Assembly (NCBI GenBank): GCA_041652815.1
Contig: JBAZGN010000005.1
Location: forward strand, 99,651-163,650
Length of the DNA: 64,000 nucleotides
Direction of reading: 5' to 3'
DNA from: Candidatus Omnitrophota bacterium
GTDB lineage: Bacteria; Omnitrophota; Gorgyraeia; Duberdicusellales; 4484-171
Shown: positions 1 through 64,000 of the stretch, piece after piece
How the letters are laid out: each line of letters starts with the position of its first letter
How positions within the stretch are numbered: the stretch's first letter is position 1
Translations under genes and position numbers: made by a program
Notes under the pieces: model-generated
Databases searched by the model: none
What the model saw: only the letters and a program-made list of their open reading frames with translations
What the model was told of the DNA's origin: nothing

Positions 1-7
1 AGGCATA

Positions 8-883
8 GTGCCGGAGGCTTTTTTTATTAAAGAAAATGATTTTAAAGACCCCGCCAGATTAAAGAAAAAAATATTGAGCAAAAATCCTTTTTGTATTTTT
101 AATCTATTTGAAGGCTTTAGCGAAGACCCTCAGAAGGAAGTAACATTTGTGAAATTGTTGGAAAGCGTAAATATACCGTTTACCGGGAATTCCTGTTTTA
201 CATTAAGTGCTTGCCTTGACAAAATGAAGGCGAAAAGTATTTTACAAAAAAACAATTTACCGGTTGCGCGTAGTATCTTGGTTAAAAGTGCGAAAAATAT
301 AGCCATTAAAAAAGGGCTTACTTTCCCGCTTTTTATAAAGCCGTGCAGCGAAGATGCCAGTGTTGGAATATACAAAGATTCACTGGCATACAATAAGGAA
401 GAATTAATTGTTGCAATAAAAAAACGCCTTAAGCGGTTTTGCGAAGGCGTAGTCATAGAAGAATTTTTGCCTGGGAAAGAATATAGTGTTGCACTTTTAG
501 GAAACGATTCTTATGAAGTTTTGGGTATCTCTGAAATTGACTATTCTAAATATGAGAAATTTTTGCCATTTTTGACTTATGATGCTAAGTGGGAAAGCAG
601 AACCGCGGAATATCGCGCCATCTTGCCGGATTACGAACCAAAAATAAGCAAAACTTTAAGAAAAAATATAATAGATTTATCCGGTAAAGCTGCGAGGGCT
701 TTGGCCTGCCGAGGTTATTTCCGGGTAGACTTACGGCAAAAAGCCGGGAATCTTTTTATTATGGATATAAATCCTAATCCCGACATAAACACAGATAGCG
801 GCTACATGAAATTAGCCTATAACCGGGGATATACTTATGAGGAAATAATAGATAGAATAGTTCAGCTGTCAGATTGCCATTGA
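8..883 (+). CDS. ATP-grasp enzyme of the D-alanine--D-alanine ligase family. The ORF is open to the window edge, so it is probably 5'-truncated.
   Basis: Its central and C-terminal regions look like Ddl/ATP-grasp (VLHG-like region, EEFLPGKEYSVALLG, Mg/ATP-binding C-terminal block). There is no in-frame stop upstream. Confidence 0.55.
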   Translation: MPEAFFIKENDFKDPARLKKKILSKNPFCIFNLFEGFSEDPQKEVTFVKLLESVNIPFTGNSCFTLSACLDKMKAKSILQKNNLPVARSILVKSAKNIAIKKGLTFPLFIKPCSEDASVGIYKDSLAYNKEELIVAIKKRLKRFCEGVVIEEFLPGKEYSVALLGNDSYEVLGISEIDYSKYEKFLPFLTYDAKWESRTAEYRAILPDYEPKISKTLRKNIIDLSGKAARALACRGYFRVDLRQKAGNLFIMDINPNPDINTDSGYMKLAYNRGYTYEEIIDRIVQLSDCH

Positions 884-1058
884 CAAAAAAGGCAAAGTTA
901 TATATTATCAGATAGAGCGAAAGAGAGTCGAATTGTTATTGTCCCGAAGTGCCTGTATGCTCAAAAAATCTCTCTACGCAAGTACTCGTTCGATATTTTT
1001 CGAGAGCACTTCAGGGTTAAATTTTTCGACTTCGTCTAAAAATCTAAGGAGGTGTAAG

Positions 1059-1274
1059 ATGGAAGAGCAGAATAAGGTTCAAGAAACAGAAGCAAAGAAA
1101 TCTCCGGATACAACAAAAATGATAGGTAAAATCATCTTGGGAATAGTGTTCATACTTCTTGGTTTGATAGCGCTTATCCGCTGGTGGCCAAGCCTTTGGA
1201 CAGTGATTAAGGGATGCATAGGCTTGTTTTTTATTTTGGCTGGCGTAATTACGGTAGCTATAGCTAAAGAATAA
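1059..1274 (+). CDS. Small membrane protein of 71 aa.
   Basis: AGGAGG RBS 8 nt upstream of the ATG; hydrophobic TM segments; followed by a terminator. Confidence 0.45.
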   Translation: MEEQNKVQETEAKKSPDTTKMIGKIILGIVFILLGLIALIRWWPSLWTVIKGCIGLFFILAGVITVAIAKE

Positions 1275-1291
1275 ATTTTATATGGATTAGT

Positions 1292-1330
1292 AAAGGGCAG
1301 GCAGTTTAAGCCTGCCCTTTTATTTTTAAA
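1292..1330 (+). terminator. Rho-independent terminator.
   Basis: AAAGGGCAGGC / GCCTGCCCTTT stem followed by TTTTATTTTT. Confidence 0.7.
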
Positions 1331-1331
1331 A

Positions 1332-1380
1332 AGGTTCCTCGCCTGCCGTAGGCAGGCATCCGTAACTTTCGTAACATAAA
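1332..1380. repeat. Partial copy of the right end of a family A element (GCCTGCC-GTA-GGCAGGC hairpin followed by CATCCGTAACTTTCGTAAC).
   Basis: Near-identical to 46391-46432. Confidence 0.5.
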
Positions 1381-1394
1381 ATAGGGGGTTAAAG

Positions 1395-2324
1395 TTGAAG
1401 ATTGGTCTTGCTTTAGGCGGAGGTGTAGCGCGAGGTTTATATCACGTCGGGTTGCTTAAAGCGCTCGAGAAGCTTGAAATTAAAATTGATATTATTTCCG
1501 GAACGTCCATTGGCGCGATAATCGGCGGGCTTTACGCGTTAACGCAAAATGCAAATGAAGTCGAAGAGAGGCTTTTCAAAATTCTCGACAAACATCAGAA
1601 AGAATTATCGCTGCTAAAAACAAGTTTTTCTCCTGCCAATGTTGAGGCTAAAACTGCATTTTTCGAAAAATGGTGTGATCTTGCCAAGGAGTTTTACATC
1701 TGGAATTTACGTATAGCAAAAACTTCTCTTGTGGATCTCAAGCCTTTTCTTAAGATTTTCCGGGGTTTGTTTGAAGATTTTTCTTTCAAAGATTGTAAGA
1801 TTCCTTTTTCTGTTACTGCGGTGAATTTGCTTACCGCAGAGGTAGTGTCTATTGAAAGCGGGCCGCTGTATAGAGGAGTGCTTGCTTCTTCTTCCTATCC
1901 CGGATTTTTCCCACCGCTTAAAATTGAAGATAAAATTTTAATAGATGGCGGAGTCCTTATGCCTGTACCGGCTAAAATAATAAGAAAAAAGGCCGACTTT
2001 ATAATTGGAGTTAATTTGGAAAGTTCAGGCTACAGATTTCCTATTGTGAGAAATGCGATGGATGTAATGAACCTCGCAGACAGAATCAGATATAAAAGAA
2101 TCATTGAAGAAAGCTTAAACGGCATAGATTTTCTTATTTCTCCAAATCTAGAAAATTTTTCCTGGGGTGATTTTACTATTGCAAGAGAGCTTATGCAAAA
2201 AGGAGAATCCGAAATGCTTGGCCTTGGTAAAGAACTTAAGGCGGCTTTAAGGGCTAATCGTTACAGAGGTTTAATGCCGCTTAAGAAATTTTTCAGTTTC
2301 CGTTTACCTTTTAAGCACAAATAA
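1395..2324 (+). CDS. Patatin-like phospholipase.
   Basis: GGGVARGLYHVG oxyanion/Gly-rich motif, GTSIG (GxSxG) nucleophile, DGG block; TTG start after a GGGGG RBS. Confidence 0.75.
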   Translation: MKIGLALGGGVARGLYHVGLLKALEKLEIKIDIISGTSIGAIIGGLYALTQNANEVEERLFKILDKHQKELSLLKTSFSPANVEAKTAFFEKWCDLAKEFYIWNLRIAKTSLVDLKPFLKIFRGLFEDFSFKDCKIPFSVTAVNLLTAEVVSIESGPLYRGVLASSSYPGFFPPLKIEDKILIDGGVLMPVPAKIIRKKADFIIGVNLESSGYRFPIVRNAMDVMNLADRIRYKRIIEESLNGIDFLISPNLENFSWGDFTIARELMQKGESEMLGLGKELKAALRANRYRGLMPLKKFFSFRLPFKHK

Positions 2325-2380
2325 CCCCATTTTTGGCTTGCCTTTTTGGCATATATGCTTTACAATACTTTCTTTTGAGG

Positions 2381-2490
2381 CACAGATTTCCGCAGATAGA
2401 AAACTTTAATAGAACATTTAGGTATTAACACAGATTATCGCAGATGTTTCCATCTGTGATAATCTGCTTACAAATCTGTGATCATCTGTG
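2381..2490. repeat. Family C palindromic element (CACAGAT / ATCTGTG units), copy 1.
   Basis: Inverted termini CACAGAT..GATCATCTGTG. Shared with 20135-20220 and 33644-33730. Sits immediately upstream of the bioY RBS. Confidence 0.7.
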
Positions 2491-2507
2491 TATAAAAGGA
2501 GGTAATC

Positions 2508-3086
2508 ATGAAAGTTGCAACTCTTAGTCAAAGAAATTACCTTGCCCTGCGTATTTGTGCTATATTTTCTTTTAGCATTTTAATGGTGATTTCTGCTTAT
2601 GTGCGCATACCACTTTTTTTTACGCCTGTCCCGTTTACTTTGCAAACCTTTGTCTTCTATCTTAGTATTGTTTTTTTAAAAAGGCAGGCAGTGTTTTCGC
2701 AGGCAATTTATTTATTTTTAGGTTTAATCGGCCTCCCTGTTTTTACAAATGCCGGAAGCGGCTTACTTTATTTTCTTGGGCCCACCGGGGGCTATCTCGT
2801 TGGTTTTGTGGTAGCGTCATTGATTTTTCCTTTCTTTTCCCCGAAGCTTGATAGCTTTTTTAAAAACTTTTGCTATTTCTCTTCTGTTGCTTTTTGCGTG
2901 TATTTCTTTGGAATAGCCTGGCTTATGTTTATACATAAATTTTCCTTAACTAACGCTCTTATTGCGGGAGCAATGCCGTTTGCCTTAGGTGAAGTATTTA
3001 AAATTGGTTCGGCTTCTTTAATCCGCTTAAGATTGAAATCAGGTTTATTCTCCGGTAAGAACGGCTATCGCAATTACCAGATATAG
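2508..3086 (+). CDS. bioY: BioY-family biotin transporter substrate-specific component.
   Basis: PFTLQTF and GPTGGYLVGF motifs typical of BioY; multi-TM; strong RBS. Confidence 0.7.
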   Translation: MKVATLSQRNYLALRICAIFSFSILMVISAYVRIPLFFTPVPFTLQTFVFYLSIVFLKRQAVFSQAIYLFLGLIGLPVFTNAGSGLLYFLGPTGGYLVGFVVASLIFPFFSPKLDSFFKNFCYFSSVAFCVYFFGIAWLMFIHKFSLTNALIAGAMPFALGEVFKIGSASLIRLRLKSGLFSGKNGYRNYQI

Positions 3087-3175
3087 TCTTTAGTTTCGCA
3101 AATGTTAAAGCAAATATTTATATTGACCTGGCAGCCGTTATGTTATGGTAATTATAGACAGTAGGTTTAATTTCC

Positions 3176-3817
3176 ATGATTGAAAAGAAGTTCTTTATAT
3201 TTGATTTAGATGGGACTTTAGCTGATGCTTACAGGGCTATAGAGAAAAGCCTTAATTTTACGCTGAATAAGCTTGGGTTTTCCAAGGTAAGCTACAAGGA
3301 AGCGAAACAAAAAGTAGGTAGGGGGGATAAAATATTTATGGAAACGTTTTTTCCCCCTGAAGCAATAAAACAAGCTCTTGGTATATATCGCCGGCATCAT
3401 AAGGGTGCGCTTAGAATGTTCTCTAAGCTAAGGCCGCATGCAAGATGGATGCTTAAGCAATTAAAGCGTAAAGGAAAATTGACTGCTATTGCTTCCAACC
3501 GGCCGAGCTATTTTACTAATTTGATTTTAACAACACTTGGTATAAAAAAATATTTTAACATGGTTTTGTGCGCGGATGAGGTTAGGAGCAATAAACCGAA
3601 CCCAAAAATATTAAATGTTTTGATAAAAAAATTAAACGTTGCCAGGGGGGAAACTGTATTTATTGGAGATATGGACATAGATTTAGAAACAGCAAAACGT
3701 GCCAACATTGATGTTGTCTTTATAAAGGGGGGATCAAGCCGCCCGGCGGTTGCAGGTAAATATAAAAATGCGAAAGTAATTTCTTCGTTGAAAGAAATAC
3801 TGAAGTTATACGAATAG
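3176..3817 (+). CDS. HAD-superfamily hydrolase (phosphatase-like).
   Basis: FIFDLDGTLADA motif I, S/T motif II, K..GDMDID motif III/IV. Confidence 0.7.
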   Translation: MIEKKFFIFDLDGTLADAYRAIEKSLNFTLNKLGFSKVSYKEAKQKVGRGDKIFMETFFPPEAIKQALGIYRRHHKGALRMFSKLRPHARWMLKQLKRKGKLTAIASNRPSYFTNLILTTLGIKKYFNMVLCADEVRSNKPNPKILNVLIKKLNVARGETVFIGDMDIDLETAKRANIDVVFIKGGSSRPAVAGKYKNAKVISSLKEILKLYE

Positions 3818-3855
3818 CTTGTTTACTGTATATACCCCTTGCGTCCAGATACCAG

Positions 3856-3897
3856 GGGCTACGGGGTTAAGTCTCCGCCTACGGCGGAGAATTAAGG
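3856..3897. repeat. Family H module (GGGGTTAA-N3-TCCGCCTACGGCGGA-G-AATTAAGGAG) that carries the RBS of the downstream gene.
   Basis: Near-identical module at 47786-47830, also directly before a start codon. Confidence 0.5.
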
Positions 3898-3904
3898 AGT
3901 ATAA

Positions 3905-6900
3905 ATGGACAAGGACTATATGCTTCGCGATGATGGAAGTTTTATTATAAAGAATTATAACAGCAAACATCCATTTTCAAATTTTCTTCCCGGCGTAGCC
4001 GGTGCCTGGGGAGTACCGATGTGGGTTTTTTACGTAAACCGGGCACAGGGAGTTATAAGTTTCGGAGTCAAAGATAAAGATCACGCTATAACCGAATTTT
4101 TCCCGGCGAATAATGCTTATTGTTTTGCGCCGCTTGTAGGCTTTCGTACATTCCTCAAGATAAACGATAAAATTAATTATGAGCCATTTCGTGTAATTTC
4201 AGATTATGAACGTAACGAGGAGATGGTTATAAAAAGCTCATCTTTCAGCATACGCAAAAATAATCCGGAACTTGGCCTTAATTTGCGTATTAAATATTTT
4301 ACGCTTCCAAATAGCGCTGCGGGGGCACTGGTACGTGTTTTATCCGTTAAAAATATTTCCGACAAGGAAATAAAGCTTGAGGTTTTAGACGGGTTACCCA
4401 AAATAATACCCTTTGGATTAAACAACGTGTTGCTCAAAGATTTAGCAAGGACTATGGAAGCATGGATGCGCGCTGAAGTTCATAATAACCTGGCATTCTT
4501 CCGTATGATTGTTGACCCCAAAGATTCAAGCCAGACAAAATATATTGATGGCGCTAATTTCGAATACGCTTTTTATGAAGAAAACGGTAAAAAGGTATCA
4601 CCTTATATAATAGTAGACCCTACTGCAATTTTTGCGCAGGATACTTCCTATTCTGTTCCAGTTAATTTTTATGCAAGCAGTTTCAAAACTCCACTTACAC
4701 AAATTATGGCAGGGAAAACCCCGTGCGCTTTTAACCATTTTACATGGAGTATTCTACCGGGAGAGGTTAAAATATTTTACAGTATGTTTGGTTCTTCTTT
4801 TAAATCGCAGCTTATCAAAGATTTTGTTTCGGGAATAGATGCTAACTTTTTAAAAGAAAAAGAAAAAGAAAATAAAAGTATTATTGAAAATATTAAAGAT
4901 AATTGTTTTTCTGTATGTTCTTCAGACAGGCTGAAAGAGTATGTGAAATGTACTTATCTGGATAATGTTTTGCGCGGCGGTTACCCTTATAAATTTACGG
5001 ATAAAAACAGTTACTATATTTTTTCCCGCAAGCATGGTGACCTGGAAAGAGATTATAATAAGTTTAAGTTACTACCTTCCTATTTTAGTGAGGGCGAGGC
5101 AAATTATCGTGATATAAACCAGAACCGCAGGGTAGATTTATTCTTCAATCCGTCCCTTGGAAAATCAAATATAGTGTATTTCCTAAACCTCATAAAGATT
5201 GACGGATATAATCCGCTGGTAGTAAAAGGCGAAAGGCTGTTTTTTAACCAGGCAGCAGCGCGTAATCTATTAAAACAATTCGGTATAGCTGATAAAAAAA
5301 TAATTTCTCTGATGGTTTCAGGCTTTCATCTTGGTGATTTCTTTAAAATCCTTAAAGAAGAAGGTATTGTTGTCAAGGCGCGAGAAAAATTAGCCGCGGA
5401 ATTAGTTACGAAAGCGCAAAGAGAGCCTCAGGCAACTCATGGCGAAGGGTACTGGATAGATCATTGGCGCTATAACCTTGATTTAATCGAAAACTTCCTT
5501 TATTTTTATCCCGATAAATTAGATGACCTGTTTTTAACCAAGGAATATTATTTTTGGGATGATGAGTGGCGCGTTAAGGAACGCAGCCATCGTTTCCATT
5601 TAAAAGATGGTAAGGTTTACCAGTGGCACTCTGTTGAAGAAGTGGGAGAGAAAAAAGATGTTATAGCTTCGCGCGCAAAATTCGCTAATTTTCTGCGTGA
5701 TAAAAAAGGAAATATTTATACTACAAGCCTTATAGAAAAACTTTTAACTCTTATTCTCAATAAAGCTGCGACTTTAGATCCTGATGGTGTAGGCGTTGAA
5801 ATGGAGGCGGATAAACCAGGCTGGTGCGATTCTCTAAATGGCCTTCCTGCTCTTTTTGGCTCTTCAATATGCGAAACTTTTGAATTAAAGCGCGCCTGCC
5901 TTTTGCTGAGTGAAGCAGCATCAGCTTTAAACAAAAAAGGTACAGCTAATTTTAATTTGGCAGAGGAAGTGTATGAATTTTTAGAAGGGCTTGAAGGGCT
6001 GACTAAGAAATACTCTAACCTGCCGGCAAAACAGCGTGATATGTTCTGGTGGGAAAAATCCAATTCCCTGAAGGAAAGTTTCCGGAAAACAACTTTTGCG
6101 CAGATTAAAGGCAAACAGATAAGCATTCCCGGCCTGCGGCTAGAAAAATTCTTAAATTCGCTGGTTAATAAATTGGATAACGGTATCGAAAAAGCTCTGG
6201 ACAGGGATACAGGAATTTATTCTACGTATTTTAAGTATAGCGTAGAAAAATTTCATGCCAAAGGAAAAATAATTAAGCCGCTTAAGTTTAAAAAAGAGCC
6301 TCTCGCGCATTTCTTGGAAGGTTCGGTTCATGCTCTACGCACGCAAAAAGAAAGTTCTATTTATAGTGCGTTAAAGAAAACAGTTATTTTCGATAAAGTA
6401 TTACGGATGTACCGTCTCAACGCGTCTTTAGAAAAAGAACCTCTTGAAATTGGAAGAAGCAGGATTTTTACACCGGGCTGGCTTGAGAATGAATCCATCT
6501 GGCTGCATATGGAATACAAATACCTTTTGGAAGTGCTTAAAAAAGGTTTGTATGAAGAATTCTACGAAGATTTTCATAATTGCGCGGTATGTTTCTTCGA
6601 CGCGCAAAAATACGGAAGAAATATCCTGGAAAACTCTTCTTTTATTGTAAGCAGCGCTAATTGCGATAAAAATTTATGGAACAAAGGTTTTGTCGCGCGC
6701 TTAAGCGGTGCAACTGTTGAGCTCCTGAATATGTGGATTGTAATGTGCCTGGGTAAGTCGCCATTTAATATTAACGGTAATGGCGAACTAACTCTTAAAT
6801 TTTCCCCTATTCTCAAGTCAGAGCTTTTTACCAAGCAGGAGCAGAAAATCGAATTTAGAGGCAAAAGCGAGATTATTGAAAAAGATTGTTTCGCTTTCAA

Positions 6901-7096
6901 GCTATTTTCAAAAACTCTGGTTGTCTACCACAATCCAAACAGAAAAGATACTTTCAGTAAAAGCTGCAGCGTAAATAGAATAGCGGTAACCGATGGTGCC
7001 AAAAAATATGCAATAGAGGGCAGCAACATAAAATCACCATTGAGCCAGAGAGTAAGAGAGGCTATTATTGACCGTATAGACGTTTATTTTAGTTAA
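3905..7096 (+). CDS. Large conserved protein (1063 aa). It may be a divergent glycoside phosphorylase / (alpha/alpha)6 glycosidase (GH94-like).
   Basis: The N-terminal beta-sandwich-like pattern resembles GH94/GH65 N-domains, and the GWCDSLNG block resembles the GH94 DWND..N acid motif. The assignment is weak. Confidence 0.35.
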   Translation: MDKDYMLRDDGSFIIKNYNSKHPFSNFLPGVAGAWGVPMWVFYVNRAQGVISFGVKDKDHAITEFFPANNAYCFAPLVGFRTFLKINDKINYEPFRVISDYERNEEMVIKSSSFSIRKNNPELGLNLRIKYFTLPNSAAGALVRVLSVKNISDKEIKLEVLDGLPKIIPFGLNNVLLKDLARTMEAWMRAEVHNNLAFFRMIVDPKDSSQTKYIDGANFEYAFYEENGKKVSPYIIVDPTAIFAQDTSYSVPVNFYASSFKTPLTQIMAGKTPCAFNHFTWSILPGEVKIFYSMFGSSFKSQLIKDFVSGIDANFLKEKEKENKSIIENIKDNCFSVCSSDRLKEYVKCTYLDNVLRGGYPYKFTDKNSYYIFSRKHGDLERDYNKFKLLPSYFSEGEANYRDINQNRRVDLFFNPSLGKSNIVYFLNLIKIDGYNPLVVKGERLFFNQAAARNLLKQFGIADKKIISLMVSGFHLGDFFKILKEEGIVVKAREKLAAELVTKAQREPQATHGEGYWIDHWRYNLDLIENFLYFYPDKLDDLFLTKEYYFWDDEWRVKERSHRFHLKDGKVYQWHSVEEVGEKKDVIASRAKFANFLRDKKGNIYTTSLIEKLLTLILNKAATLDPDGVGVEMEADKPGWCDSLNGLPALFGSSICETFELKRACLLLSEAASALNKKGTANFNLAEEVYEFLEGLEGLTKKYSNLPAKQRDMFWWEKSNSLKESFRKTTFAQIKGKQISIPGLRLEKFLNSLVNKLDNGIEKALDRDTGIYSTYFKYSVEKFHAKGKIIKPLKFKKEPLAHFLEGSVHALRTQKESSIYSALKKTVIFDKVLRMYRLNASLEKEPLEIGRSRIFTPGWLENESIWLHMEYKYLLEVLKKGLYEEFYEDFHNCAVCFFDAQKYGRNILENSSFIVSSANCDKNLWNKGFVARLSGATVELLNMWIVMCLGKSPFNINGNGELTLKFSPILKSELFTKQEQKIEFRGKSEIIEKDCFAFKLFSKTLVVYHNPNRKDTFSKSCSVNRIAVTDGAKKYAIEGSNIKSPLSQRVREAIIDRIDVYFS

Positions 7097-7180
7097 AGTT
7101 CTTAAAATAGTAAAATTTCCCTAAAAAGCTTAAAAATCCTTAGATTTATTGCCTTTTTTTGATTTTTTTAAGAAAATTCT

Positions 7181-7215
7181 TGACAAGTCAGGTTTTCTTT
7201 GCTAAAAATGAAGTA
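7181..7215 (+). promoter_or_regulatory. Putative sigma70 promoter upstream of the outer-membrane protein gene.
   Basis: TTGACA, 17 nt spacer, TAAAAA. Confidence 0.3.
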
Positions 7216-7489
7216 GTTGAGCCTGTAAAAATTTTCATTTAAGGCTCATCCTGAGCGCAAGCGAAGGATCTCATTGACAAATTAATTCGGTTATACCATC
7301 CACGGACGGTCTTAAACTGGCAAAGAAGGAGGTGGGGAATAAAATTAAAAAGCCAAGGCTGTCAAAATCATGGATGATATAACTATAGATTGGTAATAAC
7401 AAGGCATTCCCTGTAATTAAGGGGTAGTTAACCTTGTGTGTACATATATATTTTACTTTATACCAAATAGGATCAAAAGGAGGGAACTA

Positions 7490-8893
7490 ATGAGTAAGAG
7501 ACTATTAATTATGGCAGCGATTTTGCTTTTAAGCGTTCCTGCATTTGCTGCTGTAGAAAATATCAAAGTAAGCGGTGATATCAACGAACAGGCAGTAGGC
7601 AGAGATCTTTCTTTGGGCGGCGTGAACAGAGCAGCCGGAGATGGAAGCCCTATGGATTCAGAGAGCTATCTTCTTTCCCAAGTGAGGATAAGATTTGATG
7701 CTGATTTAACAGAAAATGTTTCCGGTGTTGTTCGTTTAATCAACGAAAGAACATGGGGAAACACAGGTACAAGCGATGCGGATACAACGTATGGTGACAA
7801 CGAACACATCGCGTTGGATCTTGCTTACATTGAACTGAAAGAATTTTTGTATCAGCCTCTAAGTATTACAGTAGGCCGCCAGAATCTTCGTTATGGCAGT
7901 GCGTTAATCGTAGGCGATCCTGATACAAACATGACAGTTGAAAGTTCATCTGTCACCAACTATCGTTTTGGCGATTTGTCTTTGAGAAAATCATTCGATT
8001 CAGTAAAAGCTGTTCTTGATTTTTCTCCATGGACAATTGATGCTATTTATGCCAAAATCAATGAACCACACACATACATTAGAGATAATGTAGATCTTTG
8101 GGGTATCAACGCTAATTACCAGTGGGGTTCTTTTGACGGAGTAACTGAAGCTTATTATTTCGGTGCACAAAACAACAGAGATACTTTATCTTATGCCAAA
8201 GTTCTTTCGCAGCCGCCTGAAAACCAGGATATTACCCAGGTAATTGGTGCAAGAACGCAATTTAATCCATTTGAAAAAATGACCCTTGGATTAGAAGGTG
8301 CTTATCAGTTCGGTGATGTGCAGGCTGCGGCAGTTGCTGCAAATCCTGCTAGGCACATAAGCGCATTTGCGATTGAAGCAATGGCTGAATACAGATTTAT
8401 GACCAAGTATAACCCAACACTTGGACTGACCTATGTTTATTTAAGTGGTAATGATGACATAGGCGCAAACGGCAATAGTTATCTAACTGGTTGGGATCCG
8501 ATGTTTGAAGACCAGAGTTTGGGCGAAATTGCCAATGTGCTTTTCCCAAACAGCAACATTCAAGCTGCAAGAGTTAATGGTTCCGTTATGCCGAGGGAAG
8601 ATATTACCCTTGGTGCTTCTTACACTTGGTTGAGGCTAGCAGACAAGCTAACTGAAGCAGATAACTATCCATCATACACTCCACCACTTGGTTACTATTC
8701 CGCAAACACTTATAGCATTAACAACCTAGAAGGCTACCTTGGCAGCGAAGTTGATGCTTTCGCAACTTATGATTATACGGAAGATGTTCAGCTTAAACTT
8801 ACTGGCGCATGGTTTATACCAGGCGATTTCTTTGCAGACAACAATAATGATGTGGCATATTCAGTAAGAGGCGGAGTCAACCTTAACTTCTAA
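7490..8893 (+). CDS. Outer-membrane beta-barrel protein (porin-like).
   Basis: Signal peptide (LLLSVPAFAA), alternating amphipathic beta-strand pattern, C-terminal ...GGVNLNF with terminal Phe; GGAGGG RBS. Confidence 0.6.
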   Translation: MSKRLLIMAAILLLSVPAFAAVENIKVSGDINEQAVGRDLSLGGVNRAAGDGSPMDSESYLLSQVRIRFDADLTENVSGVVRLINERTWGNTGTSDADTTYGDNEHIALDLAYIELKEFLYQPLSITVGRQNLRYGSALIVGDPDTNMTVESSSVTNYRFGDLSLRKSFDSVKAVLDFSPWTIDAIYAKINEPHTYIRDNVDLWGINANYQWGSFDGVTEAYYFGAQNNRDTLSYAKVLSQPPENQDITQVIGARTQFNPFEKMTLGLEGAYQFGDVQAAAVAANPARHISAFAIEAMAEYRFMTKYNPTLGLTYVYLSGNDDIGANGNSYLTGWDPMFEDQSLGEIANVLFPNSNIQAARVNGSVMPREDITLGASYTWLRLADKLTEADNYPSYTPPLGYYSANTYSINNLEGYLGSEVDAFATYDYTEDVQLKLTGAWFIPGDFFADNNNDVAYSVRGGVNLNF

Positions 8894-8915
8894 GTTAATT
8901 ACTTAAGTTAATTAA

Positions 8916-8950
8916 CCCCGTTTCGGGTAACCGAAACGGGGTTTTTTATT
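8916..8950 (+). terminator. Rho-independent terminator.
   Basis: CCCCGTTTCGG-GTAA-CCGAAACGGGG stem then TTTTTTATTT. Confidence 0.75.
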
Positions 8951-9117
8951 TATAGTATCGTGTTTGAATCCAACGCTAATAAAACTGTGATGTGTCATTA
9001 ACGGAGTTTACTTTTAATAAAATTTAAGTATAATTACTAAAGGATATAAATTAATAACTTTTATTATCAAGCTCTCAACGGGCACGTTAAGGATAATTCA
9101 ACCATATAGGAGGTTAG

Positions 9118-9447
9118 ATGGAACAAATTCAATTGCCGGAAGAAGAGATTCGTGACGGTGCGCCTTTTGCTGCTTTATCTTATGTTTTTTTCCTGTGGAT
9201 TTTTACTTTCATCTGGAAGAAAGAAAACCGTTTTGCACATTTTCACGCAAAGCAGGGAATTGCTATGTTTGTCGGAGAGATAGGAGTTGGAGTATTGTCG
9301 CTTATGCCTTTTATAGGTGTAGTATTTTACGCAGCCGGGCTTTTACTTTTTCTTTTCCTTTCTCTTTACGGAATTTATTACGCTTTAACCGGCAGAATGA
9401 AACGCATACCTTTTATAAGTAATGTGGCAGACAGGTTTATAGTTTAA
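9118..9447 (+). CDS. Small membrane protein (DUF4870-like).
   Basis: FHAKQ motif between TM helices; GGAGG RBS. Confidence 0.45.
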   Translation: MEQIQLPEEEIRDGAPFAALSYVFFLWIFTFIWKKENRFAHFHAKQGIAMFVGEIGVGVLSLMPFIGVVFYAAGLLLFLFLSLYGIYYALTGRMKRIPFISNVADRFIV

Positions 9448-9653
9448 TGAGCACATCATTTTTTCAAGCCCTGACCGCCCTGACTGCCCGCAAGGGCAGG
9501 CGTGGCAGGCGTGGCGCAGGAAAAATGATAGTGCGAATTAACCCCGAAGCGCTTCGGTTAAATTTCGCAGAAATTTAACCGATATACAGGCGCAAGGGGT
9601 ATGTATAGTAAAACATGGTATAGAATTTCAAATGAAACCTTCTAAATAAAAAA

Positions 9654-9953
9654 ATGAGAAGTTTTATAAGAGTATGGGAAGAAGTTAATATACAGGAAAT
9701 TGAGAAAACTCTTATTGTTATCGGAGAATTATCAGCAGAATGTTTCTCTTGCCATAAAATTGGGATAGATTCAAAATCGCACGTATGCCCAGCCTGCGGC
9801 ACAAATTTTAAATATGTCGGTTTTAGAAGAAGGGTAGAGGGTGGATATTTGCATAGGATAAAAGAAGAAATGCCTTATGCGATTTTTATTGATTTCGATG
9901 ATTTCAAAAAAGCTGTAGGCAAGAAGGAAGCCAGAAAACTATTGGATTTATAA
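9654..9953 (+). CDS. Hypothetical small protein with a Zn-ribbon.
   Basis: CFSCH..CPACG cysteine pairs; no known family recognised. Confidence 0.35.
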   Translation: MRSFIRVWEEVNIQEIEKTLIVIGELSAECFSCHKIGIDSKSHVCPACGTNFKYVGFRRRVEGGYLHRIKEEMPYAIFIDFDDFKKAVGKKEARKLLDL

Positions 9954-10108
9954 TTATAGGTAAATATGGGTGAGGGTAGAAAAACTTTCGGTCCAACAAA
10001 TAAAAAATATTGTGACCTTCACAAGAAATCGTCCCGCTGCAGAAAAGGAAAAAAGAAATAGCCGCTTTCAATTTCATAGTTTTTTAAATAAATCTATCCT
10101 TATTGTTC

Positions 10109-10182
10109 GCCCCGGTGGCTCAATTGGATAGAGCATCTGGCTTCGGACCAGAGGGTTGCAAGTTCAATTCTTGCTCGGGGCG
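10109..10182 (+). tRNA. tRNA-Arg (anticodon TCG).
   Basis: Cloverleaf folded by hand: 7-bp acceptor GCCCCGG/TCGGGGC, anticodon loop CTTCGGA, T-loop TTCAATT. Confidence 0.8.
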
Positions 10183-10218
10183 TTTGAGTTGTTTGGTAGG
10201 TTTACTTGATATTTTATC

Positions 10219-10307
10219 GGAGAGGTGCCGGAGCGGTTTAACGGGTACGCCTGGAGAGCGTAAGTCTGTCGAAAGACGGACCGAGAGTTCAAATCTCTCC
10301 CTCTCCG
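10219..10307 (+). tRNA. tRNA-Ser (anticodon GGA), long variable arm.
   Basis: Acceptor GGAGAGG/CCTCTCC, anticodon loop CTGGAGA, long variable arm, T-loop TTCAAAT. Confidence 0.8.
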
Positions 10308-10580
10308 TTGTCCTACCTATCGCGAGAAAACATCCAACCAGAAATGGGGATGTTTTCTCGCAACATATAGGAAAAGGACAACGGATTCCGGCGAAGCACC
10401 GCCTGAGCCGGAATATCGTTAATAATATTTCGTAAGCGTAAACCATCAAACCGAAGGGGATGGTTTTCCACAACATCTAGGAAAAGGACAACGGATTCCG
10501 GCGAGCCGACCGAGGACGTAATGTCCGAGGGAGTGCCAAGGCCTCCGGATGAGGCTCCGTCCGAGCCAGAATATAACCCT
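10308..10580 (+). repeat. tRNA-Ser-linked structured element, copy 1, with a degenerate internal tandem duplication.
   Basis: 57 nt identical to 14626-14682, including a 15-bp perfect hairpin CGCGAGAAAACATCC..GGATGTTTTCTCGCA. AGGACAACGG pairs back onto the tRNA 3' trailer CCGTTGTCCT. A second conserved ~100 nt domain (GGATTCCGGCGAG...GCCGGAAT) follows. Confidence 0.6.
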
Positions 10581-10882
10581 ATTGTTAACGCTCAAGCGAA
10601 CCCTGTGATTAGCCTTTCTATGGTTCGTTGGCATCTACGACCACCCACCAGTTGTTGTTCAGTATTTGTAAGATTATCGAAAATTTCCTGTACTTTTATA
10701 ACCAGCACAATACCCTTCTCCGGGCACTATGCTTGTAAAACCATTGTAAATATGATAAAATTTCCAATAAATGAATTTAACTTTTCTTAACGTCTGAGAA
10801 TATAGTAAAAGTTCTACAGGGGCGGATTGGCTGGCGGATAATTCATAAACAGCATTAATCAAGATTTACAAGGAGGATTTAG

Positions 10883-12412
10883 GTGAAGAAAATTTTTTAC
10901 TGCATTGATAAAGCCTCAAAAAGGAAATTAAACCTTCCTTTTTCTTTAAAAAAAGTAAGAAAATTAAAAGATCTGCGTAACAAAGGCCTGTTGGTAGTTG
11001 TTTTTGACGAACATTTTGTGTATAAACATAAGCCATCGATATCCCAGCTTACCGATTGTGCCTGCATTATCCATTTTTGTAAAGAAGACAAAAATAATAT
11101 CGGAAAAGCCAAAATGTATGGTTTTCTGGATTATTTCAGCGATGAAAGTAGTAAGAAGGAAATTATTTTTAAGCTGGGGAAAGCACAAGTTTTTCTGGAG
11201 CAAAGGCAGCGGATTAGTAATTTAGAGAGAGAGCTTTTGAATAAAGATAAAAGAATAAAAGAAATAATTCTTATAGATCCTCTCACTAGCTGCTACAACT
11301 GGCGTTATTTCCTGCATCGGACGCGCCAGGAATTAAGCCGCGCAAGAAGGCATTTGCATAATATATCTTTTATTGCCGTTGATATCGATTATTTCCGGCA
11401 AATAAACGAACTGTATAGTACCGATATTGCTGATTGTATTATAAAAGAGTTGGTGTATCTATTAAAGAAAAGCTTACGAAATGAAGACGTGCTCACACGC
11501 TGGAGAGAAGACGAATTTTTTATTATACTTCCGTTTTTAGCGCGCGAAAACGCTTATCAGGTAGCAGATAGGTTGAAGGATAAAATTTCTCTGCATAAAT
11601 TTATATACAAAAAATTCAGTATAAATATAAAAGTGAGCCTTGGCGTGGTTTCTTTCCCGGGTGACAATGTGTATAATGCAAGAGACATAATAAATGCTTT
11701 GCATGGATGTTTAACCGTGGCAAAGAAAAAAGGCGGCAACAGGGTCGTTCTTTATGCGCCGCATCAACATGAACAGTTTGTAAAAGAAAAAAAAGGAGCA
11801 GGTTTTGATGTTTTCAAAACCAAGATAGAAAAGCTAAACGCCCTTCTCACTCGTGACCTTTTAGAGATGATTTATGGATTCGCGCGGGCAATTGAAGCAA
11901 AAGACTATTATACTGGAAGGCATGTGGAATATACTTCAATGATAGCAGAAAAAATCGCTCAAGAGCTAAATTTACCTCAATCAGAAATAGAGAATATTAA
12001 ACATGCAGCTGCGCTTCACGATTTGGGAAAGGTGGGGATAAACGAGAGTATTCTTTCAAAAAAAGGGCGGTTGAACGAAAAAGAAAAAGAGATAATAAAG
12101 GGGCACCCTTGGACAGCAGCAGAAATTTTAAGAGAAATTCATGCTCTACGCGGAGCTATACCGGCCATTCTTTATCATCATGAGCGATTTGACGGTAAAG
12201 GGTATCCTTTGGGGCTAAAAGGAGAAGAGATACCCCTGAGTGCCAGGATAGTATCGTTAGCTGATGTATATCAAGCGCTTATCTCTGACAGGCCCTACCG
12301 CAAGGCTTATAGTAAAAAGAAAGCAATAGATATCATTAAAAAAGAAACCGGCAACCATTTTGATCCGAAAATTACAAAAATATTTCTTAAGGTAATTAGG
12401 AAAATAAAGTAA
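10883..12412 (+). CDS. Signalling protein: unknown N-domain, degenerate GGDEF (REDEF) and HD-GYP phosphodiesterase.
   Basis: GGDEF-domain blocks with RWREDEF in place of GGDEF; HD-GYP signature HDLGK...HHERFDGKGYP. Confidence 0.75.
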   Translation: MKKIFYCIDKASKRKLNLPFSLKKVRKLKDLRNKGLLVVVFDEHFVYKHKPSISQLTDCACIIHFCKEDKNNIGKAKMYGFLDYFSDESSKKEIIFKLGKAQVFLEQRQRISNLERELLNKDKRIKEIILIDPLTSCYNWRYFLHRTRQELSRARRHLHNISFIAVDIDYFRQINELYSTDIADCIIKELVYLLKKSLRNEDVLTRWREDEFFIILPFLARENAYQVADRLKDKISLHKFIYKKFSINIKVSLGVVSFPGDNVYNARDIINALHGCLTVAKKKGGNRVVLYAPHQHEQFVKEKKGAGFDVFKTKIEKLNALLTRDLLEMIYGFARAIEAKDYYTGRHVEYTSMIAEKIAQELNLPQSEIENIKHAAALHDLGKVGINESILSKKGRLNEKEKEIIKGHPWTAAEILREIHALRGAIPAILYHHERFDGKGYPLGLKGEEIPLSARIVSLADVYQALISDRPYRKAYSKKKAIDIIKKETGNHFDPKITKIFLKVIRKIK

Positions 12413-12419
12413 TACAGTC

Positions 12420-12887
12420 ATGGTTATTCAGCAAAAGTTCTATATGGAGAAAGCTCTGCGCCAAGCGCAATGTGCCCTGGAAGAGGATGAAGTACCCGTT
12501 GGCGCAATTATAGTCTATAAAAATCAGATTATAGCAAAAGCCTATAATCAGGTTGAACGCCTGAAAGACCCTACGGCTCATGCCGAGATGATTGCTATTA
12601 CCCAGGCTACGAATTTTTTAGGCTCAAAATGGATTAATGATTGCACGCTTTATGTTACAGTTGAACCCTGCAGCATGTGTGCAGGCGCGCTTGTCCTTTC
12701 GCGAATTGCAAATGTAGTATTTGGCGCAGACGATCCCAAAACCGGAGCATTTGGCTCAAAAATTAATATCAATAACTTAGGATTAAATCATAGAATCAAG
12801 GTAAAAAAAGGACTGCTTAAAGAGGAGTGCGTTGCTTTCTTGAAAGAATTCTTTCGGAATAAAAGAAAGCCGGCAAAGTTTAATTAG
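12420..12887 (+). CDS. tadA: tRNA-specific adenosine deaminase.
   Basis: HAEMIAI and PCSMCAGAL zinc-binding CDA motifs. Confidence 0.8.
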   Translation: MVIQQKFYMEKALRQAQCALEEDEVPVGAIIVYKNQIIAKAYNQVERLKDPTAHAEMIAITQATNFLGSKWINDCTLYVTVEPCSMCAGALVLSRIANVVFGADDPKTGAFGSKININNLGLNHRIKVKKGLLKEECVAFLKEFFRNKRKPAKFN

Positions 12888-12890
12888 CCC

Positions 12891-14060
12891 ATGTTTGCCC
12901 TTAAAGACATAAAAGACAGTTTGGATAAGTTTGTAATTGACCCTTTAATGGTGATAGACCTGCAAAAAAATATTTGCGTGGTTAATGAGGCGTTACGTTA
13001 TTTAGTTGGCTATAAAGAGGGAGAGCTTGTAGGCAAGAAAGCTGACATTATTTTTAGCGATTGCGAAAAATCTATACTCAAAAAAAGCAATGTGGACAAA
13101 TTGATAGGTACAGGTACCATTCTTAATATTGAAACTTATTATCAGACTAAAGACGGAAGGGAAGTTCCCGTACTTTTTAGCAGTTCGGTAATACACGGAC
13201 AGGGTAATAATGATGCATGGATAGTGTGCACCGCAAGAGATATTAGCGAAAGAAAAAAAGTCGAAGAACAATTGCGCACAGCATATGAACAAATTAAAGA
13301 AGCTCAGGACCAGCTTGTTCAAGCTGAAAAATTAAATGCTATAGGGCTACTCGCCAGCGGTGTTGCCCATGAGGTAAAAAATCCTTTGGGAATAATTATC
13401 CAGGGCATAAATTATCTCCAGGCAAAATTTCCTGATAGCGAAATAGATGTGAATAGTACGTTTTGCATGATGATGGAAAGCGCAAGGAAGGCCAATGGCA
13501 TCGTAAATACGCTTCTTGATTTCGCAAAGACAAAGAATTTGGAATTGAAACTTGAGAATATAAACGCCATTCTCGAAAGTGCTTTGCAATTAGTAAAGAC
13601 ACAAATAAAGTTTGAAAATATAAATATAAATATTGACGCAAAGGCCGATCTTCCTCAGATTCTTGTTGATAAAAATAGGCTTGAGCAGGTATTTTTGAAT
13701 TTGATTATGAATGCCATACAAGCTATGCCAAAAGGAGGAAAGATTTTTATTCGTAGTTATGACAAAAATCTGTTTGAGCCAAAGCGTGGTGTTTCCGGAA
13801 GGGAAGATTACTTTAAATATGGAGAGAAAGTTTTGGTAATTGAAATAGAGGATACAGGTGAAGGAATATCGCCCGAAGTTTTTAAAAAATTATTCAGCCC
13901 TTTTTTTACCACGAAAGGTATGCATGGCGGTTCAGGCATAGGTTTGTATATAAGCCGCAACATTATTGATATGCATAAAGGGTTAATTGAAATTGAGAGT
14001 AAAAAGGGCAAAGGCACAAAAGCAACCATTCTTCTACGAATGCCGAAAGAAAAAGCATAG
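12891..14060 (+). CDS. PAS-domain sensor histidine kinase.
   Basis: H-box SGVAHEVKNPL, N-box LIMNAIQA, G-boxes EDTGEGI and GGSGIGL. Confidence 0.8.
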   Translation: MFALKDIKDSLDKFVIDPLMVIDLQKNICVVNEALRYLVGYKEGELVGKKADIIFSDCEKSILKKSNVDKLIGTGTILNIETYYQTKDGREVPVLFSSSVIHGQGNNDAWIVCTARDISERKKVEEQLRTAYEQIKEAQDQLVQAEKLNAIGLLASGVAHEVKNPLGIIIQGINYLQAKFPDSEIDVNSTFCMMMESARKANGIVNTLLDFAKTKNLELKLENINAILESALQLVKTQIKFENININIDAKADLPQILVDKNRLEQVFLNLIMNAIQAMPKGGKIFIRSYDKNLFEPKRGVSGREDYFKYGEKVLVIEIEDTGEGISPEVFKKLFSPFFTTKGMHGGSGIGLYISRNIIDMHKGLIEIESKKGKGTKATILLRMPKEKA

Positions 14061-14068
14061 GAGGGAAA

Positions 14069-14455
14069 ATGGGTACAAAAAGAGTATTAGTCATTGACGA
14101 TGAGGAAAATTTTTGTAAGCTCGTAAAAATGAATCTTGAACTTGACAGGCTTTTTGTTGTTGAAACGGCTGTTGAGGGGAAAAAAGGTGTAGAATTAGCT
14201 AAGAAATTTAAACCCCATATTATAATCCTCGATATAATGATGCCAAGAATGAGCGGATTTGAAGTTCTGGAAAAATTAAAAAAGAACATAGAAACAATTG
14301 CTATCCCTGTGATTATGCTTAGCGCGAAAGAAGATTTTGATTTTCAGCTAAAGGCTGCGCAATTATATGACGAAATGTACCTTACAAAGCCCGTAGATGC
14401 CCCGACTTTAAAAATAAAAATATTAGAAGTGTTAAAAAGAAGAGGGATCGAATAA
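14069..14455 (+). CDS. Stand-alone response-regulator receiver (CheY-like).
   Basis: VLVIDDE acidic pocket, phospho-Asp in ILDIMMP, T and K positions. Confidence 0.8.
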   Translation: MGTKRVLVIDDEENFCKLVKMNLELDRLFVVETAVEGKKGVELAKKFKPHIIILDIMMPRMSGFEVLEKLKKNIETIAIPVIMLSAKEDFDFQLKAAQLYDEMYLTKPVDAPTLKIKILEVLKRRGIE

Positions 14456-14537
14456 AATATCCGCATGTGGCGGTTTTACCCACCACCAAAAAAGATATTT
14501 AAGAGGACACGCCTCGGGCGGAAAAACCGTTTGTTTT

Positions 14538-14625
14538 GGAGAGGTGGCTGAGCGGTTGAAAGCGCCGGTCTTGAAAACCGGTGTGGGCCTTGTGTCCACC
14601 GTGAGTTCAAATCTCACCCTCTCCG
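14538..14625 (+). tRNA. tRNA-Ser (anticodon TGA), long variable arm.
   Basis: Acceptor GGAGAGG/CCTCTCC, anticodon loop CTTGAAA, T-loop TTCAAAT. Confidence 0.8.
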
Positions 14626-14832
14626 TTGTCCTACCTATCGCGAGAAAACATCCAACCAGAAATGGGGATGTTTTCTCGCAACCTGAGCTCATTAATAAAA
14701 ATATTCAGCGAGGCTTCGCGAAGCGAAGAGGAGGAAAAGGACAACGGATTCCGGCGAGGTAACCGAGGACGTAATGTCCGAGGGAGTGCCAAGGCCTCCG
14801 GACGAGGCTCCGCCCAAGCCGGAATGTAACCC
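14626..14832 (+). repeat. tRNA-Ser-linked structured element, copy 2.
   Basis: Same 57-nt hairpin module and ~100-nt second domain as 10308-10580. Confidence 0.6.
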
Positions 14833-14977
14833 CCGGCTTTATACGCTAAACAATTCAAGCAGTTTTTCTCCGGCACTAGGCATTCCTTTAATCCTTGACT
14901 TTGTCATTCAATTGTGCTATTTTAAATCTATTATTTTACCGGAATTTTTTCGGTTATTTTCTCAAGAGGAGGTAAAT

Positions 14978-15634
14978 ATGAGAAAAAAGTTGTTGTTGTT
15001 TATTCTATTGTTTTGTTTTATTTTTGTTAATGGTTGTGCGGTTATATTTCAGACCGGCAGGCGGTCGGATGCAGAACGTATAAAGACGCTTGAAAAAGAA
15101 CTTGAAGAATTAAGGCATACAAAAGGCCTTCTTGAGCAGACTTTAGAGAAGGAGATAAAAGATAAACAGGTCCGGTTGAGTATGGAGGAAAAAGGGCTTG
15201 TAATTACTTTTGTTTCAGAAGTTCTTTTTGATTCGGGTAAGGCCACCTTAAAGCCTGAAAGTTTTTCAAGCTTGGATAAGGTAGCTAAGATACTTGTAGA
15301 TAATGTCCCGGAAAATAATATAGGTATAGAAGGCTATACCGATAATGAGCCCATAAAGCACTCAAAATGGAAATCAAACTGGGAATTATCGGCTCATCGT
15401 GCATTAAGCGTGCTTGAATATCTGGAAAAAGAAGGTGTTAACTCAGAGAGGCTTTCTGCAAGTGGTTTTGGAGAGTATAAGCCGATCTCATCAAATGATA
15501 CTGCGCAAGGTAGGCAGTTGAATAGAAGAGTAGAAATTGTAATATTACCTAAAACCGTAAAAAAAATGGAAAAGCGAGTTTCGGAGGGTAGCGTCAGTGA
15601 GCCTTCTAGCGAAGGAGAGGAGGAATTGAAATGA
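14978..15634 (+). CDS. OmpA-family lipoprotein (Pal/MotB-like peptidoglycan-binding).
   Basis: Lipobox-like VNGC after a signal peptide; OmpA_C block GYTDNEP...NWELSAHRA...NRRVEI; GAGGAGG RBS. The upstream part of the 14774 ORF is read-through of the repeat. Confidence 0.75.
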   Translation: MRKKLLLFILLFCFIFVNGCAVIFQTGRRSDAERIKTLEKELEELRHTKGLLEQTLEKEIKDKQVRLSMEEKGLVITFVSEVLFDSGKATLKPESFSSLDKVAKILVDNVPENNIGIEGYTDNEPIKHSKWKSNWELSAHRALSVLEYLEKEGVNSERLSASGFGEYKPISSNDTAQGRQLNRRVEIVILPKTVKKMEKRVSEGSVSEPSSEGEEELK

Positions 15635-15969
15635 AAGATAAGCCTCTTATATTGAGTCTATTGGTAGGTTTGATAATGGTACTGGTTGTAGCAGGAGTTT
15701 CTTTGCTGGTTAAGATAAATTCTTTGTCGAGTTTCCGAGAGGAATTAGCTAAGAAAAACATGAATCTCGAAAAAACGATAGAAGATTTGAAAACAGAAAA
15801 TAGTGCAGTTAGCGAAAAGAATAAAGTTCTTACCGAAGACGTTAATAAGGCCAACGAAAAGGTTAATGAGCTAAAAACAGAACTTACTAAACTTGAGAAG
15901 CTTAAAGCCAAATTGGAAGACAATCTTGCAGATGAGCTTATTAAGCAGGATTCAGATGTAAAGAAGTAA
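15631..15969 (+). CDS. Membrane-anchored coiled-coil protein.
   Basis: N-terminal TM segment then heptad-rich K/E/L sequence; 4-nt overlap with the upstream gene. Confidence 0.4.
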   Translation: MKDKPLILSLLVGLIMVLVVAGVSLLVKINSLSSFREELAKKNMNLEKTIEDLKTENSAVSEKNKVLTEDVNKANEKVNELKTELTKLEKLKAKLEDNLADELIKQDSDVKK

Positions 15970-15998
15970 GGAGGCTAATAACTGTTTTTTATTCTTCA

Positions 15999-16030
15999 AG
16001 GGGGCAAAAAAAGCCCCCTTTGTTTTTAAT
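15999..16030 (+). terminator. Rho-independent terminator.
   Basis: AGGGGGC-AAAAAAA-GCCCCCT then TTGTTTTT. Confidence 0.7.
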
Positions 16031-16101
16031 ATGAACCCTGCCCTTCAAAAATAAGGGTTGGGCAAAAATAATAAATTGAAAATACAAGGAGGAAGAGCGG
16101 G

Positions 16102-16806
16102 GTGAATATACCGAAGCACATAGCAATTATAATGGATGGTAACGGCCGGTGGGCAAAGGCGCGAGGATTTTCCCGTATTGCCGGCCACAACGAGGGCGCT
16201 AAAAGAATAAAAGAAATAGTAAAAGCTGCTAAAGAAGCCGGGGTGAAGATTATAACTGTTTTTGCATTTTCTACCGAGAATTGGGATAGGCCTAAAAACG
16301 AAATATCTGCGCTTTTTTCTCATCTGAATGATTTTTTAAATAATTATAAAAATGAATTGGTGAAAGAAAATATAAAGCTTAAAATAATTGGAAAAAGAGA
16401 CAGGCTGGATAAAAATACCATCAAAAAAATAGAAGAAGTTGAGAATGCTACATCTAAAAATGATGCTTTCATTTTTAATATTGCAATAGATTACGGCGGC
16501 AGGTGGGATATAGTAGAAGCAGTGAGAAGGGTTTTAACAGATTTTCAAAATTCCAAAATAACTAAAGAGCAAATAACCGAAGAGTCTTTCGGGAGGTATC
16601 TCGAGCTAGGCAGCTTACCTGACCCTGAATTACTTATAAGGACTTCAGGGGAAGAGCGTATAAGCAACTTTTTACTTTGGAACTTTGCTTATACGGAATT
16701 TTATTTCCCGGATGTCTATTGGCCTGATTTTACAAAGGAAGAGTTGAATAAGGCAATTGAGCTTTATTCCACGCGAGAAAGGAGATTTGGCAAGGTCTAT
16801 GGGTAA
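16102..16806 (+). CDS. uppS: Undecaprenyl pyrophosphate synthase.
   Basis: HIAIIMDGNGRWA and FSTENW motifs; GTG start after a GGAGGAAG RBS. Confidence 0.9.
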   Translation: MNIPKHIAIIMDGNGRWAKARGFSRIAGHNEGAKRIKEIVKAAKEAGVKIITVFAFSTENWDRPKNEISALFSHLNDFLNNYKNELVKENIKLKIIGKRDRLDKNTIKKIEEVENATSKNDAFIFNIAIDYGGRWDIVEAVRRVLTDFQNSKITKEQITEESFGRYLELGSLPDPELLIRTSGEERISNFLLWNFAYTEFYFPDVYWPDFTKEELNKAIELYSTRERRFGKVYG

Positions 16807-17614
16807 AAGGTTATTGAGTTCGCTCTTTTTGGGTATAGTTGTAGTCTTAGCGTCTGTTTATTATCCTGTTTGTGGGTTTATGGTTACTCTTCTTATAGTC
16901 GTAGGATTGTATGAGTTTTTTTACATGGTTGAGAAAAAAGGCGTAAAGTTATTTAAAATTTTTGGGATAGTCATCGGCATTCTTATACCTATAACAACAT
17001 TTTTTCATTTTTCAATAAAAGAGGGTTGGCAGTTTCTGTTCGCTGTCCTTGGGCTTTTTGTCCTTTTCCTTCTTGAGCTTACGAAAAAAGAAAATCATCA
17101 GGCAATACTATCTCTCTCAACGACGGTGTTCGGTATTATCTATATTGCCTGGTGTTTTAGTTTTTTGATAAAAGTAAGACAGCTTCCTGAGGGAGCTTTG
17201 TTGGTTGCGTTTTTGGTGGTAGTTACAAAATCATCAGACATAGGAGCTTATTTATGGGGGAGGAAATACGGGAAAACGCCGCTTCTTGAAAGGATAAGCC
17301 CTAAAAAGTCGCTTGAAGGCGCGGTTGGTGGATTTTTTACCAGTCTGGTAGTAGGAATTATCTTTTCTTTTTTTGTAGAAAGTATAGGTTTTTGGGAGAA
17401 ATTTTTCTTAATTATCATAATCGCGATTATTTCTCAACTTGGAGACCTGTTTGAATCCCTGCTTAAGAGAGATTGCCAGGTTAAGGATTCCGGAAAAATT
17501 TTCCCCGGTATGGGGGGTGTTCTTGATGTGATAGACAGCATAATTTTTACCGCCCCGACTTTCTATCTTTATGTTACGATGATGAAAGAGAGCTTGTCTT
17601 TCCCGGCTTTATAA
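16799..17614 (+). CDS. cdsA: Phosphatidate cytidylyltransferase.
   Basis: CdsA C-terminal signature PKKSLEG..GG...KRD..VKDSG...PGMGGVLDVIDS. The ATG overlaps the uppS stop (ATGGGTAA). Confidence 0.85.
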   Translation: MGKRLLSSLFLGIVVVLASVYYPVCGFMVTLLIVVGLYEFFYMVEKKGVKLFKIFGIVIGILIPITTFFHFSIKEGWQFLFAVLGLFVLFLLELTKKENHQAILSLSTTVFGIIYIAWCFSFLIKVRQLPEGALLVAFLVVVTKSSDIGAYLWGRKYGKTPLLERISPKKSLEGAVGGFFTSLVVGIIFSFFVESIGFWEKFFLIIIIAIISQLGDLFESLLKRDCQVKDSGKIFPGMGGVLDVIDSIIFTAPTFYLYVTMMKESLSFPAL

Positions 17615-17653
17615 TTTAACCCAGAATTTATTATAGAAATTTTTAAAAATAGT

Positions 17654-18790
17654 ATGAAAACGATAAATATTTTTGGCTCAACCGGCTCTATAGGCAAAAA
17701 TGCCTTGGATGTTATAAGGAAAAATAAAAAAGATTTTAAGGTTCTTGGTTTATGTGCGCATACCAATATTGATGCGCTTTACGCTCAGATAAAAGAATTT
17801 TCTCCTTCCTATGTCTGTGTCGTTAATGAAGAAAGCGCCGAAAAGATTAAGAATCTTTCTAAAAAAATAAAATTATTTAAAGGCCAAATTGGCCTTTATG
17901 AGTTTGCTTCTATCAATTGTGATATCTCGCTTATGGCGATTTCAGGTATTTCTGCACTTCGACCGCTTATGATAAATATTGAGCATGCAAAAAAAATTGC
18001 GCTTGCCAATAAAGAGTCTATAGTAACTGCGGGAAATTTTGTTTTAAACAAAGCAAAACAGTTCAAAACGAAAATTCTGCCTGTTGATAGCGAGATAAAT
18101 GCGTTATATCAGCTTTTTACTCCGCAGAGTAATTTCAGCAAAGTATATTTAACTGCTTCAGGAGGAGCGCTTTTTGATTATAAACCGAAAGACTTAAACA
18201 AGGTTTGCGTAAAAACAGTATTGTCGCACCCAACCTGGCGTATGGGTAAGCGTATAACTATTGATAGCGCAACCTTAGTTAATAAGGGTTTTGAGGTAGT
18301 AGAATCTCATTATTTTTTCAATTTACCTTACGAAAATATTGATATAGTTATTCACAGAGAATCCAACGTGCATGCATTCGTAGAATTTAAGGATAAAACG
18401 CTTTTTGCCTGTATGTATCCGCCGGACATGCGGATACCAATTTCGTTTGCTTTAAGTTACCCTAAGCGTATAGACGCGTTGCAGACCCCCAACTTTAGAG
18501 GCAGGTTTTCTCTTTCGTTTGAGCCACTTCACGCAAAACAGTTTCCGCTTTTGGATATAATTCTTAAAGGTGCCAAGCGCGGCGGTAATTCGCTCGCTGT
18601 TTTAAATGGTTGCGATGAGGTGGCAATAGAATATTTTTTAAGCAATAAAATAAAATTTACGGATATCTATAGGGCAATGAATTATATATTCTCGCATTAC
18701 AAGCAGGCTAGGCTAAAAGCATTAGACGATGTTTTTTATTGGGATAATTGGGCAAAAGAAAAAACAAAGGAATACCTGAGGGCATTATGA
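17654..18790 (+). CDS. dxr: 1-deoxy-D-xylulose-5-phosphate reductoisomerase.
   Basis: IFGSTGSIGKNALDV NADPH-binding N-terminus; LANKES; conserved Dxr C-terminal blocks. Confidence 0.9.
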   Translation: MKTINIFGSTGSIGKNALDVIRKNKKDFKVLGLCAHTNIDALYAQIKEFSPSYVCVVNEESAEKIKNLSKKIKLFKGQIGLYEFASINCDISLMAISGISALRPLMINIEHAKKIALANKESIVTAGNFVLNKAKQFKTKILPVDSEINALYQLFTPQSNFSKVYLTASGGALFDYKPKDLNKVCVKTVLSHPTWRMGKRITIDSATLVNKGFEVVESHYFFNLPYENIDIVIHRESNVHAFVEFKDKTLFACMYPPDMRIPISFALSYPKRIDALQTPNFRGRFSLSFEPLHAKQFPLLDIILKGAKRGGNSLAVLNGCDEVAIEYFLSNKIKFTDIYRAMNYIFSHYKQARLKALDDVFYWDNWAKEKTKEYLRAL

Positions 18791-20130
18791 GCTTTATTAT
18801 TTTTATAATAATTTTGAGCATTCTTGTGGTAGCGCATGAATTTGGCCATTATCTTGCCGCGAAGCGTAATAAAGTAAAGGTAGAAAAATTTGCTATTGGT
18901 TTCGGCCCGGCACTTTTTACCAGAAAAGGCAAGGAAACCGATTTTGTAATTTGCCTTTTTCCTTTGGGCGGATATGTTAAATTGGCCGGTGATAACCGTT
19001 TAGAGCTTAAAGGAAAGGATTACGAATTTCTTTCAAAACCGGTATCGGCAAAGATAGAAATTGTATTTGCCGGGCCATTATTTAATTACGTTTTTGCTTT
19101 TGTGCTTTTCTGGTTGGTTGCGATGTTCGGTATGACTTACAAGTATGTTGACCCGGTAGTTGGCATTGTAAAGGCGGATTCTCCGGCCCAAAAAGCCGGC
19201 ATACTTAAGGGTGATGAGATTATTGAAGCTAACGGCAAGCCGGTTAAAGTATGGGATGATTTTGACAAAAGAGTTTATAAGAGCAGCACTAAAGTAGAGT
19301 TAAAAGTTAAAAGAGATAATAAAGTTATAACGTTCGATGTCCCGACCGTGAAGGGCCAGATTTTTGATGAGTTCGGCGCAAAAAGAAAAGTTTATTCCAT
19401 AGGTATTTCAGCGTATATACCGCCGGTTGTCGGTATCCTGATAGAAAATTTTCCCGCGCAGAAAGCCGGTATACAGAAGGGCGATAAAATAATTTCCGTA
19501 AATGGCACAAAAGTTAACCAATGGGAAGATATGACCAACATCATCCATAATTCTAAAGGCCCAATTGCCCTTGTTATTGAGCGTAATAACAAAACTTTTT
19601 CAATTACTGTCCCAACTAAACAGCAGGAAGTTATAGATGAAGCCGGCATCAGGAAAGAAATTTCTTTTATAGGCATTGACCGGTTTATCAAAACCAAGGT
19701 GGTTAAATATAACTTTTTTGAAGCTTTCGTAAAAGGGTTTGAAGAGGTTTACAGGGTTTCTTCCATAACCATACGAGGCTTTGGCGCAATAATTTTCAGG
19801 ATTCTTCCCTTAAAAGATGCAGTAACTGGCCCGTTGGGTATTTATAAAATCACTGCTGATACAGCTAAGCTGGGGTTACTTCCTCTTATTACTTTTATGG
19901 CGATTTTAAGCGTAAGTTTGGCGATAGTAAATTTAATACCGCTTCCTTTGTTTGACGGTGGGCATATACTGACCTTTCTTGTTGAGAAAATAAGAAAAAA
20001 GCCTTTAAGCGAAAAAACAGATAACTTACTTACACGTATCGGGTTCGCAATCATAGCTTTGATAATTGTGTTTGTTTTCTATAACGATATAGTCAGGTTT
20101 GGCCCAAAAATATGGGGAAAATGGTTTTAA
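18787..20130 (+). CDS. rseP: RseP-type site-2 (RIP) zinc metalloprotease.
   Basis: HEFGHY zinc motif, two PDZ-like segments, C-terminal LDGG. The ATG overlaps the dxr stop. Confidence 0.85.
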   Translation: MSFIIFIIILSILVVAHEFGHYLAAKRNKVKVEKFAIGFGPALFTRKGKETDFVICLFPLGGYVKLAGDNRLELKGKDYEFLSKPVSAKIEIVFAGPLFNYVFAFVLFWLVAMFGMTYKYVDPVVGIVKADSPAQKAGILKGDEIIEANGKPVKVWDDFDKRVYKSSTKVELKVKRDNKVITFDVPTVKGQIFDEFGAKRKVYSIGISAYIPPVVGILIENFPAQKAGIQKGDKIISVNGTKVNQWEDMTNIIHNSKGPIALVIERNNKTFSITVPTKQQEVIDEAGIRKEISFIGIDRFIKTKVVKYNFFEAFVKGFEEVYRVSSITIRGFGAIIFRILPLKDAVTGPLGIYKITADTAKLGLLPLITFMAILSVSLAIVNLIPLPLFDGGHILTFLVEKIRKKPLSEKTDNLLTRIGFAIIALIIVFVFYNDIVRFGPKIWGKWF

Positions 20131-20134
20131 TAAG

Positions 20135-20220
20135 CACAGATTATCACAGACGGCAGACGCAGATGACCACAGATAAAATTATCTGCGATTATCTGTTTTC
20201 CAATCTGCGATCATCTGTGT
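20135..20220. repeat. Family C palindromic element, copy 2.
   Basis: CACAGATTATCACAGA ... ATCTGCGATCATCTGTG. Located between rseP and ispG. Confidence 0.7.
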
Positions 20221-20229
20221 AATAAAAAA

Positions 20230-21273
20230 ATGACAAGGACAGTAACATTAGGCAGCTTAAAGATAGGCTCAAAATATCCGGTAAGGATAAAGGGTATGCT
20301 TAAGACCTCATACCAGAATATGGAAGGGCTTATTGCGGAAGCTAAGCTGCTTGAGAAGGAAGGAGCAGAGGCTCTGCGTATCGCGGTTCGTGAGGAAGCT
20401 GATGCAAAAATAGCAAAAGTGCTTAAGAAAGAGATAAAAATACCTATAGTTGCTGACATACATTTTCATTACAAAATTGCGTTAGTTGCTATAGAGAATG
20501 GTTTCGATGGGATAAGGCTTAACCCTTTAAATATCTATAAATTGGCTGAAGTAAAAGCCGTAGCAAAAGAGGCTAAAATATGCAAAATTCCCATAAGGGT
20601 AGGGATAAATTCAGGAGGTTTTAAAAAAGATTTTTCTTCTCCCGGGGTTCTAGCGAAGCAAATGGTTGCAACTGTAGGGCGTTATATTAGGATATTGGAG
20701 AAAGAAAAGTTCTTTGATATAATGGTATCCTTAAAGGGTTCTGATGCGGCTTCTACCATAATTGCAAATGAGCTATTTTCCAAAGAATTCGATTACCCTC
20801 TTCATCTGGGGATAACCGCCACAGGTTCATTTTTAAACGGCGTAGTTAAGTCTTCGATAGGTTTAGGCGAGCTTCTTTCTAAAGGTATTGGAAATATCAT
20901 AAGGGTGTCTCTCACAGCCCCTTCATTTTGGGAAATAAGAGTTGCAAAATATATTCTGCAGGCCCTGGGCTTACGAAAATACGGGCCTGAGATTGTATCT
21001 TGTCCGACTTGCTCGCGCTGTGAGGTAAAACTTATAGATATAGTTGAAAAATTTAATAAAGAACTCGAAAATTCTGGGTTAAGCGTGCCTATCCGGATTG
21101 CACTTATGGGTTGCGTAGTGAATGGCCCGGGCGAAGCTTACCAAGCGGATATAGGTGCTGCTTTTGGCAAGAAAAAAGCCGTTATATTCAGGAAGGATAA
21201 GATTTTAAGGCAGAGCGACGAGAATAATATAATAAAAGATTTGCTTGAAGAAGTGAGGCGGATATGGATATAA
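20230..21273 (+). CDS. ispG: 4-hydroxy-3-methylbut-2-enyl diphosphate synthase.
   Basis: GcpE blocks ADIHFHY, IRLNPLN, CPTCSRC 4Fe-4S cysteines, MGCVVNGPGE. Confidence 0.9.
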   Translation: MTRTVTLGSLKIGSKYPVRIKGMLKTSYQNMEGLIAEAKLLEKEGAEALRIAVREEADAKIAKVLKKEIKIPIVADIHFHYKIALVAIENGFDGIRLNPLNIYKLAEVKAVAKEAKICKIPIRVGINSGGFKKDFSSPGVLAKQMVATVGRYIRILEKEKFFDIMVSLKGSDAASTIIANELFSKEFDYPLHLGITATGSFLNGVVKSSIGLGELLSKGIGNIIRVSLTAPSFWEIRVAKYILQALGLRKYGPEIVSCPTCSRCEVKLIDIVEKFNKELENSGLSVPIRIALMGCVVNGPGEAYQADIGAAFGKKKAVIFRKDKILRQSDENNIIKDLLEEVRRIWI

Positions 21274-22514
21274 AAACTATTAAAAAAGAGTTGCGTAAAG
21301 AATTAAGTTTTTTAGGCGGTGCCGATGCTAAGCTTGAGGAAGAAATTATCCGCGACCGCATAACAAAAATATTTGACTTCTGGGAAAAAGAGAAAAACCG
21401 TACAATTGATAACGCATCAAAAGAAAAAGTCATAAAAGAGCTTTGCGATGAATTTCTAGGATGGGGCCCGCTTCAAAAATTGATGGACGACCCAAATGTA
21501 ACCGAAATAATGATAAACGGGCCTTTTAAAGTTTATATAGAAAAAAACGGAAAAAAAGTAATAACTGAGGTAAAGTTTGATGACGAAACTCACTTGCGCC
21601 ATGCAGTTGAAAAGATGCTTATTCCTGCCGGTAGGCGCGTTGACGAATCTTACCCGTATGTAGATTTTTCTCTAACTGACGGCTCGCGCGTTAATGTTAT
21701 TATCCCGCCGCTTTCAGTCGGGGGTGCCACTGTCACTATCAGAAAATTTTTACGCAGCATAAGTTTGGTAAATGATTTAGTTAATTTAGGCACCATCGAC
21801 GAGAGAATGGCTAAATTTTTGGTTGCCTGCATTAAGGCAAAGGTAAATATCCTTTTTTCGGGGGCTACCGGAAGCGGTAAAACCACGACTCTTGAAGTAC
21901 TTTCTTCGTATATAAATCCGATGGAAAGAATCATAGTTATTGAAGACACTCTTGAGCTTACGCTCAGGCAGGAACACGTTGTGCGCTTGCTGACGCGCCC
22001 GCCTAACATAGAAGGTAAAGGCACGATTGAAATAAGGGACCTGTTCATTAATACCTTGCGGATGAGGCCTACCAGGATTATTTTAGGCGAAATAAGGGGA
22101 GCGGAAGCAATGGATTATCTTCAGGCCCTAAATAGCGGGCACCGAGGCTGCCTTGCGGTAATACATGCCTCAAGCCCGTTTGATGCATTAACCAGGCTTG
22201 AGACAACCGCGCTTTATGCCGGATTATATATGCCGGTATGGGCGATAAGAAAACAAATTGCTTCGGGTGTGGATTTAATTATACAGCACGACCAACTTAC
22301 TGATGGCACAAGAAAAATAACTTATATGACGGAAGTCCTAGATCGTTTAAACGGAGAAGAAATAATTCTTAATGATATTTTCCGTTACGAAATAGACAAA
22401 GTTGATCTGGAAGGAAAAGTAATGGGTTCATTTAAAGCAAAGAATACACCGTTATTTTTCCCATTATTTAAGAAGAAAGGAGTTGAATTAAGCGAAGATA
22501 TATTTAAAGAATAG
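21264..22514 (+). CDS. CpaF/TadA-type type II/IV secretion-system ATPase. It is an orphan: no other pilus genes are nearby.
   Basis: Walker A GATGSGKTT, Walker B IVIEDTLEL, ILGEIRG and His-box SGHRGCLAVIHASSP. Confidence 0.8.
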   Translation: MDIKTIKKELRKELSFLGGADAKLEEEIIRDRITKIFDFWEKEKNRTIDNASKEKVIKELCDEFLGWGPLQKLMDDPNVTEIMINGPFKVYIEKNGKKVITEVKFDDETHLRHAVEKMLIPAGRRVDESYPYVDFSLTDGSRVNVIIPPLSVGGATVTIRKFLRSISLVNDLVNLGTIDERMAKFLVACIKAKVNILFSGATGSGKTTTLEVLSSYINPMERIIVIEDTLELTLRQEHVVRLLTRPPNIEGKGTIEIRDLFINTLRMRPTRIILGEIRGAEAMDYLQALNSGHRGCLAVIHASSPFDALTRLETTALYAGLYMPVWAIRKQIASGVDLIIQHDQLTDGTRKITYMTEVLDRLNGEEIILNDIFRYEIDKVDLEGKVMGSFKAKNTPLFFPLFKKKGVELSEDIFKE

Positions 22515-22595
22515 CTATCAGCTTTCAGCCCCCCCTAAGGGGCGCCCTTGAAGGGCGGCTGGCGGCTGACGACAGAGAGCAGAAAACTTATTAAA

Positions 22596-23825
22596 ATGTT
22601 ATACTCCAAAAGTTTCATTTTTACTTTAAGGGAAGACCCAAAAGTTGCTGAGTGCATAAGTCATAAGCTGCTGCTTAAAGGTTCTTTCCTGTATATGGTT
22701 TCTTCAGGCATATATTCTTATCTTCCTTTAGGCTACAGAGTGCTTGAGAATGTAAGCAACATCATAAGAAAGCATATGGAAGCAAACGGCGCACAGGAAC
22801 TCTTAATGAGTGCGCTTCAACCTATTGAAATGTGGCAAAAGACAGGCCGTGACCAGGTGCTTTCTGAAGTAATGTTTAAGTTTAAGGATAGAAAGAACCG
22901 CACTCTTTGCCTCGGGCCTACCCACGAAGAAGAAGTTACCGAGATAGTAAAAAAACATGTTTCTTCTTACAGGCAATTGCCGTGTATTTTATATCAAATA
23001 CAAACAAAATTCAGGGATGAAGTGCGGCCAAGGTTCGGTATTGTAAGAAGCTGCGAATTTATAATGAAAGACGCCTATAGCTTTGATATGGATGAAGCAG
23101 GCCTGGCCGTAAACTACGATAGTATGCTTTCTGCTTATCAGGCAATATTTAAAGAATGCGGCTTAAATTTTATAATGACCGAAGCTGACCCGGGGGTAAT
23201 GGGAGGAAATATTTCTCACGAATTTATGGTTCCGGCAGAAATCGGAGAGGATGTGCTTTGCCATTGCGCAAAATGCGACAAACATTTTAAAGATATGTCC
23301 AACTGCCCCAATTGCGAGGCAAAATTATCTGAAAGAAGAATGATTGAAATTGGGCACATATTTAAACTCGGAACAAAGTATTCATCAGCCCAGGAGGCGC
23401 TTTTCCTGGATAAAAGCGGAGTACGTAAGCCCATGATTATGGGTTGTTATGGTATCGGCGTAAGCAGAGTGCTTTCCGCGATAGTTGAAACTAATTATGA
23501 CGAAAAGGGCATAATCTGGCCAAAGACAGTCAGTCCTTTTGATGTTGGGCTTATTTGTTTGGATGAAAAACTTCTGGCCCCGGCTACGGCCTTAAGCGGA
23601 ATGCTTGAAGCGAACGGATTTAAAGTTTTGCTTGATGAAAGGAGTGAGCCGGCAGGAGTAAAATTCAACGATGCCTATCTTTTAGGTAATCCTTATATCG
23701 TTATTATGGGGAAAAATTACGTAAATTCCAAAAAAATAGATTTAGAAATTAGAAAGACCAGGCAGAAGCTTAGCATGAGCGAAGAAGAGCTTATGAATTT
23801 TTTAAATAACGAATATGGAAAATAA
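22596..23825 (+). CDS. proS: Prolyl-tRNA synthetase, bacterial-type catalytic core without the INS editing insertion.
   Basis: Class II motifs (FRDE..PRFG..R..EFIMKDAYSF; GCYGIGVSR). Size ~410 aa. CxC-x2-C...C-x2-C cluster where the editing domain would normally be. Confidence 0.8.
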   Translation: MLYSKSFIFTLREDPKVAECISHKLLLKGSFLYMVSSGIYSYLPLGYRVLENVSNIIRKHMEANGAQELLMSALQPIEMWQKTGRDQVLSEVMFKFKDRKNRTLCLGPTHEEEVTEIVKKHVSSYRQLPCILYQIQTKFRDEVRPRFGIVRSCEFIMKDAYSFDMDEAGLAVNYDSMLSAYQAIFKECGLNFIMTEADPGVMGGNISHEFMVPAEIGEDVLCHCAKCDKHFKDMSNCPNCEAKLSERRMIEIGHIFKLGTKYSSAQEALFLDKSGVRKPMIMGCYGIGVSRVLSAIVETNYDEKGIIWPKTVSPFDVGLICLDEKLLAPATALSGMLEANGFKVLLDERSEPAGVKFNDAYLLGNPYIVIMGKNYVNSKKIDLEIRKTRQKLSMSEEELMNFLNNEYGK

Positions 23826-24297
23826 TCTTGGAAAAGCGCTGGAAGAAAAAATTAAAGAAATAGTTGCAGAAGAGGGAGTTGAGATTGTCGATTTTAGACT
23901 TTCTTCCTATGGAAATCAATATTCGTTACGTTGCCTCGTCGATTATAGCGCAGGCGGAATCTCAATAGATAGATGCGCTGTATTGAATAGGAAAATATTT
24001 AATTTTCTTGAAGAGAGCAAAATGCTAGGCGAAGATTTTGTTCTGGAGGTAAATTCTCCCGGGCTGGACCACCCGCTTAAAAATTATAAAGATTTTTTGC
24101 GGATGAAAGGAAGTATTGCCGGTATTTGGCTAAGTATCCCGATAGATACTAAGGCATATATAGAAGGAGAAATAATTGATGCAAATCCGCGCCATGTAGC
24201 ATTGAAAGTAAAAGATAAAATATATACCGTAGAATTAGAAAAAATTAAAATTGGTAAGGCCAGGTTGGATTTGGAACGATCAAAGTGCCGGCATTAA
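23815..24297 (+). CDS. rimP: Ribosome maturation factor RimP.
   Basis: Size, position immediately upstream of nusA-infB, and RimP-like N-domain pattern. Confidence 0.55.
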   Translation: MENNLGKALEEKIKEIVAEEGVEIVDFRLSSYGNQYSLRCLVDYSAGGISIDRCAVLNRKIFNFLEESKMLGEDFVLEVNSPGLDHPLKNYKDFLRMKGSIAGIWLSIPIDTKAYIEGEIIDANPRHVALKVKDKIYTVELEKIKIGKARLDLERSKCRH

Positions 24298-24306
24298 TCA
24301 GGAGGT

Positions 24307-25509
24307 TTGAATATAATGAATAAAGAATTTTTAACAATCTTAGAACAATTAGAAAGAGAAAAAGGCTTGGATAAAAATGTGCTTCTTGAGGCGGTAAAGC
24401 ATGCTTTGACCGTCGCCGCAAAAAAAATTGCAAAAATTACCTCAGCTTCAGAAGATGTAAAAGTAGAGATAGACCCTGCAAAAGGCGATATCCATGTGTA
24501 TATAGGAGAGAAAGAAGTAGTTTCAAGAGAATTTGGCCGCATTGCCGCCCAGACTGCGAGGCAGGTAATTATCCAAAAAATACGCGAAGCAGAAAAAGAT
24601 AATATCTATGCCGAGTTTAAGAAAAAAGAAGGCGACATTGTTAGCGGGGTTGTCTATCGCATCGAAAAAAGAGCCATTATACTCGACCTTATGGGAAAGG
24701 CCGAAGGAATAATCCCTTATTCATTTCTTTCGCCACAAGACCAGTTCAGGCTGGGTGAAAGAGTAAAGGCCTTTGTCTATGAGGTTAAAAAAGATAAAGG
24801 TACCCAGATAATACTTTCAAGGCGCCACGAAGGCCTGGTGAAGAAGCTTTTTGAGCTTGAAGTGCCTGAAATATTTGAGGGAGTGGTAGAAGTAAGGTCT
24901 ATTGCCCGCGAAGCAGGCGAAAGGACAAAGATAGCCGTAATTTCCAAAGACGAAAAAGTCGACTGTGTAGGCGCCTGCGTTGGAATGCGCGGTTCGAGAG
25001 TAAAGAATATAATAGAGGAGTTAAGAGGAGAAAAGATAGATATAGTCCGGTTTAGCGAAGACATAAAAGAATTCATAAAAGCAAGTTTAGCACCGGCAAT
25101 TATTTCGCGCATCGAATTAGATAGGGAAGCTAAAAGAGCCAGAGTGCTTGTTGCTTCTGACCAGTTGTCGTTAGCTATAGGCAAGCGCGGCCAAAACGTG
25201 CGCCTGGCATCCCGGCTTGTCGGCTGGGAAATAGACGTGCGTTCGCGTGAAGCAATCGAAGAAGAAGTAAACGATATTTTACAGCTAAAAAACATCGGCA
25301 AGAAACTTGCCGCAATTTTGGTTGATGCGGGATTTACTTCTTTAGGCAAAATATCAAATGTAACTGCGCAAGACCTTTCCAAGCTAAAAGGGATAGGAGA
25401 GAAAAAGGCTGCGAAAATCATAGAAGAAGCAAAGAAGTTTTTAGAAGAAAAAGCAAGCCAGGCAAAGGAAAAAGAAAAAACAGATTTACCTAAAGAAAAA
25501 CAAGAATAA
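24307..25509 (+). CDS. nusA: Transcription termination/antitermination factor NusA.
   Basis: N-domain, S1 and two KH domains (GACVGMRGSRVKNI, AIGKRGQNVRLAS). Confidence 0.9.
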   Translation: MNIMNKEFLTILEQLEREKGLDKNVLLEAVKHALTVAAKKIAKITSASEDVKVEIDPAKGDIHVYIGEKEVVSREFGRIAAQTARQVIIQKIREAEKDNIYAEFKKKEGDIVSGVVYRIEKRAIILDLMGKAEGIIPYSFLSPQDQFRLGERVKAFVYEVKKDKGTQIILSRRHEGLVKKLFELEVPEIFEGVVEVRSIAREAGERTKIAVISKDEKVDCVGACVGMRGSRVKNIIEELRGEKIDIVRFSEDIKEFIKASLAPAIISRIELDREAKRARVLVASDQLSLAIGKRGQNVRLASRLVGWEIDVRSREAIEEEVNDILQLKNIGKKLAAILVDAGFTSLGKISNVTAQDLSKLKGIGEKKAAKIIEEAKKFLEEKASQAKEKEKTDLPKEKQE

Positions 25510-25522
25510 AAGGTGGTGAATA

Positions 25523-27436
25523 ATGAGAATCCATGAATTAGCCAAGAAGCTTGGCATAGACAGTAAGGAGCTACTTACCAAGCTGCAAAGCTTAAATTTT
25601 CCCGTAAAGAGCCATATGTCAAGCGTTGACGATGAGACCGCCGAAATAATAAAACATGAAATAACCGGGTTAAAAGAGAAAGAAATAGAAGAGAATGTTA
25701 TTGAGGTGGATTTCCCCATTTCCGTAAAAGATTTAGCATTGAAATTGGGGAAAAAACCGTCAGAGCTCCTGTCGGATTTATTGAAGGAAGGTAAGTTCTT
25801 AAATATAAACCAGAATCTTAATGAAGAGCTTGCCGCGCAAATTGCCTATAAATATAAAATTAATTTAAAAAAGAAACCAACCAGAGAAGAAACAATACTG
25901 AAAACCGACTCAGAATCAAAGGAAATTAAGAAACGGGCGCCTATAGTTACGCTCATGGGGCATATTGATCACGGCAAAACAAGTCTTCTTGATTATATAA
26001 GAAAAAGTAAAATTGCCGAAAAAGAAAGTGGGGGAATTACCCAGCATATTGGAGCTTACCAGGTTACTTTGCCGAAAGGTAAAATAACTTTCCTAGATAC
26101 TCCGGGCCATGAAACGTTTACTGCGATGCGCGCGCGAGGGGCAAACATTACGGATGCAGTAATACTTGTGGTTGCTTCTGATGAAGGCGTTAAGCCTCAA
26201 ACTGAAGAGGCTCTTGACCATGCAAAAGCCGCAAATGTCCCGATACTTATAGCTATTACAAAGATGGATAAGCCAAATGCAAACCCCGATATGGTAAAAC
26301 AGCAACTTTCAAAGTTAGGGCTTGCGCCTGAGGAGTGGGGAGGAAAAACTACCGCAGTCGGAGTGTCGGCAAAAACCGGCCAAGGCATAGATGAATTGCT
26401 CGAACTCATACTTTTGCAGGCAGAGTTGCTTGAATTAAAAGCAGATTATGGAAGGCCGGCAGTAGGAGTGGTTGTTGAAGCGCGCCTGTCCAAAGGTAAA
26501 GGCCCTCTTGTTGCTATTCTTGTAAGAGAAGGAGTGCTTAAGCTTGGGGATTGTTGTGTTTGCGGGCACTACTACGGTAAAATCAAGGCCATGAGTGACG
26601 ATAAAGCCAACAATGTTATTGAGGCGCAGCCATCATCGGCGGTTGAGGTGCTTGGTTTAAATGGCGTGCCTAATCCCGGAGACCAGCTTTTTGTTGTCCC
26701 GGATGAAAAAAGCGCAAAAGAGATTGTCGAGCGCAGGCGTGAAGAAGACGCCAAGCTTAAGCTGAAAGCTCCCGCACATTTTAAACTGGAAGACCTCTTT
26801 AAAAAAATAAAAGAAGAGCATTTAAAACAACTCAAAGTGATATTAAAGGCAGATGTGGGAGGTACTCTTGAAGCAGTCGAGGACGCTTTAAAGAAAATTT
26901 CTCATGAAGAGGTAGAACTTGTGTTGACTCATAGAGGGGTAGGCGCTATTAATGCTTCAGACATTTTGCTTGCTGAAGTAACTGATGCTATAGTTGTGGG
27001 TTTTAAGGTAACCATAGATACTCAAGCGAGGGACTTAGCCAAGCAAAAGGGAATAGAAATAAGAGTTTATCAGATAGTTTACGAGCTGATAGATGATATA
27101 AAGGCAGGTTTGGAAGGGTTGCTTACGCCGCAGGTTAAGAAAATTTTTGTTGGCCGCGCACGGGTTAAGGCAGTTTTTAAATTATCTAAATCCGGAATTA
27201 TCGCTGGCTCCATAATTGAAAAAGGAAAGATGCAAAGAAACTTAACTTGCCAGCTGACGCGGGAAAGTAAAATAATATTTGAAGGAAAAATCCAATCGCT
27301 TAAAAGATTTAAAGATGATGTCAGAGAGGTAGCTGAAGGGGTTGAGTGCGGAATAGGGATAGGGTTTGATGAAATCAAAGAAGGCGACATTATAGATGCT
27401 TATAGCGAAGAGCTGATTGCTCGCCGCCTTAAATAA
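25523..27436 (+). CDS. infB: Translation initiation factor IF-2 (short form).
   Basis: G-domain [23 protein letters not shown], and C-terminal IF2 domains. Confidence 0.9.
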
Positions 27437-27496
27437 AGGTTAAGGCTAAGGTTGAGGTTAAGGATTAATTTAGCTTCAACCTAAACTTTTATAACT

Positions 27497-28477
27497 ATGA
27501 AAAAAGTAATATTGAGCGGAATGCGTCCTACCGGTAAGCTTCATCTGGGCCATTGGGTTGGCGCTCTTAGTAATTGGGTTAACCTGCAAAAAGACTATAA
27601 GTGTTTTTTTATGGCCGCCGATTGGCATGCACTAATGAGTGAGTACAAAAATCCCAGTGCAACCAACGATTTTATTTTTGATAATGTATGTGATTGGCTT
27701 AGCTATGGCATAGACCCGAAACACTCGGTAATATTCGTGCAGTCACAGGTGCCGGAGCATCTAGAGCTTTTTGCAATTCTCTCATTCTTGACGCCTTTAG
27801 GCTGGCTTTATCGCTGCCCTACCTTTAAAGAGCAGATTGCTCAGCTTAAAGATAAAGAGATAAATACCTATGCGTTTTTAGGCTATCCGGTTCTGCAGGC
27901 CGCGGATATAACCTTATATAAGGCAAATGCTGTTCCGGTGGGAGATGACCAATTGCCACATTTAGAGCTAGCCCGCGAAATCGTGCGCCGCTTTAATTCT
28001 ACTTATAAAAGGGAAGTTTTATTAGAGCCGCAGGCAATTCTTACTCCAACTCCGCGCCTCTTAGGCCTTGACGGAAGAAAGATGAGCAAAAGTTATAATA
28101 ATTATATCGCTCTCGACGAAGACGATAAATCCATAAAAAACAAAATTTCCAACATGATTACAGACCCGCAGCGTATAAAAAAAGAAGATAAGGGCCGTCC
28201 TGATGTTTGTAATGTGTATAGCTATTACAGTGTTTTTGCCAAGGATAAAGCTAGCGAGGTTTATGATTGGTGTACCGGCGCCAAGAAGGGCTGCGTTGAA
28301 TGTAAAAAGATATTTACTGACCTTCTCATAGAATTTATCGCTCCACACAGAGAAAAAAAGAGAGAATTTTTGAAGAAAAAAGATTACATCTATGATATAC
28401 TAAAAGAAGGTACATCCAAAGCCCGTGAAATAGCTTCTAAAACTATTGTTGAAGCAAAAGAGGCAATGGGGTTGTAA
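27497..28477 (+). CDS. trpS: Tryptophanyl-tRNA synthetase.
   Basis: SGMRPTGKLHLGHW (HIGH-like) and KMSKS motifs. Confidence 0.9.
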   Translation: MKKVILSGMRPTGKLHLGHWVGALSNWVNLQKDYKCFFMAADWHALMSEYKNPSATNDFIFDNVCDWLSYGIDPKHSVIFVQSQVPEHLELFAILSFLTPLGWLYRCPTFKEQIAQLKDKEINTYAFLGYPVLQAADITLYKANAVPVGDDQLPHLELAREIVRRFNSTYKREVLLEPQAILTPTPRLLGLDGRKMSKSYNNYIALDEDDKSIKNKISNMITDPQRIKKEDKGRPDVCNVYSYYSVFAKDKASEVYDWCTGAKKGCVECKKIFTDLLIEFIAPHREKKREFLKKKDYIYDILKEGTSKAREIASKTIVEAKEAMGL

Positions 28478-28490
28478 AACTAGAAGCGGA

Positions 28491-28572
28491 TATCCGCGGA
28501 TCTAAACGCGGATAAACGCCAGCGAGTTACCGTGCGTAAATCCGCGTAAATATCCGCGGCAATCCGCTTCTA
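28491..28572. repeat. Family B palindromic element (CCGCGGAT units, TAGAAGCGGAT...ATCCGCTTCTA termini), copy 1.
   Basis: Near-perfect inverted termini with internal CGCGGAT repeats. Shared with 35144-35234 and 41299-41390. Confidence 0.75.
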
Positions 28573-28585
28573 CTAACTATATACC

Positions 28586-29293
28586 ATGAAAATACGATTA
28601 GACATATTCGAAGGCCCGCTGGATTTACTTCTTTATCTTATTAAAAAAGACCATCTTAATATATATGATATTCCTATATCTACCGTTGTCGGGCAGTATT
28701 TACAGTTCCTGGAGCTTATGAAGTTTTTGGATATAAATATAGCTTCCGAATATATGGTTATGGCAGCAACGCTTATAAATATAAAATCAAAAACTCTTCT
28801 TCCCAAAGAGCAGGCTCCGGAAGCTCCGGAAGAGGACCCTCGCGAAGAGCTGGTAAAGAAGCTTCTTGAATATGAAAAATTCAAGGAGGCAGCGCAATTC
28901 CTTAAGGAAAAGGAAAAAGAACGGCTTAAATATGTAACGCGCTCCGGCTCTGACAATCAGGAAAAAGAAGTATTTCTGGAAGCTTCAATCTTTGATTTAA
29001 TAAGCGCTTTTAAAGGAGCCCTTAAGGACGTTCCCAGGGATATTTTCTTTGAGATTATAAAAGACGAATTTACCGTGGAGCAGAAAATCCACGACCTTTT
29101 GCACCTTTTTCTTGTAAAAGAAACCGTATCTTTGGATGAATTATTTTCTTCGGCTAAAAGTAAACTTGAAGTAGTTGTTATTTTTCTTGCCATACTTGAA
29201 CTTATCAGGCTTTGTGAAATTGTTGCTATCCAAAAAGTGCTTTTTGGGCAAATTTCAATTGCCAGAAGGCAAAATGTTTTAACCTGCCCCTAG
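28586..29293 (+). CDS. scpA: Segregation and condensation protein A.
   Basis: ScpA N-terminal block FEGPLDLLLYLIKKDHLNIYDIPIS..QYL. Confidence 0.75.
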   Translation: MKIRLDIFEGPLDLLLYLIKKDHLNIYDIPISTVVGQYLQFLELMKFLDINIASEYMVMAATLINIKSKTLLPKEQAPEAPEEDPREELVKKLLEYEKFKEAAQFLKEKEKERLKYVTRSGSDNQEKEVFLEASIFDLISAFKGALKDVPRDIFFEIIKDEFTVEQKIHDLLHLFLVKETVSLDELFSSAKSKLEVVVIFLAILELIRLCEIVAIQKVLFGQISIARRQNVLTCP

Positions 29294-29298
29294 AATGT

Positions 29299-29560
29299 CG
29301 GTTACGTTAAACGGTTACGTAACTCGTTACGGTTGCGTTTGACGTAAAACGTTATGGAAGATAAAAAACCTATACGAAGTTTCCATGATTTAGATGATAC
29401 AATGACAAAATCCAACGAAACAATTACTTATGACAAAATTAGTAAGCAGTGTTACAATCTAGCAATTGCCTAGGATAAATTTAACGAACGTAATCCGGGA
29501 CGCAACCGATAGACGATAGACGAAACGGGTCGCGCAACCGTTTTACGAAAAACGCAACCA
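29299..29560. repeat. Family A' composite element (GGTTACG / GGTTGCG / TTTTACGTAAAACG arms) with a ~125-bp internal segment.
   Basis: Arms are related to 34658-34785 (GGTTGCGTTTTACGTAAAACG ... CGATAGACGAAACG..GCGCAACCG). Confidence 0.6.
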
Positions 29561-29561
29561 T

Positions 29562-30599
29562 ATGAATCAAGAGAATGAACGAGTGGTCGATTATTTACAG
29601 GAGAACGAAGAGGAAAAGGTTATAAACCTCTCTCTTCGCCCGCATAGTATTTCTGATTTTATCGGGCAGAAAAATGTTATCAGTGCTTTAGAAATTGCGA
29701 TTGCCGCGGCAAAGAAAAGAGAAGAACCCCTTGAGCACGTCCTTCTTTCCGGCCCCCCCGGCCTTGGTAAAACCAGCCTTGCCTATTGTATTGCTCATGA
29801 AATGGGAAGCAAACTTACTTCAACAAGCGGCCCGGCTATTGAGCGCGCAGGCGACCTGGTCGGTATTTTAACTAACCTTGAAAAAGGAGATATTCTCTTC
29901 ATAGATGAAATCCACCGCCTTTCAAAGATTGTAGAAGAGTTTCTTTATCCTGCCATGGAAAATTTCCAGATAGATTTTGTAATTGATAAAGGCCCTTACG
30001 CAAAAAGCGTAAAATTTAACTTGAAGCCTTTTACACTTATAGGCGCAACAACAAGGAAAGGGTTGTTAAGTGCACCGCTGCGGGGCAGGTTCGGCCTTTT
30101 TTATGATTTTGATTTTTATAAAGCTTCTGATTTGTCTTTAGTTGTTGAAAGAAGCGCAAAACTTCTTGATGTAAAAATTGACAAGGAAAGCGCTCTGGAA
30201 ATTGCGTCTCGCTCCCGTGGTTCGCCGAGGCTTAGTAACCGGCTTTTAAAAAGAGTAAGAGACTATACGCAGGTAAAAGATAAAGGCGCAATCCACCTTG
30301 AAATAACCAGAGAAGCCCTTACGCATTCAAGAATTGATGAAAATGGATTTGATGATTTAGACAGAAAATACCTTCGTGCGTTAATTGAGCTCTACCAGGG
30401 TGGCCCTGTCGGCATTGAGACAATTGCAGCTTCTCTCGGCGAAGATAAGGGTACTCTTGAGGATGTGGTTGAACCTTACCTGTTAAATAAAGGCTTTATA
30501 ATCCGCTCTCCGCGTGGCAGAATCGTTACAGATGCGGCTTACAAGAATTTAAACATTTCTTCCCCTGAGAAATCTATGGAAGGAAGAGATGGCAAATAA
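29562..30599 (+). CDS. ruvB: Holliday junction branch-migration helicase RuvB.
   Basis: AAA+ Walker A GPPGLGKTSLA, Walker B FIDEIHRL, sensor motifs. Confidence 0.9.
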   Translation: MNQENERVVDYLQENEEEKVINLSLRPHSISDFIGQKNVISALEIAIAAAKKREEPLEHVLLSGPPGLGKTSLAYCIAHEMGSKLTSTSGPAIERAGDLVGILTNLEKGDILFIDEIHRLSKIVEEFLYPAMENFQIDFVIDKGPYAKSVKFNLKPFTLIGATTRKGLLSAPLRGRFGLFYDFDFYKASDLSLVVERSAKLLDVKIDKESALEIASRSRGSPRLSNRLLKRVRDYTQVKDKGAIHLEITREALTHSRIDENGFDDLDRKYLRALIELYQGGPVGIETIAASLGEDKGTLEDVVEPYLLNKGFIIRSPRGRIVTDAAYKNLNISSPEKSMEGRDGK

Positions 30600-31185
30600 T
30601 AATCAGACTGATTTCCCACCATATAAAATTTCCAAATCATTCAAATTTTTTATCACTTTATTTTCAATCATAGCTTTGCTATTTCTTGGCTATATTTTAT
30701 TTAAGACAGGTGAAAATTTGCAAGACATTATAAGTATTATTACAGGTGCAATTGGCGGGATTGTTTTAATCGTTTGGCTTGCGCTAGTGAGTATAAAGAA
30801 AATTCGTAATAAAGAAGGTCTGTCAGATAGAGAGTGTTTATATATTGATGATTTGGGGAATTCTAAAATTGTAAATATTATCAAAAAATATATATTTTCA
30901 AATATGGAAATAGGCGATGTTTTGAAATTTATAATTGTGATGGGTTATCTGTTTAAATGGATGTTTTTTGGTGTATTTACTTTTGGAACGATAATAGTAT
31001 TTTGTAGAAATGATACTTTTTTTAGCAAAATCTTGATGCTATCTTTAGGCATAATTTGGTGTCCTTGGCTTGAAAATCTTATTTTGAAAAAGCTTAATTA
31101 CAAGATTGTTTTTATTATTAAGATATTAGCCACTTTTGCTATATTTTGTGCAGGTATTATTATGATAGATAAGAAAGGAGGTTAA
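30589..31185 (+). CDS. Hypothetical polytopic membrane protein in an AT-rich segment.
   Basis: Multiple TM helices; the start overlaps the ruvB stop; local GC is clearly lower than the flanks. Confidence 0.4.
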   Translation: MANNNQTDFPPYKISKSFKFFITLFSIIALLFLGYILFKTGENLQDIISIITGAIGGIVLIVWLALVSIKKIRNKEGLSDRECLYIDDLGNSKIVNIIKKYIFSNMEIGDVLKFIIVMGYLFKWMFFGVFTFGTIIVFCRNDTFFSKILMLSLGIIWCPWLENLILKKLNYKIVFIIKILATFAIFCAGIIMIDKKGG

Positions 31186-31189
31186 GGTT

Positions 31190-31375
31190 ATGTATCAGAA
31201 TATTGGAGCCATTATTGATAAGTTAATTTTCTTTGGATGTGGTATATATTTCATAGTTTTGTCCATAAAAAATAGAGAAAAATTAGGAAATAAAGTAGCC
31301 ATGGTTAGATTCTCTGGGATACTATTGATACTCATAGGCATAGTGTTTACTATAAAGTCAATACTACAGAAATAG
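31190..31375 (+). CDS. Small 2-TM membrane protein.
   Basis: GGAGG RBS 5 nt upstream; two hydrophobic helices. Confidence 0.3.
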   Translation: MYQNIGAIIDKLIFFGCGIYFIVLSIKNREKLGNKVAMVRFSGILLILIGIVFTIKSILQK

Positions 31376-31479
31376 CTAATTTTTAACGCCTTTTCCGTTT
31401 CCCTCCACGCTCAAAAGCCAGAAAATTCTTCCAACTTTCCTAAAATTTTCAATCAGTGCAATCAGTGCTACAAATTTTA

Positions 31480-31497
31480 TAAACTTATGGTATAATT
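31480..31497 (+). promoter_or_regulatory. Putative extended -10 promoter (TGGTATAAT) for the DUF2905/tgt unit.
   Basis: TGnTATAAT match; weak -35. Confidence 0.35.
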
Positions 31498-31544
31498 TGG
31501 ACCCAGATTTTATACAGTGATATTAGGCAAAATTCGCTAAATTT

Positions 31545-32887
<1,343 letters not shown>

Positions 32888-32950
32888 GCCTTTTGTCTTT
32901 GGTCGTCTTGCCCTGAGCGTAGTCGAAGGATTATCTTTGGCCGGATTATT

Positions 32951-33652
32951 ATGATTATCGACGTAATAACTATTTTTCCAAGGATGTTTACGCCGGTTGT
33001 GGATGAATCTATCATCAAAAGGGCTAAAGATAAAGGCCTTTTAAAAATAAATTTACACGACTTAAGAAATTACACTAATGATCCGCATAAAAAAATTGAT
33101 GCCCCTGCTTATGGCGGAGGAGGCATGGTATTTAAGCCAGAGCCAGTATTTGGCGCAGTTGAACATATTCTCGGATATAAAATATATCCGAAAAAAAAGG
33201 CCGGCAAGAATAAAAAGATTATTCTTTTTAGCCCACAGGGGAAAAAATTGAACCAGCAAATTTTAAAAAAATTTCTTAACTATGAAAGGCTAATTCTTAT
33301 AGCCCCGCGTTATGAAGGGGTAGATGAACGGGTAGCCAAGCATTTGGCTGAAGAAGAGCTTTCTATAGGCGATTACATTTTAAGCGGAGCGGAACTTGCG
33401 GCAATGGTTTTTATAGATTCAATTACCAGGCTTATCCCGGGCGTTGTTTCTGATAGAAGCTCGATAGAAAACGAAAGTTTTGAGAACGGACTTCTTGATT
33501 ATCCCGCGTATACAAGGCCGGAGGATTTTCGCGGGCTGAAAGCCCCCGAAGTTTTACTTTCCGGAAACCACGATAAGATAAAAAAATGGCGTAAGGATAA
33601 AGCGTATGAGGCAACAAAAAAGAAAAGGCCTGATTTATTAAAACACAGATGA
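32951..33652 (+). CDS. trmD: tRNA (guanine37-N1)-methyltransferase.
   Basis: MIIDVITIFPRMF N-terminus and SPOUT knot motifs. The stop codon lies inside the family C element. Confidence 0.9.
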   Translation: MIIDVITIFPRMFTPVVDESIIKRAKDKGLLKINLHDLRNYTNDPHKKIDAPAYGGGGMVFKPEPVFGAVEHILGYKIYPKKKAGKNKKIILFSPQGKKLNQQILKKFLNYERLILIAPRYEGVDERVAKHLAEEELSIGDYILSGAELAAMVFIDSITRLIPGVVSDRSSIENESFENGLLDYPAYTRPEDFRGLKAPEVLLSGNHDKIKKWRKDKAYEATKKKRPDLLKHR

Positions 33653-33730
33653 TCACAGACAAGAAATCACAGATGATCGCAGATAAAATCATCTGTGATC
33701 ATCCGCTTACAAATCTGTGCTAATCTGTGT
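33644..33730. repeat. Family C palindromic element, copy 3. It overlaps the trmD stop and precedes the rplS RBS.
   Basis: CACAGATGATCACAGA ... ATCTGTGATCATC...ATCTGTG. The TGA stop of trmD is inside the first unit. Confidence 0.7.
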
Positions 33731-33747
33731 ACCCAAAGGAGGTTAAT

Positions 33748-34095
33748 ATGGATAAACTAATGATGGTCGAACAGGAACTTAAGGAAAGCCTTAAAAAAAA
33801 TTACCCGCAATTTTCAGCAGGGGACATCATCAAGGTTCACTATAAGATTAGAGAAAAAGAAAAAGAAAGAACGCAGCCGCTTGAGGGGGTTGTCATAAAG
33901 CTTCAGGGCGCGCTTCACAGGAAATCTTTTACCATACGAAGGATTGCTTACGGTGAGGCATATGAAGTAACTTTTCCTTACTATTCGCCAAATATCGAAA
34001 AAATCGAGCTTGAGAAAAAGGTCGCAAAAACACCAAGAAGAAAAAGGCTGTATTATTTACGCGAAAGAATCGGCCGGCAAGCAATGGCAGCCTAA
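33748..34095 (+). CDS. rplS: 50S ribosomal protein L19.
   Basis: L19 core (FxxGDxIxVxxxIxEGxKxRxQxFEGVVI) and conserved trmD-rplS adjacency; AGGAGG RBS. Confidence 0.85.
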   Translation: MDKLMMVEQELKESLKKNYPQFSAGDIIKVHYKIREKEKERTQPLEGVVIKLQGALHRKSFTIRRIAYGEAYEVTFPYYSPNIEKIELEKKVAKTPRRKRLYYLRERIGRQAMAA

Positions 34096-34107
34096 ACCTT
34101 TTTTAAT

Positions 34108-34662
34108 ATGATAGTAGGAATTGATGAAGCAGGCCGCGGCCCTTTGGCAGGAATTGTAAGTGCGTGCGCTCTTTATCTTAGTAAAGAGCCGCCGGAAGCT
34201 GTGCGCGATTCAAAAGAGTTAACGCCTTTTGCGCGGCAAAATCTTTTTGGTTGGCTTGTTGAAAATGCTTGTTTTTCCGTAGGTATTGCCAGTCCCCAGG
34301 AAATTGATAAACTCAATATACTTGAGGCGACAATGCTTGCGGCAAACCGGGCGATAAAAAAACTTTTAAACAAAGCGCCTTATCTTAAAAAAGCGCTTTT
34401 TATAATTGACGGCAATATCTTTCGCACCGAACTTGATATAAAATATAAGTGCATAGAAAAAGCAGATAAAACCGTAAAATCAGTTTCCTGCGCTTCAATC
34501 GTTGCGAAAGTGACCAGAGATTATCTGATGATGAATGCGCATTTTCTGTACCCTGAATGGAATTTTGCCAATCACAAAGGTTACCCGACGAAGGAGCACT
34601 ACGCGCTGATTGAAAAACACGCATTATCGCCGTTACATAGAAGGAGTTTTCGGTTAGGGTAA
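34108..34662 (+). CDS. rnhB: Ribonuclease HII.
   Basis: GIDEAGRGPLAG catalytic N-terminus; DSK; HK.GY motifs. Confidence 0.9.
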   Translation: MIVGIDEAGRGPLAGIVSACALYLSKEPPEAVRDSKELTPFARQNLFGWLVENACFSVGIASPQEIDKLNILEATMLAANRAIKKLLNKAPYLKKALFIIDGNIFRTELDIKYKCIEKADKTVKSVSCASIVAKVTRDYLMMNAHFLYPEWNFANHKGYPTKEHYALIEKHALSPLHRRSFRLG

Positions 34663-34785
34663 CGAAGCAAATTGGTTGCGTCAAGCGGTTGCGGTTACGC
34701 GACTCGTCACGGTTGCGTTTTACGTAAAACGTCTAACGATAGACGAAACGAGCAGCGCAACCGATTCACGTAAGACGCAACCATT
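34658..34785. repeat. Family A' element, copy 2.
   Basis: GGTAACGAAG...GGTTGCGTTTTACGTAAAACG...CGATAGACGAAACG...GCGCAACCG, immediately after the rnhB stop. Confidence 0.6.
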
Positions 34786-34800
34786 AATCATCCTGAATAG

Positions 34801-35166
34801 ATGCAAAAAGGTAAGTTTTACGAAGATAAAGCGGCAAATTATCTGAAACTTAAAGGCTACAGTATCCTAAAAAGAAATTTTCGTTCTCCTTTCGGAGAGA
34901 TTGATATTATCGCAACGGATGAGGGCTATATCTGTTTCATTGAAGTAAAAGCAAGAAATTATAATTATCTTGTATCCGGTAAAGAGGCAATAGATTTTAG
35001 AAAAATAGAAAAGATTAAAAAAACCGCTCTTTTTTACGCATCCGGTAATTTAGACAGGCTTTTTAGGTTCGATGTCCTGGAGATAATCCAGGGCAAGGAT
35101 TTTCGTGAATATAACCTCATAAAAGGAGCGTTTGATTGTAGCGTAGAAGCGGATAGCCGCGGATAG
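34801..35166 (+). CDS. yraN: YraN-family (UPF0102) endonuclease-like protein.
   Basis: GE.DIIA...FIEVKAR restriction-endonuclease-like core; conserved rnhB-yraN adjacency. The last ~7 codons are supplied by the family B element. Confidence 0.7.
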   Translation: MQKGKFYEDKAANYLKLKGYSILKRNFRSPFGEIDIIATDEGYICFIEVKARNYNYLVSGKEAIDFRKIEKIKKTALFYASGNLDRLFRFDVLEIIQGKDFREYNLIKGAFDCSVEADSRG

Positions 35167-35234
35167 CAACGCGGATTTACGCAAGCGAATTGTGGGCGGT
35201 TATCCGCGTCAATATCCGCGGTAATCCGCTTCTA
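35144..35234. repeat. Family B palindromic element, copy 2.
   Basis: TAGAAGCGGATAGCCGCGGAT ... ATATCCGCGGTAATCCGCTTCTA. Confidence 0.75.
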
Positions 35235-35249
35235 TAATAAAATGTAAAC

Positions 35250-35765
35250 ATGGAAAAATACAGGGATAATTTTAAAACTTATTTAAAAGATTTAGGCGCG
35301 AAAAAACCTTCCCCCGGAGGAGGCAGCGCTGCTGCGCTGTCAGCCTGTATCGGGATTTCCCTGATTGAAAAAGCCATTAATTACTCCGCTAAAGATAGAA
35401 AATTCCTTAAGGAAATAAGACTTCTTAATAGCCTTAGAAACAAAGCTTTAATCTGTGTCGATAGTGATGGGGAAATTTTTGAAAAAGTTATGCAATCGAA
35501 AGGCAAGAAGCGGCTTTTCTTTTTAAGTAAAAGCAACGCGTTGGTTGTGGATTTGGGTAATATTTGTGTCAGAGTGTCGTGCCTTGCCAAAAAAGTTGAA
35601 TCCGGCATAAAAAAGAGTATAATTAGTGATTTTTATACGGGATTAAATTTTATCCGGGTTTCCCTTAAGGCTTGTATTTATAATCTAAAAGATAACAGCA
35701 GAATTTTAGGCAAACCGGAAAGAAGCATTAATGTTTTTAAGAGGCATTTAAAGGCAGGTGTTTGA
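35250..35765 (+). CDS. Cyclodeaminase / methenyl-THF cyclohydrolase-like protein (FtcD-C / FchA family).
   Basis: PSPGGGSAAALS glycine-rich motif of the formiminotransferase-cyclodeaminase C-domain; adjacent to folD. Confidence 0.55.
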   Translation: MEKYRDNFKTYLKDLGAKKPSPGGGSAAALSACIGISLIEKAINYSAKDRKFLKEIRLLNSLRNKALICVDSDGEIFEKVMQSKGKKRLFFLSKSNALVVDLGNICVRVSCLAKKVESGIKKSIISDFYTGLNFIRVSLKACIYNLKDNSRILGKPERSINVFKRHLKAGV

Positions 35766-36739
35766 TGGCGATGATTCTGGAAGCAAAAGAAATATATGAT
35801 GTGCTTAAGGAGAGGCTAAGAGCGCGCCTCAAGAGCCTGCCTACCTTGACACTTGCTTCTTTAACTATCGGAAAAAATTATTCTTCGCAAGTTTATCGCG
35901 CCTCGCAGAAAAAGCTCGCGGAAAGCCTGGGGGTTAAATATCTATCTTTGGAATTACCGCAGAATATCAGAGTAAAAGACGCACTCGCCAAAATTCAAAG
36001 CTTCAACAAAAATAAAAAAATAACCGGAATTGTCGCCAACAAGCCTTTCCCTTCAAATTTTACCGAAGAAATAATATTTAGCACAATTGACTATAAAAAA
36101 GATATCGAGGGGATGAATCCCTATAACCTTGGGCTGCTTTTTGTCGGAGAGCCTTTGTTTATTTCTCCGACAGTATTAAGTATTCTGGAATTCATAAAAA
36201 TGTCAGGCATTGACCTTTACGGGAAACAGGTAACCATAGTCGGTTTTTCCACACTTATAGGAAAACCTTTAGCGCTTATATTGGGCAGGAAGTTAGCAAC
36301 TGTCACTATCACCCATATAGGCACTTACGAATCGGGGAAGCTGCCGTTTTATGTAAAAAATTCTGATATCGTTGTATCTGCGGTAGGCAAGCCTCACATT
36401 ATAAAGGGTGAGTGGATAAAAAAAGGCGCAGTTATTATAGATGTGGGTATCGGCAAGCTCAATAATAAAGTTGTCGGCGATATAGAATTTGAGGCAGCAA
36501 AGAAAAAAGCCGCTTTTATTACACCTGTCCCAGGCGGCGTGGGGAAACTGACTTCGCTTTTTCTTTTCAAAAACCTGATAGACGCATATTCCCTTTACCA
36601 GAATACCCTGCCCGCCTCCGGCGGGCGAGGTTGCACCCGTGGACAATCAAGGAGCGGGACGTCGCCCCACGGGGCGTATTGCAAGTCCCCACGGGCTGCC
36701 GAAGGCGTACCCATGGGGCTCCAGAAAAAATATGCTTAA
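35762..36739 (+). CDS. folD: Bifunctional methylene-THF dehydrogenase/cyclohydrolase, with a ~35-aa GC-rich C-terminal extension that reads through a repeat element.
   Basis: FolD blocks (YxxxKxK...GIVxNKPFPS, PGGVGKLT). The ORF is ~35 aa longer than typical FolD, and the tail is encoded by the GC-rich segment 36601-36730. Confidence 0.85.
   Translation: MMAMILEAKEIYDVLKERLRARLKSLPTLTLASLTIGKNYSSQVYRASQKKLAESLGVKYLSLELPQNIRVKDALAKIQSFNKNKKITGIVANKPFPSNFTEEIIFSTIDYKKDIEGMNPYNLGLLFVGEPLFISPTVLSILEFIKMSGIDLYGKQVTIVGFSTLIGKPLALILGRKLATVTITHIGTYESGKLPFYVKNSDIVVSAVGKPHIIKGEWIKKGAVIIDVGIGKLNNKVVGDIEFEAAKKKAAFITPVPGGVGKLTSLFLFKNLIDAYSLYQNTLPASGGRGCTRGQSRSGTSPHGAYCKSPRAAEGVPMGLQKKYA
36601..36730. repeat. 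GC-rich hairpin-rich element (repeated CCCCACGGG; GCCCGCC-TCC-GGCGGGC hairpin) at the folD 3' end.
   Basis: Local GC is far above the window average. Similar GC-rich hairpin patches occur at 37380-37450, 9470-9530, 22525-22560 and 61300-61400. Confidence 0.45.
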
Positions 36740-37844
36740 TAATTTAAAATTGAGCGCAATTACTGTTTTAGGGGCAGGAGAAGCCGGCCTTGAATTTATA
36801 AAAAAAACCCGCGAAAAAAATTCCGGCATAAAACTAACCCTTATCGACAAAAATGCGCATTATTTTGACAAATCCAAATTTATCCGTTCTATGGACTTAA
36901 AGGCTTACGTCGATTTGAAGGATTTTGCGCAAAAGCATAACGTTATGTTCATACAGGATACGGTTGAGCGGATAAATCCAAAACAGAAGAAAATTTATTT
37001 TAAACAGAATGAACCAATAGACTTTGAGGTGTTGGTTGTAGCCAGCGGCGTAAAATCCAAAAGCATACCTTTAAAGGGTGAGCGCAGGGAAGGTTTATTC
37101 TATCTTTCAGACATAAATCCTTTTGAGTTTAAAAGTTTGCTTAAGATATCGTCAGAATTGATAATCTATGTAACTACGTTTTTGGGGCTTGAGCTTTGTG
37201 TCTTACTTAAGTCCGCAGGTAAAGAGGTAAGGGTTTTAGGCGATAATTGGAATTTCCTGGCGAGCTACAAGGAGAGAGTTGTTAATTTCTTGAGTGAAAA
37301 ACAAATAAATGTCCATTTAAACGTTACAGTAGATGAAGTAATCGGAGAAGGCCAGGTTAAGGCAACAAAAATAAGCCCGCTTAACCCGCCTTCGCTTGCC
37401 TCGTCGCTTCCGGCGACGGGCGAAGCTTCGGCGAGGTTTCCGCTTGCTCAAAATGAAAAACAGGAACCTATAGGCATAAGTTCAAAGAGCTTCAAAGTGT
37501 TTTCTTCCCAGATGGTTTTTCTGGATACCGGGTTTTCGCCGAACCTTGACTTTTTCGAAGCGCCTATTAATATAACAAATATATTTACGGAGTTTGAAAA
37601 CATCTTTGTTGTGGGCGATTGCGGCAGAATGGATATAGGAAACGATTATTTTTACGCATATAATTCTGATGAAGCGCGCAGCCAGGCGCAGCTTCTAAGC
37701 CAGTTTATACTTGAGGCGAAAGAAGCAAGTTTTGTGCGTAAAATCTTAAGCGAGGAAGATAAACAGAAGATGATAGATGATTTTATAGCTGCAAAGGAAA
37801 ATATAAATTCGGAAAATCAAAATTTAAATAAAACCGTAAATTAA
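36732..37844 (+). CDS. FAD/NAD(P)-dependent pyridine-nucleotide-disulfide oxidoreductase family protein with an in-frame 24-aa GC-rich insertion.
   Basis: Rossmann VLGAGEAG near the N-terminus and a second dinucleotide fold (GDCG). Residues LNPPSLASSLPATGEASARFPLAQ are encoded by a GC-rich hairpin segment. Confidence 0.55.
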   Translation: MLNNLKLSAITVLGAGEAGLEFIKKTREKNSGIKLTLIDKNAHYFDKSKFIRSMDLKAYVDLKDFAQKHNVMFIQDTVERINPKQKKIYFKQNEPIDFEVLVVASGVKSKSIPLKGERREGLFYLSDINPFEFKSLLKISSELIIYVTTFLGLELCVLLKSAGKEVRVLGDNWNFLASYKERVVNFLSEKQINVHLNVTVDEVIGEGQVKATKISPLNPPSLASSLPATGEASARFPLAQNEKQEPIGISSKSFKVFSSQMVFLDTGFSPNLDFFEAPINITNIFTEFENIFVVGDCGRMDIGNDYFYAYNSDEARSQAQLLSQFILEAKEASFVRKILSEEDKQKMIDDFIAAKENINSENQNLNKTVN

Positions 37845-37855
37845 GGAGGTCTAAA

Positions 37856-39016
37856 ATGGCTGAGTGGATTGGTATAGGAAGGCGCGCAAGAAGATGTTAT
37901 GGTTTTGATGAAATCGCTCTCGCTCCTGGGCGTATTACTATAAATCCGGAAGAAGTCGATACATCATGGGAATTCTGCGGCAGGAAGTTTTCTGTCCCGA
38001 TAATGGCTGCAGCAATGGATGGCGTCGTAGACGTTGATTTTGCTGCTGCGATGTCTAAGCTTGGAGGAATAGCTGCCCTTAATTTAGACGGGGTTCAGAC
38101 CAGATACGATAACCCCAAGGAAGTGCTGAAAGATATTTCAAAGGCAACCCCGGAAGAGGCAACAAACCTTATTCAGAAAATATACACAAGCCCGATAAAA
38201 GAAAAACTTATCGGTAAGCGCGTAGAAGAAATAAAGAAAAAAGGCGGCTATGCTGCTGTAAGCTGTATACCGCAAAATGCCGCTAAGTTTGCAAAGATAG
38301 CGCAGGCTGCCGGTGCGGATTGTTTTATTGTGCAATCTACAGTTACAACCACCCAGCACGTTGCCAAGCGCTATATGCCTCTTGATTTGTATAAATTCTG
38401 CAAAGAAACAAAAATTCCCGTAATCCTCGGTAACTGCGTAACTTATAATGTAACGCTGGAGCTTCTTGAAACAGGATGCGCCGCGGTGCTGGTTGGTGTT
38501 GGTCCGGGTGCAGCTTGCACAACCAGAGGCGTTTTAGGTATTGGTGTTCCTCAGGTAACCGCAACTGTTGATTGCGCAGGCGCAAGAGATTTTTATTACC
38601 AGAAAACAGGTAAATACATACCGATAATAACTGATGGCGGAATGCGCCGCGGCGGAGACGTTTGCAAGGCTTTTGCCTGCGGAGCAGATGCAGTTATGAT
38701 AGGTTCTACTTTCGCCAGGGCCAAAGAAGCTCCAGGCAGAGGTTTTCATTGGGGCATGGCGACATCCCACGGTAATTTGCCCCGCGGAACACGTATTTCC
38801 GTTGGAATTTCCGGAAGCCTCGAGCAGATACTTTTTGGCCCGGCGCAGGTTGATGACGGCTCCCAGAATTTAATGGGCGCACTTTCAACTTCGCTGGGCT
38901 CTCTTGGTGCAAAGAATATCAAAGAAATGCATTTTGTAGAAATAATAATAGCTCCTTCCATCCAAACCGAAGGAAAATTATTTCAGGCTTCACAAAGAGT
39001 CGGTATGGGAAAATAA
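37856..39016 (+). CDS. IMP dehydrogenase/GMP reductase-family TIM-barrel protein without a CBS pair (GuaB-like).
   Basis: GFDEIALAPG...NPEEVD N-terminus like IMPDH; IMPDH-type catalytic Cys loop and phosphate-binding C-terminal blocks; adjacent to guaA. Confidence 0.6.
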   Translation: MAEWIGIGRRARRCYGFDEIALAPGRITINPEEVDTSWEFCGRKFSVPIMAAAMDGVVDVDFAAAMSKLGGIAALNLDGVQTRYDNPKEVLKDISKATPEEATNLIQKIYTSPIKEKLIGKRVEEIKKKGGYAAVSCIPQNAAKFAKIAQAAGADCFIVQSTVTTTQHVAKRYMPLDLYKFCKETKIPVILGNCVTYNVTLELLETGCAAVLVGVGPGAACTTRGVLGIGVPQVTATVDCAGARDFYYQKTGKYIPIITDGGMRRGGDVCKAFACGADAVMIGSTFARAKEAPGRGFHWGMATSHGNLPRGTRISVGISGSLEQILFGPAQVDDGSQNLMGALSTSLGSLGAKNIKEMHFVEIIIAPSIQTEGKLFQASQRVGMGK

Positions 39017-39093
39017 ATGGTCCGCGTTACAGTTTTTAAGCTGCAAATTAAAATTTTAATTAGCAGCCAATTTTTTAAAAAAGCGCAGGTGAA

Positions 39094-39723
39094 ATGATGA
39101 AAAAAAAGTTATTTTTATTTGTCTCGTTAATACTATTTACCAATGCCTATTTTTCTTACGCCGACGAGATCGAACAAAAATTCAAAACAATTGGTGAAGC
39201 AATTAAAGAAGAATTTTATAAAACAGTTAAGCCGATAGGCAGCCAATATGAAATATCCGATGAAGAGAGAGAAGATAATTATCTTCACCAAATAAAGCTG
39301 TTTAAGGAATGGCAAAAAGAACTAAAAAAATTAGTCGAAACTAAGCCTAATAGTATTTGGGCTGACGATGCACAGTATTTAATGGCTACATTAAACATCA
39401 AAGATAATAATTCGGATATTAAACAAAGATCATCGGAGCTAGAATATTTGATTGAAAAATATCCTTCTATCCATATAGAACAATGGACAAAGGATAATAT
39501 TGTTTTGGTGCGAATTCCTAAAAAAATCTCGGATGATGTATGGGTAAGGTGCGAATTAATTTTCGAGTATCAACAAATTGGCGATAATAAAAAAGCTGAA
39601 GCGCTTTACAGGAAATCACGTGATGAATTTCCGGACTACGCAGACCTTTTAGCAAGATTTTATGATTCTAAAGATATATCGAAAGCGGAAGTAGAAAAGC
39701 TTAGAAGAAAATATTTCGAATAA
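39094..39723 (+). CDS. Secreted hypothetical protein.
   Basis: Signal peptide LFLFVSLILFTNAYFSYA; no recognisable domain. Confidence 0.4.
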   Translation: MMKKKLFLFVSLILFTNAYFSYADEIEQKFKTIGEAIKEEFYKTVKPIGSQYEISDEEREDNYLHQIKLFKEWQKELKKLVETKPNSIWADDAQYLMATLNIKDNNSDIKQRSSELEYLIEKYPSIHIEQWTKDNIVLVRIPKKISDDVWVRCELIFEYQQIGDNKKAEALYRKSRDEFPDYADLLARFYDSKDISKAEVEKLRRKYFE

Positions 39724-39753
39724 TAATTAATTTCAGCCCCATCCTTAAAGAAA

Positions 39754-41295
39754 ATGAGTAAAGATACAATCTTAATCCTCGATTTTGGTTCACAATACAC
39801 ACAGCTTATTGCGCGCAGAGTGCGTGAGCTTAAGGTCTACAGTATTATTGAGCCTTGCAACATAAGCCCGGCAAAAATAAAGGAGATAAATCCTAAAGGG
39901 ATTATTCTTTCAGGAGGCCCCCACAGCGTTTACGAGAAAGGCGCGCCTTCGCTTAACAAGGAAATACTTAAGCTAAAAGTGCCGATTTTAGGCATCTGTT
40001 ATGGGATGCAAATTTTGGTAAAAACTTTAAACGGCACAGTTAAAGAAGCAAAGAAGCGGGAATATGGAAGAGCTGAAGTATATATCGATAATCACAAAGA
40101 TTTATTTTTCTCTTTACCTTCAAAAATAGTTTCCTGGATGAGCCACACCGACCAGGCAGTTAAGTTACCCCGGGGCTTTGAGGCCCTCGCGCATACGCTG
40201 CATACCGAATTTGCCGCGATAGGAAACAAAAAAGAAAAAATTTACGGCGTTCAATTCCACCCCGAGGTAGCGCATACAGAGCACGGTACGCAAATTATTT
40301 CAAATTTTCTTTTTAGAATTTGTGAATGTTTTGCAAGCTGGCAGCTTGAAGATTTTATCCAAAGCGAAATTAAAGCCATACGCGAAAAAACCGCAGGCAA
40401 AAACGTAATCTGCGGTTTAAGCGGAGGAGTGGATTCTTCTACCGCGGCAGTTTTAATTAATGAGGCGATAGGTAAAAAACTTAAATGTATTTTTGTAAAT
40501 AACGGGTTACTTCGCAAAAACGAGGTAAAACAGGTGCTTTCTGTATTTCGCGGCAACTATAAGATAGACCTTCGTTACGTTGATGCTTCAAATTCTTTTC
40601 TCACCAAGCTTTCCGGCGTAACTGACCCGGAAAAAAAGAGAAAAATAATCGGCCATGAATTTATAAGAGTTTTTGATGCCGAGGCGCATAAAATAAAGAA
40701 TGTGGAATTTCTCGTGCAGGGAACATTGTATCCCGATGTTATAGAGTCAGTTTCCTTTTTCGGCGGTCCTACTTCAAGGATAAAATCTCATCATAATGTC
40801 GGAGGGCTTCCTCTTAATATGAAACTTAAGCTTATTGAGCCTTTCCGCCAGCTTTTTAAAGACGAGGTAAGAGAAATTGCAAAAATCCTGAAATTGCCAA
40901 AGGCCATAGTCGGCAGGCATCCGTTTCCCGGACCCGGGCTGGCGGTAAGAATAATTGGAGAAATCACAAATGAACGTTTAAGGGTTTTACGCGAAGCAGA
41001 CAGCATATTCGAAGACATTATAAAGAAACATAATCTTTACGATGGCATCTGGCAGGCATTTTGCGTGCTGCTGCCGCTTAAAACCGTTGGAGTTATGGGA
41101 GATAAGCGCACCTATGAAAACGTTTGCGCAATAAGAGCAGTAAACAGCTTAGATGGTATGACTGCTGACTGGTCGAAGATTCCCGTAGACGTCCTTGGCG
41201 AGATTTCAAACAGCATAATCAATAAAGTCCGGGGAATTAACCGCGTAGTTTTTGATATAAGTTCAAAGCCTCCCGCAACGATTGAGTGGGAATGA
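39754..41295 (+). CDS. guaA: GMP synthase (glutamine-hydrolysing).
   Basis: GATase ILILDFGSQYTQLIARRVREL, catalytic GICYGMQ, PP-loop SGGVDSS, C-terminal dimerisation domain. Confidence 0.9.
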   Translation: MSKDTILILDFGSQYTQLIARRVRELKVYSIIEPCNISPAKIKEINPKGIILSGGPHSVYEKGAPSLNKEILKLKVPILGICYGMQILVKTLNGTVKEAKKREYGRAEVYIDNHKDLFFSLPSKIVSWMSHTDQAVKLPRGFEALAHTLHTEFAAIGNKKEKIYGVQFHPEVAHTEHGTQIISNFLFRICECFASWQLEDFIQSEIKAIREKTAGKNVICGLSGGVDSSTAAVLINEAIGKKLKCIFVNNGLLRKNEVKQVLSVFRGNYKIDLRYVDASNSFLTKLSGVTDPEKKRKIIGHEFIRVFDAEAHKIKNVEFLVQGTLYPDVIESVSFFGGPTSRIKSHHNVGGLPLNMKLKLIEPFRQLFKDEVREIAKILKLPKAIVGRHPFPGPGLAVRIIGEITNERLRVLREADSIFEDIIKKHNLYDGIWQAFCVLLPLKTVGVMGDKRTYENVCAIRAVNSLDGMTADWSKIPVDVLGEISNSIINKVRGINRVVFDISSKPPATIEWE

Positions 41296-41298
41296 AGA

Positions 41299-41390
41299 TA
41301 GAAGCGGATACACGCGGATTTATACGCGGATAAACGCCAGCGAGTTCGCTTGCGTGAATCCGCGTCAATATCCGCGGATATCCGCTTCTA
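41299..41390. repeat. Family B palindromic element, copy 3.
   Basis: TAGAAGCGGATACACGCGGAT ... ATCCGCGGATATCCGCTTCTA, between guaA and dnaE. Confidence 0.75.
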
Positions 41391-41407
41391 TTATTAAGCA
41401 TATAAAT

Positions 41408-44400
41408 ATGGCTCACAGTGATTTTATACACCTTCACGTTCACACCCAATACAGCCTTCTTGACGGCGCGTGCCAGCTCAACCGCCTTATAGAAAAAGCC
41501 GTTAAATTCAAACTACCCGGCCTTGCCATAACCGACCACGGAAACCTTTTCGGAGCGGTAAAATTCTACGAAGAATGTATGGACGCAGGCATCAAGCCGA
41601 TAATCGGCTGCGAGGTCTACGTTGCACCGGACTCCCGCTTTAAAAAAGAATACAAAAACGAAGACGCCGGCAATTACCATCTTATACTTCTTGCCAAAGA
41701 CGAGCAGGGTTATAAGAATCTAATTAAGCTTGTAAGCCTTGCGCATTTAGAAGGCTTCTATTATAAGCCAAGGATAGATAAAGAAATATTAAGCCAGCAT
41801 AACAAGGGTTTAATCGGCTTAAGCGCCTGCCTTAAAGGAGAAATTGCATCAGCGATAATAGCCGATGACATTAAAGGCGCGTATAAAAAATGCGATGAAT
41901 ATTTGCAGATTTTAGGCAAAGGCAATTTTTACCTTGAAATTATGGAAAATGGCCTTAAGGAACAGGCAAAAGCAAATAAACATCTTCTAAAAATTTCAAA
42001 AGAACTGGATGTGCCGGTGGTAGCGACAAACGATATTCATTACCTTGAAAAAAATGAATCTTTCGCTCACGAAGTGCTTCTGTGCATACAGACGCAAACC
42101 ACGTTAAATGACCCAAACCGTTTTAAATTTAACAGCGATACTTTTTATTTCCGCAGCCCCGATGAAATGAAAGCTATATTTAAGGAAGCCCCCGAAGCGA
42201 TAAAGAATACCCTTGAGGTAATGCAGAAGTGCAATTTGGTTATGGATTTTTCCAAGATTCATCTTCCGCGTTTTCCGATTCCCGAGAATGAAACCGAAAA
42301 CGGGTATTTGCAAAAGATAGTCACTGAAAATTTGCCTAAACGCTACAGCGAAGTTACTGATGAGGTAAATAAGCGCCTTGAATATGAACTGGGAGTAATC
42401 AATAGCACGGGCTTTTCCAGTTATTTTTTGATTATCTGGGACCTTATAAAATATGCCAAAGAAAACAATATTCCGGTTGGCCCGGGCAGGGGCTCTGCTG
42501 CAGGAAGCATTGTAAGTTTTCTTCTCGGTATAACCGATGTTGACCCGCTTAAATACGACCTTCTTTTTGAAAGGTTTCTTAATCCCGCGCGTATTTCAAT
42601 GCCTGATATCGATATGGATTTCTGTTATGAAAAGCGCTCGCGGGTTCTTGAGTATGTAGGCAAAAAATACGGCGAAGCCAACGTTGCCCAGATTATTACT
42701 TTCGGAACAATGCTTGCCCGCGCAGTGGTTAGAGACGTAGGCCGTGCCATGGGCCACAGCTATGCCGATGTCGATAAAATTGCCAAGATGATTCCGGTTA
42801 TTGTCGGCCACCAGGTAACTTTAAAAGAAGCCCTTTCTCAAAGCCCCGAGCTTTCGCAAGTTTATCAATCGGATGCCGGGATAAAACGCTTAATCGATGT
42901 CGCCATACAACTTGAAGGCCTGTCGCGCCACGCCTCAACTCATGCCGCAGGAGTAGTTATTTCCGATAAGCCTTTAATGGAAAGAATACCTTTAATCAGG
43001 GGAGCGGAAGAAGAAATAGTTACCGGCTTTGATATGGAATCTCTTGAAAAGACCGGATTGCTTAAAATGGATTTCCTGGGCCTTAAAACCCTGACCGTAA
43101 TAGATTCGACCGTAAAAATAATCAAAAGAACCAAGGGCGTAGAGGTGGACATTACGAACTTGCCTCTCGATGATAAAAAAACTTTTTCTCTGCTTAGCCA
43201 GGCAGATACAATCGGCGTGTTCCAGCTTGAAAGTAGGGGCATGCGCGAGATATTAAGAAAGCTTATTCCCACCCGCTTTGAAGATTTAATCGCAGTCTTG
43301 GCATTATACAGGCCCGGGCCCTTGGGTAGCGGAATGGTCGATGATTTTATCGAAAGAAAACAGGGCAAAAAACCCGTAAGCTATGGCCATCCAAAGCTTG
43401 AATCAATACTTAAAGAAACCTATGGGATTATCCTTTATCAGGAACAAACTATGCAGATTGCTTCCAAGCTTGCAGGCTTTAGCTTGTCACAGGCAGATTT
43501 GCTACGAAAAGCCATCGGTAAAAAGATTCCCGAAATAATGGAAGAACAACGCAACTTATTTGTAGAAGGAAGCAAAAAAAATGGCGTATCGCAAAGAATC
43601 GCCACACAGATTTTTGATTTAATAGATTATTTTTCCGGCTACGGCTTCAACAAGTCTCACAGCACTGCTTATGCGCTTATTTCCTATCGCACTGCGTATC
43701 TTAAAGCCAATTACCCGGTTGAGTTTATGGCAGCACTTCTAACAAGTGAACGCACCAATACCGATAAAATCGTCGAATACGTAAATGAAGTTAATCATAT
43801 GGGAATGAAAGTGCTTCCGCCGGACATAAATACCAGCTTTGCGAATTTTACGGTTACTGATGAAAAAAATATCAGGTTTGGGCTCTTGGCGATTAAAAAC
43901 GTAGGCACCACTGCCTTGGATAATATAATTGAAATCAGGAAACAGAAAAAATTCGATGATTTTTTTGAATTCTGCGACCGCGTTGACGGCAGAGTTGTAA
44001 ATAAAAAAGTCCTGGAAAGCCTTATAAAATCCGGCGCAATGGATAGTTTTAAACTTAAGCGCGCGCAAATGACAGCTATGCTCGATAAAATTTTAGCAAA
44101 AACTACAAAAAAAGAAGACCCTTCGCAGTTTCTGTTATTTACCGCGCCAAAGAAACAGCAGGAAATACCTGATGTTGAAGAGTGGCCGCTCTTACAAATC
44201 TTAAGCTTTGAAAAATCTCTGCTTGGCATCTACGTAACCAGCCACCCGTTATATTCCTATGCAAATACTGTAAAGCATTTGCATCGGCAGGAAATTATTT
44301 CTCTCTATGAGCAGGAGTCGCGCGAAGAAGTAGTCATTTGCGGCATAGTCGAAAAAGCGCGCATTATAACTACGAAAAGAAGCGGCGAACGTATGGCAAT

Positions 44401-44815
44401 TTTAAAAATTGAAGATGAGACTTCAACTGTCGAGGTTTTTGTCTTTCCCAGGCTTTTTGCCGAAGCTGCTGCCGATATCAAGGAAAAAAGCATAATCGTT
44501 ATAAAGGGTAAACTTGAATCCAAAGAAAGAGCGCCCAAGATTTTAGCCGCTAAGATTATCCCGATTGAGCGTATTTTTGACAATATCAAAGGCCTTAATA
44601 TCGCCATAAACCAGGAGAAATTTCCTCTGGCGAATCTAAAAACCATTTTTTTAAATAATAGAGGAACAACCCCGGTTGTTTTTGCCTTTCGAAACGCAAA
44701 GCTTAATGGTGTTAAAATTAAAACCGCCAATCAATTCTGCCTAAAACTTACTGAAAACGCCCTAAAGGAAATTGGTGCGTTAATAGGGGATGAGAATCTT
44801 TCGTTGAGCCTCTAA
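41408..44815 (+). CDS. dnaE: DNA polymerase III alpha subunit.
   Basis: PHP N-terminus FIHLHVHTQYSLLDGA, palm and fingers blocks, OB fold. The annotated upstream ORF part is read-through of the repeat. Confidence 0.9.
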   Translation: MAHSDFIHLHVHTQYSLLDGACQLNRLIEKAVKFKLPGLAITDHGNLFGAVKFYEECMDAGIKPIIGCEVYVAPDSRFKKEYKNEDAGNYHLILLAKDEQGYKNLIKLVSLAHLEGFYYKPRIDKEILSQHNKGLIGLSACLKGEIASAIIADDIKGAYKKCDEYLQILGKGNFYLEIMENGLKEQAKANKHLLKISKELDVPVVATNDIHYLEKNESFAHEVLLCIQTQTTLNDPNRFKFNSDTFYFRSPDEMKAIFKEAPEAIKNTLEVMQKCNLVMDFSKIHLPRFPIPENETENGYLQKIVTENLPKRYSEVTDEVNKRLEYELGVINSTGFSSYFLIIWDLIKYAKENNIPVGPGRGSAAGSIVSFLLGITDVDPLKYDLLFERFLNPARISMPDIDMDFCYEKRSRVLEYVGKKYGEANVAQIITFGTMLARAVVRDVGRAMGHSYADVDKIAKMIPVIVGHQVTLKEALSQSPELSQVYQSDAGIKRLIDVAIQLEGLSRHASTHAAGVVISDKPLMERIPLIRGAEEEIVTGFDMESLEKTGLLKMDFLGLKTLTVIDSTVKIIKRTKGVEVDITNLPLDDKKTFSLLSQADTIGVFQLESRGMREILRKLIPTRFEDLIAVLALYRPGPLGSGMVDDFIERKQGKKPVSYGHPKLESILKETYGIILYQEQTMQIASKLAGFSLSQADLLRKAIGKKIPEIMEEQRNLFVEGSKKNGVSQRIATQIFDLIDYFSGYGFNKSHSTAYALISYRTAYLKANYPVEFMAALLTSERTNTDKIVEYVNEVNHMGMKVLPPDINTSFANFTVTDEKNIRFGLLAIKNVGTTALDNIIEIRKQKKFDDFFEFCDRVDGRVVNKKVLESLIKSGAMDSFKLKRAQMTAMLDKILAKTTKKEDPSQFLLFTAPKKQQEIPDVEEWPLLQILSFEKSLLGIYVTSHPLYSYANTVKHLHRQEIISLYEQESREEVVICGIVEKARIITTKRSGERMAILKIEDETSTVEVFVFPRLFAEAAADIKEKSIIVIKGKLESKERAPKILAAKIIPIERIFDNIKGLNIAINQEKFPLANLKTIFLNNRGTTPVVFAFRNAKLNGVKIKTANQFCLKLTENALKEIGALIGDENLSLSL

Positions 44816-44818
44816 TTA

Positions 44819-44873
44819 AGGTTACGAAAGTTACGAGGGTTACGCAGGTTACGAAGGTTACGGAAGTTACATT
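44819..44873. repeat. Family A array: six tandem 9-mers of GTTACGNNG (GGTTACGAA type).
   Basis: Strict 9-bp periodicity, directly after the dnaE stop. Confidence 0.75.
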
Positions 44874-44948
44874 TAAAAGACCTGATTTATTGTAATCTAT
44901 GTGATTTTCGTAGCTTTCGCGATCTTAACATATAATTTGTATAAACTC

Positions 44949-44977
44949 TTGACAAATCTCCAAATATATTGTATATA
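44949..44977 (+). promoter_or_regulatory. Sigma70-like promoter for the NTase module.
   Basis: TTGACA, 17 nt, TATATA; about 40 nt upstream of the ATG at 45017. Confidence 0.55.
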
Positions 44978-45016
44978 TTAATACAGAGGGTTGTATAAAA
45001 ACATACAATAAATTGT

Positions 45017-45586
45017 ATGGAATTACGCATAAATAAACAAAAATTGCTTGAAAATATTGGCCTTTGGGATGGTTACTTTAAGCGCAAGGTAAGCCTTATT
45101 GCTTGTGGCGGCACAGCCCTTACGCTTTTAGGGGTTAAGGATTCAACCAAGGACATTGATTTAATCGTTCCTAAAGAAGGTGAGTATGATTATTTGATAA
45201 AGGCTTTAAAGCAATTAGGTTATAAACCGGTAACCGGTGTAGGCTGGGCGAGAGATAGGGGTTTTATCTTTGATTTATTTAAAGGCAATAAAATTCATAC
45301 AACGCAGTTATTGGAATCGCCCCTTGATAATGGAAACAATATGTTGGTTAAAGAGTTTAACCATATCTATTTAGGCGTGCTTAACTATTATGATATCATT
45401 ATCAGCAAATTATTCCGTTCAACTTCCGTGGATATAGAGGATTGCTTGTTATTGGTAGAAAATAAGCGTAAAGATATAGATTTGGAAAAGTTAATTTCGC
45501 GTTTTAAGGAAACTGCAAGCTTCGATGTTTCCGAGGAAAAGGTAAATAAGAATTTAGAATATTTTCTTAAACTTATTGAAAAATAA
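45017..45586 (+). CDS. Pol-beta-superfamily nucleotidyltransferase, AbiEii/DUF1814-like (short).
   Basis: IACGGTALTLLGVKDSTKDIDLIV matches the hG[GS]..x(9-13)..DhD NTase core and the KGGTAL...S.DLDF signature of AbiEii-type toxins; a later acidic residue (DIIISK) is present. Confidence 0.55.
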   Translation: MELRINKQKLLENIGLWDGYFKRKVSLIACGGTALTLLGVKDSTKDIDLIVPKEGEYDYLIKALKQLGYKPVTGVGWARDRGFIFDLFKGNKIHTTQLLESPLDNGNNMLVKEFNHIYLGVLNYYDIIISKLFRSTSVDIEDCLLLVENKRKDIDLEKLISRFKETASFDVSEEKVNKNLEYFLKLIEK

Positions 45587-45588
45587 CT

Positions 45589-46263
45589 ATGGATAAAAAA
45601 GTTTTGCTTCAACAATTACATGCGTTAGGTTTCCCGTTATTAGAGCCGGATTCTTTTCTTAGCGCCGACTTGGTTTTGTGTGAGGTATTTAAAAGCAAAG
45701 ACCCGCGTCTCTGGGAAGGCTTTCCTGTTGTTTTAGCTAATGCTAATCAAAAAGGATTATTTAACTATCAAAGCCTCGCCCGCTCTTTAAAAACGCAATC
45801 GGAAAAATCGCAGCTTAATTCCCTTCTTGTGATGTCATTTGCCCTTTATGAATTTTATAACCTTAAATTCTATTGGGTAAAAGAACTTTTAAAAGCTTTG
45901 CCTGCCGGTTATAAAAATGAATTAGATTTATTTTTAAAAAAACTTAAAAACGATGAAGATTTTAAAGTAAACAATGTTACTATGTCAGCGCAAAGGCTTA
46001 AAGGCGCTTTTAATAATTATTTTAGCCATTTCCAATCAGCATTAGGAGATTTATTAGCGCAAAAACAGGAATTTGGCCTTGAATACGCCCTCTCACAGGT
46101 ATTTTCACCTAAACAAAAAGAATTATTTTTGAAAAAATTAAAAGGCGAAAAACTTACCAAAACCGAAAAAGAATACTTCTCCCGCACAGTTAAAAAGAAG
46201 GTTCAAGCTCTTGCCAATACCGAACTTCATCAATTTTGCAATAAGCTTCTTGACCAGCTATAA
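45589..46263 (+). CDS. Uncharacterised 224-aa partner protein of the NTase (no domain recognised).
   Basis: Starts 2 nt after the NTase stop (operonic); helical, K/L-rich; no match to HEPN Rx4-6H. Confidence 0.4.
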   Translation: MDKKVLLQQLHALGFPLLEPDSFLSADLVLCEVFKSKDPRLWEGFPVVLANANQKGLFNYQSLARSLKTQSEKSQLNSLLVMSFALYEFYNLKFYWVKELLKALPAGYKNELDLFLKKLKNDEDFKVNNVTMSAQRLKGAFNNYFSHFQSALGDLLAQKQEFGLEYALSQVFSPKQKELFLKKLKGEKLTKTEKEYFSRTVKKKVQALANTELHQFCNKLLDQL

Positions 46264-46290
46264 CGTACCTAATTATCTATATCAATTTTA

Positions 46291-46432
46291 GGTTACGAAG
46301 GTTACGAAGGCCAACAGGCCACCCTGTTGGGTAGGTTACGAATGTTACAATAAATCAAGTGATTTAAATGTAACCTTCGTAACTTCCGTAACCTGCCTGC
46401 CGGCAGGCAGGCATCCGTAACCTTCGTAACCT
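46291..46432. repeat. Family A palindromic element (GGTTACGAA arrays in inverted orientation with inner GC hairpins).
   Basis: TAGGTTACGAAGGTTACGAAGG ... TGTAACCTTCGTAACTTCCGTAACC ... CCGTAACCTTCGTAACC. Inner hairpins are CCAACAGG-CCAC-CCTGTTGG and CCTGCCTGCC-GGCAGGCAGG. Confidence 0.75.
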
Positions 46433-46473
46433 AAATTGTAATTCGTGGCAATTCGTCTTTAAAAAGAACCACC

Positions 46474-46502
46474 TTGACACCCCATTCCATAGCGTTAAAA
46501 TA
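46474..46502 (+). promoter_or_regulatory. Putative promoter (CTTGACACCCC, 16 nt, TAAAAT).
   Basis: A -35/-10 match. The same CTTGACACCC -35 context recurs after the family A copy at 49463. Confidence 0.35.
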
Positions 46503-46617
46503 ACCCCAAGTTTCACGGCGTTCGGGGGAAAACTACAATCAGGAGTAAACATCAGAGCGTTGGGAGACCGACGCTTTTTTAATGTTTATAGTTTGGTTGT
46601 AAGAAAAGGAGGTAAAC

Positions 46618-46959
46618 ATGAGATTTATAGTCTTGTTATTGTGTTTTTGTTTATTACCCATTCATGTGTTTTCTGCAGATGAGAAAAATACTATAAAGGT
46701 TCAAGAGTTAAATCGGGAAGAAGCAACTCAGATTTGGACTAAAACCGTATCAGAAGATGTGGCTGTAATAAGTTCAGATTTACGTACAATTACACCGGAA
46801 ACTCCTAAAGAAAAAGTAAATGAAATTTTAGAGGAAGCTTTGAAGAAAGTTCAAAAAATGCGAACAGAGGCAGCCAAACGAGGAGTTATTTTAGAAGGTT
46901 TTTCCATAAATTTAGCATTTCCACCATCGATGACAGTAGATTTTAAGTTTAAAGATTAA
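46618..46959 (+). CDS. Small secreted protein of 113 aa.
   Basis: AGGAGG RBS; signal peptide LLLCFCLLPIHVFSA. Confidence 0.45.
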   Translation: MRFIVLLLCFCLLPIHVFSADEKNTIKVQELNREEATQIWTKTVSEDVAVISSDLRTITPETPKEKVNEILEEALKKVQKMRTEAAKRGVILEGFSINLAFPPSMTVDFKFKD

Positions 46960-47042
46960 TTATACTTATAGCGAGTTCAGGCTCAACCCATTGCTTTGAA
47001 CCAAGGGTTTATCAAAACGTTTGATTTGTTAATGAGGGAAGC

Positions 47043-47687
47043 GTGTGCATGTTTGATTTTTTTAAAAACATTAGACGATATGTCAGAAGCAAAGATGCTT
47101 GTTTGCTTTATATGGTTATTGCTATCGTAATAATCCTTAGTTGTGTTTGTTTTGTAATCGGCAAATTCCTAGGTATTAACAAAGAGTTAGCAACAATTAT
47201 TGTGTTGTTTGCTACTTTAATGGCAATAATCATTTATACCTGGAAAACTTGGCAATATAAAGATCTTGTTTGCGAACAAATCCTATTAGACATAAGGCCT
47301 CTTGTAATTTTTGAATGCTATCACAGAACAATTAGAAATGTGGGTAAGGGGATAGCAAAGGGCATTTGGATTGAAAAAATTCCCATAAATTGCTTTAGAT
47401 TGCTCGGTATAGAAAATTCAGAGGCAAAATTTGTTATTTTTGATAAGGTTGGTTGTTTAGCAGACAAAGATTCATCCCCATACCTTAAGTTTAATCTTTT
47501 CGATGAAAAAGGAACAAAAATTACTGACCCCAATATCAGCGCTCTCATTGCGCGCACGTTGGATGACACCGGTAATTCCTTAGAGAAATTAAAGGTAGTA
47601 ATAGGATATTATGATTTAAAAAATAATGTTTATAGGACTCACATGAAAAACATAAATGGTGTATTTCAAGTTGATCATATCGTATAA
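47043..47687 (+). CDS. Membrane-anchored hypothetical protein.
   Basis: One or two N-terminal TM helices and a soluble C-domain; no known family. Confidence 0.4.
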   Translation: MCMFDFFKNIRRYVRSKDACLLYMVIAIVIILSCVCFVIGKFLGINKELATIIVLFATLMAIIIYTWKTWQYKDLVCEQILLDIRPLVIFECYHRTIRNVGKGIAKGIWIEKIPINCFRLLGIENSEAKFVIFDKVGCLADKDSSPYLKFNLFDEKGTKITDPNISALIARTLDDTGNSLEKLKVVIGYYDLKNNVYRTHMKNINGVFQVDHIV

Positions 47688-47785
47688 TAAATTCCAAGGA
47701 CGCAATACTTAATTATAGAAATACCCCTCGCGCCTGTATATCGTGTAAATTTTCACGCTCACTTCGCTCGCAGAAAATTTACACG

Positions 47786-47830
47786 AAGCGCTTCGGGGTT
47801 AATTTTCCGCCTGCGGCGGAAAATTAAGGA
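47786..47830. repeat. Family H module (GGGGTTAA-TTT-TCCGCCTGCGGCGGA-A-AATTAAGGAGG) that carries the RBS.
   Basis: Near-identical to 3856-3897; preceded by the CGAAGCGCTTCG palindrome also seen at 9551. Confidence 0.5.
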
Positions 47831-47836
47831 GGTATT

Positions 47837-48256
47837 ATGAATAGTTCATTATTTCTCGCAAGATTATTAGGCCCTTTTATTGTGCTAATTAGTATCAGCC
47901 TGCTAATTAATCTGAAGACTTACCGGCAGATTGTAGAAGGGTTTTTAGAGAACACCGCCCTTATCTACGTGACCGGTTTAATTACTTTTGTTGCGGGGCT
48001 GGCGATTGTGATTTTCCATAATTTATGGGTTGTTGATTGGAGAGTGATAATCACGGTTTTTGGTTGGATTACACTTATTAAAGGCGTGTGGCTTACAGTC
48101 TTTCCGGCTAATGCGGTTAAAATCAGCAAGGTATTTGTAAAGAATATTAAATTTGTTGCAATTCCCTGGATTGTGATGTTTGCGTTGGGGCTTTTTTTGG
48201 TTATGCAGGGTTATTTACCGCAACCAAGAATACACGCACCCGCTATGCAAATGTAG
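47837..48256 (+). CDS. 4-TM membrane protein (hypothetical).
   Basis: Four hydrophobic helices; RBS supplied by family H. Confidence 0.45.
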   Translation: MNSSLFLARLLGPFIVLISISLLINLKTYRQIVEGFLENTALIYVTGLITFVAGLAIVIFHNLWVVDWRVIITVFGWITLIKGVWLTVFPANAVKISKVFVKNIKFVAIPWIVMFALGLFLVMQGYLPQPRIHAPAMQM

Positions 48257-48257
48257 A

Positions 48258-48295
48258 AACCAAAGCCCACCTCGTAGGTGGGCTTTGGTTCTAAT
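48258..48295 (+). terminator. Rho-independent terminator.
   Basis: AACCAAAGCCCACC-TCGTAGG-TGGGCTTTGGTT followed by CTAATT. Confidence 0.55.
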
Positions 48296-48327
48296 TCCCA
48301 ACCTACTAACCTATCAACTAAATTTCC

Positions 48328-48357
48328 TTGACATTCATATAGGACATATGGTATATT
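48328..48357 (+). promoter_or_regulatory. Sigma70 promoter with extended -10 for the fic gene.
   Basis: TTGACA, 18 nt, TGgTATATT. Confidence 0.55.
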
Positions 48358-48409
48358 CTAATTGAGCCTATTTATGGGACAAATGTCCTAATGCTAAAAA
48401 GGGGAAAAA

Positions 48410-49315
48410 ATGAAGGTTTTTAGGCTAAGCGATAAAGAGAAACTGCAGAAAATACTTAAAGCTACCGGGGTTTCGCGTTCCGAGCTTGCCCGTCAGCTTG
48501 AGGTAAATTATAAGGCTATTTACCGCTGGCTGGATTGTGGAATTAACCCGCATCCGCGTCAATCCAAAGATATAGACCAGTTATTTAAAAAATACGTTGA
48601 TTTACGCGAAGTGGTCTTGTCTTTACGTAAAAGCGCGAAAGAACCCATAAAGCTTCTTAGGGAGAATAACAAATTACGCGAGAAATTTTTCCTTGAGATG
48701 ACTTATAACTCTAACGCCATAGAGGGCAGCCGGATGACGGTCAAAGAAACCGAGCTTGCCTTTGAGGGTAAAAAGGTTAAAGGCAAAGAGCTATTTGAGG
48801 TGCTGGAAGCGGTAAATCACAAAAATGCGTTAGAGTTTTTGCTGGAGAACATAAAACCTAATTTTAAAATTGATGAACAATACGCCCTTAAACTGCATTC
48901 AATAATAATGTATAATTTTAACAACAAGCTTCCGGGTAAATACCGGACCGGCCACGTAAACCTGACCAATACCGAAAAAGAGCTGCCTTCTGCCCAGGAA
49001 GTTCCTTTAAGGGTGGGTAAGCTGCTAAAAAATATAAATAATTATGGCAAAGATGCCATAGGCAAAATCGCTCTTGACCATTATGAATTCGAAGCAATCC
49101 ACCCATTTTTTGATGGAAACGGCCGCGTTGGCCGGCTGATTACGCTTACTCAAACCTTAAGCAAAGGGTTTGCTCCGGCGCTTCTAAAGGTTGATGACCG
49201 TTATAAATATTATATGGCTTTAGGCAAGGCGGATTTTGGTGATTATAAAAACATTATCCAAATGATTTGTGATAGCATAATAGAGGGTTATAATTTATTC
49301 TTTCAAGCAATTTAG
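48410..49315 (+). CDS. Fic-family protein (AMPylase-type) with an N-terminal HTH.
   Basis: Canonical Fic motif HPFFDGNGRVGR; N-terminal wHTH-like segment (RSELARQLEVNYKAIYRWL). Confidence 0.8.
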   Translation: MKVFRLSDKEKLQKILKATGVSRSELARQLEVNYKAIYRWLDCGINPHPRQSKDIDQLFKKYVDLREVVLSLRKSAKEPIKLLRENNKLREKFFLEMTYNSNAIEGSRMTVKETELAFEGKKVKGKELFEVLEAVNHKNALEFLLENIKPNFKIDEQYALKLHSIIMYNFNNKLPGKYRTGHVNLTNTEKELPSAQEVPLRVGKLLKNINNYGKDAIGKIALDHYEFEAIHPFFDGNGRVGRLITLTQTLSKGFAPALLKVDDRYKYYMALGKADFGDYKNIIQMICDSIIEGYNLFFQAI

Positions 49316-49393
49316 CTTTGTTCCACATACCCAAGACAAAACATAATAATAAGCCTAACTTCCTGCCCTCAAGTAGGTTGCAATAATTCTGTA

Positions 49394-49456
49394 GGTAACC
49401 TTCGTAACTTTCGTAACCTACGTAACCTTCGTAACCAGAGCCAACAGGCTCTTCTA
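49394..49456. repeat. Family A array (GGTAACCTTCGTAAC units, inverted orientation) plus a GC hairpin.
   Basis: Five tandem 9-mers GTAACNTNC, then AGAGCCAACAGGCTCT. Confidence 0.7.
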
Positions 49457-49462
49457 TTACTC

Positions 49463-49492
49463 CCTTGACACCCAAAAAAACAATGATACACT
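49463..49492 (+). promoter_or_regulatory. Putative promoter giving a near-leaderless hup transcript.
   Basis: CTTGACACCC, 17 nt, TACACT; the ATG at 49499 is ~7 nt after the -10. Confidence 0.35.
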
Positions 49493-49498
49493 AAACCT

Positions 49499-49771
49499 AT
49501 GCGTAAACGTGATATTGTCCTAAAAATAAGCCAAAATACAGGCATTAAGCAGGTTGTGGTCAGGGATATTGTCCAGCATACCTTTGACACCATTTTTGAG
49601 GCGCTTAAAAACGGGGAACGCATAGAATTAAGGAATTTTGGGGTTTTCCAGGTAAAGAAAAGAAAGAAAAGAATCGGCAGAAACCCTAAAACAGGGGAAG
49701 TTATCCCAGTTCCGGAAAGGCATACCGTAGTATTTAAGCCTGGCCTTGAGATGAAGCAACTCATTAAATAA
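49499..49771 (+). CDS. hup: HU/IHF-family DNA-binding protein.
   Basis: The whole 90-aa sequence matches the HU/IHF fold (GFGxF arm motif NFGVFQV...R.GRNPKTGE). Confidence 0.8.
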   Translation: MRKRDIVLKISQNTGIKQVVVRDIVQHTFDTIFEALKNGERIELRNFGVFQVKKRKKRIGRNPKTGEVIPVPERHTVVFKPGLEMKQLIK

Positions 49772-49784
49772 TCCCGCACCTTCA

Positions 49785-51077
49785 ATGATAAAAACCTATA
49801 AAAGTATAAGGGGAACTTATGATTTTAGCCCCGCAGAAACCTACCTGTTTAATCAAATAGCCGAAAAGGCAAGGCATATTTTTGCTTTGTACGGTTATGA
49901 CGAAATTATTCTTCCGTTTCTTGAGGAAGAAGGTGTTTTTATAAGAAGCGTTGGCGAGACTACAGACATCGTCGAAAAACAAATTTTTAGAATTGCCAAA
50001 CGCTCTGAAACTGATTCCGACATCGTGTTAAGGCCCGAAGGAACCGCGCAGGTTGTAAGGTATTACCTCGAGCATGCTCTTTATAAACAAAGCGACTTTA
50101 ATAAATTTTCCTACATCGGAGCGATGTTTAGGGGAGAGCGGCCGCAAAAGGGAAGGCTTCGTCAGTTCCACCATATCGGCGCAGAAGCAATGGGCTCAGA
50201 CAGCATTTTTCTTGATGCGGAAATGATTTCATTGAGCCTTAAGTTGCTGGATGAAATAGGCATTACCGAAAGAAAACTTAATATAAATACTTTAGGCTGC
50301 CAGGCAGATAAAGAAAAATTTATGAGTCTGCTTAAGAAAGATTTATCCGCCAGGCGCAATGAGCTTTGCCCGGATTGCCAAAGAAGGCTTCTTAAAAATC
50401 CTTTAAGGATACTTGATTGCAAGCAGGAACACTGTAAGAAAATAGCGGTTTCTTTTTGTCTTTCTGAAACCAGCGGCAAAACTTATCTTTGCAAGGATTG
50501 CGATAGCAAATTTCAGGAACTGTTAAAATTGTTTAAAAGCTCAAATATAGATTATGTTTATAATCCCTGCCTTGTCCGAGGGCTTGATTATTATACAAAT
50601 ACGGTTTTTGAAATTACCTCATCTAGCTTGGGATCGCAAGATGCAATCGGCGCCGGCGGCAGATATAATAATTTAATAAAAAATCTGGGCGGACCGGACA
50701 TACCGGCTTGCGGTTTTGCGCTTGGCGTTGAAAGGGTTATGCTTGCGTTAAATAAAAGCCAAGCGCAAATTGCGCCTGATGTTTTTATCGCGGTAACCGG
50801 AGAAAATTTACGTGATGAATCTTTCAAAATGCTTCAGGTTCTGCGGGCTGCCAACGTGCATTGCGATATGGACTATTGCGCAAAATCACTTAAAGGGCAG
50901 CTGCGCTATGCCGAGAAAAAGGGCATTAATTTTGTTTTAATTGTCGCTGAAGAAGAATACAGTCAAGGATTTGTTATCCTGAAAAATATGGAAGCATCTT
51001 CCCAGGAAAAAATAAAAATAGGAGACCTCACTGAGGTAGTACGCGGGGTTGTAGCAGACGGAGAAGGAATAGCGTAA
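49785..51077 (+). CDS. hisS: Histidyl-tRNA synthetase.
   Basis: Class II motifs and HisRS-specific blocks (YIGAMFRGERPQKGR, GGRYNNL). Carries a Cys-rich insertion CPDC...CKQEHC...CKDC. Confidence 0.9.
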   Translation: MIKTYKSIRGTYDFSPAETYLFNQIAEKARHIFALYGYDEIILPFLEEEGVFIRSVGETTDIVEKQIFRIAKRSETDSDIVLRPEGTAQVVRYYLEHALYKQSDFNKFSYIGAMFRGERPQKGRLRQFHHIGAEAMGSDSIFLDAEMISLSLKLLDEIGITERKLNINTLGCQADKEKFMSLLKKDLSARRNELCPDCQRRLLKNPLRILDCKQEHCKKIAVSFCLSETSGKTYLCKDCDSKFQELLKLFKSSNIDYVYNPCLVRGLDYYTNTVFEITSSSLGSQDAIGAGGRYNNLIKNLGGPDIPACGFALGVERVMLALNKSQAQIAPDVFIAVTGENLRDESFKMLQVLRAANVHCDMDYCAKSLKGQLRYAEKKGINFVLIVAEEEYSQGFVILKNMEASSQEKIKIGDLTEVVRGVVADGEGIA

Positions 51078-51096
51078 AAAAATATTTTGATATTCA

Positions 51097-51202
51097 GGTT
51101 ACGAAAGTTACGAAGGTTACGCAGGTTACGAATGTTACAATAAATCAAGTGTTTCAAGTGTAACTTTCGTAACATTCGTAACTTCCCGTAACATCCGTAA
51201 CC
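51097..51202. repeat. Family A long palindrome: five GGTTACGAA 9-mers, a ~25-nt centre, then five inverted 9-mers.
   Basis: GGTTACGAAAGTTACGAAGGTTACGCAGGTTACGAATGTTACA ... TGTAACTTTCGTAACATTCGTAACTTCCCGTAACATCCGTAACC. Confidence 0.8.
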
Positions 51203-51216
51203 TAAAAAAGGGACTT

Positions 51217-52599
51217 ATGTTAAGAACACATACATGCGGAGAGCTTAACCAGGATAATTTAAATCAGGAAGTGGTTTTGTGCGGCTGGGTGCATTCGCGC
51301 CGCGACCACGGTAAACTGATTTTTATCGACATAAGAGATAGATACGGTATTACGCAGGTTGTATTTTTCCCAAAACCAAACAAAGAAACTTACGAAAAAG
51401 CCAAGAGCCTGCGCAGCGAAGATGTAATTAAGGTTAAGGGGCCAGTTAATTTACGGCCTAAAGGAACTGAAAATCCTAAGCTTAAAACAGGTTTCGTCGA
51501 AATAGGTGGCCTCGAGCTTGAAATTATAAATTCATCATTGGATTTGCCTTTTCCTATTGATGATACAATTGAACCCGGAGAAGAAGTAAAGCTTACTTAT
51601 CGTTATCTTGATTTGCGCCGGCCAAAGACACTTGAAAAAATGGTTTTGCGGCATAATTTTAACCAAGCCTTAAGGGAATTTTTAAACGATAAAAATTTTA
51701 TTGAAGTGGAAACACCGTTTCTTACCAAGTCTACGCCGGAAGGCGCGCGCGATTTTCTTGTTCCTTCCAGGCTTAGCCCTAATAAGTTTTACGCGCTTCC
51801 GCAGTCACCGCAGCTTTTCAAACAGATTCTTATGGTTGCCGGCTTTGACAGATATTATCAGGTGGTTAGGTGTTTCAGGGACGAGGATTTAAGGAAAGAC
51901 CGCCAGCCGGAATTTACCCAGCTTGATATTGAAATGTCTTTTGTCGATGAAGATGATATAATTTCACTGATGGAATCTTTTATTGCCTATACTTTCAAAA
52001 AAGTCCTGGGTAAAGAAATAAAAACCCCTTTCTTAAGAATACCTTACACTGAGGCAATGGAAAAATATAAGAGCGATAAGCCTGATGTGGGCGAAGGCGA
52101 ATACCGTTTTTGCTGGGTAGTGGATTTTCCGCTTTTCGAATATAATGATGAAGAGAAAAAATGGCAGTCATGCCATCACCCTTTTACCTCTCCAAAAATT
52201 GACAGCCTTGAGCTTCTCGATGGAGATTTGTCAAAAGTGAAAGCCCGCGCTTACGACCTTATCTTAAACGGAGAAGAAATTGCCGGCGGCTCAATAAGAA
52301 TACATTCTTCGCAATTACAACAAAAAATATTTTCTATTTTAGGCATATCCGAAGAGGATGCTAAGCATAAATTCGGGTTTTTGCTGGATGCTTTTAAGTA
52401 TGGCGCGCCAATACACGGCGGTATAGCTTTTGGTTTGGACAGGCTTTATGCAATTATTACAAAATCGGACAGCATAAGGGAAGTTATAGCGTTTCCCAAA
52501 ACACAAAAAGGAGTTTGCCTTTTATCGGACGCGCCGTCACAGGTTGAGCCTAAGCAGCTTAAGGAAATTTACATAAAGATGATAGAGGAAGAAAAGTAA
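51217..52599 (+). CDS. aspS: Aspartyl-tRNA synthetase, bacterial-type core lacking the GAD insertion domain.
   Basis: QSPQLFKQILMVAGFDRYYQVVRCFRDEDLRKDRQPEFTQLDIEMSF; 460 aa rather than ~590. Confidence 0.9.
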   Translation: MLRTHTCGELNQDNLNQEVVLCGWVHSRRDHGKLIFIDIRDRYGITQVVFFPKPNKETYEKAKSLRSEDVIKVKGPVNLRPKGTENPKLKTGFVEIGGLELEIINSSLDLPFPIDDTIEPGEEVKLTYRYLDLRRPKTLEKMVLRHNFNQALREFLNDKNFIEVETPFLTKSTPEGARDFLVPSRLSPNKFYALPQSPQLFKQILMVAGFDRYYQVVRCFRDEDLRKDRQPEFTQLDIEMSFVDEDDIISLMESFIAYTFKKVLGKEIKTPFLRIPYTEAMEKYKSDKPDVGEGEYRFCWVVDFPLFEYNDEEKKWQSCHHPFTSPKIDSLELLDGDLSKVKARAYDLILNGEEIAGGSIRIHSSQLQQKIFSILGISEEDAKHKFGFLLDAFKYGAPIHGGIAFGLDRLYAIITKSDSIREVIAFPKTQKGVCLLSDAPSQVEPKQLKEIYIKMIEEEK

Positions 52600-52678
52600 G
52601 CTTTCAGTTGTCAGCCGTCAGCTATCAGCAGGTTTTATAGAAGCTGAAGACTGAAAGCTGAGAGCTGACAGCTTAAAG
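52600..52678. repeat. Family G palindrome (CAGCTATCAGC / GCTGACAGC units).
   Basis: GCTTTCAGTTGTCAGCCGTCAGCTATCAGC...GCTGAAGACTGAAAGCTGAGAGCTGACAGC. A partial relative is at 22515-22560. Confidence 0.6.
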
Positions 52679-52695
52679 CAAAAAAGGAGGGTTCC

Positions 52696-53217
52696 ATGAA
52701 GTATTTAATTGCGTTACTGGGGATTGTTTTTTTAGGCGGATGTCTTAGCAGGACTTATACCATAGAAAAACCGCGTACTAATTTAGAAATACATGGTAAT
52801 CAGGGTTATTTATTCGGCACCCCAAAAGAAGAACCCAAACCGAATAAATTCGGTGAAACAAGAAAAGTTTCAGTACTTGAAGTGGAGCTGGGTGCGCATC
52901 CAAGAAAAAAAGCCAAAAAAGAAGAAGTAAAACCACAAGAAGAAATGGTTGTTGAAGAAGAAATTATTGAAGAAGAACCAATGGTTGAAGAGCCTTTGGC
53001 TGCCTCTGAGGCAAAGTATGAATTATATACCGTCCAGAAAAATGATACTCTTCAGAAAATTTCAGAAAAATTCTACGGAACAACGAAAAAATGGAAAATG
53101 ATTTATGATAATAACCGGGATGTGTTAAAAACTCCGGATAGAGTTTATCCCGGCAAAACCATAAAGATACCTATTTTGAGCAATAAAGCGCAGAATACAG
53201 ATTATCAATATAAATAA
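52696..53217 (+). CDS. LysM-domain lipoprotein.
   Basis: Lipobox LGGC; E/K-rich linker; C-terminal LysM (YTVQKNDTLQKISEKFYG...PGKTIKIP). Confidence 0.6.
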   Translation: MKYLIALLGIVFLGGCLSRTYTIEKPRTNLEIHGNQGYLFGTPKEEPKPNKFGETRKVSVLEVELGAHPRKKAKKEEVKPQEEMVVEEEIIEEEPMVEEPLAASEAKYELYTVQKNDTLQKISEKFYGTTKKWKMIYDNNRDVLKTPDRVYPGKTIKIPILSNKAQNTDYQYK

Positions 53218-53276
53218 AAAAGTTACTCTGTGCTTGTGAGTTTATCCGGTAATCCAGCCTAAGAGGCAAGGTTAGG

Positions 53277-54248
53277 ATGGAAAAGATAATCAACATTCAG
53301 GATTTTTCGCATATACGGGAAGTTTTTGGTATCGAAGACAGAAACTTAAAATTTCTTGAAAAGAGGTTTAAGGTAACGATTTCACTAAAACCGCACGGCC
53401 TTTCCATAAAGGGGCCGGGCGATAAGGTTGGGATAGTAGAAAATTTTATAAAGAAAATGATGGAATTAAGCAAGCAAGGTTTAGTTTTAAACGGAGACGA
53501 ACTCAAGGCATATGCCGGCGCGAAAAGTTTAGAAGAGGGTTTTGAATCCGGGAAGAATTTAAAAGAAGGAGAAGTCGGCATAAGAGTTTTTTCTGCGCAT
53601 AAAAAGTTTGTTTTTGCTAAAACATCCGGCCAGCAGGAATACGTAAAAGCAATGAGAGAACACGATATTGTTTTTTCGGTAGGCCCGGCAGGCACCGGTA
53701 AAACTTATCTTGCTATGGCTATGGCAGTAAATTCTCTTATGAGTAAAAAAGTAGGAAGGATAATCCTGACTCGGCCGGCGATTGAGGCCGGGGAATCGCT
53801 CGGGTTTTTACCGGGAGATATGCATGAAAAGTTAGGGCCGTATCTCAGGCCGCTTTATGATGCGCTTTACGATATGATGGAGGCAGACACAATAGAAGAC
53901 TACATAGAAACAGGGGTAATCGAGGTTGCCCCCTTGGCATATATGCGCGGAAGAACCCTGAATAACGCATTTATTATTCTTGATGAAGCGCAGAATTGTA
54001 CATCTGAACAGCTAAAAATGTTTATTACCCGTTTTGGCTTTGATTCAAAAGCTGTCATAACCGGCGACATCACGCAGAGCGACCTGCCGGGAGGCAGGCC
54101 TACAGGCCTTATGGAAGGCATTGATATTTTAAAGCCCATAAAAGATATAAGGTTTATTACGCTTGGCAGAAAAGATGTTGTAAGGCACCCGCTGGTACAA
54201 AAAATAATTCAGGCATATGAAGATTTTTTCAGAGAAAAAACAGTTTGA
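53277..54248 (+). CDS. ybeZ: PhoH-like ATPase.
   Basis: Walker A GPAGTGKTYLA, Walker B ILDEAQN, and a KH-like N-domain. Confidence 0.85.
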   Translation: MEKIINIQDFSHIREVFGIEDRNLKFLEKRFKVTISLKPHGLSIKGPGDKVGIVENFIKKMMELSKQGLVLNGDELKAYAGAKSLEEGFESGKNLKEGEVGIRVFSAHKKFVFAKTSGQQEYVKAMREHDIVFSVGPAGTGKTYLAMAMAVNSLMSKKVGRIILTRPAIEAGESLGFLPGDMHEKLGPYLRPLYDALYDMMEADTIEDYIETGVIEVAPLAYMRGRTLNNAFIILDEAQNCTSEQLKMFITRFGFDSKAVITGDITQSDLPGGRPTGLMEGIDILKPIKDIRFITLGRKDVVRHPLVQKIIQAYEDFFREKTV

Positions 54249-55581
54249 TATATTTTCACAGATTTTTTTAACGGCAATTTTTTTTATTGTTTCCGGTGTT
54301 GTATTTTTTAAATACTCAATAGATATATCGCCGCTAATATTTGCTCTCCTGCTTCTTCTATATACATTTTATTTTAAAAAAGTTGACGTGGTAATTTATC
54401 CCCACGATTTATGCCTTTTAGCTGCTTTGGCTGTATTTGTTTCCATTTTTACCGCAATTACTTTACGCCTTCCCGGGTATGCTATTCCGGCAATTGGTTT
54501 TACCATATTGATTACGCTTTTGTTCGATAGCCTGGAATTTTCTTTTCTTTTTTCGCTTTTTTTCTTTTCTCTCGGCGCCAGCATTGAAGGAGGAAATCTT
54601 TCTGTAGGTACAAGTCTGTTTGCTGGTGCGTTAAGCGCGGCCTTGTTGTCTTTTAGGGTAAGAAAAAGATTCGAAGTGATAAAAGCCGGAGTGGCTGCTG
54701 GTTTTATCCAGTTTTTAGTTGCTTTTGTTATTGAGAAAGTTAAAACCGAACAAGGTTTTGTTTCCGGTTTTCGGCCGGACCTTAATCTTTTAATAATCTG
54801 CCTTTTAAACGGAATAGCCGCGTCAGTAGTGCTCGTGATTTTGCCTATTTTCGAATATATTTTTAGAGTGGTTACGAACCCATCTTTGCTTGAGCTGTCG
54901 GACTTAAATCACCCCTTGCTGCGCAGGTTAATACTTGAAGCCCCCGGCACATACCAACACTCGCTGGTTGTTGCTAATTTAAGCGAATCTGCCGCGGAAT
55001 CAATTGGCGCTAATGCGCTTTTAGCGCGGGTTGGCTCTTATTATCATGATATCGGAAAAATGATAAAACCTAATTATTTTGTGGAAAATATTATAGGATT
55101 TAAAGATATACATAAAGACCTTAAGCCGTCAATGAGCAAGCTGATTATTACAAATCACGTAAAAGACGGAGTTGACCTTGCCAAAAAATACCGTATTAAT
55201 CCAAGGATAATTGATTTTATAAGCGAGCATCACGGAAAAACCCTTGTGTATTTTTTTTACCAGAGGGCAAAAGAGCTCGAGCCGCAGGTGCAGCATGAGG
55301 AAGAATACCGTTATGGCGGGCCTAAGCCCCAAAGCAAAGAAACTGCTATTGTTTCTCTCGCAGATACCATAGAAGCTTTATCGCGCACAGTCGATGAGCC
55401 CACGCCTTCCAGGATAGAAGAAATAGTAAGAGAAGTCGTAAGGAAAAGATTTATGGAAGGGGAACTTGACGAAAGCAACCTTACGCTCAAGGACCTTGAA
55501 AAAATCACGCAAAAGTTTACCCATGTCCTAAATGCACTTTTCCATACCCGCATAAATTACCCTAAAGATGAGCCACGCTGA
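54217..55581 (+). CDS. 7TM-receptor-coupled HD hydrolase (YqfF/PgpH-like).
   Basis: Multi-TM N-terminal half; HD domain H..VA....A..G......GLYHDIGK...HH; phoH-yqfF-ybeY synteny. Confidence 0.75.
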   Translation: MKIFSEKKQFDIFSQIFLTAIFFIVSGVVFFKYSIDISPLIFALLLLLYTFYFKKVDVVIYPHDLCLLAALAVFVSIFTAITLRLPGYAIPAIGFTILITLLFDSLEFSFLFSLFFFSLGASIEGGNLSVGTSLFAGALSAALLSFRVRKRFEVIKAGVAAGFIQFLVAFVIEKVKTEQGFVSGFRPDLNLLIICLLNGIAASVVLVILPIFEYIFRVVTNPSLLELSDLNHPLLRRLILEAPGTYQHSLVVANLSESAAESIGANALLARVGSYYHDIGKMIKPNYFVENIIGFKDIHKDLKPSMSKLIITNHVKDGVDLAKKYRINPRIIDFISEHHGKTLVYFFYQRAKELEPQVQHEEEYRYGGPKPQSKETAIVSLADTIEALSRTVDEPTPSRIEEIVREVVRKRFMEGELDESNLTLKDLEKITQKFTHVLNALFHTRINYPKDEPR

Positions 55582-56050
55582 ATTGAGAGCACTTCAGTCT
55601 TTCGAAATAACCAATCAGCAGAGAATAAAGCGAATAAAAATTAAAAATATCAGAGAGGTTTTAAATCGTATTTTACCTTTGCTGGGAATGCCCTACGCAA
55701 AGGTGTCAATTTTGTTTTGCGATAATAAATTTATCCGTAAGCTTAATAGAAAGTTTTTCAATGAGAGCGGCGTTACGGATGTAATTTCTTTTCCTTTAAA
55801 AGATGCAACTTACCCGCAATATCTGGGAGAGGTAATTATTTGCGTGGAAGAAGCAAAAAAAGCAGCTAAACTTTACGGAAATACCTGGCAGGAAGAGCTG
55901 GTTTTCTATCTCATACATGGAATTTTGCACCTTATGGGATATAATGATATAAAGAATAAACAAAAAATAATTATGGAGCGAAAACAGGAAGAAATACTTT
56001 CGAAAATATTAAAAAAGCATAAAAAGATTGTTAATAATATAGGCAAATAA
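55568..56050 (+). CDS. ybeY: Endoribonuclease YbeY.
   Basis: HGILHLMGYNDI zinc motif. Confidence 0.85.
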   Translation: MSHAELRALQSFEITNQQRIKRIKIKNIREVLNRILPLLGMPYAKVSILFCDNKFIRKLNRKFFNESGVTDVISFPLKDATYPQYLGEVIICVEEAKKAAKLYGNTWQEELVFYLIHGILHLMGYNDIKNKQKIIMERKQEEILSKILKKHKKIVNNIGK

Positions 56051-56059
56051 TTGATTAAA

Positions 56060-56210
56060 TAACCAAGCTCCAAGATACAATAACCAAACAATGACCAATA
56101 ATCAAATTCCAATAACCAAACGAAAAAGAATAAAACTGTTTGGTCATTGGTTATTGGATATTGGAATTTGTTTGTATCTTGTACCTTGGTTATTGGTTAT
56201 TTTATAAAGA
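56060..56210. repeat. Family F imperfect palindrome (CCAATAACCAAAC / GTTTGGTCATTGGTTATTGG units).
   Basis: ATAACCAAG...CCAATAACCAAAC - centre - GTTTGGTCATTGGTTATTGG...CCTTGGTTATTGGTTAT. Confidence 0.6.
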
Positions 56211-56221
56211 TTTCCTAAGCT

Positions 56222-56944
56222 ATGGTTACAAAAGATTTAGGTTTTTTATTAAAGCGTTACAATTTCAGGGAAACCAGCGTAATTGCTTCTTTCTATACGC
56301 AGAAATTCGGCAAAATTACCGGTATTTTAAAAGGGTTCTATACGCAAAAAAAAGAATTTTCCTCTCACCTGGATAGCCTTAGTTTAAATGAGCTTGTTTT
56401 TTATCCAAAGAAAAGCGATATATGGCTTGTTTCTTTTGCCGACCTTGTGTGTGATTATGATTTCTTACGCAGCGACATTTCACGGGCAGCCGTTGCGTCT
56501 ATTTTTTTGAATCTGATAGATAAAACCATGCAGCCGCTGGATAAAAATCCCGAAGTTTTTCAATTGCTTAAAGATTGCCTTTCTTCGCTTAAGGGAGAAA
56601 GCGCAAAAAAAGCTTTATATGTTTTTCTGATAAAATTTCTAACTCTTTCCGGCTTTAAGCCGGAGTTTGGAAAATGCCTCATCTGTCATAAGCCAGCAGA
56701 CGAAGAAACGCAATTTAGCGTATCCAGAGGAGGGCTGGTATGTAAAAAATGCGGCGCAAAAGAACAGGACACAAGGAAAATAGGCGCAGATACGATTGCT
56801 TCTTTATTTTATATCCAAAACAACGATTTTCCTCTGGCGCTTAGAATTAATCCGACAGTTACTTGCGAAAAAGAAATGGCTTATCTTTTACGAGAGTTTC
56901 TCTGCTGCCATTTGGATATCGATATTTCCCCTAAACTTTCATAA
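56222..56944 (+). CDS. recO: DNA repair protein RecO.
   Basis: RecO OB-fold N-terminus (LKRYNFRETSVIASFYT..GKI) and a C4 zinc motif CLICH...CKKCG. Confidence 0.8.
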   Translation: MVTKDLGFLLKRYNFRETSVIASFYTQKFGKITGILKGFYTQKKEFSSHLDSLSLNELVFYPKKSDIWLVSFADLVCDYDFLRSDISRAAVASIFLNLIDKTMQPLDKNPEVFQLLKDCLSSLKGESAKKALYVFLIKFLTLSGFKPEFGKCLICHKPADEETQFSVSRGGLVCKKCGAKEQDTRKIGADTIASLFYIQNNDFPLALRINPTVTCEKEMAYLLREFLCCHLDIDISPKLS

Positions 56945-56966
56945 AACTTCTGGTATAATAACCGCT

Positions 56967-57395
56967 ATGATTTATGAAGACAGACGCATCGACCCGCTTG
57001 AAGAAAAAGCTAAGAAAACCATAGGCAAAACATATCTTTCAAAAGATATAGATACTTCAATTCTGCAAACTATTGAATACGAATATCCCGGAAAGAAAAT
57101 AAACGTCGAATTAAGCACAACTGAATTTACTTCAATCTGCCCTTTTTCCGGCCTGCCTGATTTTGCTAACCTTACCATTAATTATGTCCCTAGGGCTAAA
57201 CTCATAGAACTTAAGTCTTTAAAGTATTATCTTTATTCTTACCGCAATATAAAAATATATAATGAGCATGTGGTAAATAAAGTAATCGAGGACTTAAAGA
57301 AAGTACTTAATCCTTACGAAATAACCATAACTGCAGAATTTACAATAAGAGGCGGCATAAAAAATAAAGTTACCGTCCACCACAAAAAGAAGTAG
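56967..57395 (+). CDS. queF: NADPH-dependent 7-cyano-7-deazaguanine reductase.
   Basis: EFTSICPFSGLPDFA catalytic Cys motif and the IELKSLKYYLYSYRN QueF motif. A TGGTATAAT extended -10 sits 8 nt upstream of the ATG. Confidence 0.8.
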   Translation: MIYEDRRIDPLEEKAKKTIGKTYLSKDIDTSILQTIEYEYPGKKINVELSTTEFTSICPFSGLPDFANLTINYVPRAKLIELKSLKYYLYSYRNIKIYNEHVVNKVIEDLKKVLNPYEITITAEFTIRGGIKNKVTVHHKKK

Positions 57396-57410
57396 AGAAT
57401 AAAGATAAAC

Positions 57411-57495
57411 AATAAATTTCTATCAATTTCATAATTTCTACCAATTTCAATTGCCGTTGAAATTCATAGAAATTCGCTTCGCGAAATTGGTTGAA
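57411..57495. repeat. Family E palindrome (AATTTC / GAAATT units).
   Basis: AATTTCTATCAATTTCATAATTTCTACCAATTTCAATTG ... TTGAAATTCATAGAAATTCGC..GCGAAATTGGTTGAAATTCATTG. Confidence 0.6.
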
Positions 57496-57539
57496 ATTCA
57501 TTGTTTAATAGGATATCTCTACTCATAAAGATATAAATT

Positions 57540-59294
57540 ATGAAAAACCAAGAAGTATCCCGTATTTTCAGGGATATTGCTAAAATACTGGAATTAAAGG
57601 GAGAAAATATTTTTAGAATCCGTGCCTATGAGCGCGCAGCCCAGGCAGTAGATAATTTACAGGAAAACCTTGAAGGGGTAATTAAAAAAGAAGAACTTAC
57701 TTCAATACCCGGTATCGGCGCAGATTTATCCGTAAAAATTAAAGAAATTGCCGCAACTGGCCGTCTTAAGTATTATGAAGAGCTTAAGAAAAAAACTCCG
57801 CAGGGCCTTATCGCAATGATGGAAATACCCGGGCTTGGCCCAAAAACAGTTAAAAAGCTATATGAGCAATTAAAGATAAACACGGTAGAAAAATTAGAAA
57901 AGGCTGCCAAGAGCGGCAAACTGTTAAAACTCGAAGGTATAAGGGAAAAAACCGAAGATAATATTTTAAGGGGCATTAACCTTGTAAGGAAAGGCGGGGA
58001 AAGGCAGACGCTTAATTCTGGCTTGCTACTTTCGAAAAGTTTTGTTGATAAGTTAAAAAGCCTTAAAGCCATAGATGATATCGAGGTGGCAGGTTCGGTA
58101 AGAAGGAAAAAAGATACCATAAAAGATATAGACATCCTTGTTACTTCAAAAAAACCCAAGGAAGTAATGGATAAATTTATACATCTTGATTTGGTCAAAG
58201 AAGTTTTGGCGCACGGAGAAACAAAATCTTCGGTAATCGCGAAGGAAAATAATATGCAGGTAGACTTGCGTGTCCTTAAACACGAAAGTTTCGGCTCGGC
58301 GCTTTTATATTTTACCGGCTCCAAAGAATTTAATATCCGGCTTCGCCAGCTTGCTATAAAAATGGGATACAAAATAAACGAATACGGGGTATTTCCTGCC
58401 ACCTCAATGAAAAATACAGGCGGGCCCGCCTCTGGCGGACAGAAAGATAAAAAACTTGCCGGAAAAACCGAAGAAGAAATTTTTTCACTATTAAAAATGG
58501 CGTATATCCCTCCTGAGCTAAGAGAAGACAGGGGAGAAATCGACGCTGCGCTGGAAAACAAATTACCCAAGCTCATAGAATTGAACGATATTAAAGGGGA
58601 TTTCCATATCCATTCAAGATACAGCGATGGCTTAGCCTCGATTGCGGATATCGCGAAAAAACTGGAAGAGTTTGACTATGAATATGCTGCGATATGCGAC
58701 CACTCGCAGAGCTTAAAAATTGCCGGAGGGCTTTCAGAGAAAGAAGTTTATAAGAAACTTAAAGAACTTAAAAAAGTAAACCAAAAAAGTAAAATAAAAC
58801 TTTTTGCCGGGACAGAAGTTGATATAGCCTCGGACGGCACGCTTGATTATTCAAATAACTTGCTTAAAGAATTTGACGTGGTCGTTGCGGCGATACACTC
58901 TGGGTTCAAACAAACAAAAGCACAGCTTACAAAACGGATTGTTAATGCCTGCAAAAATAAATATACAAATATAATCGCTCATCCAACAGGCAAATTATGG
59001 GGCGCGCGGGAAGCCTATGATATTGATATTGATGAAATTTGCCGTGCGGCAGCCGATAACCAGGTAGCCCTTGAGATAAATTGCTATCCGCAAAGATTAG
59101 ACTTAAACGATATTAATGTGATGAGAGCTAAAAAACACGGTGTTAAGCTTACATTAGGCACAGACAGCCATCAGCTTAATCAATTGTGGTCTATGGAATT
59201 AGGGGTAGCTGTTGCCAGGCGCGGCTGGCTGGAGAAGGGCGATATTATAAATTGTCTTTCCTTAAATGGGGTAATTAAATGGTTAAAAAAATGA
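57540..59294 (+). CDS. polX: Family X DNA polymerase with a C-terminal PHP domain.
   Basis: Pol-beta-like N-terminus (IFRDIAKILELKGENIFRIRAYERAA, HhH GIG motifs), catalytic Asp region, PHP HxH...H motifs. Confidence 0.85.
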   Translation: MKNQEVSRIFRDIAKILELKGENIFRIRAYERAAQAVDNLQENLEGVIKKEELTSIPGIGADLSVKIKEIAATGRLKYYEELKKKTPQGLIAMMEIPGLGPKTVKKLYEQLKINTVEKLEKAAKSGKLLKLEGIREKTEDNILRGINLVRKGGERQTLNSGLLLSKSFVDKLKSLKAIDDIEVAGSVRRKKDTIKDIDILVTSKKPKEVMDKFIHLDLVKEVLAHGETKSSVIAKENNMQVDLRVLKHESFGSALLYFTGSKEFNIRLRQLAIKMGYKINEYGVFPATSMKNTGGPASGGQKDKKLAGKTEEEIFSLLKMAYIPPELREDRGEIDAALENKLPKLIELNDIKGDFHIHSRYSDGLASIADIAKKLEEFDYEYAAICDHSQSLKIAGGLSEKEVYKKLKELKKVNQKSKIKLFAGTEVDIASDGTLDYSNNLLKEFDVVVAAIHSGFKQTKAQLTKRIVNACKNKYTNIIAHPTGKLWGAREAYDIDIDEICRAAADNQVALEINCYPQRLDLNDINVMRAKKHGVKLTLGTDSHQLNQLWSMELGVAVARRGWLEKGDIINCLSLNGVIKWLKK

Positions 59295-60352
59295 GTCAAA
59301 TAACAGGTAAAAAAACATCTGCCATTCCTTCGACTCGGCCTTTAGCCTCGCTCAGGATTTCCTTCGGTCGCTGCAATCTGCTATCTGCTATCCATTTGGA
59401 CTTTTTGTTTCTATTTTTTGGCCTTGTATTTCTTACTTCTTGCGCAAAGCCCATGCATAAAGATAAATTCGTAATCGCAGGCACTTTCCTTGAGGTAATG
59501 TCAACAGATGCGCGGGCGTCACAAATAGTATATGAAGAGTTTAAGCGCTTGGATAAAATATTTAATTTCTATGATAAAAATTCCGAGATAAGCCGGCTTA
59601 ATAGTACTTATAATACGCCCGTTAAAGTTTCACCGGAACTATTGGAAGTTTTACGCTTGTCGCAGCAGCTAAACCAAATGACTAACGGGGCTTTTGATGT
59701 AAGTTACGGTAGCCTTTATGATTTCTGGAAAGAGCTTATTAAAAAGGGAAGTATCAAAGAATTGCCGTCAAAAGAGACGATAGATAGCATTATGAAAAAT
59801 TGCGGTATGGATAAGATAAAAATAGATGCGGCAGATTCGACAGTTACTCTTCAAAAAGAAGGCTTGAAAATTGATTTGGGTGCAATCGCCGAAGGCTACA
59901 TGGTAGATAAGGCGGTAATTGCATTAAAGAAGAAAGGAATATCCAGCGCTCTTATAAACGCCGGAGGAGATATTTATTGTTTGGGTACAAACCGTAAAAA
60001 TCCCTGGAGGGTCGGGATAAAAAACCCAAGCGAAATTGAAGGTATAATCGAAAATGAAGACCTTGTAGATGAAGCAATAACAACTTCAGGCAACTATGAG
60101 CAATTCTTCGATTTAGGCGGCAAGCGCTATTCTCATATAATTGACCCACGCACCGGATTTCCGGTAGCTACTCACGTAATAAGTGCGAGCGTTATAACTA
60201 AGAATTGCACAACAGCTGACGGGCTGGCTACAGCTTTTTTTGTAGGCGGAATTTCCGGAGTAAATGATTTTCTTTCTAAGTATCGATCAACGATGAGAAT
60301 ATTTTTAGTTACGCAGGAAGGTAAACAGAAAAGAGTGCATGTCTTTAGATAA
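59291..60352 (+). CDS. apbE: FAD:protein FMN transferase (ApbE family) lipoprotein.
   Basis: Lipobox LTSC; ApbE blocks (NGAFDVS, DLGAIAEGY, INAGGDIY, TSGNYE); overlaps the polX stop. Confidence 0.75.
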   Translation: MSQITGKKTSAIPSTRPLASLRISFGRCNLLSAIHLDFLFLFFGLVFLTSCAKPMHKDKFVIAGTFLEVMSTDARASQIVYEEFKRLDKIFNFYDKNSEISRLNSTYNTPVKVSPELLEVLRLSQQLNQMTNGAFDVSYGSLYDFWKELIKKGSIKELPSKETIDSIMKNCGMDKIKIDAADSTVTLQKEGLKIDLGAIAEGYMVDKAVIALKKKGISSALINAGGDIYCLGTNRKNPWRVGIKNPSEIEGIIENEDLVDEAITTSGNYEQFFDLGGKRYSHIIDPRTGFPVATHVISASVITKNCTTADGLATAFFVGGISGVNDFLSKYRSTMRIFLVTQEGKQKRVHVFR

Positions 60353-60399
60353 CAGAAACCAGAGTACAGAAACCAGAAGGCAAATAACAAGGAAGAGAG

Positions 60400-61266
60400 A
60401 TGGGTAAAATAACCATAGAACAAATTAAGGCAAAGAAGGGCAAAGGGAAAATTACAATGCTTACCTGCTACGATTATTCTTTTGCCAAAGCGCTTGATGC
60501 AACTGATTTGGATATAGTTTTGATTGGGGATTCTCTGGCGAATGTTGTGCTTGGCCTTGAAGATGTAAAGAAAGTAAGTATTAATGAAATGCTTAACCAT
60601 ACAAAGGCTGTTACCGGTGCTATAACCAGAAGTTTGGTTGTAGCTGACATGCCCTATGCCAGCTATCAGAAGAATCCGAAAAAATGCCTTTATTATGCAG
60701 AAAAATTTATCAAAGCCGGAGCTGACGCAGTTAAGATAGAATGGTTTGAGTCTTGTCCGGAGGTAATTTCAAAGCTCGTCAAAAATAAAATACCGGTAAT
60801 GGGCCATATCGGCCTCACCCCTCAGACTGCGCATCTTTTGGGTGGATTTAAGGTGCAGGGCAAAGATAAAGAATCAGCAAAAATAATTATGCGCCAGGCA
60901 GAAACTCTTTGTTCGCTTGGTGTATTTGCAATAGTTTTAGAATGTGTTCCTTATCAACTTTCACGTTACATTACGCAAGCAATAGATGTTCCAACCATAG
61001 GTATCGGCGCCGGAAAATTTTGTAACGGCCAGGTCCTCGTGCTTTATGATGTTATCGGCCTTTACAAGAGAATCATACCCAAATTCGTAAGGGCATATGC
61101 TGATTTTTCATTGCAAACTGAAAAAATAGCCGAAAGATTTATTAAAGATGTCAAATCCGGTAAATTTCCGGCGCCAAAAGAAACTTTTTCTATCAAGAGT
61201 AACGAATGGAAAAAAATGTTTGTTGAATTAAAGCAGGCAGGATGTAAAGCTAATAATAAGCTATGA
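60400..61266 (+). CDS. panB: 3-methyl-2-oxobutanoate hydroxymethyltransferase.
   Basis: ITMLTCYDYSFA, VLIGDSLA, ADAVKIE, GHIGLTPQ motifs. Confidence 0.9.
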   Translation: MGKITIEQIKAKKGKGKITMLTCYDYSFAKALDATDLDIVLIGDSLANVVLGLEDVKKVSINEMLNHTKAVTGAITRSLVVADMPYASYQKNPKKCLYYAEKFIKAGADAVKIEWFESCPEVISKLVKNKIPVMGHIGLTPQTAHLLGGFKVQGKDKESAKIIMRQAETLCSLGVFAIVLECVPYQLSRYITQAIDVPTIGIGAGKFCNGQVLVLYDVIGLYKRIIPKFVRAYADFSLQTEKIAERFIKDVKSGKFPAPKETFSIKSNEWKKMFVELKQAGCKANNKL

Positions 61267-61477
61267 TTCATTTAGCTTTTTTAATGCTAAACCTCGATTG
61301 ACCCATTCGACGGCGCCCAAGTTTCGGATTTTGAGCCGGGCTAAAAGGCGCTGCTCAGGGTCAACCCTGAGCAAACGGAGCGTGCCGAAGGGTTGACTTA
61401 TTCTTTTTGATTGATAAAATATAACGTAAGCACTAGAAGCGGAAAACCGTTTCTGTAAATTTAAAGGAGGTGTCAAG

Positions 61478-62137
61478 ATGAGAAGAATTTCGGTTATGGT
61501 GTTACTTTTGTGTTTAGTCCTTTCTTTTTCAGCGTATGCCGAAGATAAATATGTTCAATCTTCCGTAGAAAAGGCAAAGCAGGGTTTTACAAACCTGATT
61601 ACAGGTTGGTTAGAAGTGCCTTATCAGATAGTTAAAGGCTATAAGGGCGGCTTTGGCAAGGAAAAAAAGAATAAAATTCTCGGCGGCACGTTCGGTATTT
61701 TTAGAGGAGTAATTCATGGTGTTGGACGCACTGCAGATGGCGCATATGAATTAGTAACATTTGCCCTGCCTAATCCTAAAGATAACGCAGGCGTGGGCAT
61801 ACCTTTAGATAGCAGAAATGTGTGGGAAGATGGTACGCAATATTCACTTGTGAATAACGGATTCTCTCCTGTAGGTAAAAAAGCAAAGAGAGGCATAATC
61901 AATGCCGCTCTTGGAATATTTGATTTGCCCGCTCAGATTGGTAAAGGTTTTAGCCAGGACAAACCGATTAAGGGTTTAGCTAAGGCAATAGTTTATCCTC
62001 TGGGAAGAATTTCTTCCGGTGTTTATGATGTTGTAACATTCTTCCTTCCTAATAATGTTGAAGGCTATGGTTATCCTTTATCCGAAAAATATCCTTGGGA
62101 TGGTTTTGATAAAAAGACCTGGGATAGCGGTTTGTAA
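61478..62137 (+). CDS. Secreted two-repeat protein resembling the exosortase-system-associated family (TIGR04073-like).
   Basis: Signal peptide; two internal repeats each with G..N..TGW.E.P / G....LP..I motif and ...YE.VTF.LPN; AGGAGG RBS. Confidence 0.4.
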   Translation: MRRISVMVLLLCLVLSFSAYAEDKYVQSSVEKAKQGFTNLITGWLEVPYQIVKGYKGGFGKEKKNKILGGTFGIFRGVIHGVGRTADGAYELVTFALPNPKDNAGVGIPLDSRNVWEDGTQYSLVNNGFSPVGKKAKRGIINAALGIFDLPAQIGKGFSQDKPIKGLAKAIVYPLGRISSGVYDVVTFFLPNNVEGYGYPLSEKYPWDGFDKKTWDSGL

Positions 62138-62151
62138 TTGAAAACATTAAT

Positions 62152-62204
62152 CACGAATTACCACGAATAAAACCGTTTCCCATTCGTGGTAATTCGTGAA
62201 TTCG
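62152..62204. repeat. Family D palindrome (CACGAAT / ATTCGTG units).
   Basis: TCACGAATTACCACGAAT - centre - ATTCGTGGTAATTCGTGAATTCG. A fragment ATTCGTGGCAATTCGTC is also at 46441-46457. Confidence 0.6.
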
Positions 62205-62388
62205 ATTGACGCAATAGGCTCGTTCTGGTATTATATTTAAGTAACATTTTCTTAGGCCGGGTGAGCAGTTTCTGTTGTTCACCTCAACTTTTCCGCAAGG
62301 CAAGAGAATTAATCCGTTACATATAAAATAATAAAATATGGCGATTTGCAGATTTTCGTAATGCAATTGCCTTTTTTAGCGTGCATTT

Positions 62389-63678
62389 ATGATTGAAAGA
62401 TATACTCCAAAAGAAATAGGAAAAATCTGGAGCGACGAGGAGAAATTCAAAAGATTTCTTGAAATAGAGGCTCTTCTAGTTGAAGCTCTCGAAGGCTCTA
62501 AAAAGATTCCCCGCGGAAACGCAGCCAAGGTGAGAAAAGCCAGGATTTCCGTGCGAAGCATAAAAAAAATAGAAGAAAAAACCCACCACGATATCATTGC
62601 ATTTATAAAAAGCATATCTCCCCAGATAGGCAAGTCGGCAAAATACCTTCATGCAGGGATGACTTCTTCTGACCTGCTCGATACGACATTGGCCTGGCAG
62701 ATAAAAGATGCAACAGCTATTATTCTAAAAGACCTCGACTCGCTTATCAAGGCAGTTGCGGGAAAAGCTCAAAAGTATAAAGAATTTTTGTGTGTAGCAA
62801 GAACGCATGGTGTGCACGCGGAAATTTATTCCTTCGGCCTTAAATTTTTATATCTTTATGATGACCTTAAAAGAGAGTATGGCTTGCTTAAGGAAAGCCT
62901 GGAATATGTAGCCAGCGGAAAAATTTCCGGTGCGGTAGGCACTTTTGCGCACTTTAGCCCGAAAATAGAGGAATATATCTGTAAAAAAATAGGGATAAAC
63001 TACGCAAAAATTTCAACACAGATAGTTTCCAGAGAAAGGTTTGCATATTACCTCTCGTTACTTTCTCTCGTTGGCTCAACACTCGAAAGATTTGCTACCG
63101 AAATACGGCATTTGCATCGCACTGAGGTAGCTGAAGCAAAAGAGCCGTTCTATAAAGGGCAGAAAGGCTCAAGCGCTATGCCTCACAAGCAAAACCCTAT
63201 TATTTGTGAGCGTCTTTGCGGCCTTGCGCGGCTGCTTCGCGGAAATATGCTGGTTGCTTACGAAAACATTAATCTATGGCACGAAAGAGATATCTCTCAT
63301 TCGTCGGTTGAACGGATAATTATTCCTGATTCAACTATAATTGCTGATTATATGATAAAAAAGAGCGAAGAGGTCGTAAAGGGATTACGGGTAAACCGGG
63401 AAAATATGCTAAATAATATCGAGCTTAACCGGGGACTGATTTATTCCCAAAAAATATTGCTTAAACTTATGGAGAAAGGGCTTGCCAGGATGCTCGCCTA
63501 TGACATCGTGCAGAATGTATCTTTGGATGTCATAAACAATAATTCCAATTTCAAAGAAGAGGTTGCTAAAGATAAAAAAATAAATCAATACCTTACAAAA
63601 AAAGAAATAGAAGAAATATTCAATCCCTATACTTATCTTGATAACATAGATAAAATTTATAAGCGCGCAGGGTTGTAA
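62389..63678 (+). CDS. purB: Adenylosuccinate lyase.
   Basis: MIERYTPKEIGKIWSDE N-terminus; fumarate-lyase signature GSSAMPHKQNP. Confidence 0.9.
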   Translation: MIERYTPKEIGKIWSDEEKFKRFLEIEALLVEALEGSKKIPRGNAAKVRKARISVRSIKKIEEKTHHDIIAFIKSISPQIGKSAKYLHAGMTSSDLLDTTLAWQIKDATAIILKDLDSLIKAVAGKAQKYKEFLCVARTHGVHAEIYSFGLKFLYLYDDLKREYGLLKESLEYVASGKISGAVGTFAHFSPKIEEYICKKIGINYAKISTQIVSRERFAYYLSLLSLVGSTLERFATEIRHLHRTEVAEAKEPFYKGQKGSSAMPHKQNPIICERLCGLARLLRGNMLVAYENINLWHERDISHSSVERIIIPDSTIIADYMIKKSEEVVKGLRVNRENMLNNIELNRGLIYSQKILLKLMEKGLARMLAYDIVQNVSLDVINNNSNFKEEVAKDKKINQYLTKKEIEEIFNPYTYLDNIDKIYKRAGL

Positions 63679-63739
63679 GTTAGTTGACTTCAATCTTTTT
63701 TGCCGCTAAAATCAATTGCCTAACTGCCACCACCCTTAA

Positions 63740-64000
63740 ATGATTTGGCGAATAGATGTTTTCCCAAAACAAGAAGTTTCTTCAAAAGACCTGGCCGCTC
63801 AGATTAAAGATTTGGGTATACAGAAGGCTCTCAAAGTATTTTGCAAGAAGGTATATTTCATTGAGGGAAAGTTTTCAAAAAGCGACATAGAGGCAGTTGT
63901 GAGCTCTTTATTGGTAGACCCGGTTACGGAAAAATATCTTATTGGTGAAGGGCTTTTTAAAGAAAAGCCTGATTTAAACGAAATAATAATTACCTATAAC
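63740..64000 (+). CDS. purS: PurS-like protein (FGAM synthase PurS subunit or N-terminal PurS domain). The 3' end runs off the window.
   Basis: Hand translation gives MIWRIDVFPKQEVSSKDLAAQIKDLG...LLVDPVTEKYLIGEGLF, resembling PurS (..LL.N.VIE.Y). It is not in the ORF track because it is open at the window edge. Confidence 0.4.
   Translation, partial: MIWRIDVFPKQEVSSKDLAAQIKDLGIQKALKVFCKKVYFIEGKFSKSDIEAVVSSLLVDPVTEKYLIGEGLFKEKPDLNEIIITYN

Follow-up and report, generated by a model that had tools for sequence, protein, structure and literature searches.

The window analysed here, a 64-kb stretch of Candidatus Omnitrophota DNA, has a GC content of 39% (60-nt windows: mean 0.39, sd 0.08) and contains two adjacent genes, folD and a gene for an FAD/NAD(P)-dependent oxidoreductase, each of which carries a GC-rich segment. 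The peaks, 0.73 at 36583-36727 and 0.70 at 37371-37452, lie far above background, as the initial annotation had recognised, and it was also right that neither segment contains a stop in the reading frame of its host gene. The genes and their inserts are as follows:

35765..36739 (+), folD (methylene-THF dehydrogenase/cyclohydrolase), 324 aa with the insert, which forms residues 276-320; FolD still ends in its original KKYA and stop
36590..36724 (+), insert 1, 135 nt, 45 codons, 67% GC, in frame in folD, encoding SLYQNTLPASGGRGCTRGQSRSGTSPHGAYCKSPRAAEGVPMGLQ
36732..37844 (+), FAD/NAD(P)-dependent oxidoreductase (Pyr_redox_2), 370 aa, with a fold like those of CoA-disulfide reductase and NADH oxidase
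37383..37493 (+), insert 2, 111 nt, 37 codons, residues 218-254, NPPSLASSLPATGEASARFPLAQNEKQEPIGISSKSF
37387..37433 (+), GC-rich imperfect palindrome inside insert 2, with 21-nt arms that are 71% complementary

Insert 1 sits between ...NLIDAY and KKYA*, four codons upstream of the native folD stop. This DNA had been described as an extension of about 35 residues past the conserved end of FolD. It is instead an internal insertion of 45 codons, and a read-through extension of FolD was rejected because the gene still has its original KKYA and stop and still overlaps its downstream neighbour. The stop occupies 36737-36739 and the ATG of the oxidoreductase begins at 36732, 7 nt from the 3' end of the insert, resulting in an 8-nt overlap of the two genes. 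The overlap exists as first reported, but it was not created by the GC-rich segment: relatives end in ...NLIDAYKKYA* with the same ATGCTTAA overlap, and the whole arrangement is ancestral. Alignments to solved FolD structures stop at query residues 271-281 (mostly 274-278) and the insert starts at residue 276, a position past the last helix of the fold.

Insert 2 follows only 660 nt away. An AA at its junction leaves the exact position uncertain by 2 nt, with the breakpoint at 37384|37494. The segment is in frame, as had been stated, but comprises 37 codons (37383-37493) and not 24. Its first 65 nt form a GC-rich imperfect palindrome (68% GC) and the remaining 46 nt an AT-rich tail (35% GC); it includes the stretch CGTCGCTTCCGGCGACGGGCGAAGC and the hairpin foot AACCCGCC...GGCGAGGTT. 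An odd placement by MAFFT hinted that the tail might be a diverged duplicate of upstream codons, an idea we dropped since the identity is near chance. In an AlphaFold model of the oxidoreductase (58 sequences, pLDDT 87.8), the insert appears as coil, its residues 223-245 having pLDDT<50, and is predicted to form a disordered surface loop between strands 211-216 and 255-258 of the flavoprotein, the kind of location for which the initial annotation had suggested a check. Three further patches (9456-9536, 22509-22589 and 61333-61392) that had been thought similar are intergenic hairpins and have no sequence in common with either insert.

Empty sites and independent assemblies

Alignment with orthologues establishes that both inserts are lineage-specific. 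Three related Omnitrophota loci (L001, L007 and L008; 77-87% nucleotide identity) lack both of them with exact breakpoints, and DNA alignments and blastn against these loci place the folD breakpoint at 36589|36725. FolD relatives with 86-90% amino acid identity are 279 aa long and end in NLIDAYKKYA*; among the best 120 of 7164 matches, the insert occurs only in the window's own protein (P0001). Insert 2 is missing from 57 of 57 homologues as well as from the three loci.

Given a metagenomic source and an abrupt jump in GC at the boundaries, the inserts could be assembly chimeras in which reads of a GC-rich organism were joined into an AT-rich contig. Two further assemblies speak against this. 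One (L006, ENA ERZ27247358) does not differ from the window at all, and the other (L009, ERZ27247363), 99.8% identical, carries both inserts and differs at six positions, all six synonymous and all six outside the inserts. The same junctions are found in these two assemblies, which come from two samples, one assembly having independent synonymous differences nearby; both inserts keep the reading frame; and unrelated projects have yielded further AT-rich Omnitrophota contigs with the element that forms insert 1. A chimera is thus close to inconceivable, and misassembly, a concern at the outset, is not the cause. The earlier reading of the two segments as small GC-rich insertions tolerated within ORFs was correct: both have exact breakpoints and occupy permissive sites.

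Several origins of the inserted DNA were considered and rejected. The only repeat within insert 1 is a 9-mer at 22-nt spacing (CCCCACGGG at 36665 and 36687). Tandem Repeats Finder reported nothing and the 64-kb window holds no second copy of insert 1, which argues against a tandem duplication or another local origin. Peptides from all six frames of insert 1 and from four of the six frames of the GC-rich part of insert 2, searched against 5.8 billion proteins, matched only the two host proteins, and the idea that a GC-rich organism's coding sequence was the source was discarded. Scans for a viral origin found nothing. Rfam 15 returned only tRNAs at the gathering threshold and nothing relevant at E<=10 (window copy) or E<=5 (copies in L010-L012), which disposes of a known RNA family, ribozyme or riboswitch, including that for THF. 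A CRISPR repeat was dismissed, the 25-mer used in the metagenome scan being single and not part of an array, as was a terminator function, with no terminator-like site on the sense strand within the inserts.

A dispersed family of GC-rich elements

Copies of insert 1 exist in other genomes. An exact 25-mer from it occurs in only three JGI contigs among 241 million metagenome records, and the copies on these contigs align with insert 1 from end to end at 74-95% identity. End-to-end homology extends over copies in L010, L011, L012 and L008, and a profile and a covariance model retrieved further copies in L008, L011 and L013. The eight independent copies all lie on Omnitrophota contigs, whose encoded proteins are named Candidatus Omnitrophota by NCBI. 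They define a dispersed family of about 100-155 nt (copies of 99-153 nt) that is GC-rich and non-coding, has fixed ends TCCCTTTRCC...GGGCTCCAG, contains hairpin modules and resides mostly between genes. Copies appear to be few, with one in the 64-kb window and the exact 25-mer on only three contigs; L008 has two within 14 kb, L011 two within 6.6 kb, and L012 a tandem pair. The family seems not to have been described previously. In the window, its parts are the following:

36586..36589 (+), target-site tetranucleotide ATAT, a pre-existing 5' flank without a duplicate on the other side; TAT is present at the empty site in L007 and L008
36590..36607 (+), element 5' terminus TCCCTTTACCAGAATACC, kept in all copies, even the divergent L011b and L013c
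36610..36626 (+), left subterminal hairpin GCCCGCC-TCC-GGCGGGC, perfect; the length of this module differs among copies
36651..36685 (+), core GGAGCGGGACGTCGCCCCACGGGGCGTATTGCAAG, which contains the 25-mer used in the metagenome scan
36687..36718 (+), right subterminal hairpin CCCCACGGG-CTGCCGAAGGCGTA-CCCATGGGG, with the inner loop GAA here and TTC in L010 and L011
36715..36724 (+), element 3' terminus GGGGCTCCAG, conserved

The repeated motif and the left hairpin are present just as the initial annotation had quoted them. Among the other copies, L012a lacks the left hairpin module, L010 and L013c have a longer one, and that of L011a is different. The core is nearly invariant in five copies, with two transition differences in L010 and a 25-mer identical in all five; it is degraded in L008a and missing from L011b and L013c. 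In RNA folding, the folD insert has z-scores of about -1.0 to -1.3, insert 2 one of -2.0, and the family copies range from +0.3 to -3.0; for their base composition, the hairpins of the two inserts are no stronger than chance, those of most copies are not significantly more stable than shuffled sequence, and no compensatory base changes are seen among five sequences. As a separate observation, closely related strains differ by gain and loss of hairpin modules, as L015 and L016 do.

Three copies lie inside genes, namely in folD in the window and, in L008, in a DUF2905 gene and at the 3' end of FTCD_C, and the remaining five are intergenic. The DUF2905 copy (120 nt, 40 codons) is in frame between two hydrophobic segments, and the decayed copy in L008 takes the place of the C-terminus of FTCD_C, altering the end of the reading frame. 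Copies inside genes have no stop in the frame that is read; intergenic copies have stops in the forward frames or a length that is not a multiple of three. The genes adjoining the copies are unalike and comprise folD, DUF2905, FTCD_C, tadB, a glycosyltransferase and a small membrane protein.

That five copies, drawn from several genomes, share the core almost unchanged might indicate a duplicated structured RNA, either an sRNA gene or a cis-regulatory leader, whose folD copy was kept to regulate the oxidoreductase. The L011 element begins 8 nt past a near-consensus promoter and ends 14 nt short of a start codon, and the end of the window's element lies 7 nt upstream of the oxidoreductase ATG, both positions being compatible with such a role. 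However, the promoter in L011 is that of tadB and is also found in L013 and L014, where the site is empty, a finding that led us to reject an sRNA gene with its own promoter. The neighbouring genes have no common theme, there is neither covariation nor an Rfam match, and the divergent copies keep their termini while losing the core, which is how a transposition substrate behaves. We consider a structured RNA quite unlikely.

Insertion signature and proposed explanation

Filled and empty states of the same site are available in three cases: folD, the DUF2905 gene and the 5'UTR of tadB, where L011 has the element and L013 and L014 do not. The empty-site junctions read GCATAT|AAAAAA, CTTCAA|AATCCC and AAGTAT|TAAATA, respectively. 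No DNA was gained or lost around the insertion at the empty sites, and no duplicated bases are found in any of the three pairs. Terminal inverted repeats are absent, the 5' end TCCCTTTACC being unrelated to the reverse complement of the 3' end, CTGGAGCCCC, in every copy. The left flanks of the eight copies are TTAT (four), TTAA (two), ATAT and TCAA, and TAT was already there at two of the three empty sites. The hairpin feet lie about 16-21 nt from the 5' end on the left and about 4-8 nt from the 3' end on the right. At six of six loci, the element occupies the G-rich strand, with a positive GC skew in its orientation that is confounded with gene orientation; it is co-oriented with the neighbouring genes at all six, where nearly all genes are on one strand. 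The window and the fetched loci showed neither a transposase gene nor a longer element with matching termini. A fragment of an IS630/Tc1-like transposase (L013, L018) was discarded as a source of mobility, since such an enzyme would yield TA duplications and none are seen.

Precise and conserved ends, conserved hairpin modules and a sense orientation to the surrounding genes throughout would also fit an RNA-level intervening sequence, a tiny self- or host-spliced intron that would leave the proteins without extra residues. The final G in all copies and the preceding T in five of eight flanks recall group I boundaries. At 100-155 nt, however, the elements are far below the known sizes of group I and group II introns, match none of the ribozyme and intron families in Rfam, even with the cut-off relaxed to E<=10, and are in their majority intergenic. 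Splicing would not require in-gene copies to keep the frame, lack stops and lie at termini or in loops, and the change that the decayed L008 copy made to the end of the FTCD_C frame is unexpected if it were spliced out. We give the intron very little credence.

We propose instead, with considerable confidence, that insert 1 is the recent landing of a small non-autonomous mobile element and that insert 2 is a separate, tolerated in-frame insertion. The element would have landed 3' of TAT, four codons short of the folD stop, with a length that is a multiple of three and no stop in the folD frame, leaving intact the C-terminus and stop of FolD and the translationally coupled start of the oxidoreductase. 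Because of this length and open frame, insert 1 is most likely translated, as a 45-residue appendage behind FolD's last helix, a conclusion drawn from frame and position. Selection may act as a filter: inside genes, only in-frame, stop-free copies at termini or in loops would survive. As for movement, the lack of terminal inverted repeats and of a target duplication, the 5' flank, the subterminal hairpins and the fixed strand make an IS200/IS605-like route most likely by resemblance, namely a single-strand 'peel and paste' reaction in which a transposase would act in trans from elsewhere.

How does insert 2 relate to this family? It shares only a 15-nt stretch with L011b and the hairpin foot with insert 1; the covariance model gives it 1 bit with filters off, nhmmer nothing, and global alignments to family members reach z-scores of 1.0-2.3. 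It has no TCCC...CCAG ends. With hints this weak and no match to the covariance model or profile, we rejected the notion of a decayed family member. By analogy with insert 1, insert 2 may be regarded as a separate lineage-specific insertion that is tolerated in frame in the same way. A further explanation takes both inserts as non-mobile 'filler' captured once during repair, or as an ancestral segment lost by all relatives. The short distance between the inserts, and the absence from insert 2 of detected relatives and of recognisable termini, with only 2 nt of microhomology at its junction, are compatible with filler. For insert 1, filler is excluded by the family and the three filled/empty pairs, and ancestral loss would mean that each relative had precisely deleted the segment on its own. 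Taken for both inserts, this explanation is very improbable; for insert 2, filler is possible.

One may also speculate, although we find it quite improbable, that the elements are guide-RNA scaffolds, formed by the 35-nt core and the right hairpin and comparable to the right-end RNAs of TnpB or IscB elements, which home by means of a nuclease acting in trans. Each copy, that in folD included, would be transcribed together with its 3' flank and so provide a guide to empty sites. This would amount to trans-acting RNA-guided homing, with miniature copies able to live in essential genes. In a related reading, a dedicated mechanism would gain and lose hairpin modules, which would account for insert 2 and for the differences between L015 and L016.

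With the mobile element as our favoured explanation of insert 1, Omnitrophota, an uncultivated phylum, joins the few lineages with a repeat family that inserts in frame into housekeeping enzymes. Thanks to the clean filled and empty sites, the process by which selfish DNA becomes part of a protein can be dated and studied, and odd C-terminal 'extensions' and loop inserts in Omnitrophota genomes find an explanation useful for annotation. The termini (TCCCWTTNCYNNAAWWHC ... GSGCTCCAG) together with the 25-mer provide a signature for searches. If the IS200/IS605-like mechanism holds, copies would mark Omnitrophota genomes with an active single-strand transposase.

Relation to known mobile and repeated elements

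Selfish DNA tolerated inside proteins is known in kind. REPs are units of 20-40 nt that are strictly extragenic and usually very abundant, and the associated RAYT proteins are HUH-type enzymes. The Omnitrophota family resembles REP/BIME sequences in its GC-rich hairpin modules, which vary in number, and in its intergenic copies, but differs in having long, specific, non-palindromic termini. The GC clusters of yeast mitochondria are mobile GC-rich palindromes of 30-40 bp in an AT-rich genome, and can lie in frame in a coding gene (var1). They belong, however, to a eukaryotic organelle, are shorter and follow other target rules.

Like classical MITEs (Correia, ERIC, Nezha and QMITE; PMC10969869), the family is small, non-autonomous and multi-copy, and is sometimes fused in frame with host ORFs. 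Unlike these elements, which have terminal inverted repeats and target-site duplications (PMC10969869), it has neither. The miniature derivatives of IS200/IS605, or palindrome-associated elements (PMC3201880), likewise lack terminal inverted repeats and target duplication and insert 3' of a short conserved flank; their strand specificity and imperfect subterminal hairpins have possible counterparts in the Omnitrophota family. In IS608, the hairpin feet lie 19 and 10 nt from the ends, and insertion occurs 3' of TTAC with no gain or loss of DNA (PMC3201880). The flank of the Omnitrophota family is TTAW-like rather than TTAC, the three verified targets include one, TCAA, that departs from TTAW, and, in contrast to IS200/IS605, neither TnpA, TnpB nor a full-length parent was found in the window or the fetched loci.

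The closest parallel for in-frame insertion is offered by the Rickettsia palindromic elements (RPEs) described by Ogata et al. (2000). As far as they are summarised in PMC10969869, RPEs are about 100-150 bp long, have hairpin potential, occur both between genes and, repeatedly, in frame in housekeeping genes, and are translated as an extra peptide. The same summary supports further likenesses: both families lack an ORF of their own and insert in frame into unrelated genes at sites compatible with the protein fold. Set against that description, RPEs belong to Alphaproteobacteria and number dozens of in-gene cases, whereas the present family belongs to Omnitrophota and has three; it is, moreover, GC-rich in an AT-rich genome, with a conserved flank and a fixed strand. 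Given the difference in phylum and base composition, sequence homology to RPEs, to which the family is likened here by description, is unlikely. Two hallmarks of RPEs, in-frame copies in unrelated genes alongside intergenic ones and insertion at fold-compatible positions, are nevertheless found in this family.

In-frame insertions in folD and the downstream flavoprotein gene

Against a GC content of 39% for the window (60-nt windows: mean 0.39, s.d. 0.08), the interval singled out in the initial annotation holds two of the strongest GC peaks, at 36583-36727 (up to 0.73) and 37371-37452 (up to 0.70). The features described there from sequence are present: the motif CCCCACGGG occurs twice with a spacing of 22 nt, the hairpin GCCCGCC-TCC-GGCGGGC lies at 36610-36626 with a perfect 7-bp stem, each GC-rich segment is open in the frame of its host gene, and the folD stop (36737-36739) overlaps the next gene, from its ATG at 36732, by 8 nt. 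At this base composition the hairpins do not stand out statistically: against dinucleotide shuffles, the first segment has RNA folding z-scores of about -1.0 to -1.3 and the second one of -2.0.

The segments proved real; their boundaries required correction by orthologue alignment. DNA alignment and blastn were used to set the window against three syntenic loci: L001 (JGI metagenome), L007 (ENA assembly) and L008 (GenBank MAG JALOBR010000021.1, Candidatus Omnitrophota). At nucleotide identities of 77-87%, all three lack both segments, with exact breakpoints at 36589/36725 and 37384/37494.

Insertions in the two genes
36590-36724: insert 1, folD; 135 nt, 45 codons, residues 276-320
37383-37493: insert 2, flavoprotein gene; 111 nt, 37 codons, residues 218-254

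FolD homologues with 86-90% amino acid identity are 279 residues long and end in NLIDAYKKYA; in the 120 best hits out of 7164, the extra residues are confined to the window's own protein (P0001). The breakpoints make the folD segment an internal insertion and not, as first proposed, a C-terminal extension by read-through. By comparison with the orthologues, the last four residues, the stop codon and the ATGCTTAA overlap are ancestral. Alignments to solved FolD structures end at query residues 271-281 (mostly 274-278), placing the start of insert 1, at residue 276, past the last helix. The downstream gene's frame is likewise open through insert 1, and GTG 36639 is a candidate start that would add 31 residues to the N-terminus of the oxidoreductase (36639-37844).

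The product of the downstream gene is a Pyr_redox_2 flavoprotein, and its model is similar to CoA-disulfide reductases and NADH oxidases. Its insertion, previously put at 24 residues, is absent from all 57 homologues and consists of a GC-rich imperfect palindrome (65 nt) followed by an AT-rich tail (46 nt). A first AlphaFold model was poor; a rerun with 58 homologues reached a pLDDT of 87.8 and predicts insert 2 as a low-confidence coil (pLDDT below 50 at 223-245) joining strands 211-216 and 255-258, as would suit a surface loop. An older, hairpin-like insert of 45 nt (15 codons) occupies another loop of the same protein (L001 11580-11624, L008 about 10746-10797; window site about 37589), being present in homologues P0124, P0126-P0129 and P0131; the window, P0122, P0123 and P0125 lack it. 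Its length is constant in several relatives and its sequence has diverged, showing that inserts of this kind are retained as coding DNA.

Neither insert is an assembly artefact, since both recur in two other assemblies: L006 (ERZ27247358) matches the window exactly across 2596 nt, and L009 (ERZ27247363) is 99.8% identical across 2972 nt, with six differences, all synonymous, clustered at 37043-37133 and none within the inserts. The insert-free L007 comes from the same sample as L009.

Other repeats of the window

Three GC-rich patches earlier considered similar (9456-9536, 22509-22589 and 61333-61392) are intergenic hairpins 3' of ORFs, unrelated in sequence to either insert. The window holds several further repeats.

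Repeats and window-specific segments
44797-44919, 46326-46397, 49395-49437, 51083-51193: long imperfect palindromes of 9-nt periodic units (GTTACGNNG), flanking a variable island (DUF6036 nucleotidyltransferase and Fic protein) that differs from L007
28481-28575, 35144-35241, 41299-41393: palindromic intergenic repeat of about 95 nt, 83-92% identity, GCGGAT motifs every ~10 nt, each copy directly 3' of a gene; one adjoins the FTCD_C-folD operon on its upstream side
2429-2492, 20158-20221, 33668-33731; 56051-56208; 27438-27481: other short-periodic-unit hairpins, of the CACAGAT type, the AATAACCAA type and a GGTTAAG hexamer hairpin, the last absent from L007
10218-10579, 14537-14832: tRNA-Ser(GGA) and tRNA-Ser(UGA), each followed by a common 60-nt hairpin (98% identity) and a GC-rich segment of about 100 nt (92% identity)
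3851-3899, 47783-47831: motif of about 49 nt with two small GC hairpins and an AAGGAG end, shortly upstream of ORF starts 3905 and 47837; inverted partners at 9536-9607
30560-31473, 39015-39760: segments of the window that L001, L007 and L008 lack, with ORFs 30589-31185 (198 aa) and 39094-39723 (209 aa), both without Pfam domains

The elements downstream of the tRNA-Ser genes match nothing in Rfam and do not fold significantly; with ORF callers, the OmpA-like gene at 14774 would be prolonged into the GC-rich segment. The 49-nt motif could be a common leader or ribosome-binding structure.

The repeat family of insert 1 and its insertion sites

The rest of the window and the syntenic loci contain nothing similar to insert 1, and peptide queries against 5.8 billion proteins (insert 1 in six frames, the GC-rich part of insert 2 in four of six) matched the host proteins alone. 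An exact 25-mer of insert 1 (GTCGCCCCACGGGGCGTATTGCAAG) matched three contigs from JGI metagenomes, with two matches on one of the contigs. Each of these copies can be aligned to the whole of insert 1, first base to last, at 74-95% identity. From them we built a profile and a covariance model, which detected more copies. The copy-bearing contigs have a GC content of 38-42% and encode proteins named Candidatus Omnitrophota by NCBI.

Diverged copies
L008 4915-5034: diverged (profile/covariance model)
L008 9054-9145: decayed (profile/covariance model)
L011 2890-2997: divergent, termini and hairpin modules alone kept
L013 14698-14796: divergent, termini and hairpin modules alone kept

Family signature, 5' to 3'
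Conserved 5' end TCCCTTTRCCRRAATWCC
GC-rich hairpin of variable length
35-nt core, nearly invariant, present in most copies
Second hairpin and 3' end GGGCTCCAG

Orthologous copies in the near-identical strains L015 (7126-7278) and L016 (about 3070-3330) differ by hairpin modules gained or lost, the L016 copy having an additional hairpin within the 5' conserved segment and a deletion of about 30 nt in its 3' half, so that turnover of the internal modules is fast. Insert 1 is a member of a mobile, previously uncurated Omnitrophota repeat family.

What is the source of insert 2? It has no relatives in the window, 19 fetched loci, the protein database or viral contigs, scores 1 bit against the family covariance model, and aligns globally with family members at 1.0-2.3 s.d. 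over shuffles. A 15-nt stretch is common to insert 2 and the middle hairpin of the divergent L011 copy (score matched by none of 500 shuffles), and insert 1 has the same hairpin foot as insert 2, CCCGCC...GGCGAGGTT. Insert 2 may be a hairpin module from a related family; we regard it as a distinct in-frame insertion.

Mobility was assessed from three pairs of filled and empty sites.

Filled and empty sites
folD: filled in the window; empty in L001, L007, L008; junction GCATAT/AAAAAA
DUF2905: filled in L008; empty in the window (31545-31772) and L001; junction CTTCAA/AATCCC
tadB 5' UTR: filled in L011; empty in L013, L014; junction AAGTAT/TAAATA

A promoter-like site upstream at tadB is also present at the empty site and so is tadB's own. 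The ends of the element, TCCC...(C/G)AG, agree across the three pairs, with no duplicated target base and no terminal inverted repeats. Its 5' flank is TTAT in four cases, TTAA in two, and ATAT and TCAA in one each; of the three empty sites, two already have TAT. The feet of the hairpins are set in from the element ends by about 16-21 nt and 4-8 nt, and all copies are co-oriented with neighboring genes on the G-rich strand, a strand bias confounded with gene orientation. IS608 inserts 3' of TTAC with DNA neither gained nor lost; its subterminal hairpins lie 19 and 10 nt from the cleavage sites, one strand being acted on (PMC3201880). Lack of duplication and of inverted termini and a conserved 5' flank are hallmarks of IS200/IS605 elements, and the hairpin positions and strand bias would fit them too; we infer by analogy that the family may be moved by single-strand transposition of this type. 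The window and the fetched loci contained neither a transposase nor a full-length parent.

Copies within genes and comparison with known elements

Intergenic copies either contain stops when read in forward frames or, like that of 110 nt in L012, have lengths not divisible by three; copies within genes are open in the frame used. The DUF2905 copy in L008 (120 nt, 40 codons) lies in frame between the protein's two hydrophobic segments. The decayed L008 copy lies at the FTCD_C/folD junction, where it sets apart two genes that overlap in the window and replaces the FTCD_C C-terminus, giving 197 residues versus 171 in the window (26 more). Taken together, the fold positions, the frame patterns, the altered FTCD_C C-terminus and the persistent 15-residue insert support a model in which in-gene copies would be translated, with selection acting as a filter. 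The initial reading of small GC-rich insertions tolerated within ORFs is borne out by the orthologues, the reading frames and the permissive sites. In-frame, tolerated inserts have been reported for Rickettsia palindromic elements and some MITEs (PMC10969869), and the in-gene copies follow the same pattern. In its behavior the family is closest to the Rickettsia palindromic elements, and in its anatomy to miniature elements derived from IS200/IS605.

Follow-up and report, generated by a model that had tools for sequence, protein, structure and literature searches.

The REP, BIME and REPIN elements of proteobacteria are extragenic imperfect palindromes that lie between convergent or co-oriented genes, in either orientation and sometimes clustered, and that have been associated with the protection of mRNA 3' ends and with rearrangements. 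In cyanobacteria, the STRR arrays contain nested small mobile repeats. STRR are themselves intergenic, hairpin-forming tandem 7-bp repeats of unknown function, for which a contribution to transcript stability has been proposed (PMC2670836). In the window analyzed here, a 64-kb stretch of DNA from an uncultured Candidatus Omnitrophota bacterium, 19 of the 40 spacers of at least 45 nt carry hairpins whose arms are inverted arrays of tandem 7-10-nt units, and these 19 spacers lie mostly between housekeeping genes. The hairpins lie downstream of a stop codon and ahead of the following promoter, give RNA-folding z-scores of -7 to -12, and belong to at least ten families within the window, family A being one. 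By analogy, their closest counterpart is the STRR hairpin: both are intergenic arrays of short tandem units able to fold into hairpins, with several unit families per genome. Unlike STRR, the window hairpins come from another phylum, have units of 7 to 10 nt, form whole 100-150-nt elements with a family-specific conserved loop, and are documented to replace one another, family for family, at orthologous sites. With REP, BIME and REPIN they share the properties of extragenic palindromes that occur in either orientation and can cluster; REP, however, are single 20-40-nt palindromes of one to three families, whereas the arms here consist of tandem 7-10-nt cores and at least ten families occur in 64 kb.

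The genes that such hairpins surround in the spacer between dnaE and hup invite a second comparison. Flexible genomic islets occupy a fixed position in strains, carry strain-specific cargo rich in genes of toxin-antitoxin-like, defence-like, surface or membrane type, and have no integrase. The 4.6-kb block at 44816-49460 resembles them in these respects, and differs in that all of its cargo is co-oriented with the core genes and in that islands at this spot share non-coding scaffold pieces (a left promoter-leader, a right small hairpin and a junction motif). Synteny comparison places dnaE directly beside hup-hisS-aspS in ten Omnitrophota relatives, at dnaE-hup distances of 32-236 nt (L005, L006, L007, L009, L010, L011, L012, L017, L018 and L019), while the closest relatives carry other cargo of 0.85 to 7.5 kb at the same spot (L014, 7.5 kb; L015, 2.7 kb; also L008, L021 and L004). 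Profile and annotation checks of the region found the block and its neighbourhood free of integrase, transposase and tRNA genes. Judged by gene order, the block is an accessory gene islet at a hypervariable spot between two core genes, and overall it is an ordinary islet, set in a genome whose hairpin repertoire turns over fast and has not been described before. We consider it probable, as one joint statement, that the islet is lineage-specific and flexible, that one subclade of Candidatus Omnitrophota has a hypervariable hotspot in the dnaE-hup spacer, and that the GGTTACGAA arrays around it are ordinary copies of family A and not cassette-specific sites.

The original prediction of an accessory segment is thus borne out by synteny, and composition agrees with it, GC being modestly lower across the left 3 kb. 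Its gene inventory (a two-gene nucleotidyltransferase, or NTase, operon, a Fic protein, and three small proteins that are exported or in the membrane) was likewise found in full (Table 1); profile searches assigned DUF6036 (Pfam) and Fic, and left sp113 and the NTase partner without a Pfam family. The block was also described as the only stretch of the window without housekeeping genes, which overstates the case: a second lineage-specific insertion, holding a gene of no known identity, lies at 39094-39723.

Table 1. Features of the dnaE-hup islet and its surroundings (window coordinates).
Feature	Position	Strand	Remarks
Family-A hairpin, directly 3' of dnaE stop	44816-44936		Flipped: loop aligns only as reverse complement; z -8.1
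NTase-module promoter/operator region	44949-45016	+	Invariant from -35 box on in window, L022, L024, L025
DUF6036 nucleotidyltransferase, 189 aa	45017-45586	+	PF19502, 5e-09, 36.6 bits vs cut-off 23.6
Conserved all-helical NTase partner, 224 aa	45589-46263	+	2322 homologues
Complete family-A hairpin	46287-46435		-82.5 kcal/mol, z -12.0
CACGAAT-family hairpin, right-arm remnant	46440-46462		Same hairpin directly 3' of dnaE in L014, L015
Promoter (TTGACA-16-TAAAAT), ~85-nt leader and intrinsic terminator, upstream of sp113	46474-46585	+	Sigma-70 scan, homology
sp113, small protein, one N-terminal hydrophobic signal-like segment	46618-46959	+	No assigned family
mp214, membrane-anchored near-orphan, two hydrophobic segments	47043-47687	+	Sequence-cluster search
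Junction motif ATTCCAAGGACGCAATACTTAATTA, directly 3' of mp214 stop	47692-47715	+	Elsewhere only in L014 and L015 islands, after unrelated cargo genes
mp139, membrane protein, four segments	47837-48256	+	Large uncharacterised family, 3190 representatives
GC-rich terminator-like hairpin 3' of mp139	48258-48290	+	L004 homology stops at 48264
Fic promoter (TTGACA-18-TATATT, upstream TG)	48328-48390	+	Invariant in L026, L027, L028
HTH-Fic protein, class II	48410-49315	+	Fic 65.8 bits; N-terminal HTH
Right border of variable region	49352-49460		Common to L004, L014, L015
hup promoter	49465-49492	+	Strongly conserved in all close relatives; conserved core resumes here
Family-A hairpin between housekeeping genes hisS and aspS	51094-51204		z -8.0

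We suggest that the islet was built by at least three separate events, which would have left three units. The first, of about 1.3 kb (44949-46263), would be a module of two genes, NTase and partner, that entered between dnaE and a promoter-leader unit of greater age. Positions 46440-46579 are homologous to the sequence that directly follows the dnaE hairpin in L015 and L014, and the NTase module with its flanking hairpins is hence a separate insertion. The same pair is found after dcd in L022, after an MFS gene in L024 and in an IS-rich region in L025, with homology that runs from the -35 box (TTGACA, 44949-44954) to the partner's stop codon; upstream of that box the four loci have no similarity, a boundary that selection may have set, and that need not mark where a mobile unit truly ends. 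The promoter originally placed at 44949 fails the -10 rule of the promoter scanner, but its TTGACA and the downstream operator palindromes, TGTATATATTAATACA (44970-44985) and TTGTATAAAAACATACAA (44991-45008), are invariant at all four loci. The NTase keeps an intact GG...DID motif. Its partner, always paired with DUF6036 in the loci compared, returned no Pfam family, PADLOC match, known fold or HEPN motif, and appears to have a basic, helix-turn-helix-like C-terminal segment. Like the NTase toxin-antitoxin pairs (MNT-HEPN, AbiEi/AbiEii, MenA/MenT), this is a widely distributed two-gene operon at scattered loci, with a palindromic operator in its promoter and an NTase-fold protein with an intact G[GS]...DxD. 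Unlike them, it combines a DUF6036 protein, neither MNT nor DUF1814, with a partner that has no HEPN Rx4-6H, no AbiEi/COG5340 and no family or fold match. We posit that the pair would work like a nucleotidyltransferase toxin-antitoxin or stress module, the partner repressing the operon through the operators and keeping the NTase in check; it is the architecture of the operon that suggests the toxin-antitoxin reading.

The second and presumably older unit would consist of the promoter-leader-terminator segment driving sp113, mp214 and mp139. Its promoter and that of fic are the two best sigma-70 matches (11/12) in 12 kb, so that the promoters originally called at 46474 and 48328 both hold. L014 and L015 also have the promoter-leader unit, on the left edge of the hotspot; the stem shows a compensatory change, and Rfam gave no match. 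A search of 5.8 billion sequence clusters with mp214 returned only itself and one 59% homologue. L004 shares mp139 (85% identity) and the right border with the window, but has a different gene at the Fic position. The third unit would be the HTH-Fic gene, equipped with its own promoter and operator (48299-49315). Three elements follow one another in the right border: the small hairpin CCTAACTTCCTGCC..AGGTTG, which is conserved; what remains of a family-A loop, together with four or five units of the right arm (49381-49436); and the mini-hairpin AGAGCCAACAGGCTCT.

Class II Fic proteins (CdFic 4x2c/4x2e, FICD/HYPE, SoFic) combine a Fic core with an inhibitory [S/T]xxxE[G/N] motif N-terminal to it on the same chain. 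The window protein does so too, with HPFFDGNGRVGR at residue 231 and SNAIEG at residues 101-106, and its best PDB match is Clostridioides difficile Fic (5e-20). It differs in its additional N-terminal HTH and operator-bearing promoter, overlapped by the inverted repeat TAGGACAT (48340-48347)/ATGTCCTA (48383-48390), is not a SoFic orthologue (NCBIfam 40.8 bits versus a cut-off of 550), and is unusually conserved across Omnitrophota: it is 72-93% identical across more than 100 protein clusters of the phylum. By these identities, its conservation exceeds expectation for a sporadic defence gene. Homologues of 80-88% identity occur in two other contexts, with homology beginning at the promoter, and we propose that the protein is a self-inhibited AMP-transferase that would repress its own promoter through the HTH. 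Of the genes in the block, which was originally proposed to carry toxin or defence components, Fic alone has a match among the defence models (the PADLOC candidate PDC-S04), and Fic as a toxin-antitoxin toxin is rejected, the protein being of the self-inhibited class II. The modularity originally claimed fares better, since the NTase pair and Fic are self-contained promoter-operator-gene units that occur at other loci in other genomes.

Family A is strongly over-represented, with 11 occurrences of GGTTACGAA against 0.40 expected and 22 of GTTACGNNNGTTAC against 0 expected. The GGTTACGAA arrays at 44820-44870, 46291-46431, 49395-49436 and 51097-51201 match the four positions originally listed; they are inverted rather than simple direct arrays, and form 100-150-nt hairpins whose loop is conserved among copies. 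The copy beside dnaE has a left arm of five to six intact GGTTACGNN units and a degenerate right arm, 12 of its 45 pairs being G.U; the complete copy nests two GC-rich mini-palindromes (46311-46330 and 46392-46411); the hup-side copy (49355-49460, z -3.0) retains only loop remnant and right arm; and the hisS-aspS copy, outside the island, is orthologous to one in L005. Family A also occurs at a non-orthologous site in L007, and in L026.

It was originally claimed that these arrays partition the block and mobilize its cassettes, which is not supported as stated, given a hairpin class that is genome-wide. Put more carefully, tandem-unit hairpins could be recombination substrates at which promoter-bearing cassettes insert or are exchanged, acting either as folded DNA on which an enzyme works in trans, or as patches of homology with a circular intermediate. 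The NTase module does lie between two family-A copies, L024 has a flipped copy just upstream of the same module at its other locus, and family A occupies four hairpin sites in a row around the island (p=0.019 for local clustering); moreover, the breakpoint with L015 falls inside the CACGAAT-family hairpin and that with L004 inside the hup-side hairpin, 190 nt are inserted at the apex of the hairpin at 29294-29561, and a direct repeat of about 38 nt flanks the L022 copy of the module. But hairpins occupy about half of the spacers, including housekeeping ones and those of genomes without an insertion, so that any intergenic breakpoint is likely to touch one, and the chance rate is high because hairpin makes up most of the spacer sequence. 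Of the islet's five internal junctions, three (sp113|mp214, mp214|mp139 and mp139|Fic) have no array, none was found at the cargo junctions within the sister islands of L014 and L015, and the hup-side array is present in L004, which is without Fic. Downstream of the module, L024 has a different hairpin and L022 and L025 have none, there is no recombinase nearby, the modules bring their own promoters, and the two flanking copies are mutually inverted, not direct. We regard this explanation as unlikely, while noting that the clustering of family A, the position of the NTase module and the flipped L024 copy may make a purely passive role for the hairpins too simple.

Integron attC arrays offer a related model, being 60-150-nt imperfect palindromes between co-oriented variable genes with a fixed promoter upstream. 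Here, in contrast, there is no IntI gene, hairpins also separate housekeeping genes, most cargo junctions are hairpin-free, modules are served by promoters of their own, and GTTACG, the core here, departs from the attC core site GTTRRRY. An integron-like system without adjacent integrase might instead use the island-specific 25-nt motif ATTCCnnnGACGCAATACTTAATTA as its true cassette junction, with the left promoter-leader serving as the fixed platform for expression. In the window the motif is found once, inside the island, three times in the L014 island and once in that of L015, with none in the flanks, always 2-20 nt past the stop codon of unrelated cargo genes, and three islands whose downstream cargo differs have kept the promoter-leader at their left end. 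However, the instances number only five or six, from three related genomes, and some may be orthologous (the genes that follow L014 5659 and L015 8199 are orthologues); unlike attC, the motif is no palindrome; it is missing from the Fic and NTase modules, and could be a shared regulatory or RNA-processing signal, and here again no integrase is present. We find this reading improbable. Least credible of all, and to our minds barely worth entertaining, is that the block is ancestral, a core region repeatedly lost in relatives, or a mis-assembly at repeats. Repeats can yield chimeric assemblies, and one closer relative, L005, is without any insert, but none of the relatives spanning 46% to 84% identity, which belong to several branches, has the block, and the close ones show other cargo at the site instead of a deletion; the identical arrangement in at least three independent assemblies (L001-L003) argues that the islet is not an assembly artefact. 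These observations already contradict both versions.

For the flexible islet that we favor, new DNA would enter the spacer by illegitimate recombination, and cargo turnover at the hotspot would spread via homologous recombination in the conserved flanks, dnaE and hup-hisS. The hairpins, for their part, most likely serve as transcription-unit punctuation, with a putative role as terminator, insulator or 3'-end stabilizer, and would propagate or be replaced at the DNA level. The families at orthologous spacers vary among close relatives: the hisS-aspS spacer has one of six families or none, and, between guaA and dnaE, a family-B hairpin is present in the window and L012 and almost cleanly absent in L015. 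Folding stability favors the plus strand in 17 of 35 hairpins and the minus strand in 18, a lack of strand bias that argues against long-term selection on hairpin RNA. The hairpins have no downstream U-tract, and the genome also contains canonical terminators (8915-8950, 46554-46585). Hairpins with 7-nt units are found in the window at 52600-52680 and 56051-56208.

The dnaE-hup block is an ordinary hotspot islet of self-contained modules. The original prediction that it is accessory is real and holds under comparison of synteny. In the window, which derives from the genome of an uncultured Candidatus Omnitrophota bacterium, has a GC content of 39% and carries 62 of its 63 long open reading frames on the plus strand, the gene order is guaA, dnaE (true start at 41411), the 4.6-kb block, hup, hisS, aspS, a LysM protein gene and phoH. 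Relatives recovered through HisS are all Omnitrophota metagenome-assembled genomes, and in ten of them hup-hisS-aspS follows dnaE without the block, across a gap of 32-236 nt (loci L005, L006, L007, L009, L010, L011, L012, L017, L018 and L019; HisS identity 48%-81%). In the closest relatives the spacer is in every case filled by other cargo, and the islet represents routine flexible-genome content at a hotspot. The predicted gene calls also stand: the block encodes a DUF6036 nucleotidyltransferase (NTase), a 224-aa partner whose gene begins 2 nt further on, a 113-aa protein bearing a signal (sp113), two membrane proteins (mp214 and mp139) and an HTH-Fic protein. Metagenome contigs from ENA, JGI and Logan carry the Fic protein in identical form.

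The block does not conform to a classical genomic island or a prophage remnant. Integrase, transposase and nearby tRNA genes are absent from it and from the islands of its relatives; no integrase is called between 38 and 55 kb, and the PHROGs matches are limited to the Fic and HTH domains. A tRNA- or tmRNA-linked island was likewise rejected, the nearest tRNA lying at 14.5 kb. Composition weakly supports an accessory origin. GC content falls to 32-34% in the NTase pair, sp113 and mp214 (z -1.2 to -1.9), that is, only in the left 3 kb of the block, while mp139 and the Fic gene resemble the flanks, and the largest tetranucleotide distance (z=2.2) is equalled elsewhere in the window. We also note a second small accessory insertion at 39094-39723, a 209-aa reading frame of 31.6% GC without a Pfam family that separates the gene at 37856-39016 from guaA; in L006, L009, L015 and L018 the counterpart of that gene adjoins guaA. 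In the island of L014, a 533-aa SecY paralogue (7082-8683; PF00344, 2.6e-33) sits amid lipoproteins and a TPR protein, and may be an accessory secretion component.

DNA comparison indicates how the block was put together. Window 46440-46579 has its homologue directly after the dnaE hairpin in the sister islands L015 and L014. This argues that the expression unit in this stretch is the older one and that 44816-46439, holding two family-A hairpins and the NTase module, was inserted upstream of it later. Homology to L004 breaks off 8 nt past the stop codon of mp139 and picks up again at 49349, so that the terminator and Fic module (48265-49348) constitute a replaceable unit. The promoter-leader-terminator unit recurs upstream of different cargo in different genomes, with a compensatory change in the terminator stem; the window leader at 46474-46585 has no Rfam match and could act as an attenuator or represent a small RNA.

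Coordinates of hairpins, recurrent motifs and spacer contents in the window and in the homologous loci (L-numbered contigs)
Feature	Locus	Position	Detail
Family A, GGTTACGAA	window	1275 (partial), 44816, 46264, 49316, 51078
Family-A fold	window	46287-46435	-82.5 kcal/mol, z -12.0
Family-A fold	window	51094-51204	-43.1 kcal/mol, z -8.0
Family-A fold	window	44816-44936	-45.6 kcal/mol, z -8.1
Family-A fold	window	49355-49460	loop remnant and right arm only, z -3.0
Family B, CGCGGAT	window	28478, 35167, 41296
Family C[A/G]CAGAT	window	2325, 20131, 33653
Family GGTTGCG	window	29294, 34663
Family CCTGACC	window	9448
Family AAGGTT	window	27437
Family TCAGCnn	window	52600
Family CCAATAA	window	56051
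Family GAAATT	window	56945
Family CACGAAT	window	62138
Example hairpins	window	2375-2495, 20133-20222, 28480-28573, 41297-41392, 52600-52680, 56057-56205, 62150-62200
Conserved small hairpin	window	49349	CCTAACTTCCTGCC..AGGTTG
Homologous to post-dnaE sequence	window	46440-46579	hairpin-arm remnant, promoter, ~85-nt leader, intrinsic terminator
Promoter, ~85-nt leader, intrinsic terminator	window	46474-46585
	L015	7150-7252
	L014	2320-2445
	L024	7030-7075
Motif ATTCCnnnGACGCAATACTTAATTA	window	47692-47715
	L014	3126-3152, 4525-4551, 5649-5675
	L015	8189-8215
GC-rich mini-palindromes	window	46392-46411, 46311-46330, 1341-1357
	L022	4606-4625
	L021	46-61
5'-UTR hairpin motif GGGGTTAAnTnTCCGCCTnCGGCGGAnAATTAAGGAGG	window	3860-3900, 47795-47833
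	L015	813-872, 12888-12945
Sequence after tRNA-Ser genes, TGTCCTACCTATCGCGAGAAAACATCC...GGATGTTTTCTCGCAAC	window	10309-10375, 14627-14690	~65 nt
NTase pair	window	45017-45586, 45589-46263	DUF6036 gene, 224-aa partner
dnaE-hup spacer	L014		7.5 kb, 8 genes including TPR protein and SecY paralogue; dnaE 91% identical
dnaE-hup spacer	L015		2.7 kb, 2 genes; dnaE 93% identical
dnaE-hup spacer	L008		>2.1 kb
dnaE-hup spacer	L021		different small exported protein
dnaE-hup spacer	L004		only mp139 (85%) in common with window; other exported protein in Fic position
hisS-aspS spacer			A (window, L005); CGCAGAT (L004); CACGT (L013, L014); CCAA (L015); GGTTGCG (L007); none (L006)
guaA-dnaE spacer			B (window, L012); CACGT (L006); almost clean deletion (L015)

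The nonamer arrays and their coordinates were correctly identified: GGTTACGAA occurs in 11 copies against 0.40 expected, and 22 matches to the relaxed two-unit pattern GTTACGNNNGTTAC compare with none in shuffled sequence. Because the units lie on both strands in inverted arrays, each array locus is a long imperfect palindrome, and the specific loop shared by the copies, TGTTACAATAAATCAAGTGATTTAAATGTAAC, identifies each as one complete homologous element of 100-150 nt, not a bare run of nonamers. The copy after dnaE has the opposite orientation to the others. It has a loop of its own, in that flipped orientation, and its right arm has decayed; we therefore rejected the idea that the island split a single hairpin, leaving the left arm beside dnaE and the right arm beside hup. 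The post-dnaE copy is also the sole strongly strand-asymmetric hairpin among the 35 tested (plus-strand RNA -45.6 kcal/mol, minus -20.3); 12 of its 45 pairs are G.U, all arising from C>T or A>G changes in the right arm, which could reflect either RNA-level selection or a deamination-like mutation pattern. GC-rich mini-palindromes, CCTGCC(TGCC)GGCAGG(CAGG) and CCAACAGGCCACCCTGTTGG, are nested in larger hairpins, within arms that belong to different families, and have the look of tiny mobile inserts.

Family A is one of many. When every window spacer of at least 45 nt was folded, 19 of 40 held long hairpins with arms of tandem 7-10-nt units; these fall into at least ten unit families, and most sites lie between housekeeping genes. 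Relatives free of the insertion also carry a dnaE-hup hairpin, of other families, and L007, L024 and L026 have family A itself, at sites that are not orthologous; in distant relatives the genes overlap and there are no hairpins. Orthologous spacers bear different families in genomes 81-95% identical, a natural experiment on the origin, movement and function of such elements. The hairpins sit after a stop codon and ahead of the next promoter, as the canonical terminators at 46554-46585 and 48258-48290 do, and this shared position suggests that they punctuate transcription units; they carry no U-tracts. Selection on the plus-strand RNA was considered and rejected, as plus-strand folds are not the more stable (17 versus 18 of 35 hairpins, mean difference 0.0), with the post-dnaE element the sole exception. 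The even split points to DNA-level palindromes that insert either way, or to elements too young for RNA-level selection to have acted.

MITEs are recognized by terminal inverted repeats and target-site duplication, and REP/REPIN elements by association with a RAYT (TnpA_REP) gene and by hundreds of near-identical copies per genome. No target duplication is evident flanking 46287/46435 or 51097/51201, where the elements are palindromic end to end, nor does the pair of empty and filled guaA-dnaE sites (L015 and the window) display a clear one. Rfam searches, at gathering scores over the whole window and at an E-value threshold over 44.7-51.3 kb, matched none of the hairpins and returned only three tRNAs elsewhere, and a family-A 23-mer had no matches in viral contigs. 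The closest described analogue is the cyanobacterial STRR, intergenic hairpin-forming tandem repeats with units usually of 7 bp and of unknown function (PMC2670836). The likeness extends to tandem short units, intergenic position, hairpin potential and several families per genome. With units of 7-10 nt here, against 7 there, and a host from another phylum, the match is one of kind of element and not of homologous family. Searches of the accessible literature for hairpins or repeats in Omnitrophota turned up no account of the rich and fast-evolving tandem-unit hairpin repertoire that this clade carries.

The original prediction went further, proposing that cassettes are inserted or exchanged at the arrays. 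Its modular architecture stands insofar as the modules are self-contained; the arrays are generic hairpins of this genome, probably punctuation, and not cassette-specific sites, a distinction that guards annotators against calling them cassette sites or CRISPR-like arrays. Exchange mediated by the hairpins is not without appeal, in that two family-A copies bracket the NTase module, a flipped copy lies just upstream of that module in L024, and family A occupies each of the four consecutive hairpin sites around the island (permutation p=0.019). However, hairpins are widespread across spacers, arrays are missing from three of the five internal junctions of the window island and from all cargo junctions in L014 and L015, the hup-side array is present in L004 despite the lack of Fic, and the hairpin downstream of the NTase module is not conserved across contexts. 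Two breakpoints do fall inside hairpins, but with spacers consisting mostly of hairpin this is expected by chance. A further point in favour of exchange is the GGTTGCG-family hairpin at 29294-29561, where an insert of ~190 nt separates the arms, an example of DNA inserted at a hairpin apex; another member of this family, at 34663-34790, is intact. Taken together, we regard array-mediated exchange as unlikely. An integron, in which promoterless cassettes each end in an attC hairpin beside intI and attI, is a poor description as well: the modules have their own promoters, no integrase is called in 38-55 kb, and hairpins occur between core genes but not at most cargo junctions.

A different sequence may mark the cargo. 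The 25-nt motif ATTCCnnnGACGCAATACTTAATTA lies 2-20 nt past the stop codons of unrelated cargo genes and is found only within dnaE-hup islands; a scan of viral contigs for the junction motif gave 74 chance-level matches, with no match to the extended motif among them. Few as its instances are, the motif and the conserved promoter-leader at the left end may point to a scaffold common to the islands. It is conceivable, if decidedly improbable, that the clade owns a cassette-shuffling system without an array-adjacent integrase, in which a trans-acting enzyme working at the hairpins, at ATTCCnnnGACGCAATACTTAATTA or at both would exchange one hairpin family for another at orthologous spacers and would also capture modules with their own promoters downstream of dnaE. 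The parts worth following up are the hairpin repertoire and the DUF6036 pair.

The NTase belongs to DUF6036 (PF19502; 36.6 bits against a gathering cut-off of 23.6) and retains the motif G[GS]-x(n)-DxD, with GGTALTLLGVKDSTKDID at residue 31 and GG...DID intact. Its partner has 2322 detectable homologues of ~222 aa, 57-87% identical, none with a Pfam family, and is preceded by a 189-aa DUF6036 gene in every context examined: after dcd in L022, after an MFS transporter in L024, in an IS-rich region in L025, and in L023. Similarity among these loci starts exactly at the -35 box and stops at the stop codon of the partner, and they share two palindromes, TGTATAnATTAATACA and TTGTATAnAnAnATACAA. The predicted promoter at 44949 is backed by invariance across four homologous loci, and those at 46474 and 48328 are the top sigma-70 matches within 12 kb. 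The partner is modelled as all-helical (AlphaFold pLDDT 79), with no convincing fold match. Searches of the PDB with the NTase, the partner and a partner profile returned nothing significant, the partner matched nothing in plasmid and phage collections, and nothing relevant was found in the literature on DUF6036. From the constant pairing, the shared promoter palindromes, the intact motif and the all-helical partner, we read the pair as a putative autoregulated nucleotidyltransferase toxin-antitoxin-like module, and consider it a plausible candidate for a new toxin-antitoxin or stress system of the nucleotidyltransferase type. It does not fit MNT-HEPN, in which a HEPN partner with Rx4-6H accompanies a minimal NTase. 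Nor does it fit AbiE (AbiEi/AbiEii) or MenAT, for neither Pfam nor PADLOC gives a DUF1814 or AbiE match; in those systems a wHTH antitoxin lies upstream of the DUF1814 toxin, whereas here the NTase gene comes first. A pair so widespread and highly conserved, with its own operator-bearing promoter, merits follow-up. In L022 a ~38-nt direct repeat, GCATTyTGCCCGyGCGGTAACGkCAAGGrGGGAT, flanks the module (5270-5310 and 6680-6720), its downstream copy forming the 5'-UTR of yjbQ; it is either an insertion footprint or a recurrent UTR motif.

The suggestion of defence components fared unevenly against profile models. The Fic protein matches the PADLOC candidate PDC-S04 at 1e-37, while the NTase, its partner, sp113, mp214 and mp139 match nothing in PADLOC or NCBIfam. 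Fic/Fido membership is clear (PF02661; 65.8 bits, cut-off 24), and the catalytic motif HxFx(D/E)GNGRxxR is present as HPFFDGNGRVGR at residue 231. With the inhibitory motif [S/T]xxxE[G/N] in cis (SNAIEG, residues 101-106) and an alignment to class II CdFic and FICD, its closest solved relatives being C. difficile Fic and FICD, it is, judging from its motifs, a class II Fic under intramolecular inhibition. A class I toxin-antitoxin pair (FicT/FicA, VbhT/VbhA) was rejected given that inhibitory motif and the lack of a separate antitoxin gene; the 153-nt spacer upstream contains a terminator, a promoter and an operator only, with TAGGACAT...ATGTCCTA overlapping the promoter and invariant in three other contexts. 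SoFic orthology was also dismissed (NCBIfam NF046030, 40.8 bits against a cut-off of 550), the PADLOC SoFic match being limited to profile positions 47-258 of 361 and outscored by PDC-S04. Relatives of this protein form more than 100 clusters, mostly from Omnitrophota and 72-93% identical over their full length, which suggests a conserved physiological role rather than that of a sporadic toxin.

Among the small proteins, mp139 is one of a large family of membrane proteins with four segments that is uncharacterised, and mp214 is nearly an orphan, its single homologue (59%) adjoining a Doc-type Fic gene. Two further recurrent sequences were seen: unrelated genes have their Shine-Dalgarno sequence at the end of the 5'-UTR hairpin motif GGGGTTAAnTnTCCGCCTnCGGCGGAnAATTAAGGAGG, and one hairpin-forming sequence recurs after each of the two tRNA-Ser genes.

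Follow-up and report, generated by a model that had tools for sequence, protein, structure and literature searches.

Nucleotidyltransferase (NTase) toxins of the MenT/AbiEii kind, which have only recently come to be understood, stop translation by extending tRNA 3' ends, and to our knowledge every characterised member is encoded downstream of its antitoxin, the antitoxins themselves being diverse. A locus in a metagenome-assembled genome (MAG) of Candidatus Omnitrophota raises the question of whether this order can be reversed. In the stretch of 64,000 nucleotides analysed here, termed the window, a short gene with an NTase signature (ORF1) is followed almost immediately by a gene for an unannotated helical protein (ORF2). 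An initial sequence-only reading left two options: an NTase paired with its partner in a new way, the antitoxin gene coming second, or an AbiEii gene in decay.

The features of the locus are collected in Table 1. The lengths of the two reading frames and the 2-nt gap given by the sequence-only reading agree exactly with the coordinates: the ORF1 stop codon TAA (45584-45586) is followed by CT and then by the ATG of ORF2. The corresponding proteins, MCK9614890.1 and MCK9614889.1 at NCBI, both carry the label "hypothetical protein", and the genes are nevertheless real, since ORF1 has 1176 relatives in a protein database search and ORF2 has 2322 at E<=1e-3 in a collection of 5.8 billion proteins, at near-constant length. 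The surroundings in the window are housekeeping genes, namely dnaE, guaB, guaA, HU, hisS and aspS. No gene is encoded between dnaE and ORF1, and hence there is no upstream winged helix-turn-helix (wHTH) antitoxin of the COG5340/AbiEi type in that interval, which holds instead the dedicated promoter that had been proposed to be the only element upstream of ORF1. From its sequence organisation, the span 44949-46263 (~1.3 kb) is a self-contained two-gene cassette, as the borders described below suggest.

Table 1. Features of the putative cassette and its upstream neighbour, in window coordinates
Feature	Position	Strand	Description
dnaE	41282-44815		Upstream neighbour of ORF1
Cassette promoter	44949..44977	+	-35 TTGACA 44949-44954, 17-nt spacer, -10 TATATA 44972-44977
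Operator-like palindrome O1	44969..44986	+	TTGTATATATTAATACAG; overlaps the -10 box; 1 mismatch to TTGTAT-N6-ATACAA
Operator-like palindrome O2	44991..45008	+	TTGTATAAAAACATACAA; 18 bp, exact match, 22 bp after O1
O3 half-site TTGTATG	45013..45019	+	22 bp after O2; holds the ORF1 start codon
ORF1	45017-45586	+	189 aa, ATG start; DUF6036-family nucleotidyltransferase, MenT1-like fold, candidate toxin
ORF2	45589-46263	+	224 aa, ATG start; basic, all-helical, unannotated family, candidate antitoxin/repressor

ORF1 matches Pfam DUF6036 (PF19502, NTP_transf clan) with 36.6 bits, above the gathering cutoff of 23.6 bits (E = 5e-9), and alone covers positions 18-153 of the 164-position profile. The same family is precomputed on 119 of 120 ORF1 relatives among the matches listed, and relatives are nearly uniform in length and retain ~65-70% identity across many species. 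NCBIfam and PADLOC contain no match for ORF1, PHROGs matches are weak and lead to families of unassigned function, and a literature search found no mention of DUF6036 or PF19502. The Pol-beta-type core comprises G31-G32-T-A-L35 and D46-I-D48-L49. It had been written as GGTAL x13 DIDL in the sequence-only reading; the core is present, but 13 residues is the count from G32 to D46, while the gap between GGTAL and DIDL is 10. The third acidic residue, D86, lies on the next long strand, and relatives have only D or E at this position. Across 45 relatives, G31-G32, D46, D48, K131, R134, D139 and D142 show full or almost full conservation, and S43 and T44 are invariant. In the predicted model these positions lie on the strands and helices where they would be expected.

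The predicted fold of ORF1 has as its top structural match MenT1 of Mycobacterium tuberculosis (8an4; 165 residues aligned, score 13.2), followed by ANT(2'') (11.5), TM1012 (10.6), LnuA (10.4), MenT3/TglT (10.3) and MenT4 (9.5). ORF1 alone spans the whole 195-residue MenT1 fold, and sequence searches of the PDB detect no similarity to the MenT1 chain. The functional residues of MenT1 are T39, D41, D43, K137 and D152, of which T39 is the auto-phosphorylation site (PMC10435456, PMC11375011). Matched by motif position only, ORF1 T44-x-D46-x-D48 mirrors MenT1 T39-x-D41-x-D43, and K131 with D139/D142 sit in the helix pair after the β-sheet, in positions like those of the MenT1 Lys/Asp motif; these residues may therefore be equivalent, as judged from motif position. 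Motifs I-II (hG[GS]...DxD together with another carboxylate, the third) and III (a Lys-containing helix) of AbiEii/DUF1814, as defined for AbiEii/MenT (PMC10435456), are present in ORF1. The AbiEii C-terminal motif IV domain is absent, ORF1 ending after four short helices, and neither ORF1 nor ORF2 matches PF08843 (AbiEii/DUF1814) even at E<=1. The resemblance to AbiEii claimed at the outset is consequently right for fold and motifs, with MenT1 as the best structural match, and wrong for the Pfam family, which is DUF6036/PF19502.

ORF2 is predicted to be all-helical and is basic (pI 9.3). Its relatives form 373 clusters at 50% identity in a representative set of 1.84 billion proteins and share ~55-60% identity across many species. 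Among 150 members listed, full-length proteins have ~200-245 residues (the longest 267), without additional domains in any of them. Conservation is strongest in a C-terminal lysine-rich region (residues 172-214, FSPKQKELFLKKLKGEKLTKTEKEYFSR.VKKK..ALAN..LH), and there are invariant tyrosines, for example Y196 in KTEKEYFSR. No significant Pfam family was found with ORF2, with 60 diverse relatives or with the isolated C-terminal region, and searches of NCBIfam, PADLOC, PHROGs and PDB sequences returned nothing. Taken over both ORF1 and ORF2, the PDB sequence searches yielded hits at chance level only (Rb pocket, E = 0.054; IcmQ, 0.62; LrpA, 0.069; AbiGII, 0.19). Fold and domain searches revealed no recognisable DNA-binding domain, and the structural search gave no convincing fold relative, with no HEPN fold and no likeness to an AbiEi structure. 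The Rx4-6H motif of HEPN proteins is likewise absent, the spacings being x11 for R136-H148 and x14 for R199-H214. Comparisons of ORF2 likewise revealed no resemblance to an AbiEi_4 protein, to the upstream helix-turn-helix (HTH) partner of haloarchaeal DUF6036 proteins or, in a profile comparison, to the extra C-terminal part of the long haloarchaeal DUF6036 proteins. The description of ORF2 as a helical partner without a family, and of the pair as something other than MNT-HEPN, was borne out: profile and fold comparisons identify ORF2 as neither AbiEi, nor HEPN, nor the missing half of AbiEii, and no well-known housekeeping family was matched.

These comparisons bear directly on the idea that the cassette is a broken AbiEii/DUF1814 gene, ORF1 representing its N-terminal and ORF2 its C-terminal half. 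ORF1 is indeed short, with AbiEii-like N-terminal motifs, and lies a mere 2 nt from ORF2. Against this stand the missing PF08843 match of either protein and the hhalign comparison of both profiles with an AbiEii protein (L001:4115-5029), to which neither aligns (probability <1%). ORF1 by itself fills the DUF6036 profile and the complete MenT1 fold, and ORF2 is unlike the C-terminal extension of the longer haloarchaeal DUF6036 proteins. In addition, two separate intact ORFs, each with its own start, persist in >100 loci at 45-94% identity. The AbiEii pseudogene was rejected on the missing PF08843 and hhalign matches and the conserved two-ORF structure, and its probability is judged to be vanishingly small. 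Of the two proposals made from the sequence, the degraded AbiEii thus fell, while the new NTase-partner arrangement is upheld by the separate ORFs, the failure to align with AbiEii and the non-housekeeping nature of ORF2.

The pair recurs in hundreds of Omnitrophota genomes, and at least 348 of 185,579 species genomes were matched, a lower bound obtained with strict patterns. Co-occurrence, which the sequence-only reading had put forward as a check, is pronounced, as an ORF1 homologue lies directly upstream of ORF2 in ~75 of 84 ORF2-anchored loci, mostly from species-representative genomes. The intergenic gaps are mostly -14 to +2 nt; in one locus (L079) an IS21-type element lies between ORF1 and ORF2. 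Pairwise distances of ORF1 and ORF2 are correlated (r = 0.85; Mantel 0/999; 109 distinct pairs). At the nucleotide level, conservation sets in sharply with the -35 box and extends to the stop codon of ORF2, and outside these borders the sequence is unconserved, with no conserved third gene, flanking repeats or att-like site. The most shared neighbour, a Fic-like gene, occurs in 9 of 84 loci, and the closest relatives of the present cassette sit elsewhere: by dCTP deaminase/carB (L167) or MFS transporters (L169), compared with dnaE here. Frequent neighbours in other loci are AbiEi/AbiEii pairs, NTP_transf_2 genes with a partner, restriction-modification genes and Fic. No phage, viral-contig or plasmid copy of this subfamily was found in INPHARED, IMG/VR or PLSDB, the last of which holds only distant haloarchaeal DUF6036 genes. 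The generic traits of type II-like toxin-antitoxin (TA) modules, which are small adjacent co-oriented genes, co-inheritance and a variable genomic location, are all displayed. The cassette is best explained as autonomous and horizontally mobile, as far as these genomic patterns indicate.

Both proteins are more strongly conserved than is usual in mobile modules, and the window places the pair among dnaE, guaA, hisS and aspS, which would suit an Omnitrophota housekeeping pair such as an RNA-maturation enzyme with its cofactor. Such a pair would not be expected to change location even among closest relatives, to occur in so small a share of species genomes, to lose ORF1 repeatedly (see below) or to have conserved DNA that stops exactly at the cassette borders. 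The housekeeping pair, which we consider very improbable, was rejected on these four grounds.

The 5' border of the cassette coincides with its promoter. The TTGACA/TATATA pair is not listed by a simple promoter scan because position 6 of the -10 hexamer is not T; the -10 consensus in relatives is TATACT/TATATT. Relatives share this arrangement of -35 and -10 boxes in 111 of their 130 distinct upstream regions, far more often than chance would give. Superimposed on this promoter is an array of operator-like repeats, which was absent from the sequence-only reading. O1 is an 18-bp palindrome of the TTGTAT-N6-ATACA(A/G) type with the -10 box inside, and the starts of O1, O2 and O3 are 22 bp apart. 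The chance expectation for TTGTAT-N6-ATACAA at one mismatch, from a scan of the window, is 0.27. Of 166 loci, 127 have the exact palindrome, which lies nowhere but immediately 5' of the ORF1 start, and the array occurs nowhere else in the window or in these loci. Across 103 in-register relatives the arms are 99-100% invariant and the 6-nt spacers variable. TTGTATG ends 93 of the 130 distinct upstream regions, the ungapped consensus of which reads ctTgacaaa-N-ataTaTTGTATa.ttTaaTACA.a.aaTTGTATaaa..tATACAAataaTTGTATG.

In RNA, the right arm of O2 can pair with O3 (CAUACAA/UUGUAUG), hiding the ORF1 AUG, and the leader folds with -7.7 kcal/mol (z = -2.5). No Rfam family matches the leader region, and the 103 in-register sequences contain no compensatory changes in the arms, which are too invariant for covariation to speak either way. 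Part of the function of the repeats could lie in the RNA, where a hairpin that hides the start codon is possible. Because the left arm of O1 precedes the expected transcription start, where it can act only as DNA, a role in DNA is favoured. Invariant half-sites with free spacers, a period of two helical turns and one site largely ahead of the expected transcription start fit a dimeric DNA-binding protein, and the array as read from sequence would suit such a protein bound along a single helical face, in the manner of TA promoters under autoregulation. The two genes also differ in translation signals, since a Shine-Dalgarno (SD)-like 4-mer precedes 88% of ORF2 starts vs 6% of ORF1 starts in relatives; in this window ORF2 itself, like ORF1, has no SD-like site.

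Loss of the two genes is one-sided. An intact ORF2 follows all 58 intact ORF1 genes that have at least 700 nt of contig downstream, whereas in 8 of 78 ORF2-anchored loci ORF2 is intact and ORF1 is deleted, frameshifted or absent (0/58 vs 8/78; Fisher p = 0.011), the eight loci on which the count is based all coming from MAGs. ORF1 has undergone near-complete in-frame deletion in L008 and L032, large internal or N-terminal deletion in L012, L018 and L058, and frameshifts, which are possibly assembly errors, in L053 and L056, while in L059 ORF2 stands alone behind a gene for dCMP deaminase. Promoter and operators are kept in the five loci with ORF1 deletions. That a toxin is never found without its antitoxin whereas orphan antitoxins occur is a criterion for TA modules, and the ORF1 and ORF2 counts follow this pattern. 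Together with the SD asymmetry, the decay is what would be expected, on comparative sequence grounds, if ORF1 were a toxin and ORF2 a protective protein made in greater abundance.

Both patterns argue against a reversed assignment of roles. In type VII MNT-HEPN systems the NTase gene precedes that of the helical partner, and by analogy ORF2 would be the toxin and ORF1 an antitoxin that nucleotidylylates a conserved tyrosine (Y196 or Y144). The gene order here is the same, ORF2 has its invariant tyrosines, and three of 60 ORF2 relatives give sub-threshold matches to HEPN_Swt1 or HEPN_Apea (E 0.003-0.01). The cassette thus resembles MNT-HEPN in having the NTase first and an all-alpha partner second. 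It differs in that the HEPN partner has the Rx4-6H motif and the HEPN fold, neither of which is found in ORF2, that ORF1 is not a minimal MNT and that the decay points to the NTase as the harmful member. Reversed roles are accordingly improbable.

The main rival to a TA module is a pair that is useful and not addictive, composed of a non-toxic enzyme and a regulator or specificity subunit. ORF1 would then nucleotidylylate a small molecule, as do ANT(2'') and Lnu, or a cellular RNA or protein, and ORF2 would serve as transcription factor or as a partner that binds the substrate. Once its enzyme is lost, a dedicated regulator should decay as well, and the retention of ORF2, with promoter and operators, after ORF1 deletion in five loci, as well as its persistence in two loci where ORF1 is frameshifted and in one that has lost ORF1 entirely, therefore speaks against such a pair. 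So do the presence of ORF2 beside all 58 intact ORF1 genes, the enrichment of TA and defence genes in the neighbourhoods, the 2-nt or overlapping spacing and SD asymmetry typical of TA pairs, and the K131/R134/D139/D142 helix, which resembles motif III of MenT/AbiEii (described in PMC10435456). The benign pair is considered unlikely, though less so than reversed roles.

The cassette is thus probably a toxin-first, autoregulated TA or defence module (possibly of the abortive-infection type) of the MenT/AbiE-like kind, with a new antitoxin/repressor family, as suggested by its sequence features. We infer that ORF1 is toxic. By analogy with MenT1, MenT3 and MenT4, it would add nucleotides to tRNA 3' ends and so block aminoacylation and translation. 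ORF2 would keep ORF1 harmless by binding and occluding the active site or, alternatively, by inducing auto-phosphorylation of the invariant S43/T44 beside D46, as MenA1 does on MenT1 T39. ORF2, alone or with ORF1, most likely represses the operon, and repressor dimers on the 22-bp-spaced TTGTAT-N6-ATACAA sites would extend over the -10 box and the first transcribed nucleotides up to and including the start codon. The toxin may be kept scarce relative to its partner through an ORF1 start that has no Shine-Dalgarno sequence and can be buried in the leader hairpin, and ORF2 would be better translated through the Shine-Dalgarno-like site found in most relatives. A more far-reaching version is offered tentatively, as something that may well not hold: an undescribed NTase TA/defence family in which the 224-aa partner, its fold without a solved relative, would both bind the operators and silence a MenT1-like enzyme by a novel route. 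The ~1.3-kb promoter-to-stop unit would then have spread horizontally through Omnitrophota and into neighbouring phyla. Candidate modes of silencing are induced S43/T44 auto-phosphorylation or nucleotidylylation of the invariant Tyr196 of ORF2, the latter coupling toxin activity to derepression.

The general concept of NTase TA modules is already established, and the Omnitrophota cassette is best explained as working like the MenAT/AbiE kind, from which it differs in gene order, NTase size, identity and fold of the partner, and the operator array. In M. tuberculosis all four MenT toxins are encoded downstream of their antitoxins, of which one is MazE-like and has 68 residues, another belongs to COG4861 and the remaining two are COG5340/AbiEi-like (PMC7450476, PMC10435456, PMC11375011). 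In MenAT1 (Rv0078B-Rv0078A), the 68-aa antitoxin MenA1 is encoded upstream and has no DNA-binding domain (PMC10435456, PMC11375011), whereas here an unrelated 224-aa partner lies downstream. MenAT1 does not autoregulate its transcription (PMC11375011), in contrast with the conserved operator-like array described above, and MenT1 is of the DUF1814 type, whereas ORF1 scores as DUF6036 and not as PF08843. The type IV AbiE systems of Streptococcus agalactiae and Lactococcus share with the cassette a Pol-beta NTase in which G-G/S...DxD is joined by another acidic residue, the third, and by a Lys helix, the mobile two-gene format, and a partner thought to neutralise the toxin and to autorepress through promoter repeats, as is predicted here. 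They differ in that AbiEii has ~290 residues and a C-terminal motif IV domain, compared with the 189 residues of ORF1, and in that the wHTH protein AbiEi (COG5340) is encoded upstream, so that the order is reversed in the cassette, where ORF2 is unlike both the AbiEi_4 protein and the AbiEi structure.

Toxin-first order is familiar from the type II operons higBA, mqsRA and hicAB, in which the downstream antitoxin doubles as a repressor acting on promoter palindromes and has the better translation signal. The cassette resembles them in placing the candidate toxin gene before that of the candidate antitoxin; their toxins are RNases as opposed to an NTase, and no protein is common to the two. If the proposed reading is true, the cassette would bring toxin-first architecture to the NTase toxin class and add a partner family without a recognisable fold or domain. 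If ORF2 neutralises by a new mechanism, the model of antitoxin-induced auto-phosphorylation in NTase control would be extended. The clean, phylum-wide operator motif makes the regulatory hypothesis directly testable, and the cassette offers a handle on the mobile and defence gene content of Omnitrophota, a phylum known mainly from metagenomes.

The cassette would also provide the first functional hypothesis for Pfam DUF6036, a family with other two-gene modules on haloarchaeal plasmids (for example NGM29_RS19530/19525 and HACJB3_RS16940/RS20025). The NTase core is shared (hhalign probability 96%), and these distant modules, which count in favour of the proposed reading, resemble the cassette in their two-gene format, with 4-nt overlaps, or in place of it a fusion to an HTH domain. 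Their NTases are longer (280-310 residues) and encoded downstream of an HTH/MarR-type protein of ~170-316 residues, whereas ORF1 is shorter and comes first. Three of the upstream partners are annotated as HTH or MarR and two as hypothetical, and one further haloarchaeal DUF6036 NTase is fused to an ArsR domain.

In most relatives of the two-gene cassette formed by ORF1, the candidate nucleotidyltransferase (NTase) toxin, and ORF2, the candidate antitoxin, the C-terminal "..KKEGL..." tail of ORF1 encodes a Shine-Dalgarno-like AAGGAAGG for ORF2. The ORF1 of the window falls in a sub-clade of 189-aa proteins from which this usual tail is missing; in contrast with those relatives, the junction at 45584-45591 presents no Shine-Dalgarno-like site for ORF2 and a 2-nt gap replaces the overlap. 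A larger separation is observed in the related locus L079, where the ORF1 and ORF2 homologues lie 2.5 kb apart through insertion of an IS21-like element, the pair being otherwise intact. This element comprises an IstA-like transposase of 488 aa and an IstB-like ATPase of 250 aa, both assigned from their sequences.

A gene encoding a Fic-domain protein with an HTH-like N-terminus is located 2 kb downstream of the cassette. Before it come three small ORFs without annotation, and two of these appear to be membrane-associated. Pfam annotates Fic genes near the cassette in loci L002-L004 and L167 from other genomes, and a Fic-like cluster, assigned by sequence motif and without Pfam confirmation, is found close to it in 9 of the 84 loci fetched through ORF2 homologues. 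The recurrence of Fic-type genes beside the cassette suggests that they share toxin-antitoxin (TA) or defence islands. In L001, located on a 612-kb Omnitrophota contig, the cassette lies within a dense island (3516-10345) that contains AbiEi_4/AbiEii, a second AbiEii pair, DUF6788/NTP_transf_8, RadC, NYN and an MmeI-type restriction-modification gene, such that four different NTase-type two-gene modules adjoin one another.

A 9-bp unit, GGTTACGAA with its variants, is repeated in tandem in arrays that are confined to intergenic spacers, and has 22 matches in the window against 0.22 expected; tandem repeats were also examined with TRF. These arrays bracket the NTase cassette as well as the block at 46.4-49.4 kb. 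The array directly 3' of ORF2 constitutes a long imperfect palindrome of ~145 nt, with arms at 46287-46312 and 46410-46435 displaying 92% complementarity. The arrays matched no family in an Rfam search and may represent a genome-specific REP-like element or terminator. Different short repeats occupy a comparable place in other loci, such as AGGTTGTC in L034.

Coordinates of features in the window and in locus L079
Feature	Source	Position	Strand	Detail
IS21-like element	L079	3603-5814		between ORF1 and ORF2 homologues
Fic-domain protein	window	48410-49315	+	Pfam Fic, E = 6.6e-18; HPFFDGNGRVGR motif
Three small ORFs	window	46618-46959, 47043-47687, 47837-48256		upstream of Fic gene
9-bp arrays	window	44818-44870, 46287-46435, 49395-49436, 51096-51201, 1362-1376		
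Three tRNA genes	window	10109-10307 and 14538-14625		Rfam RF00005

The three tRNA genes of the window bear no relation to the cassette.
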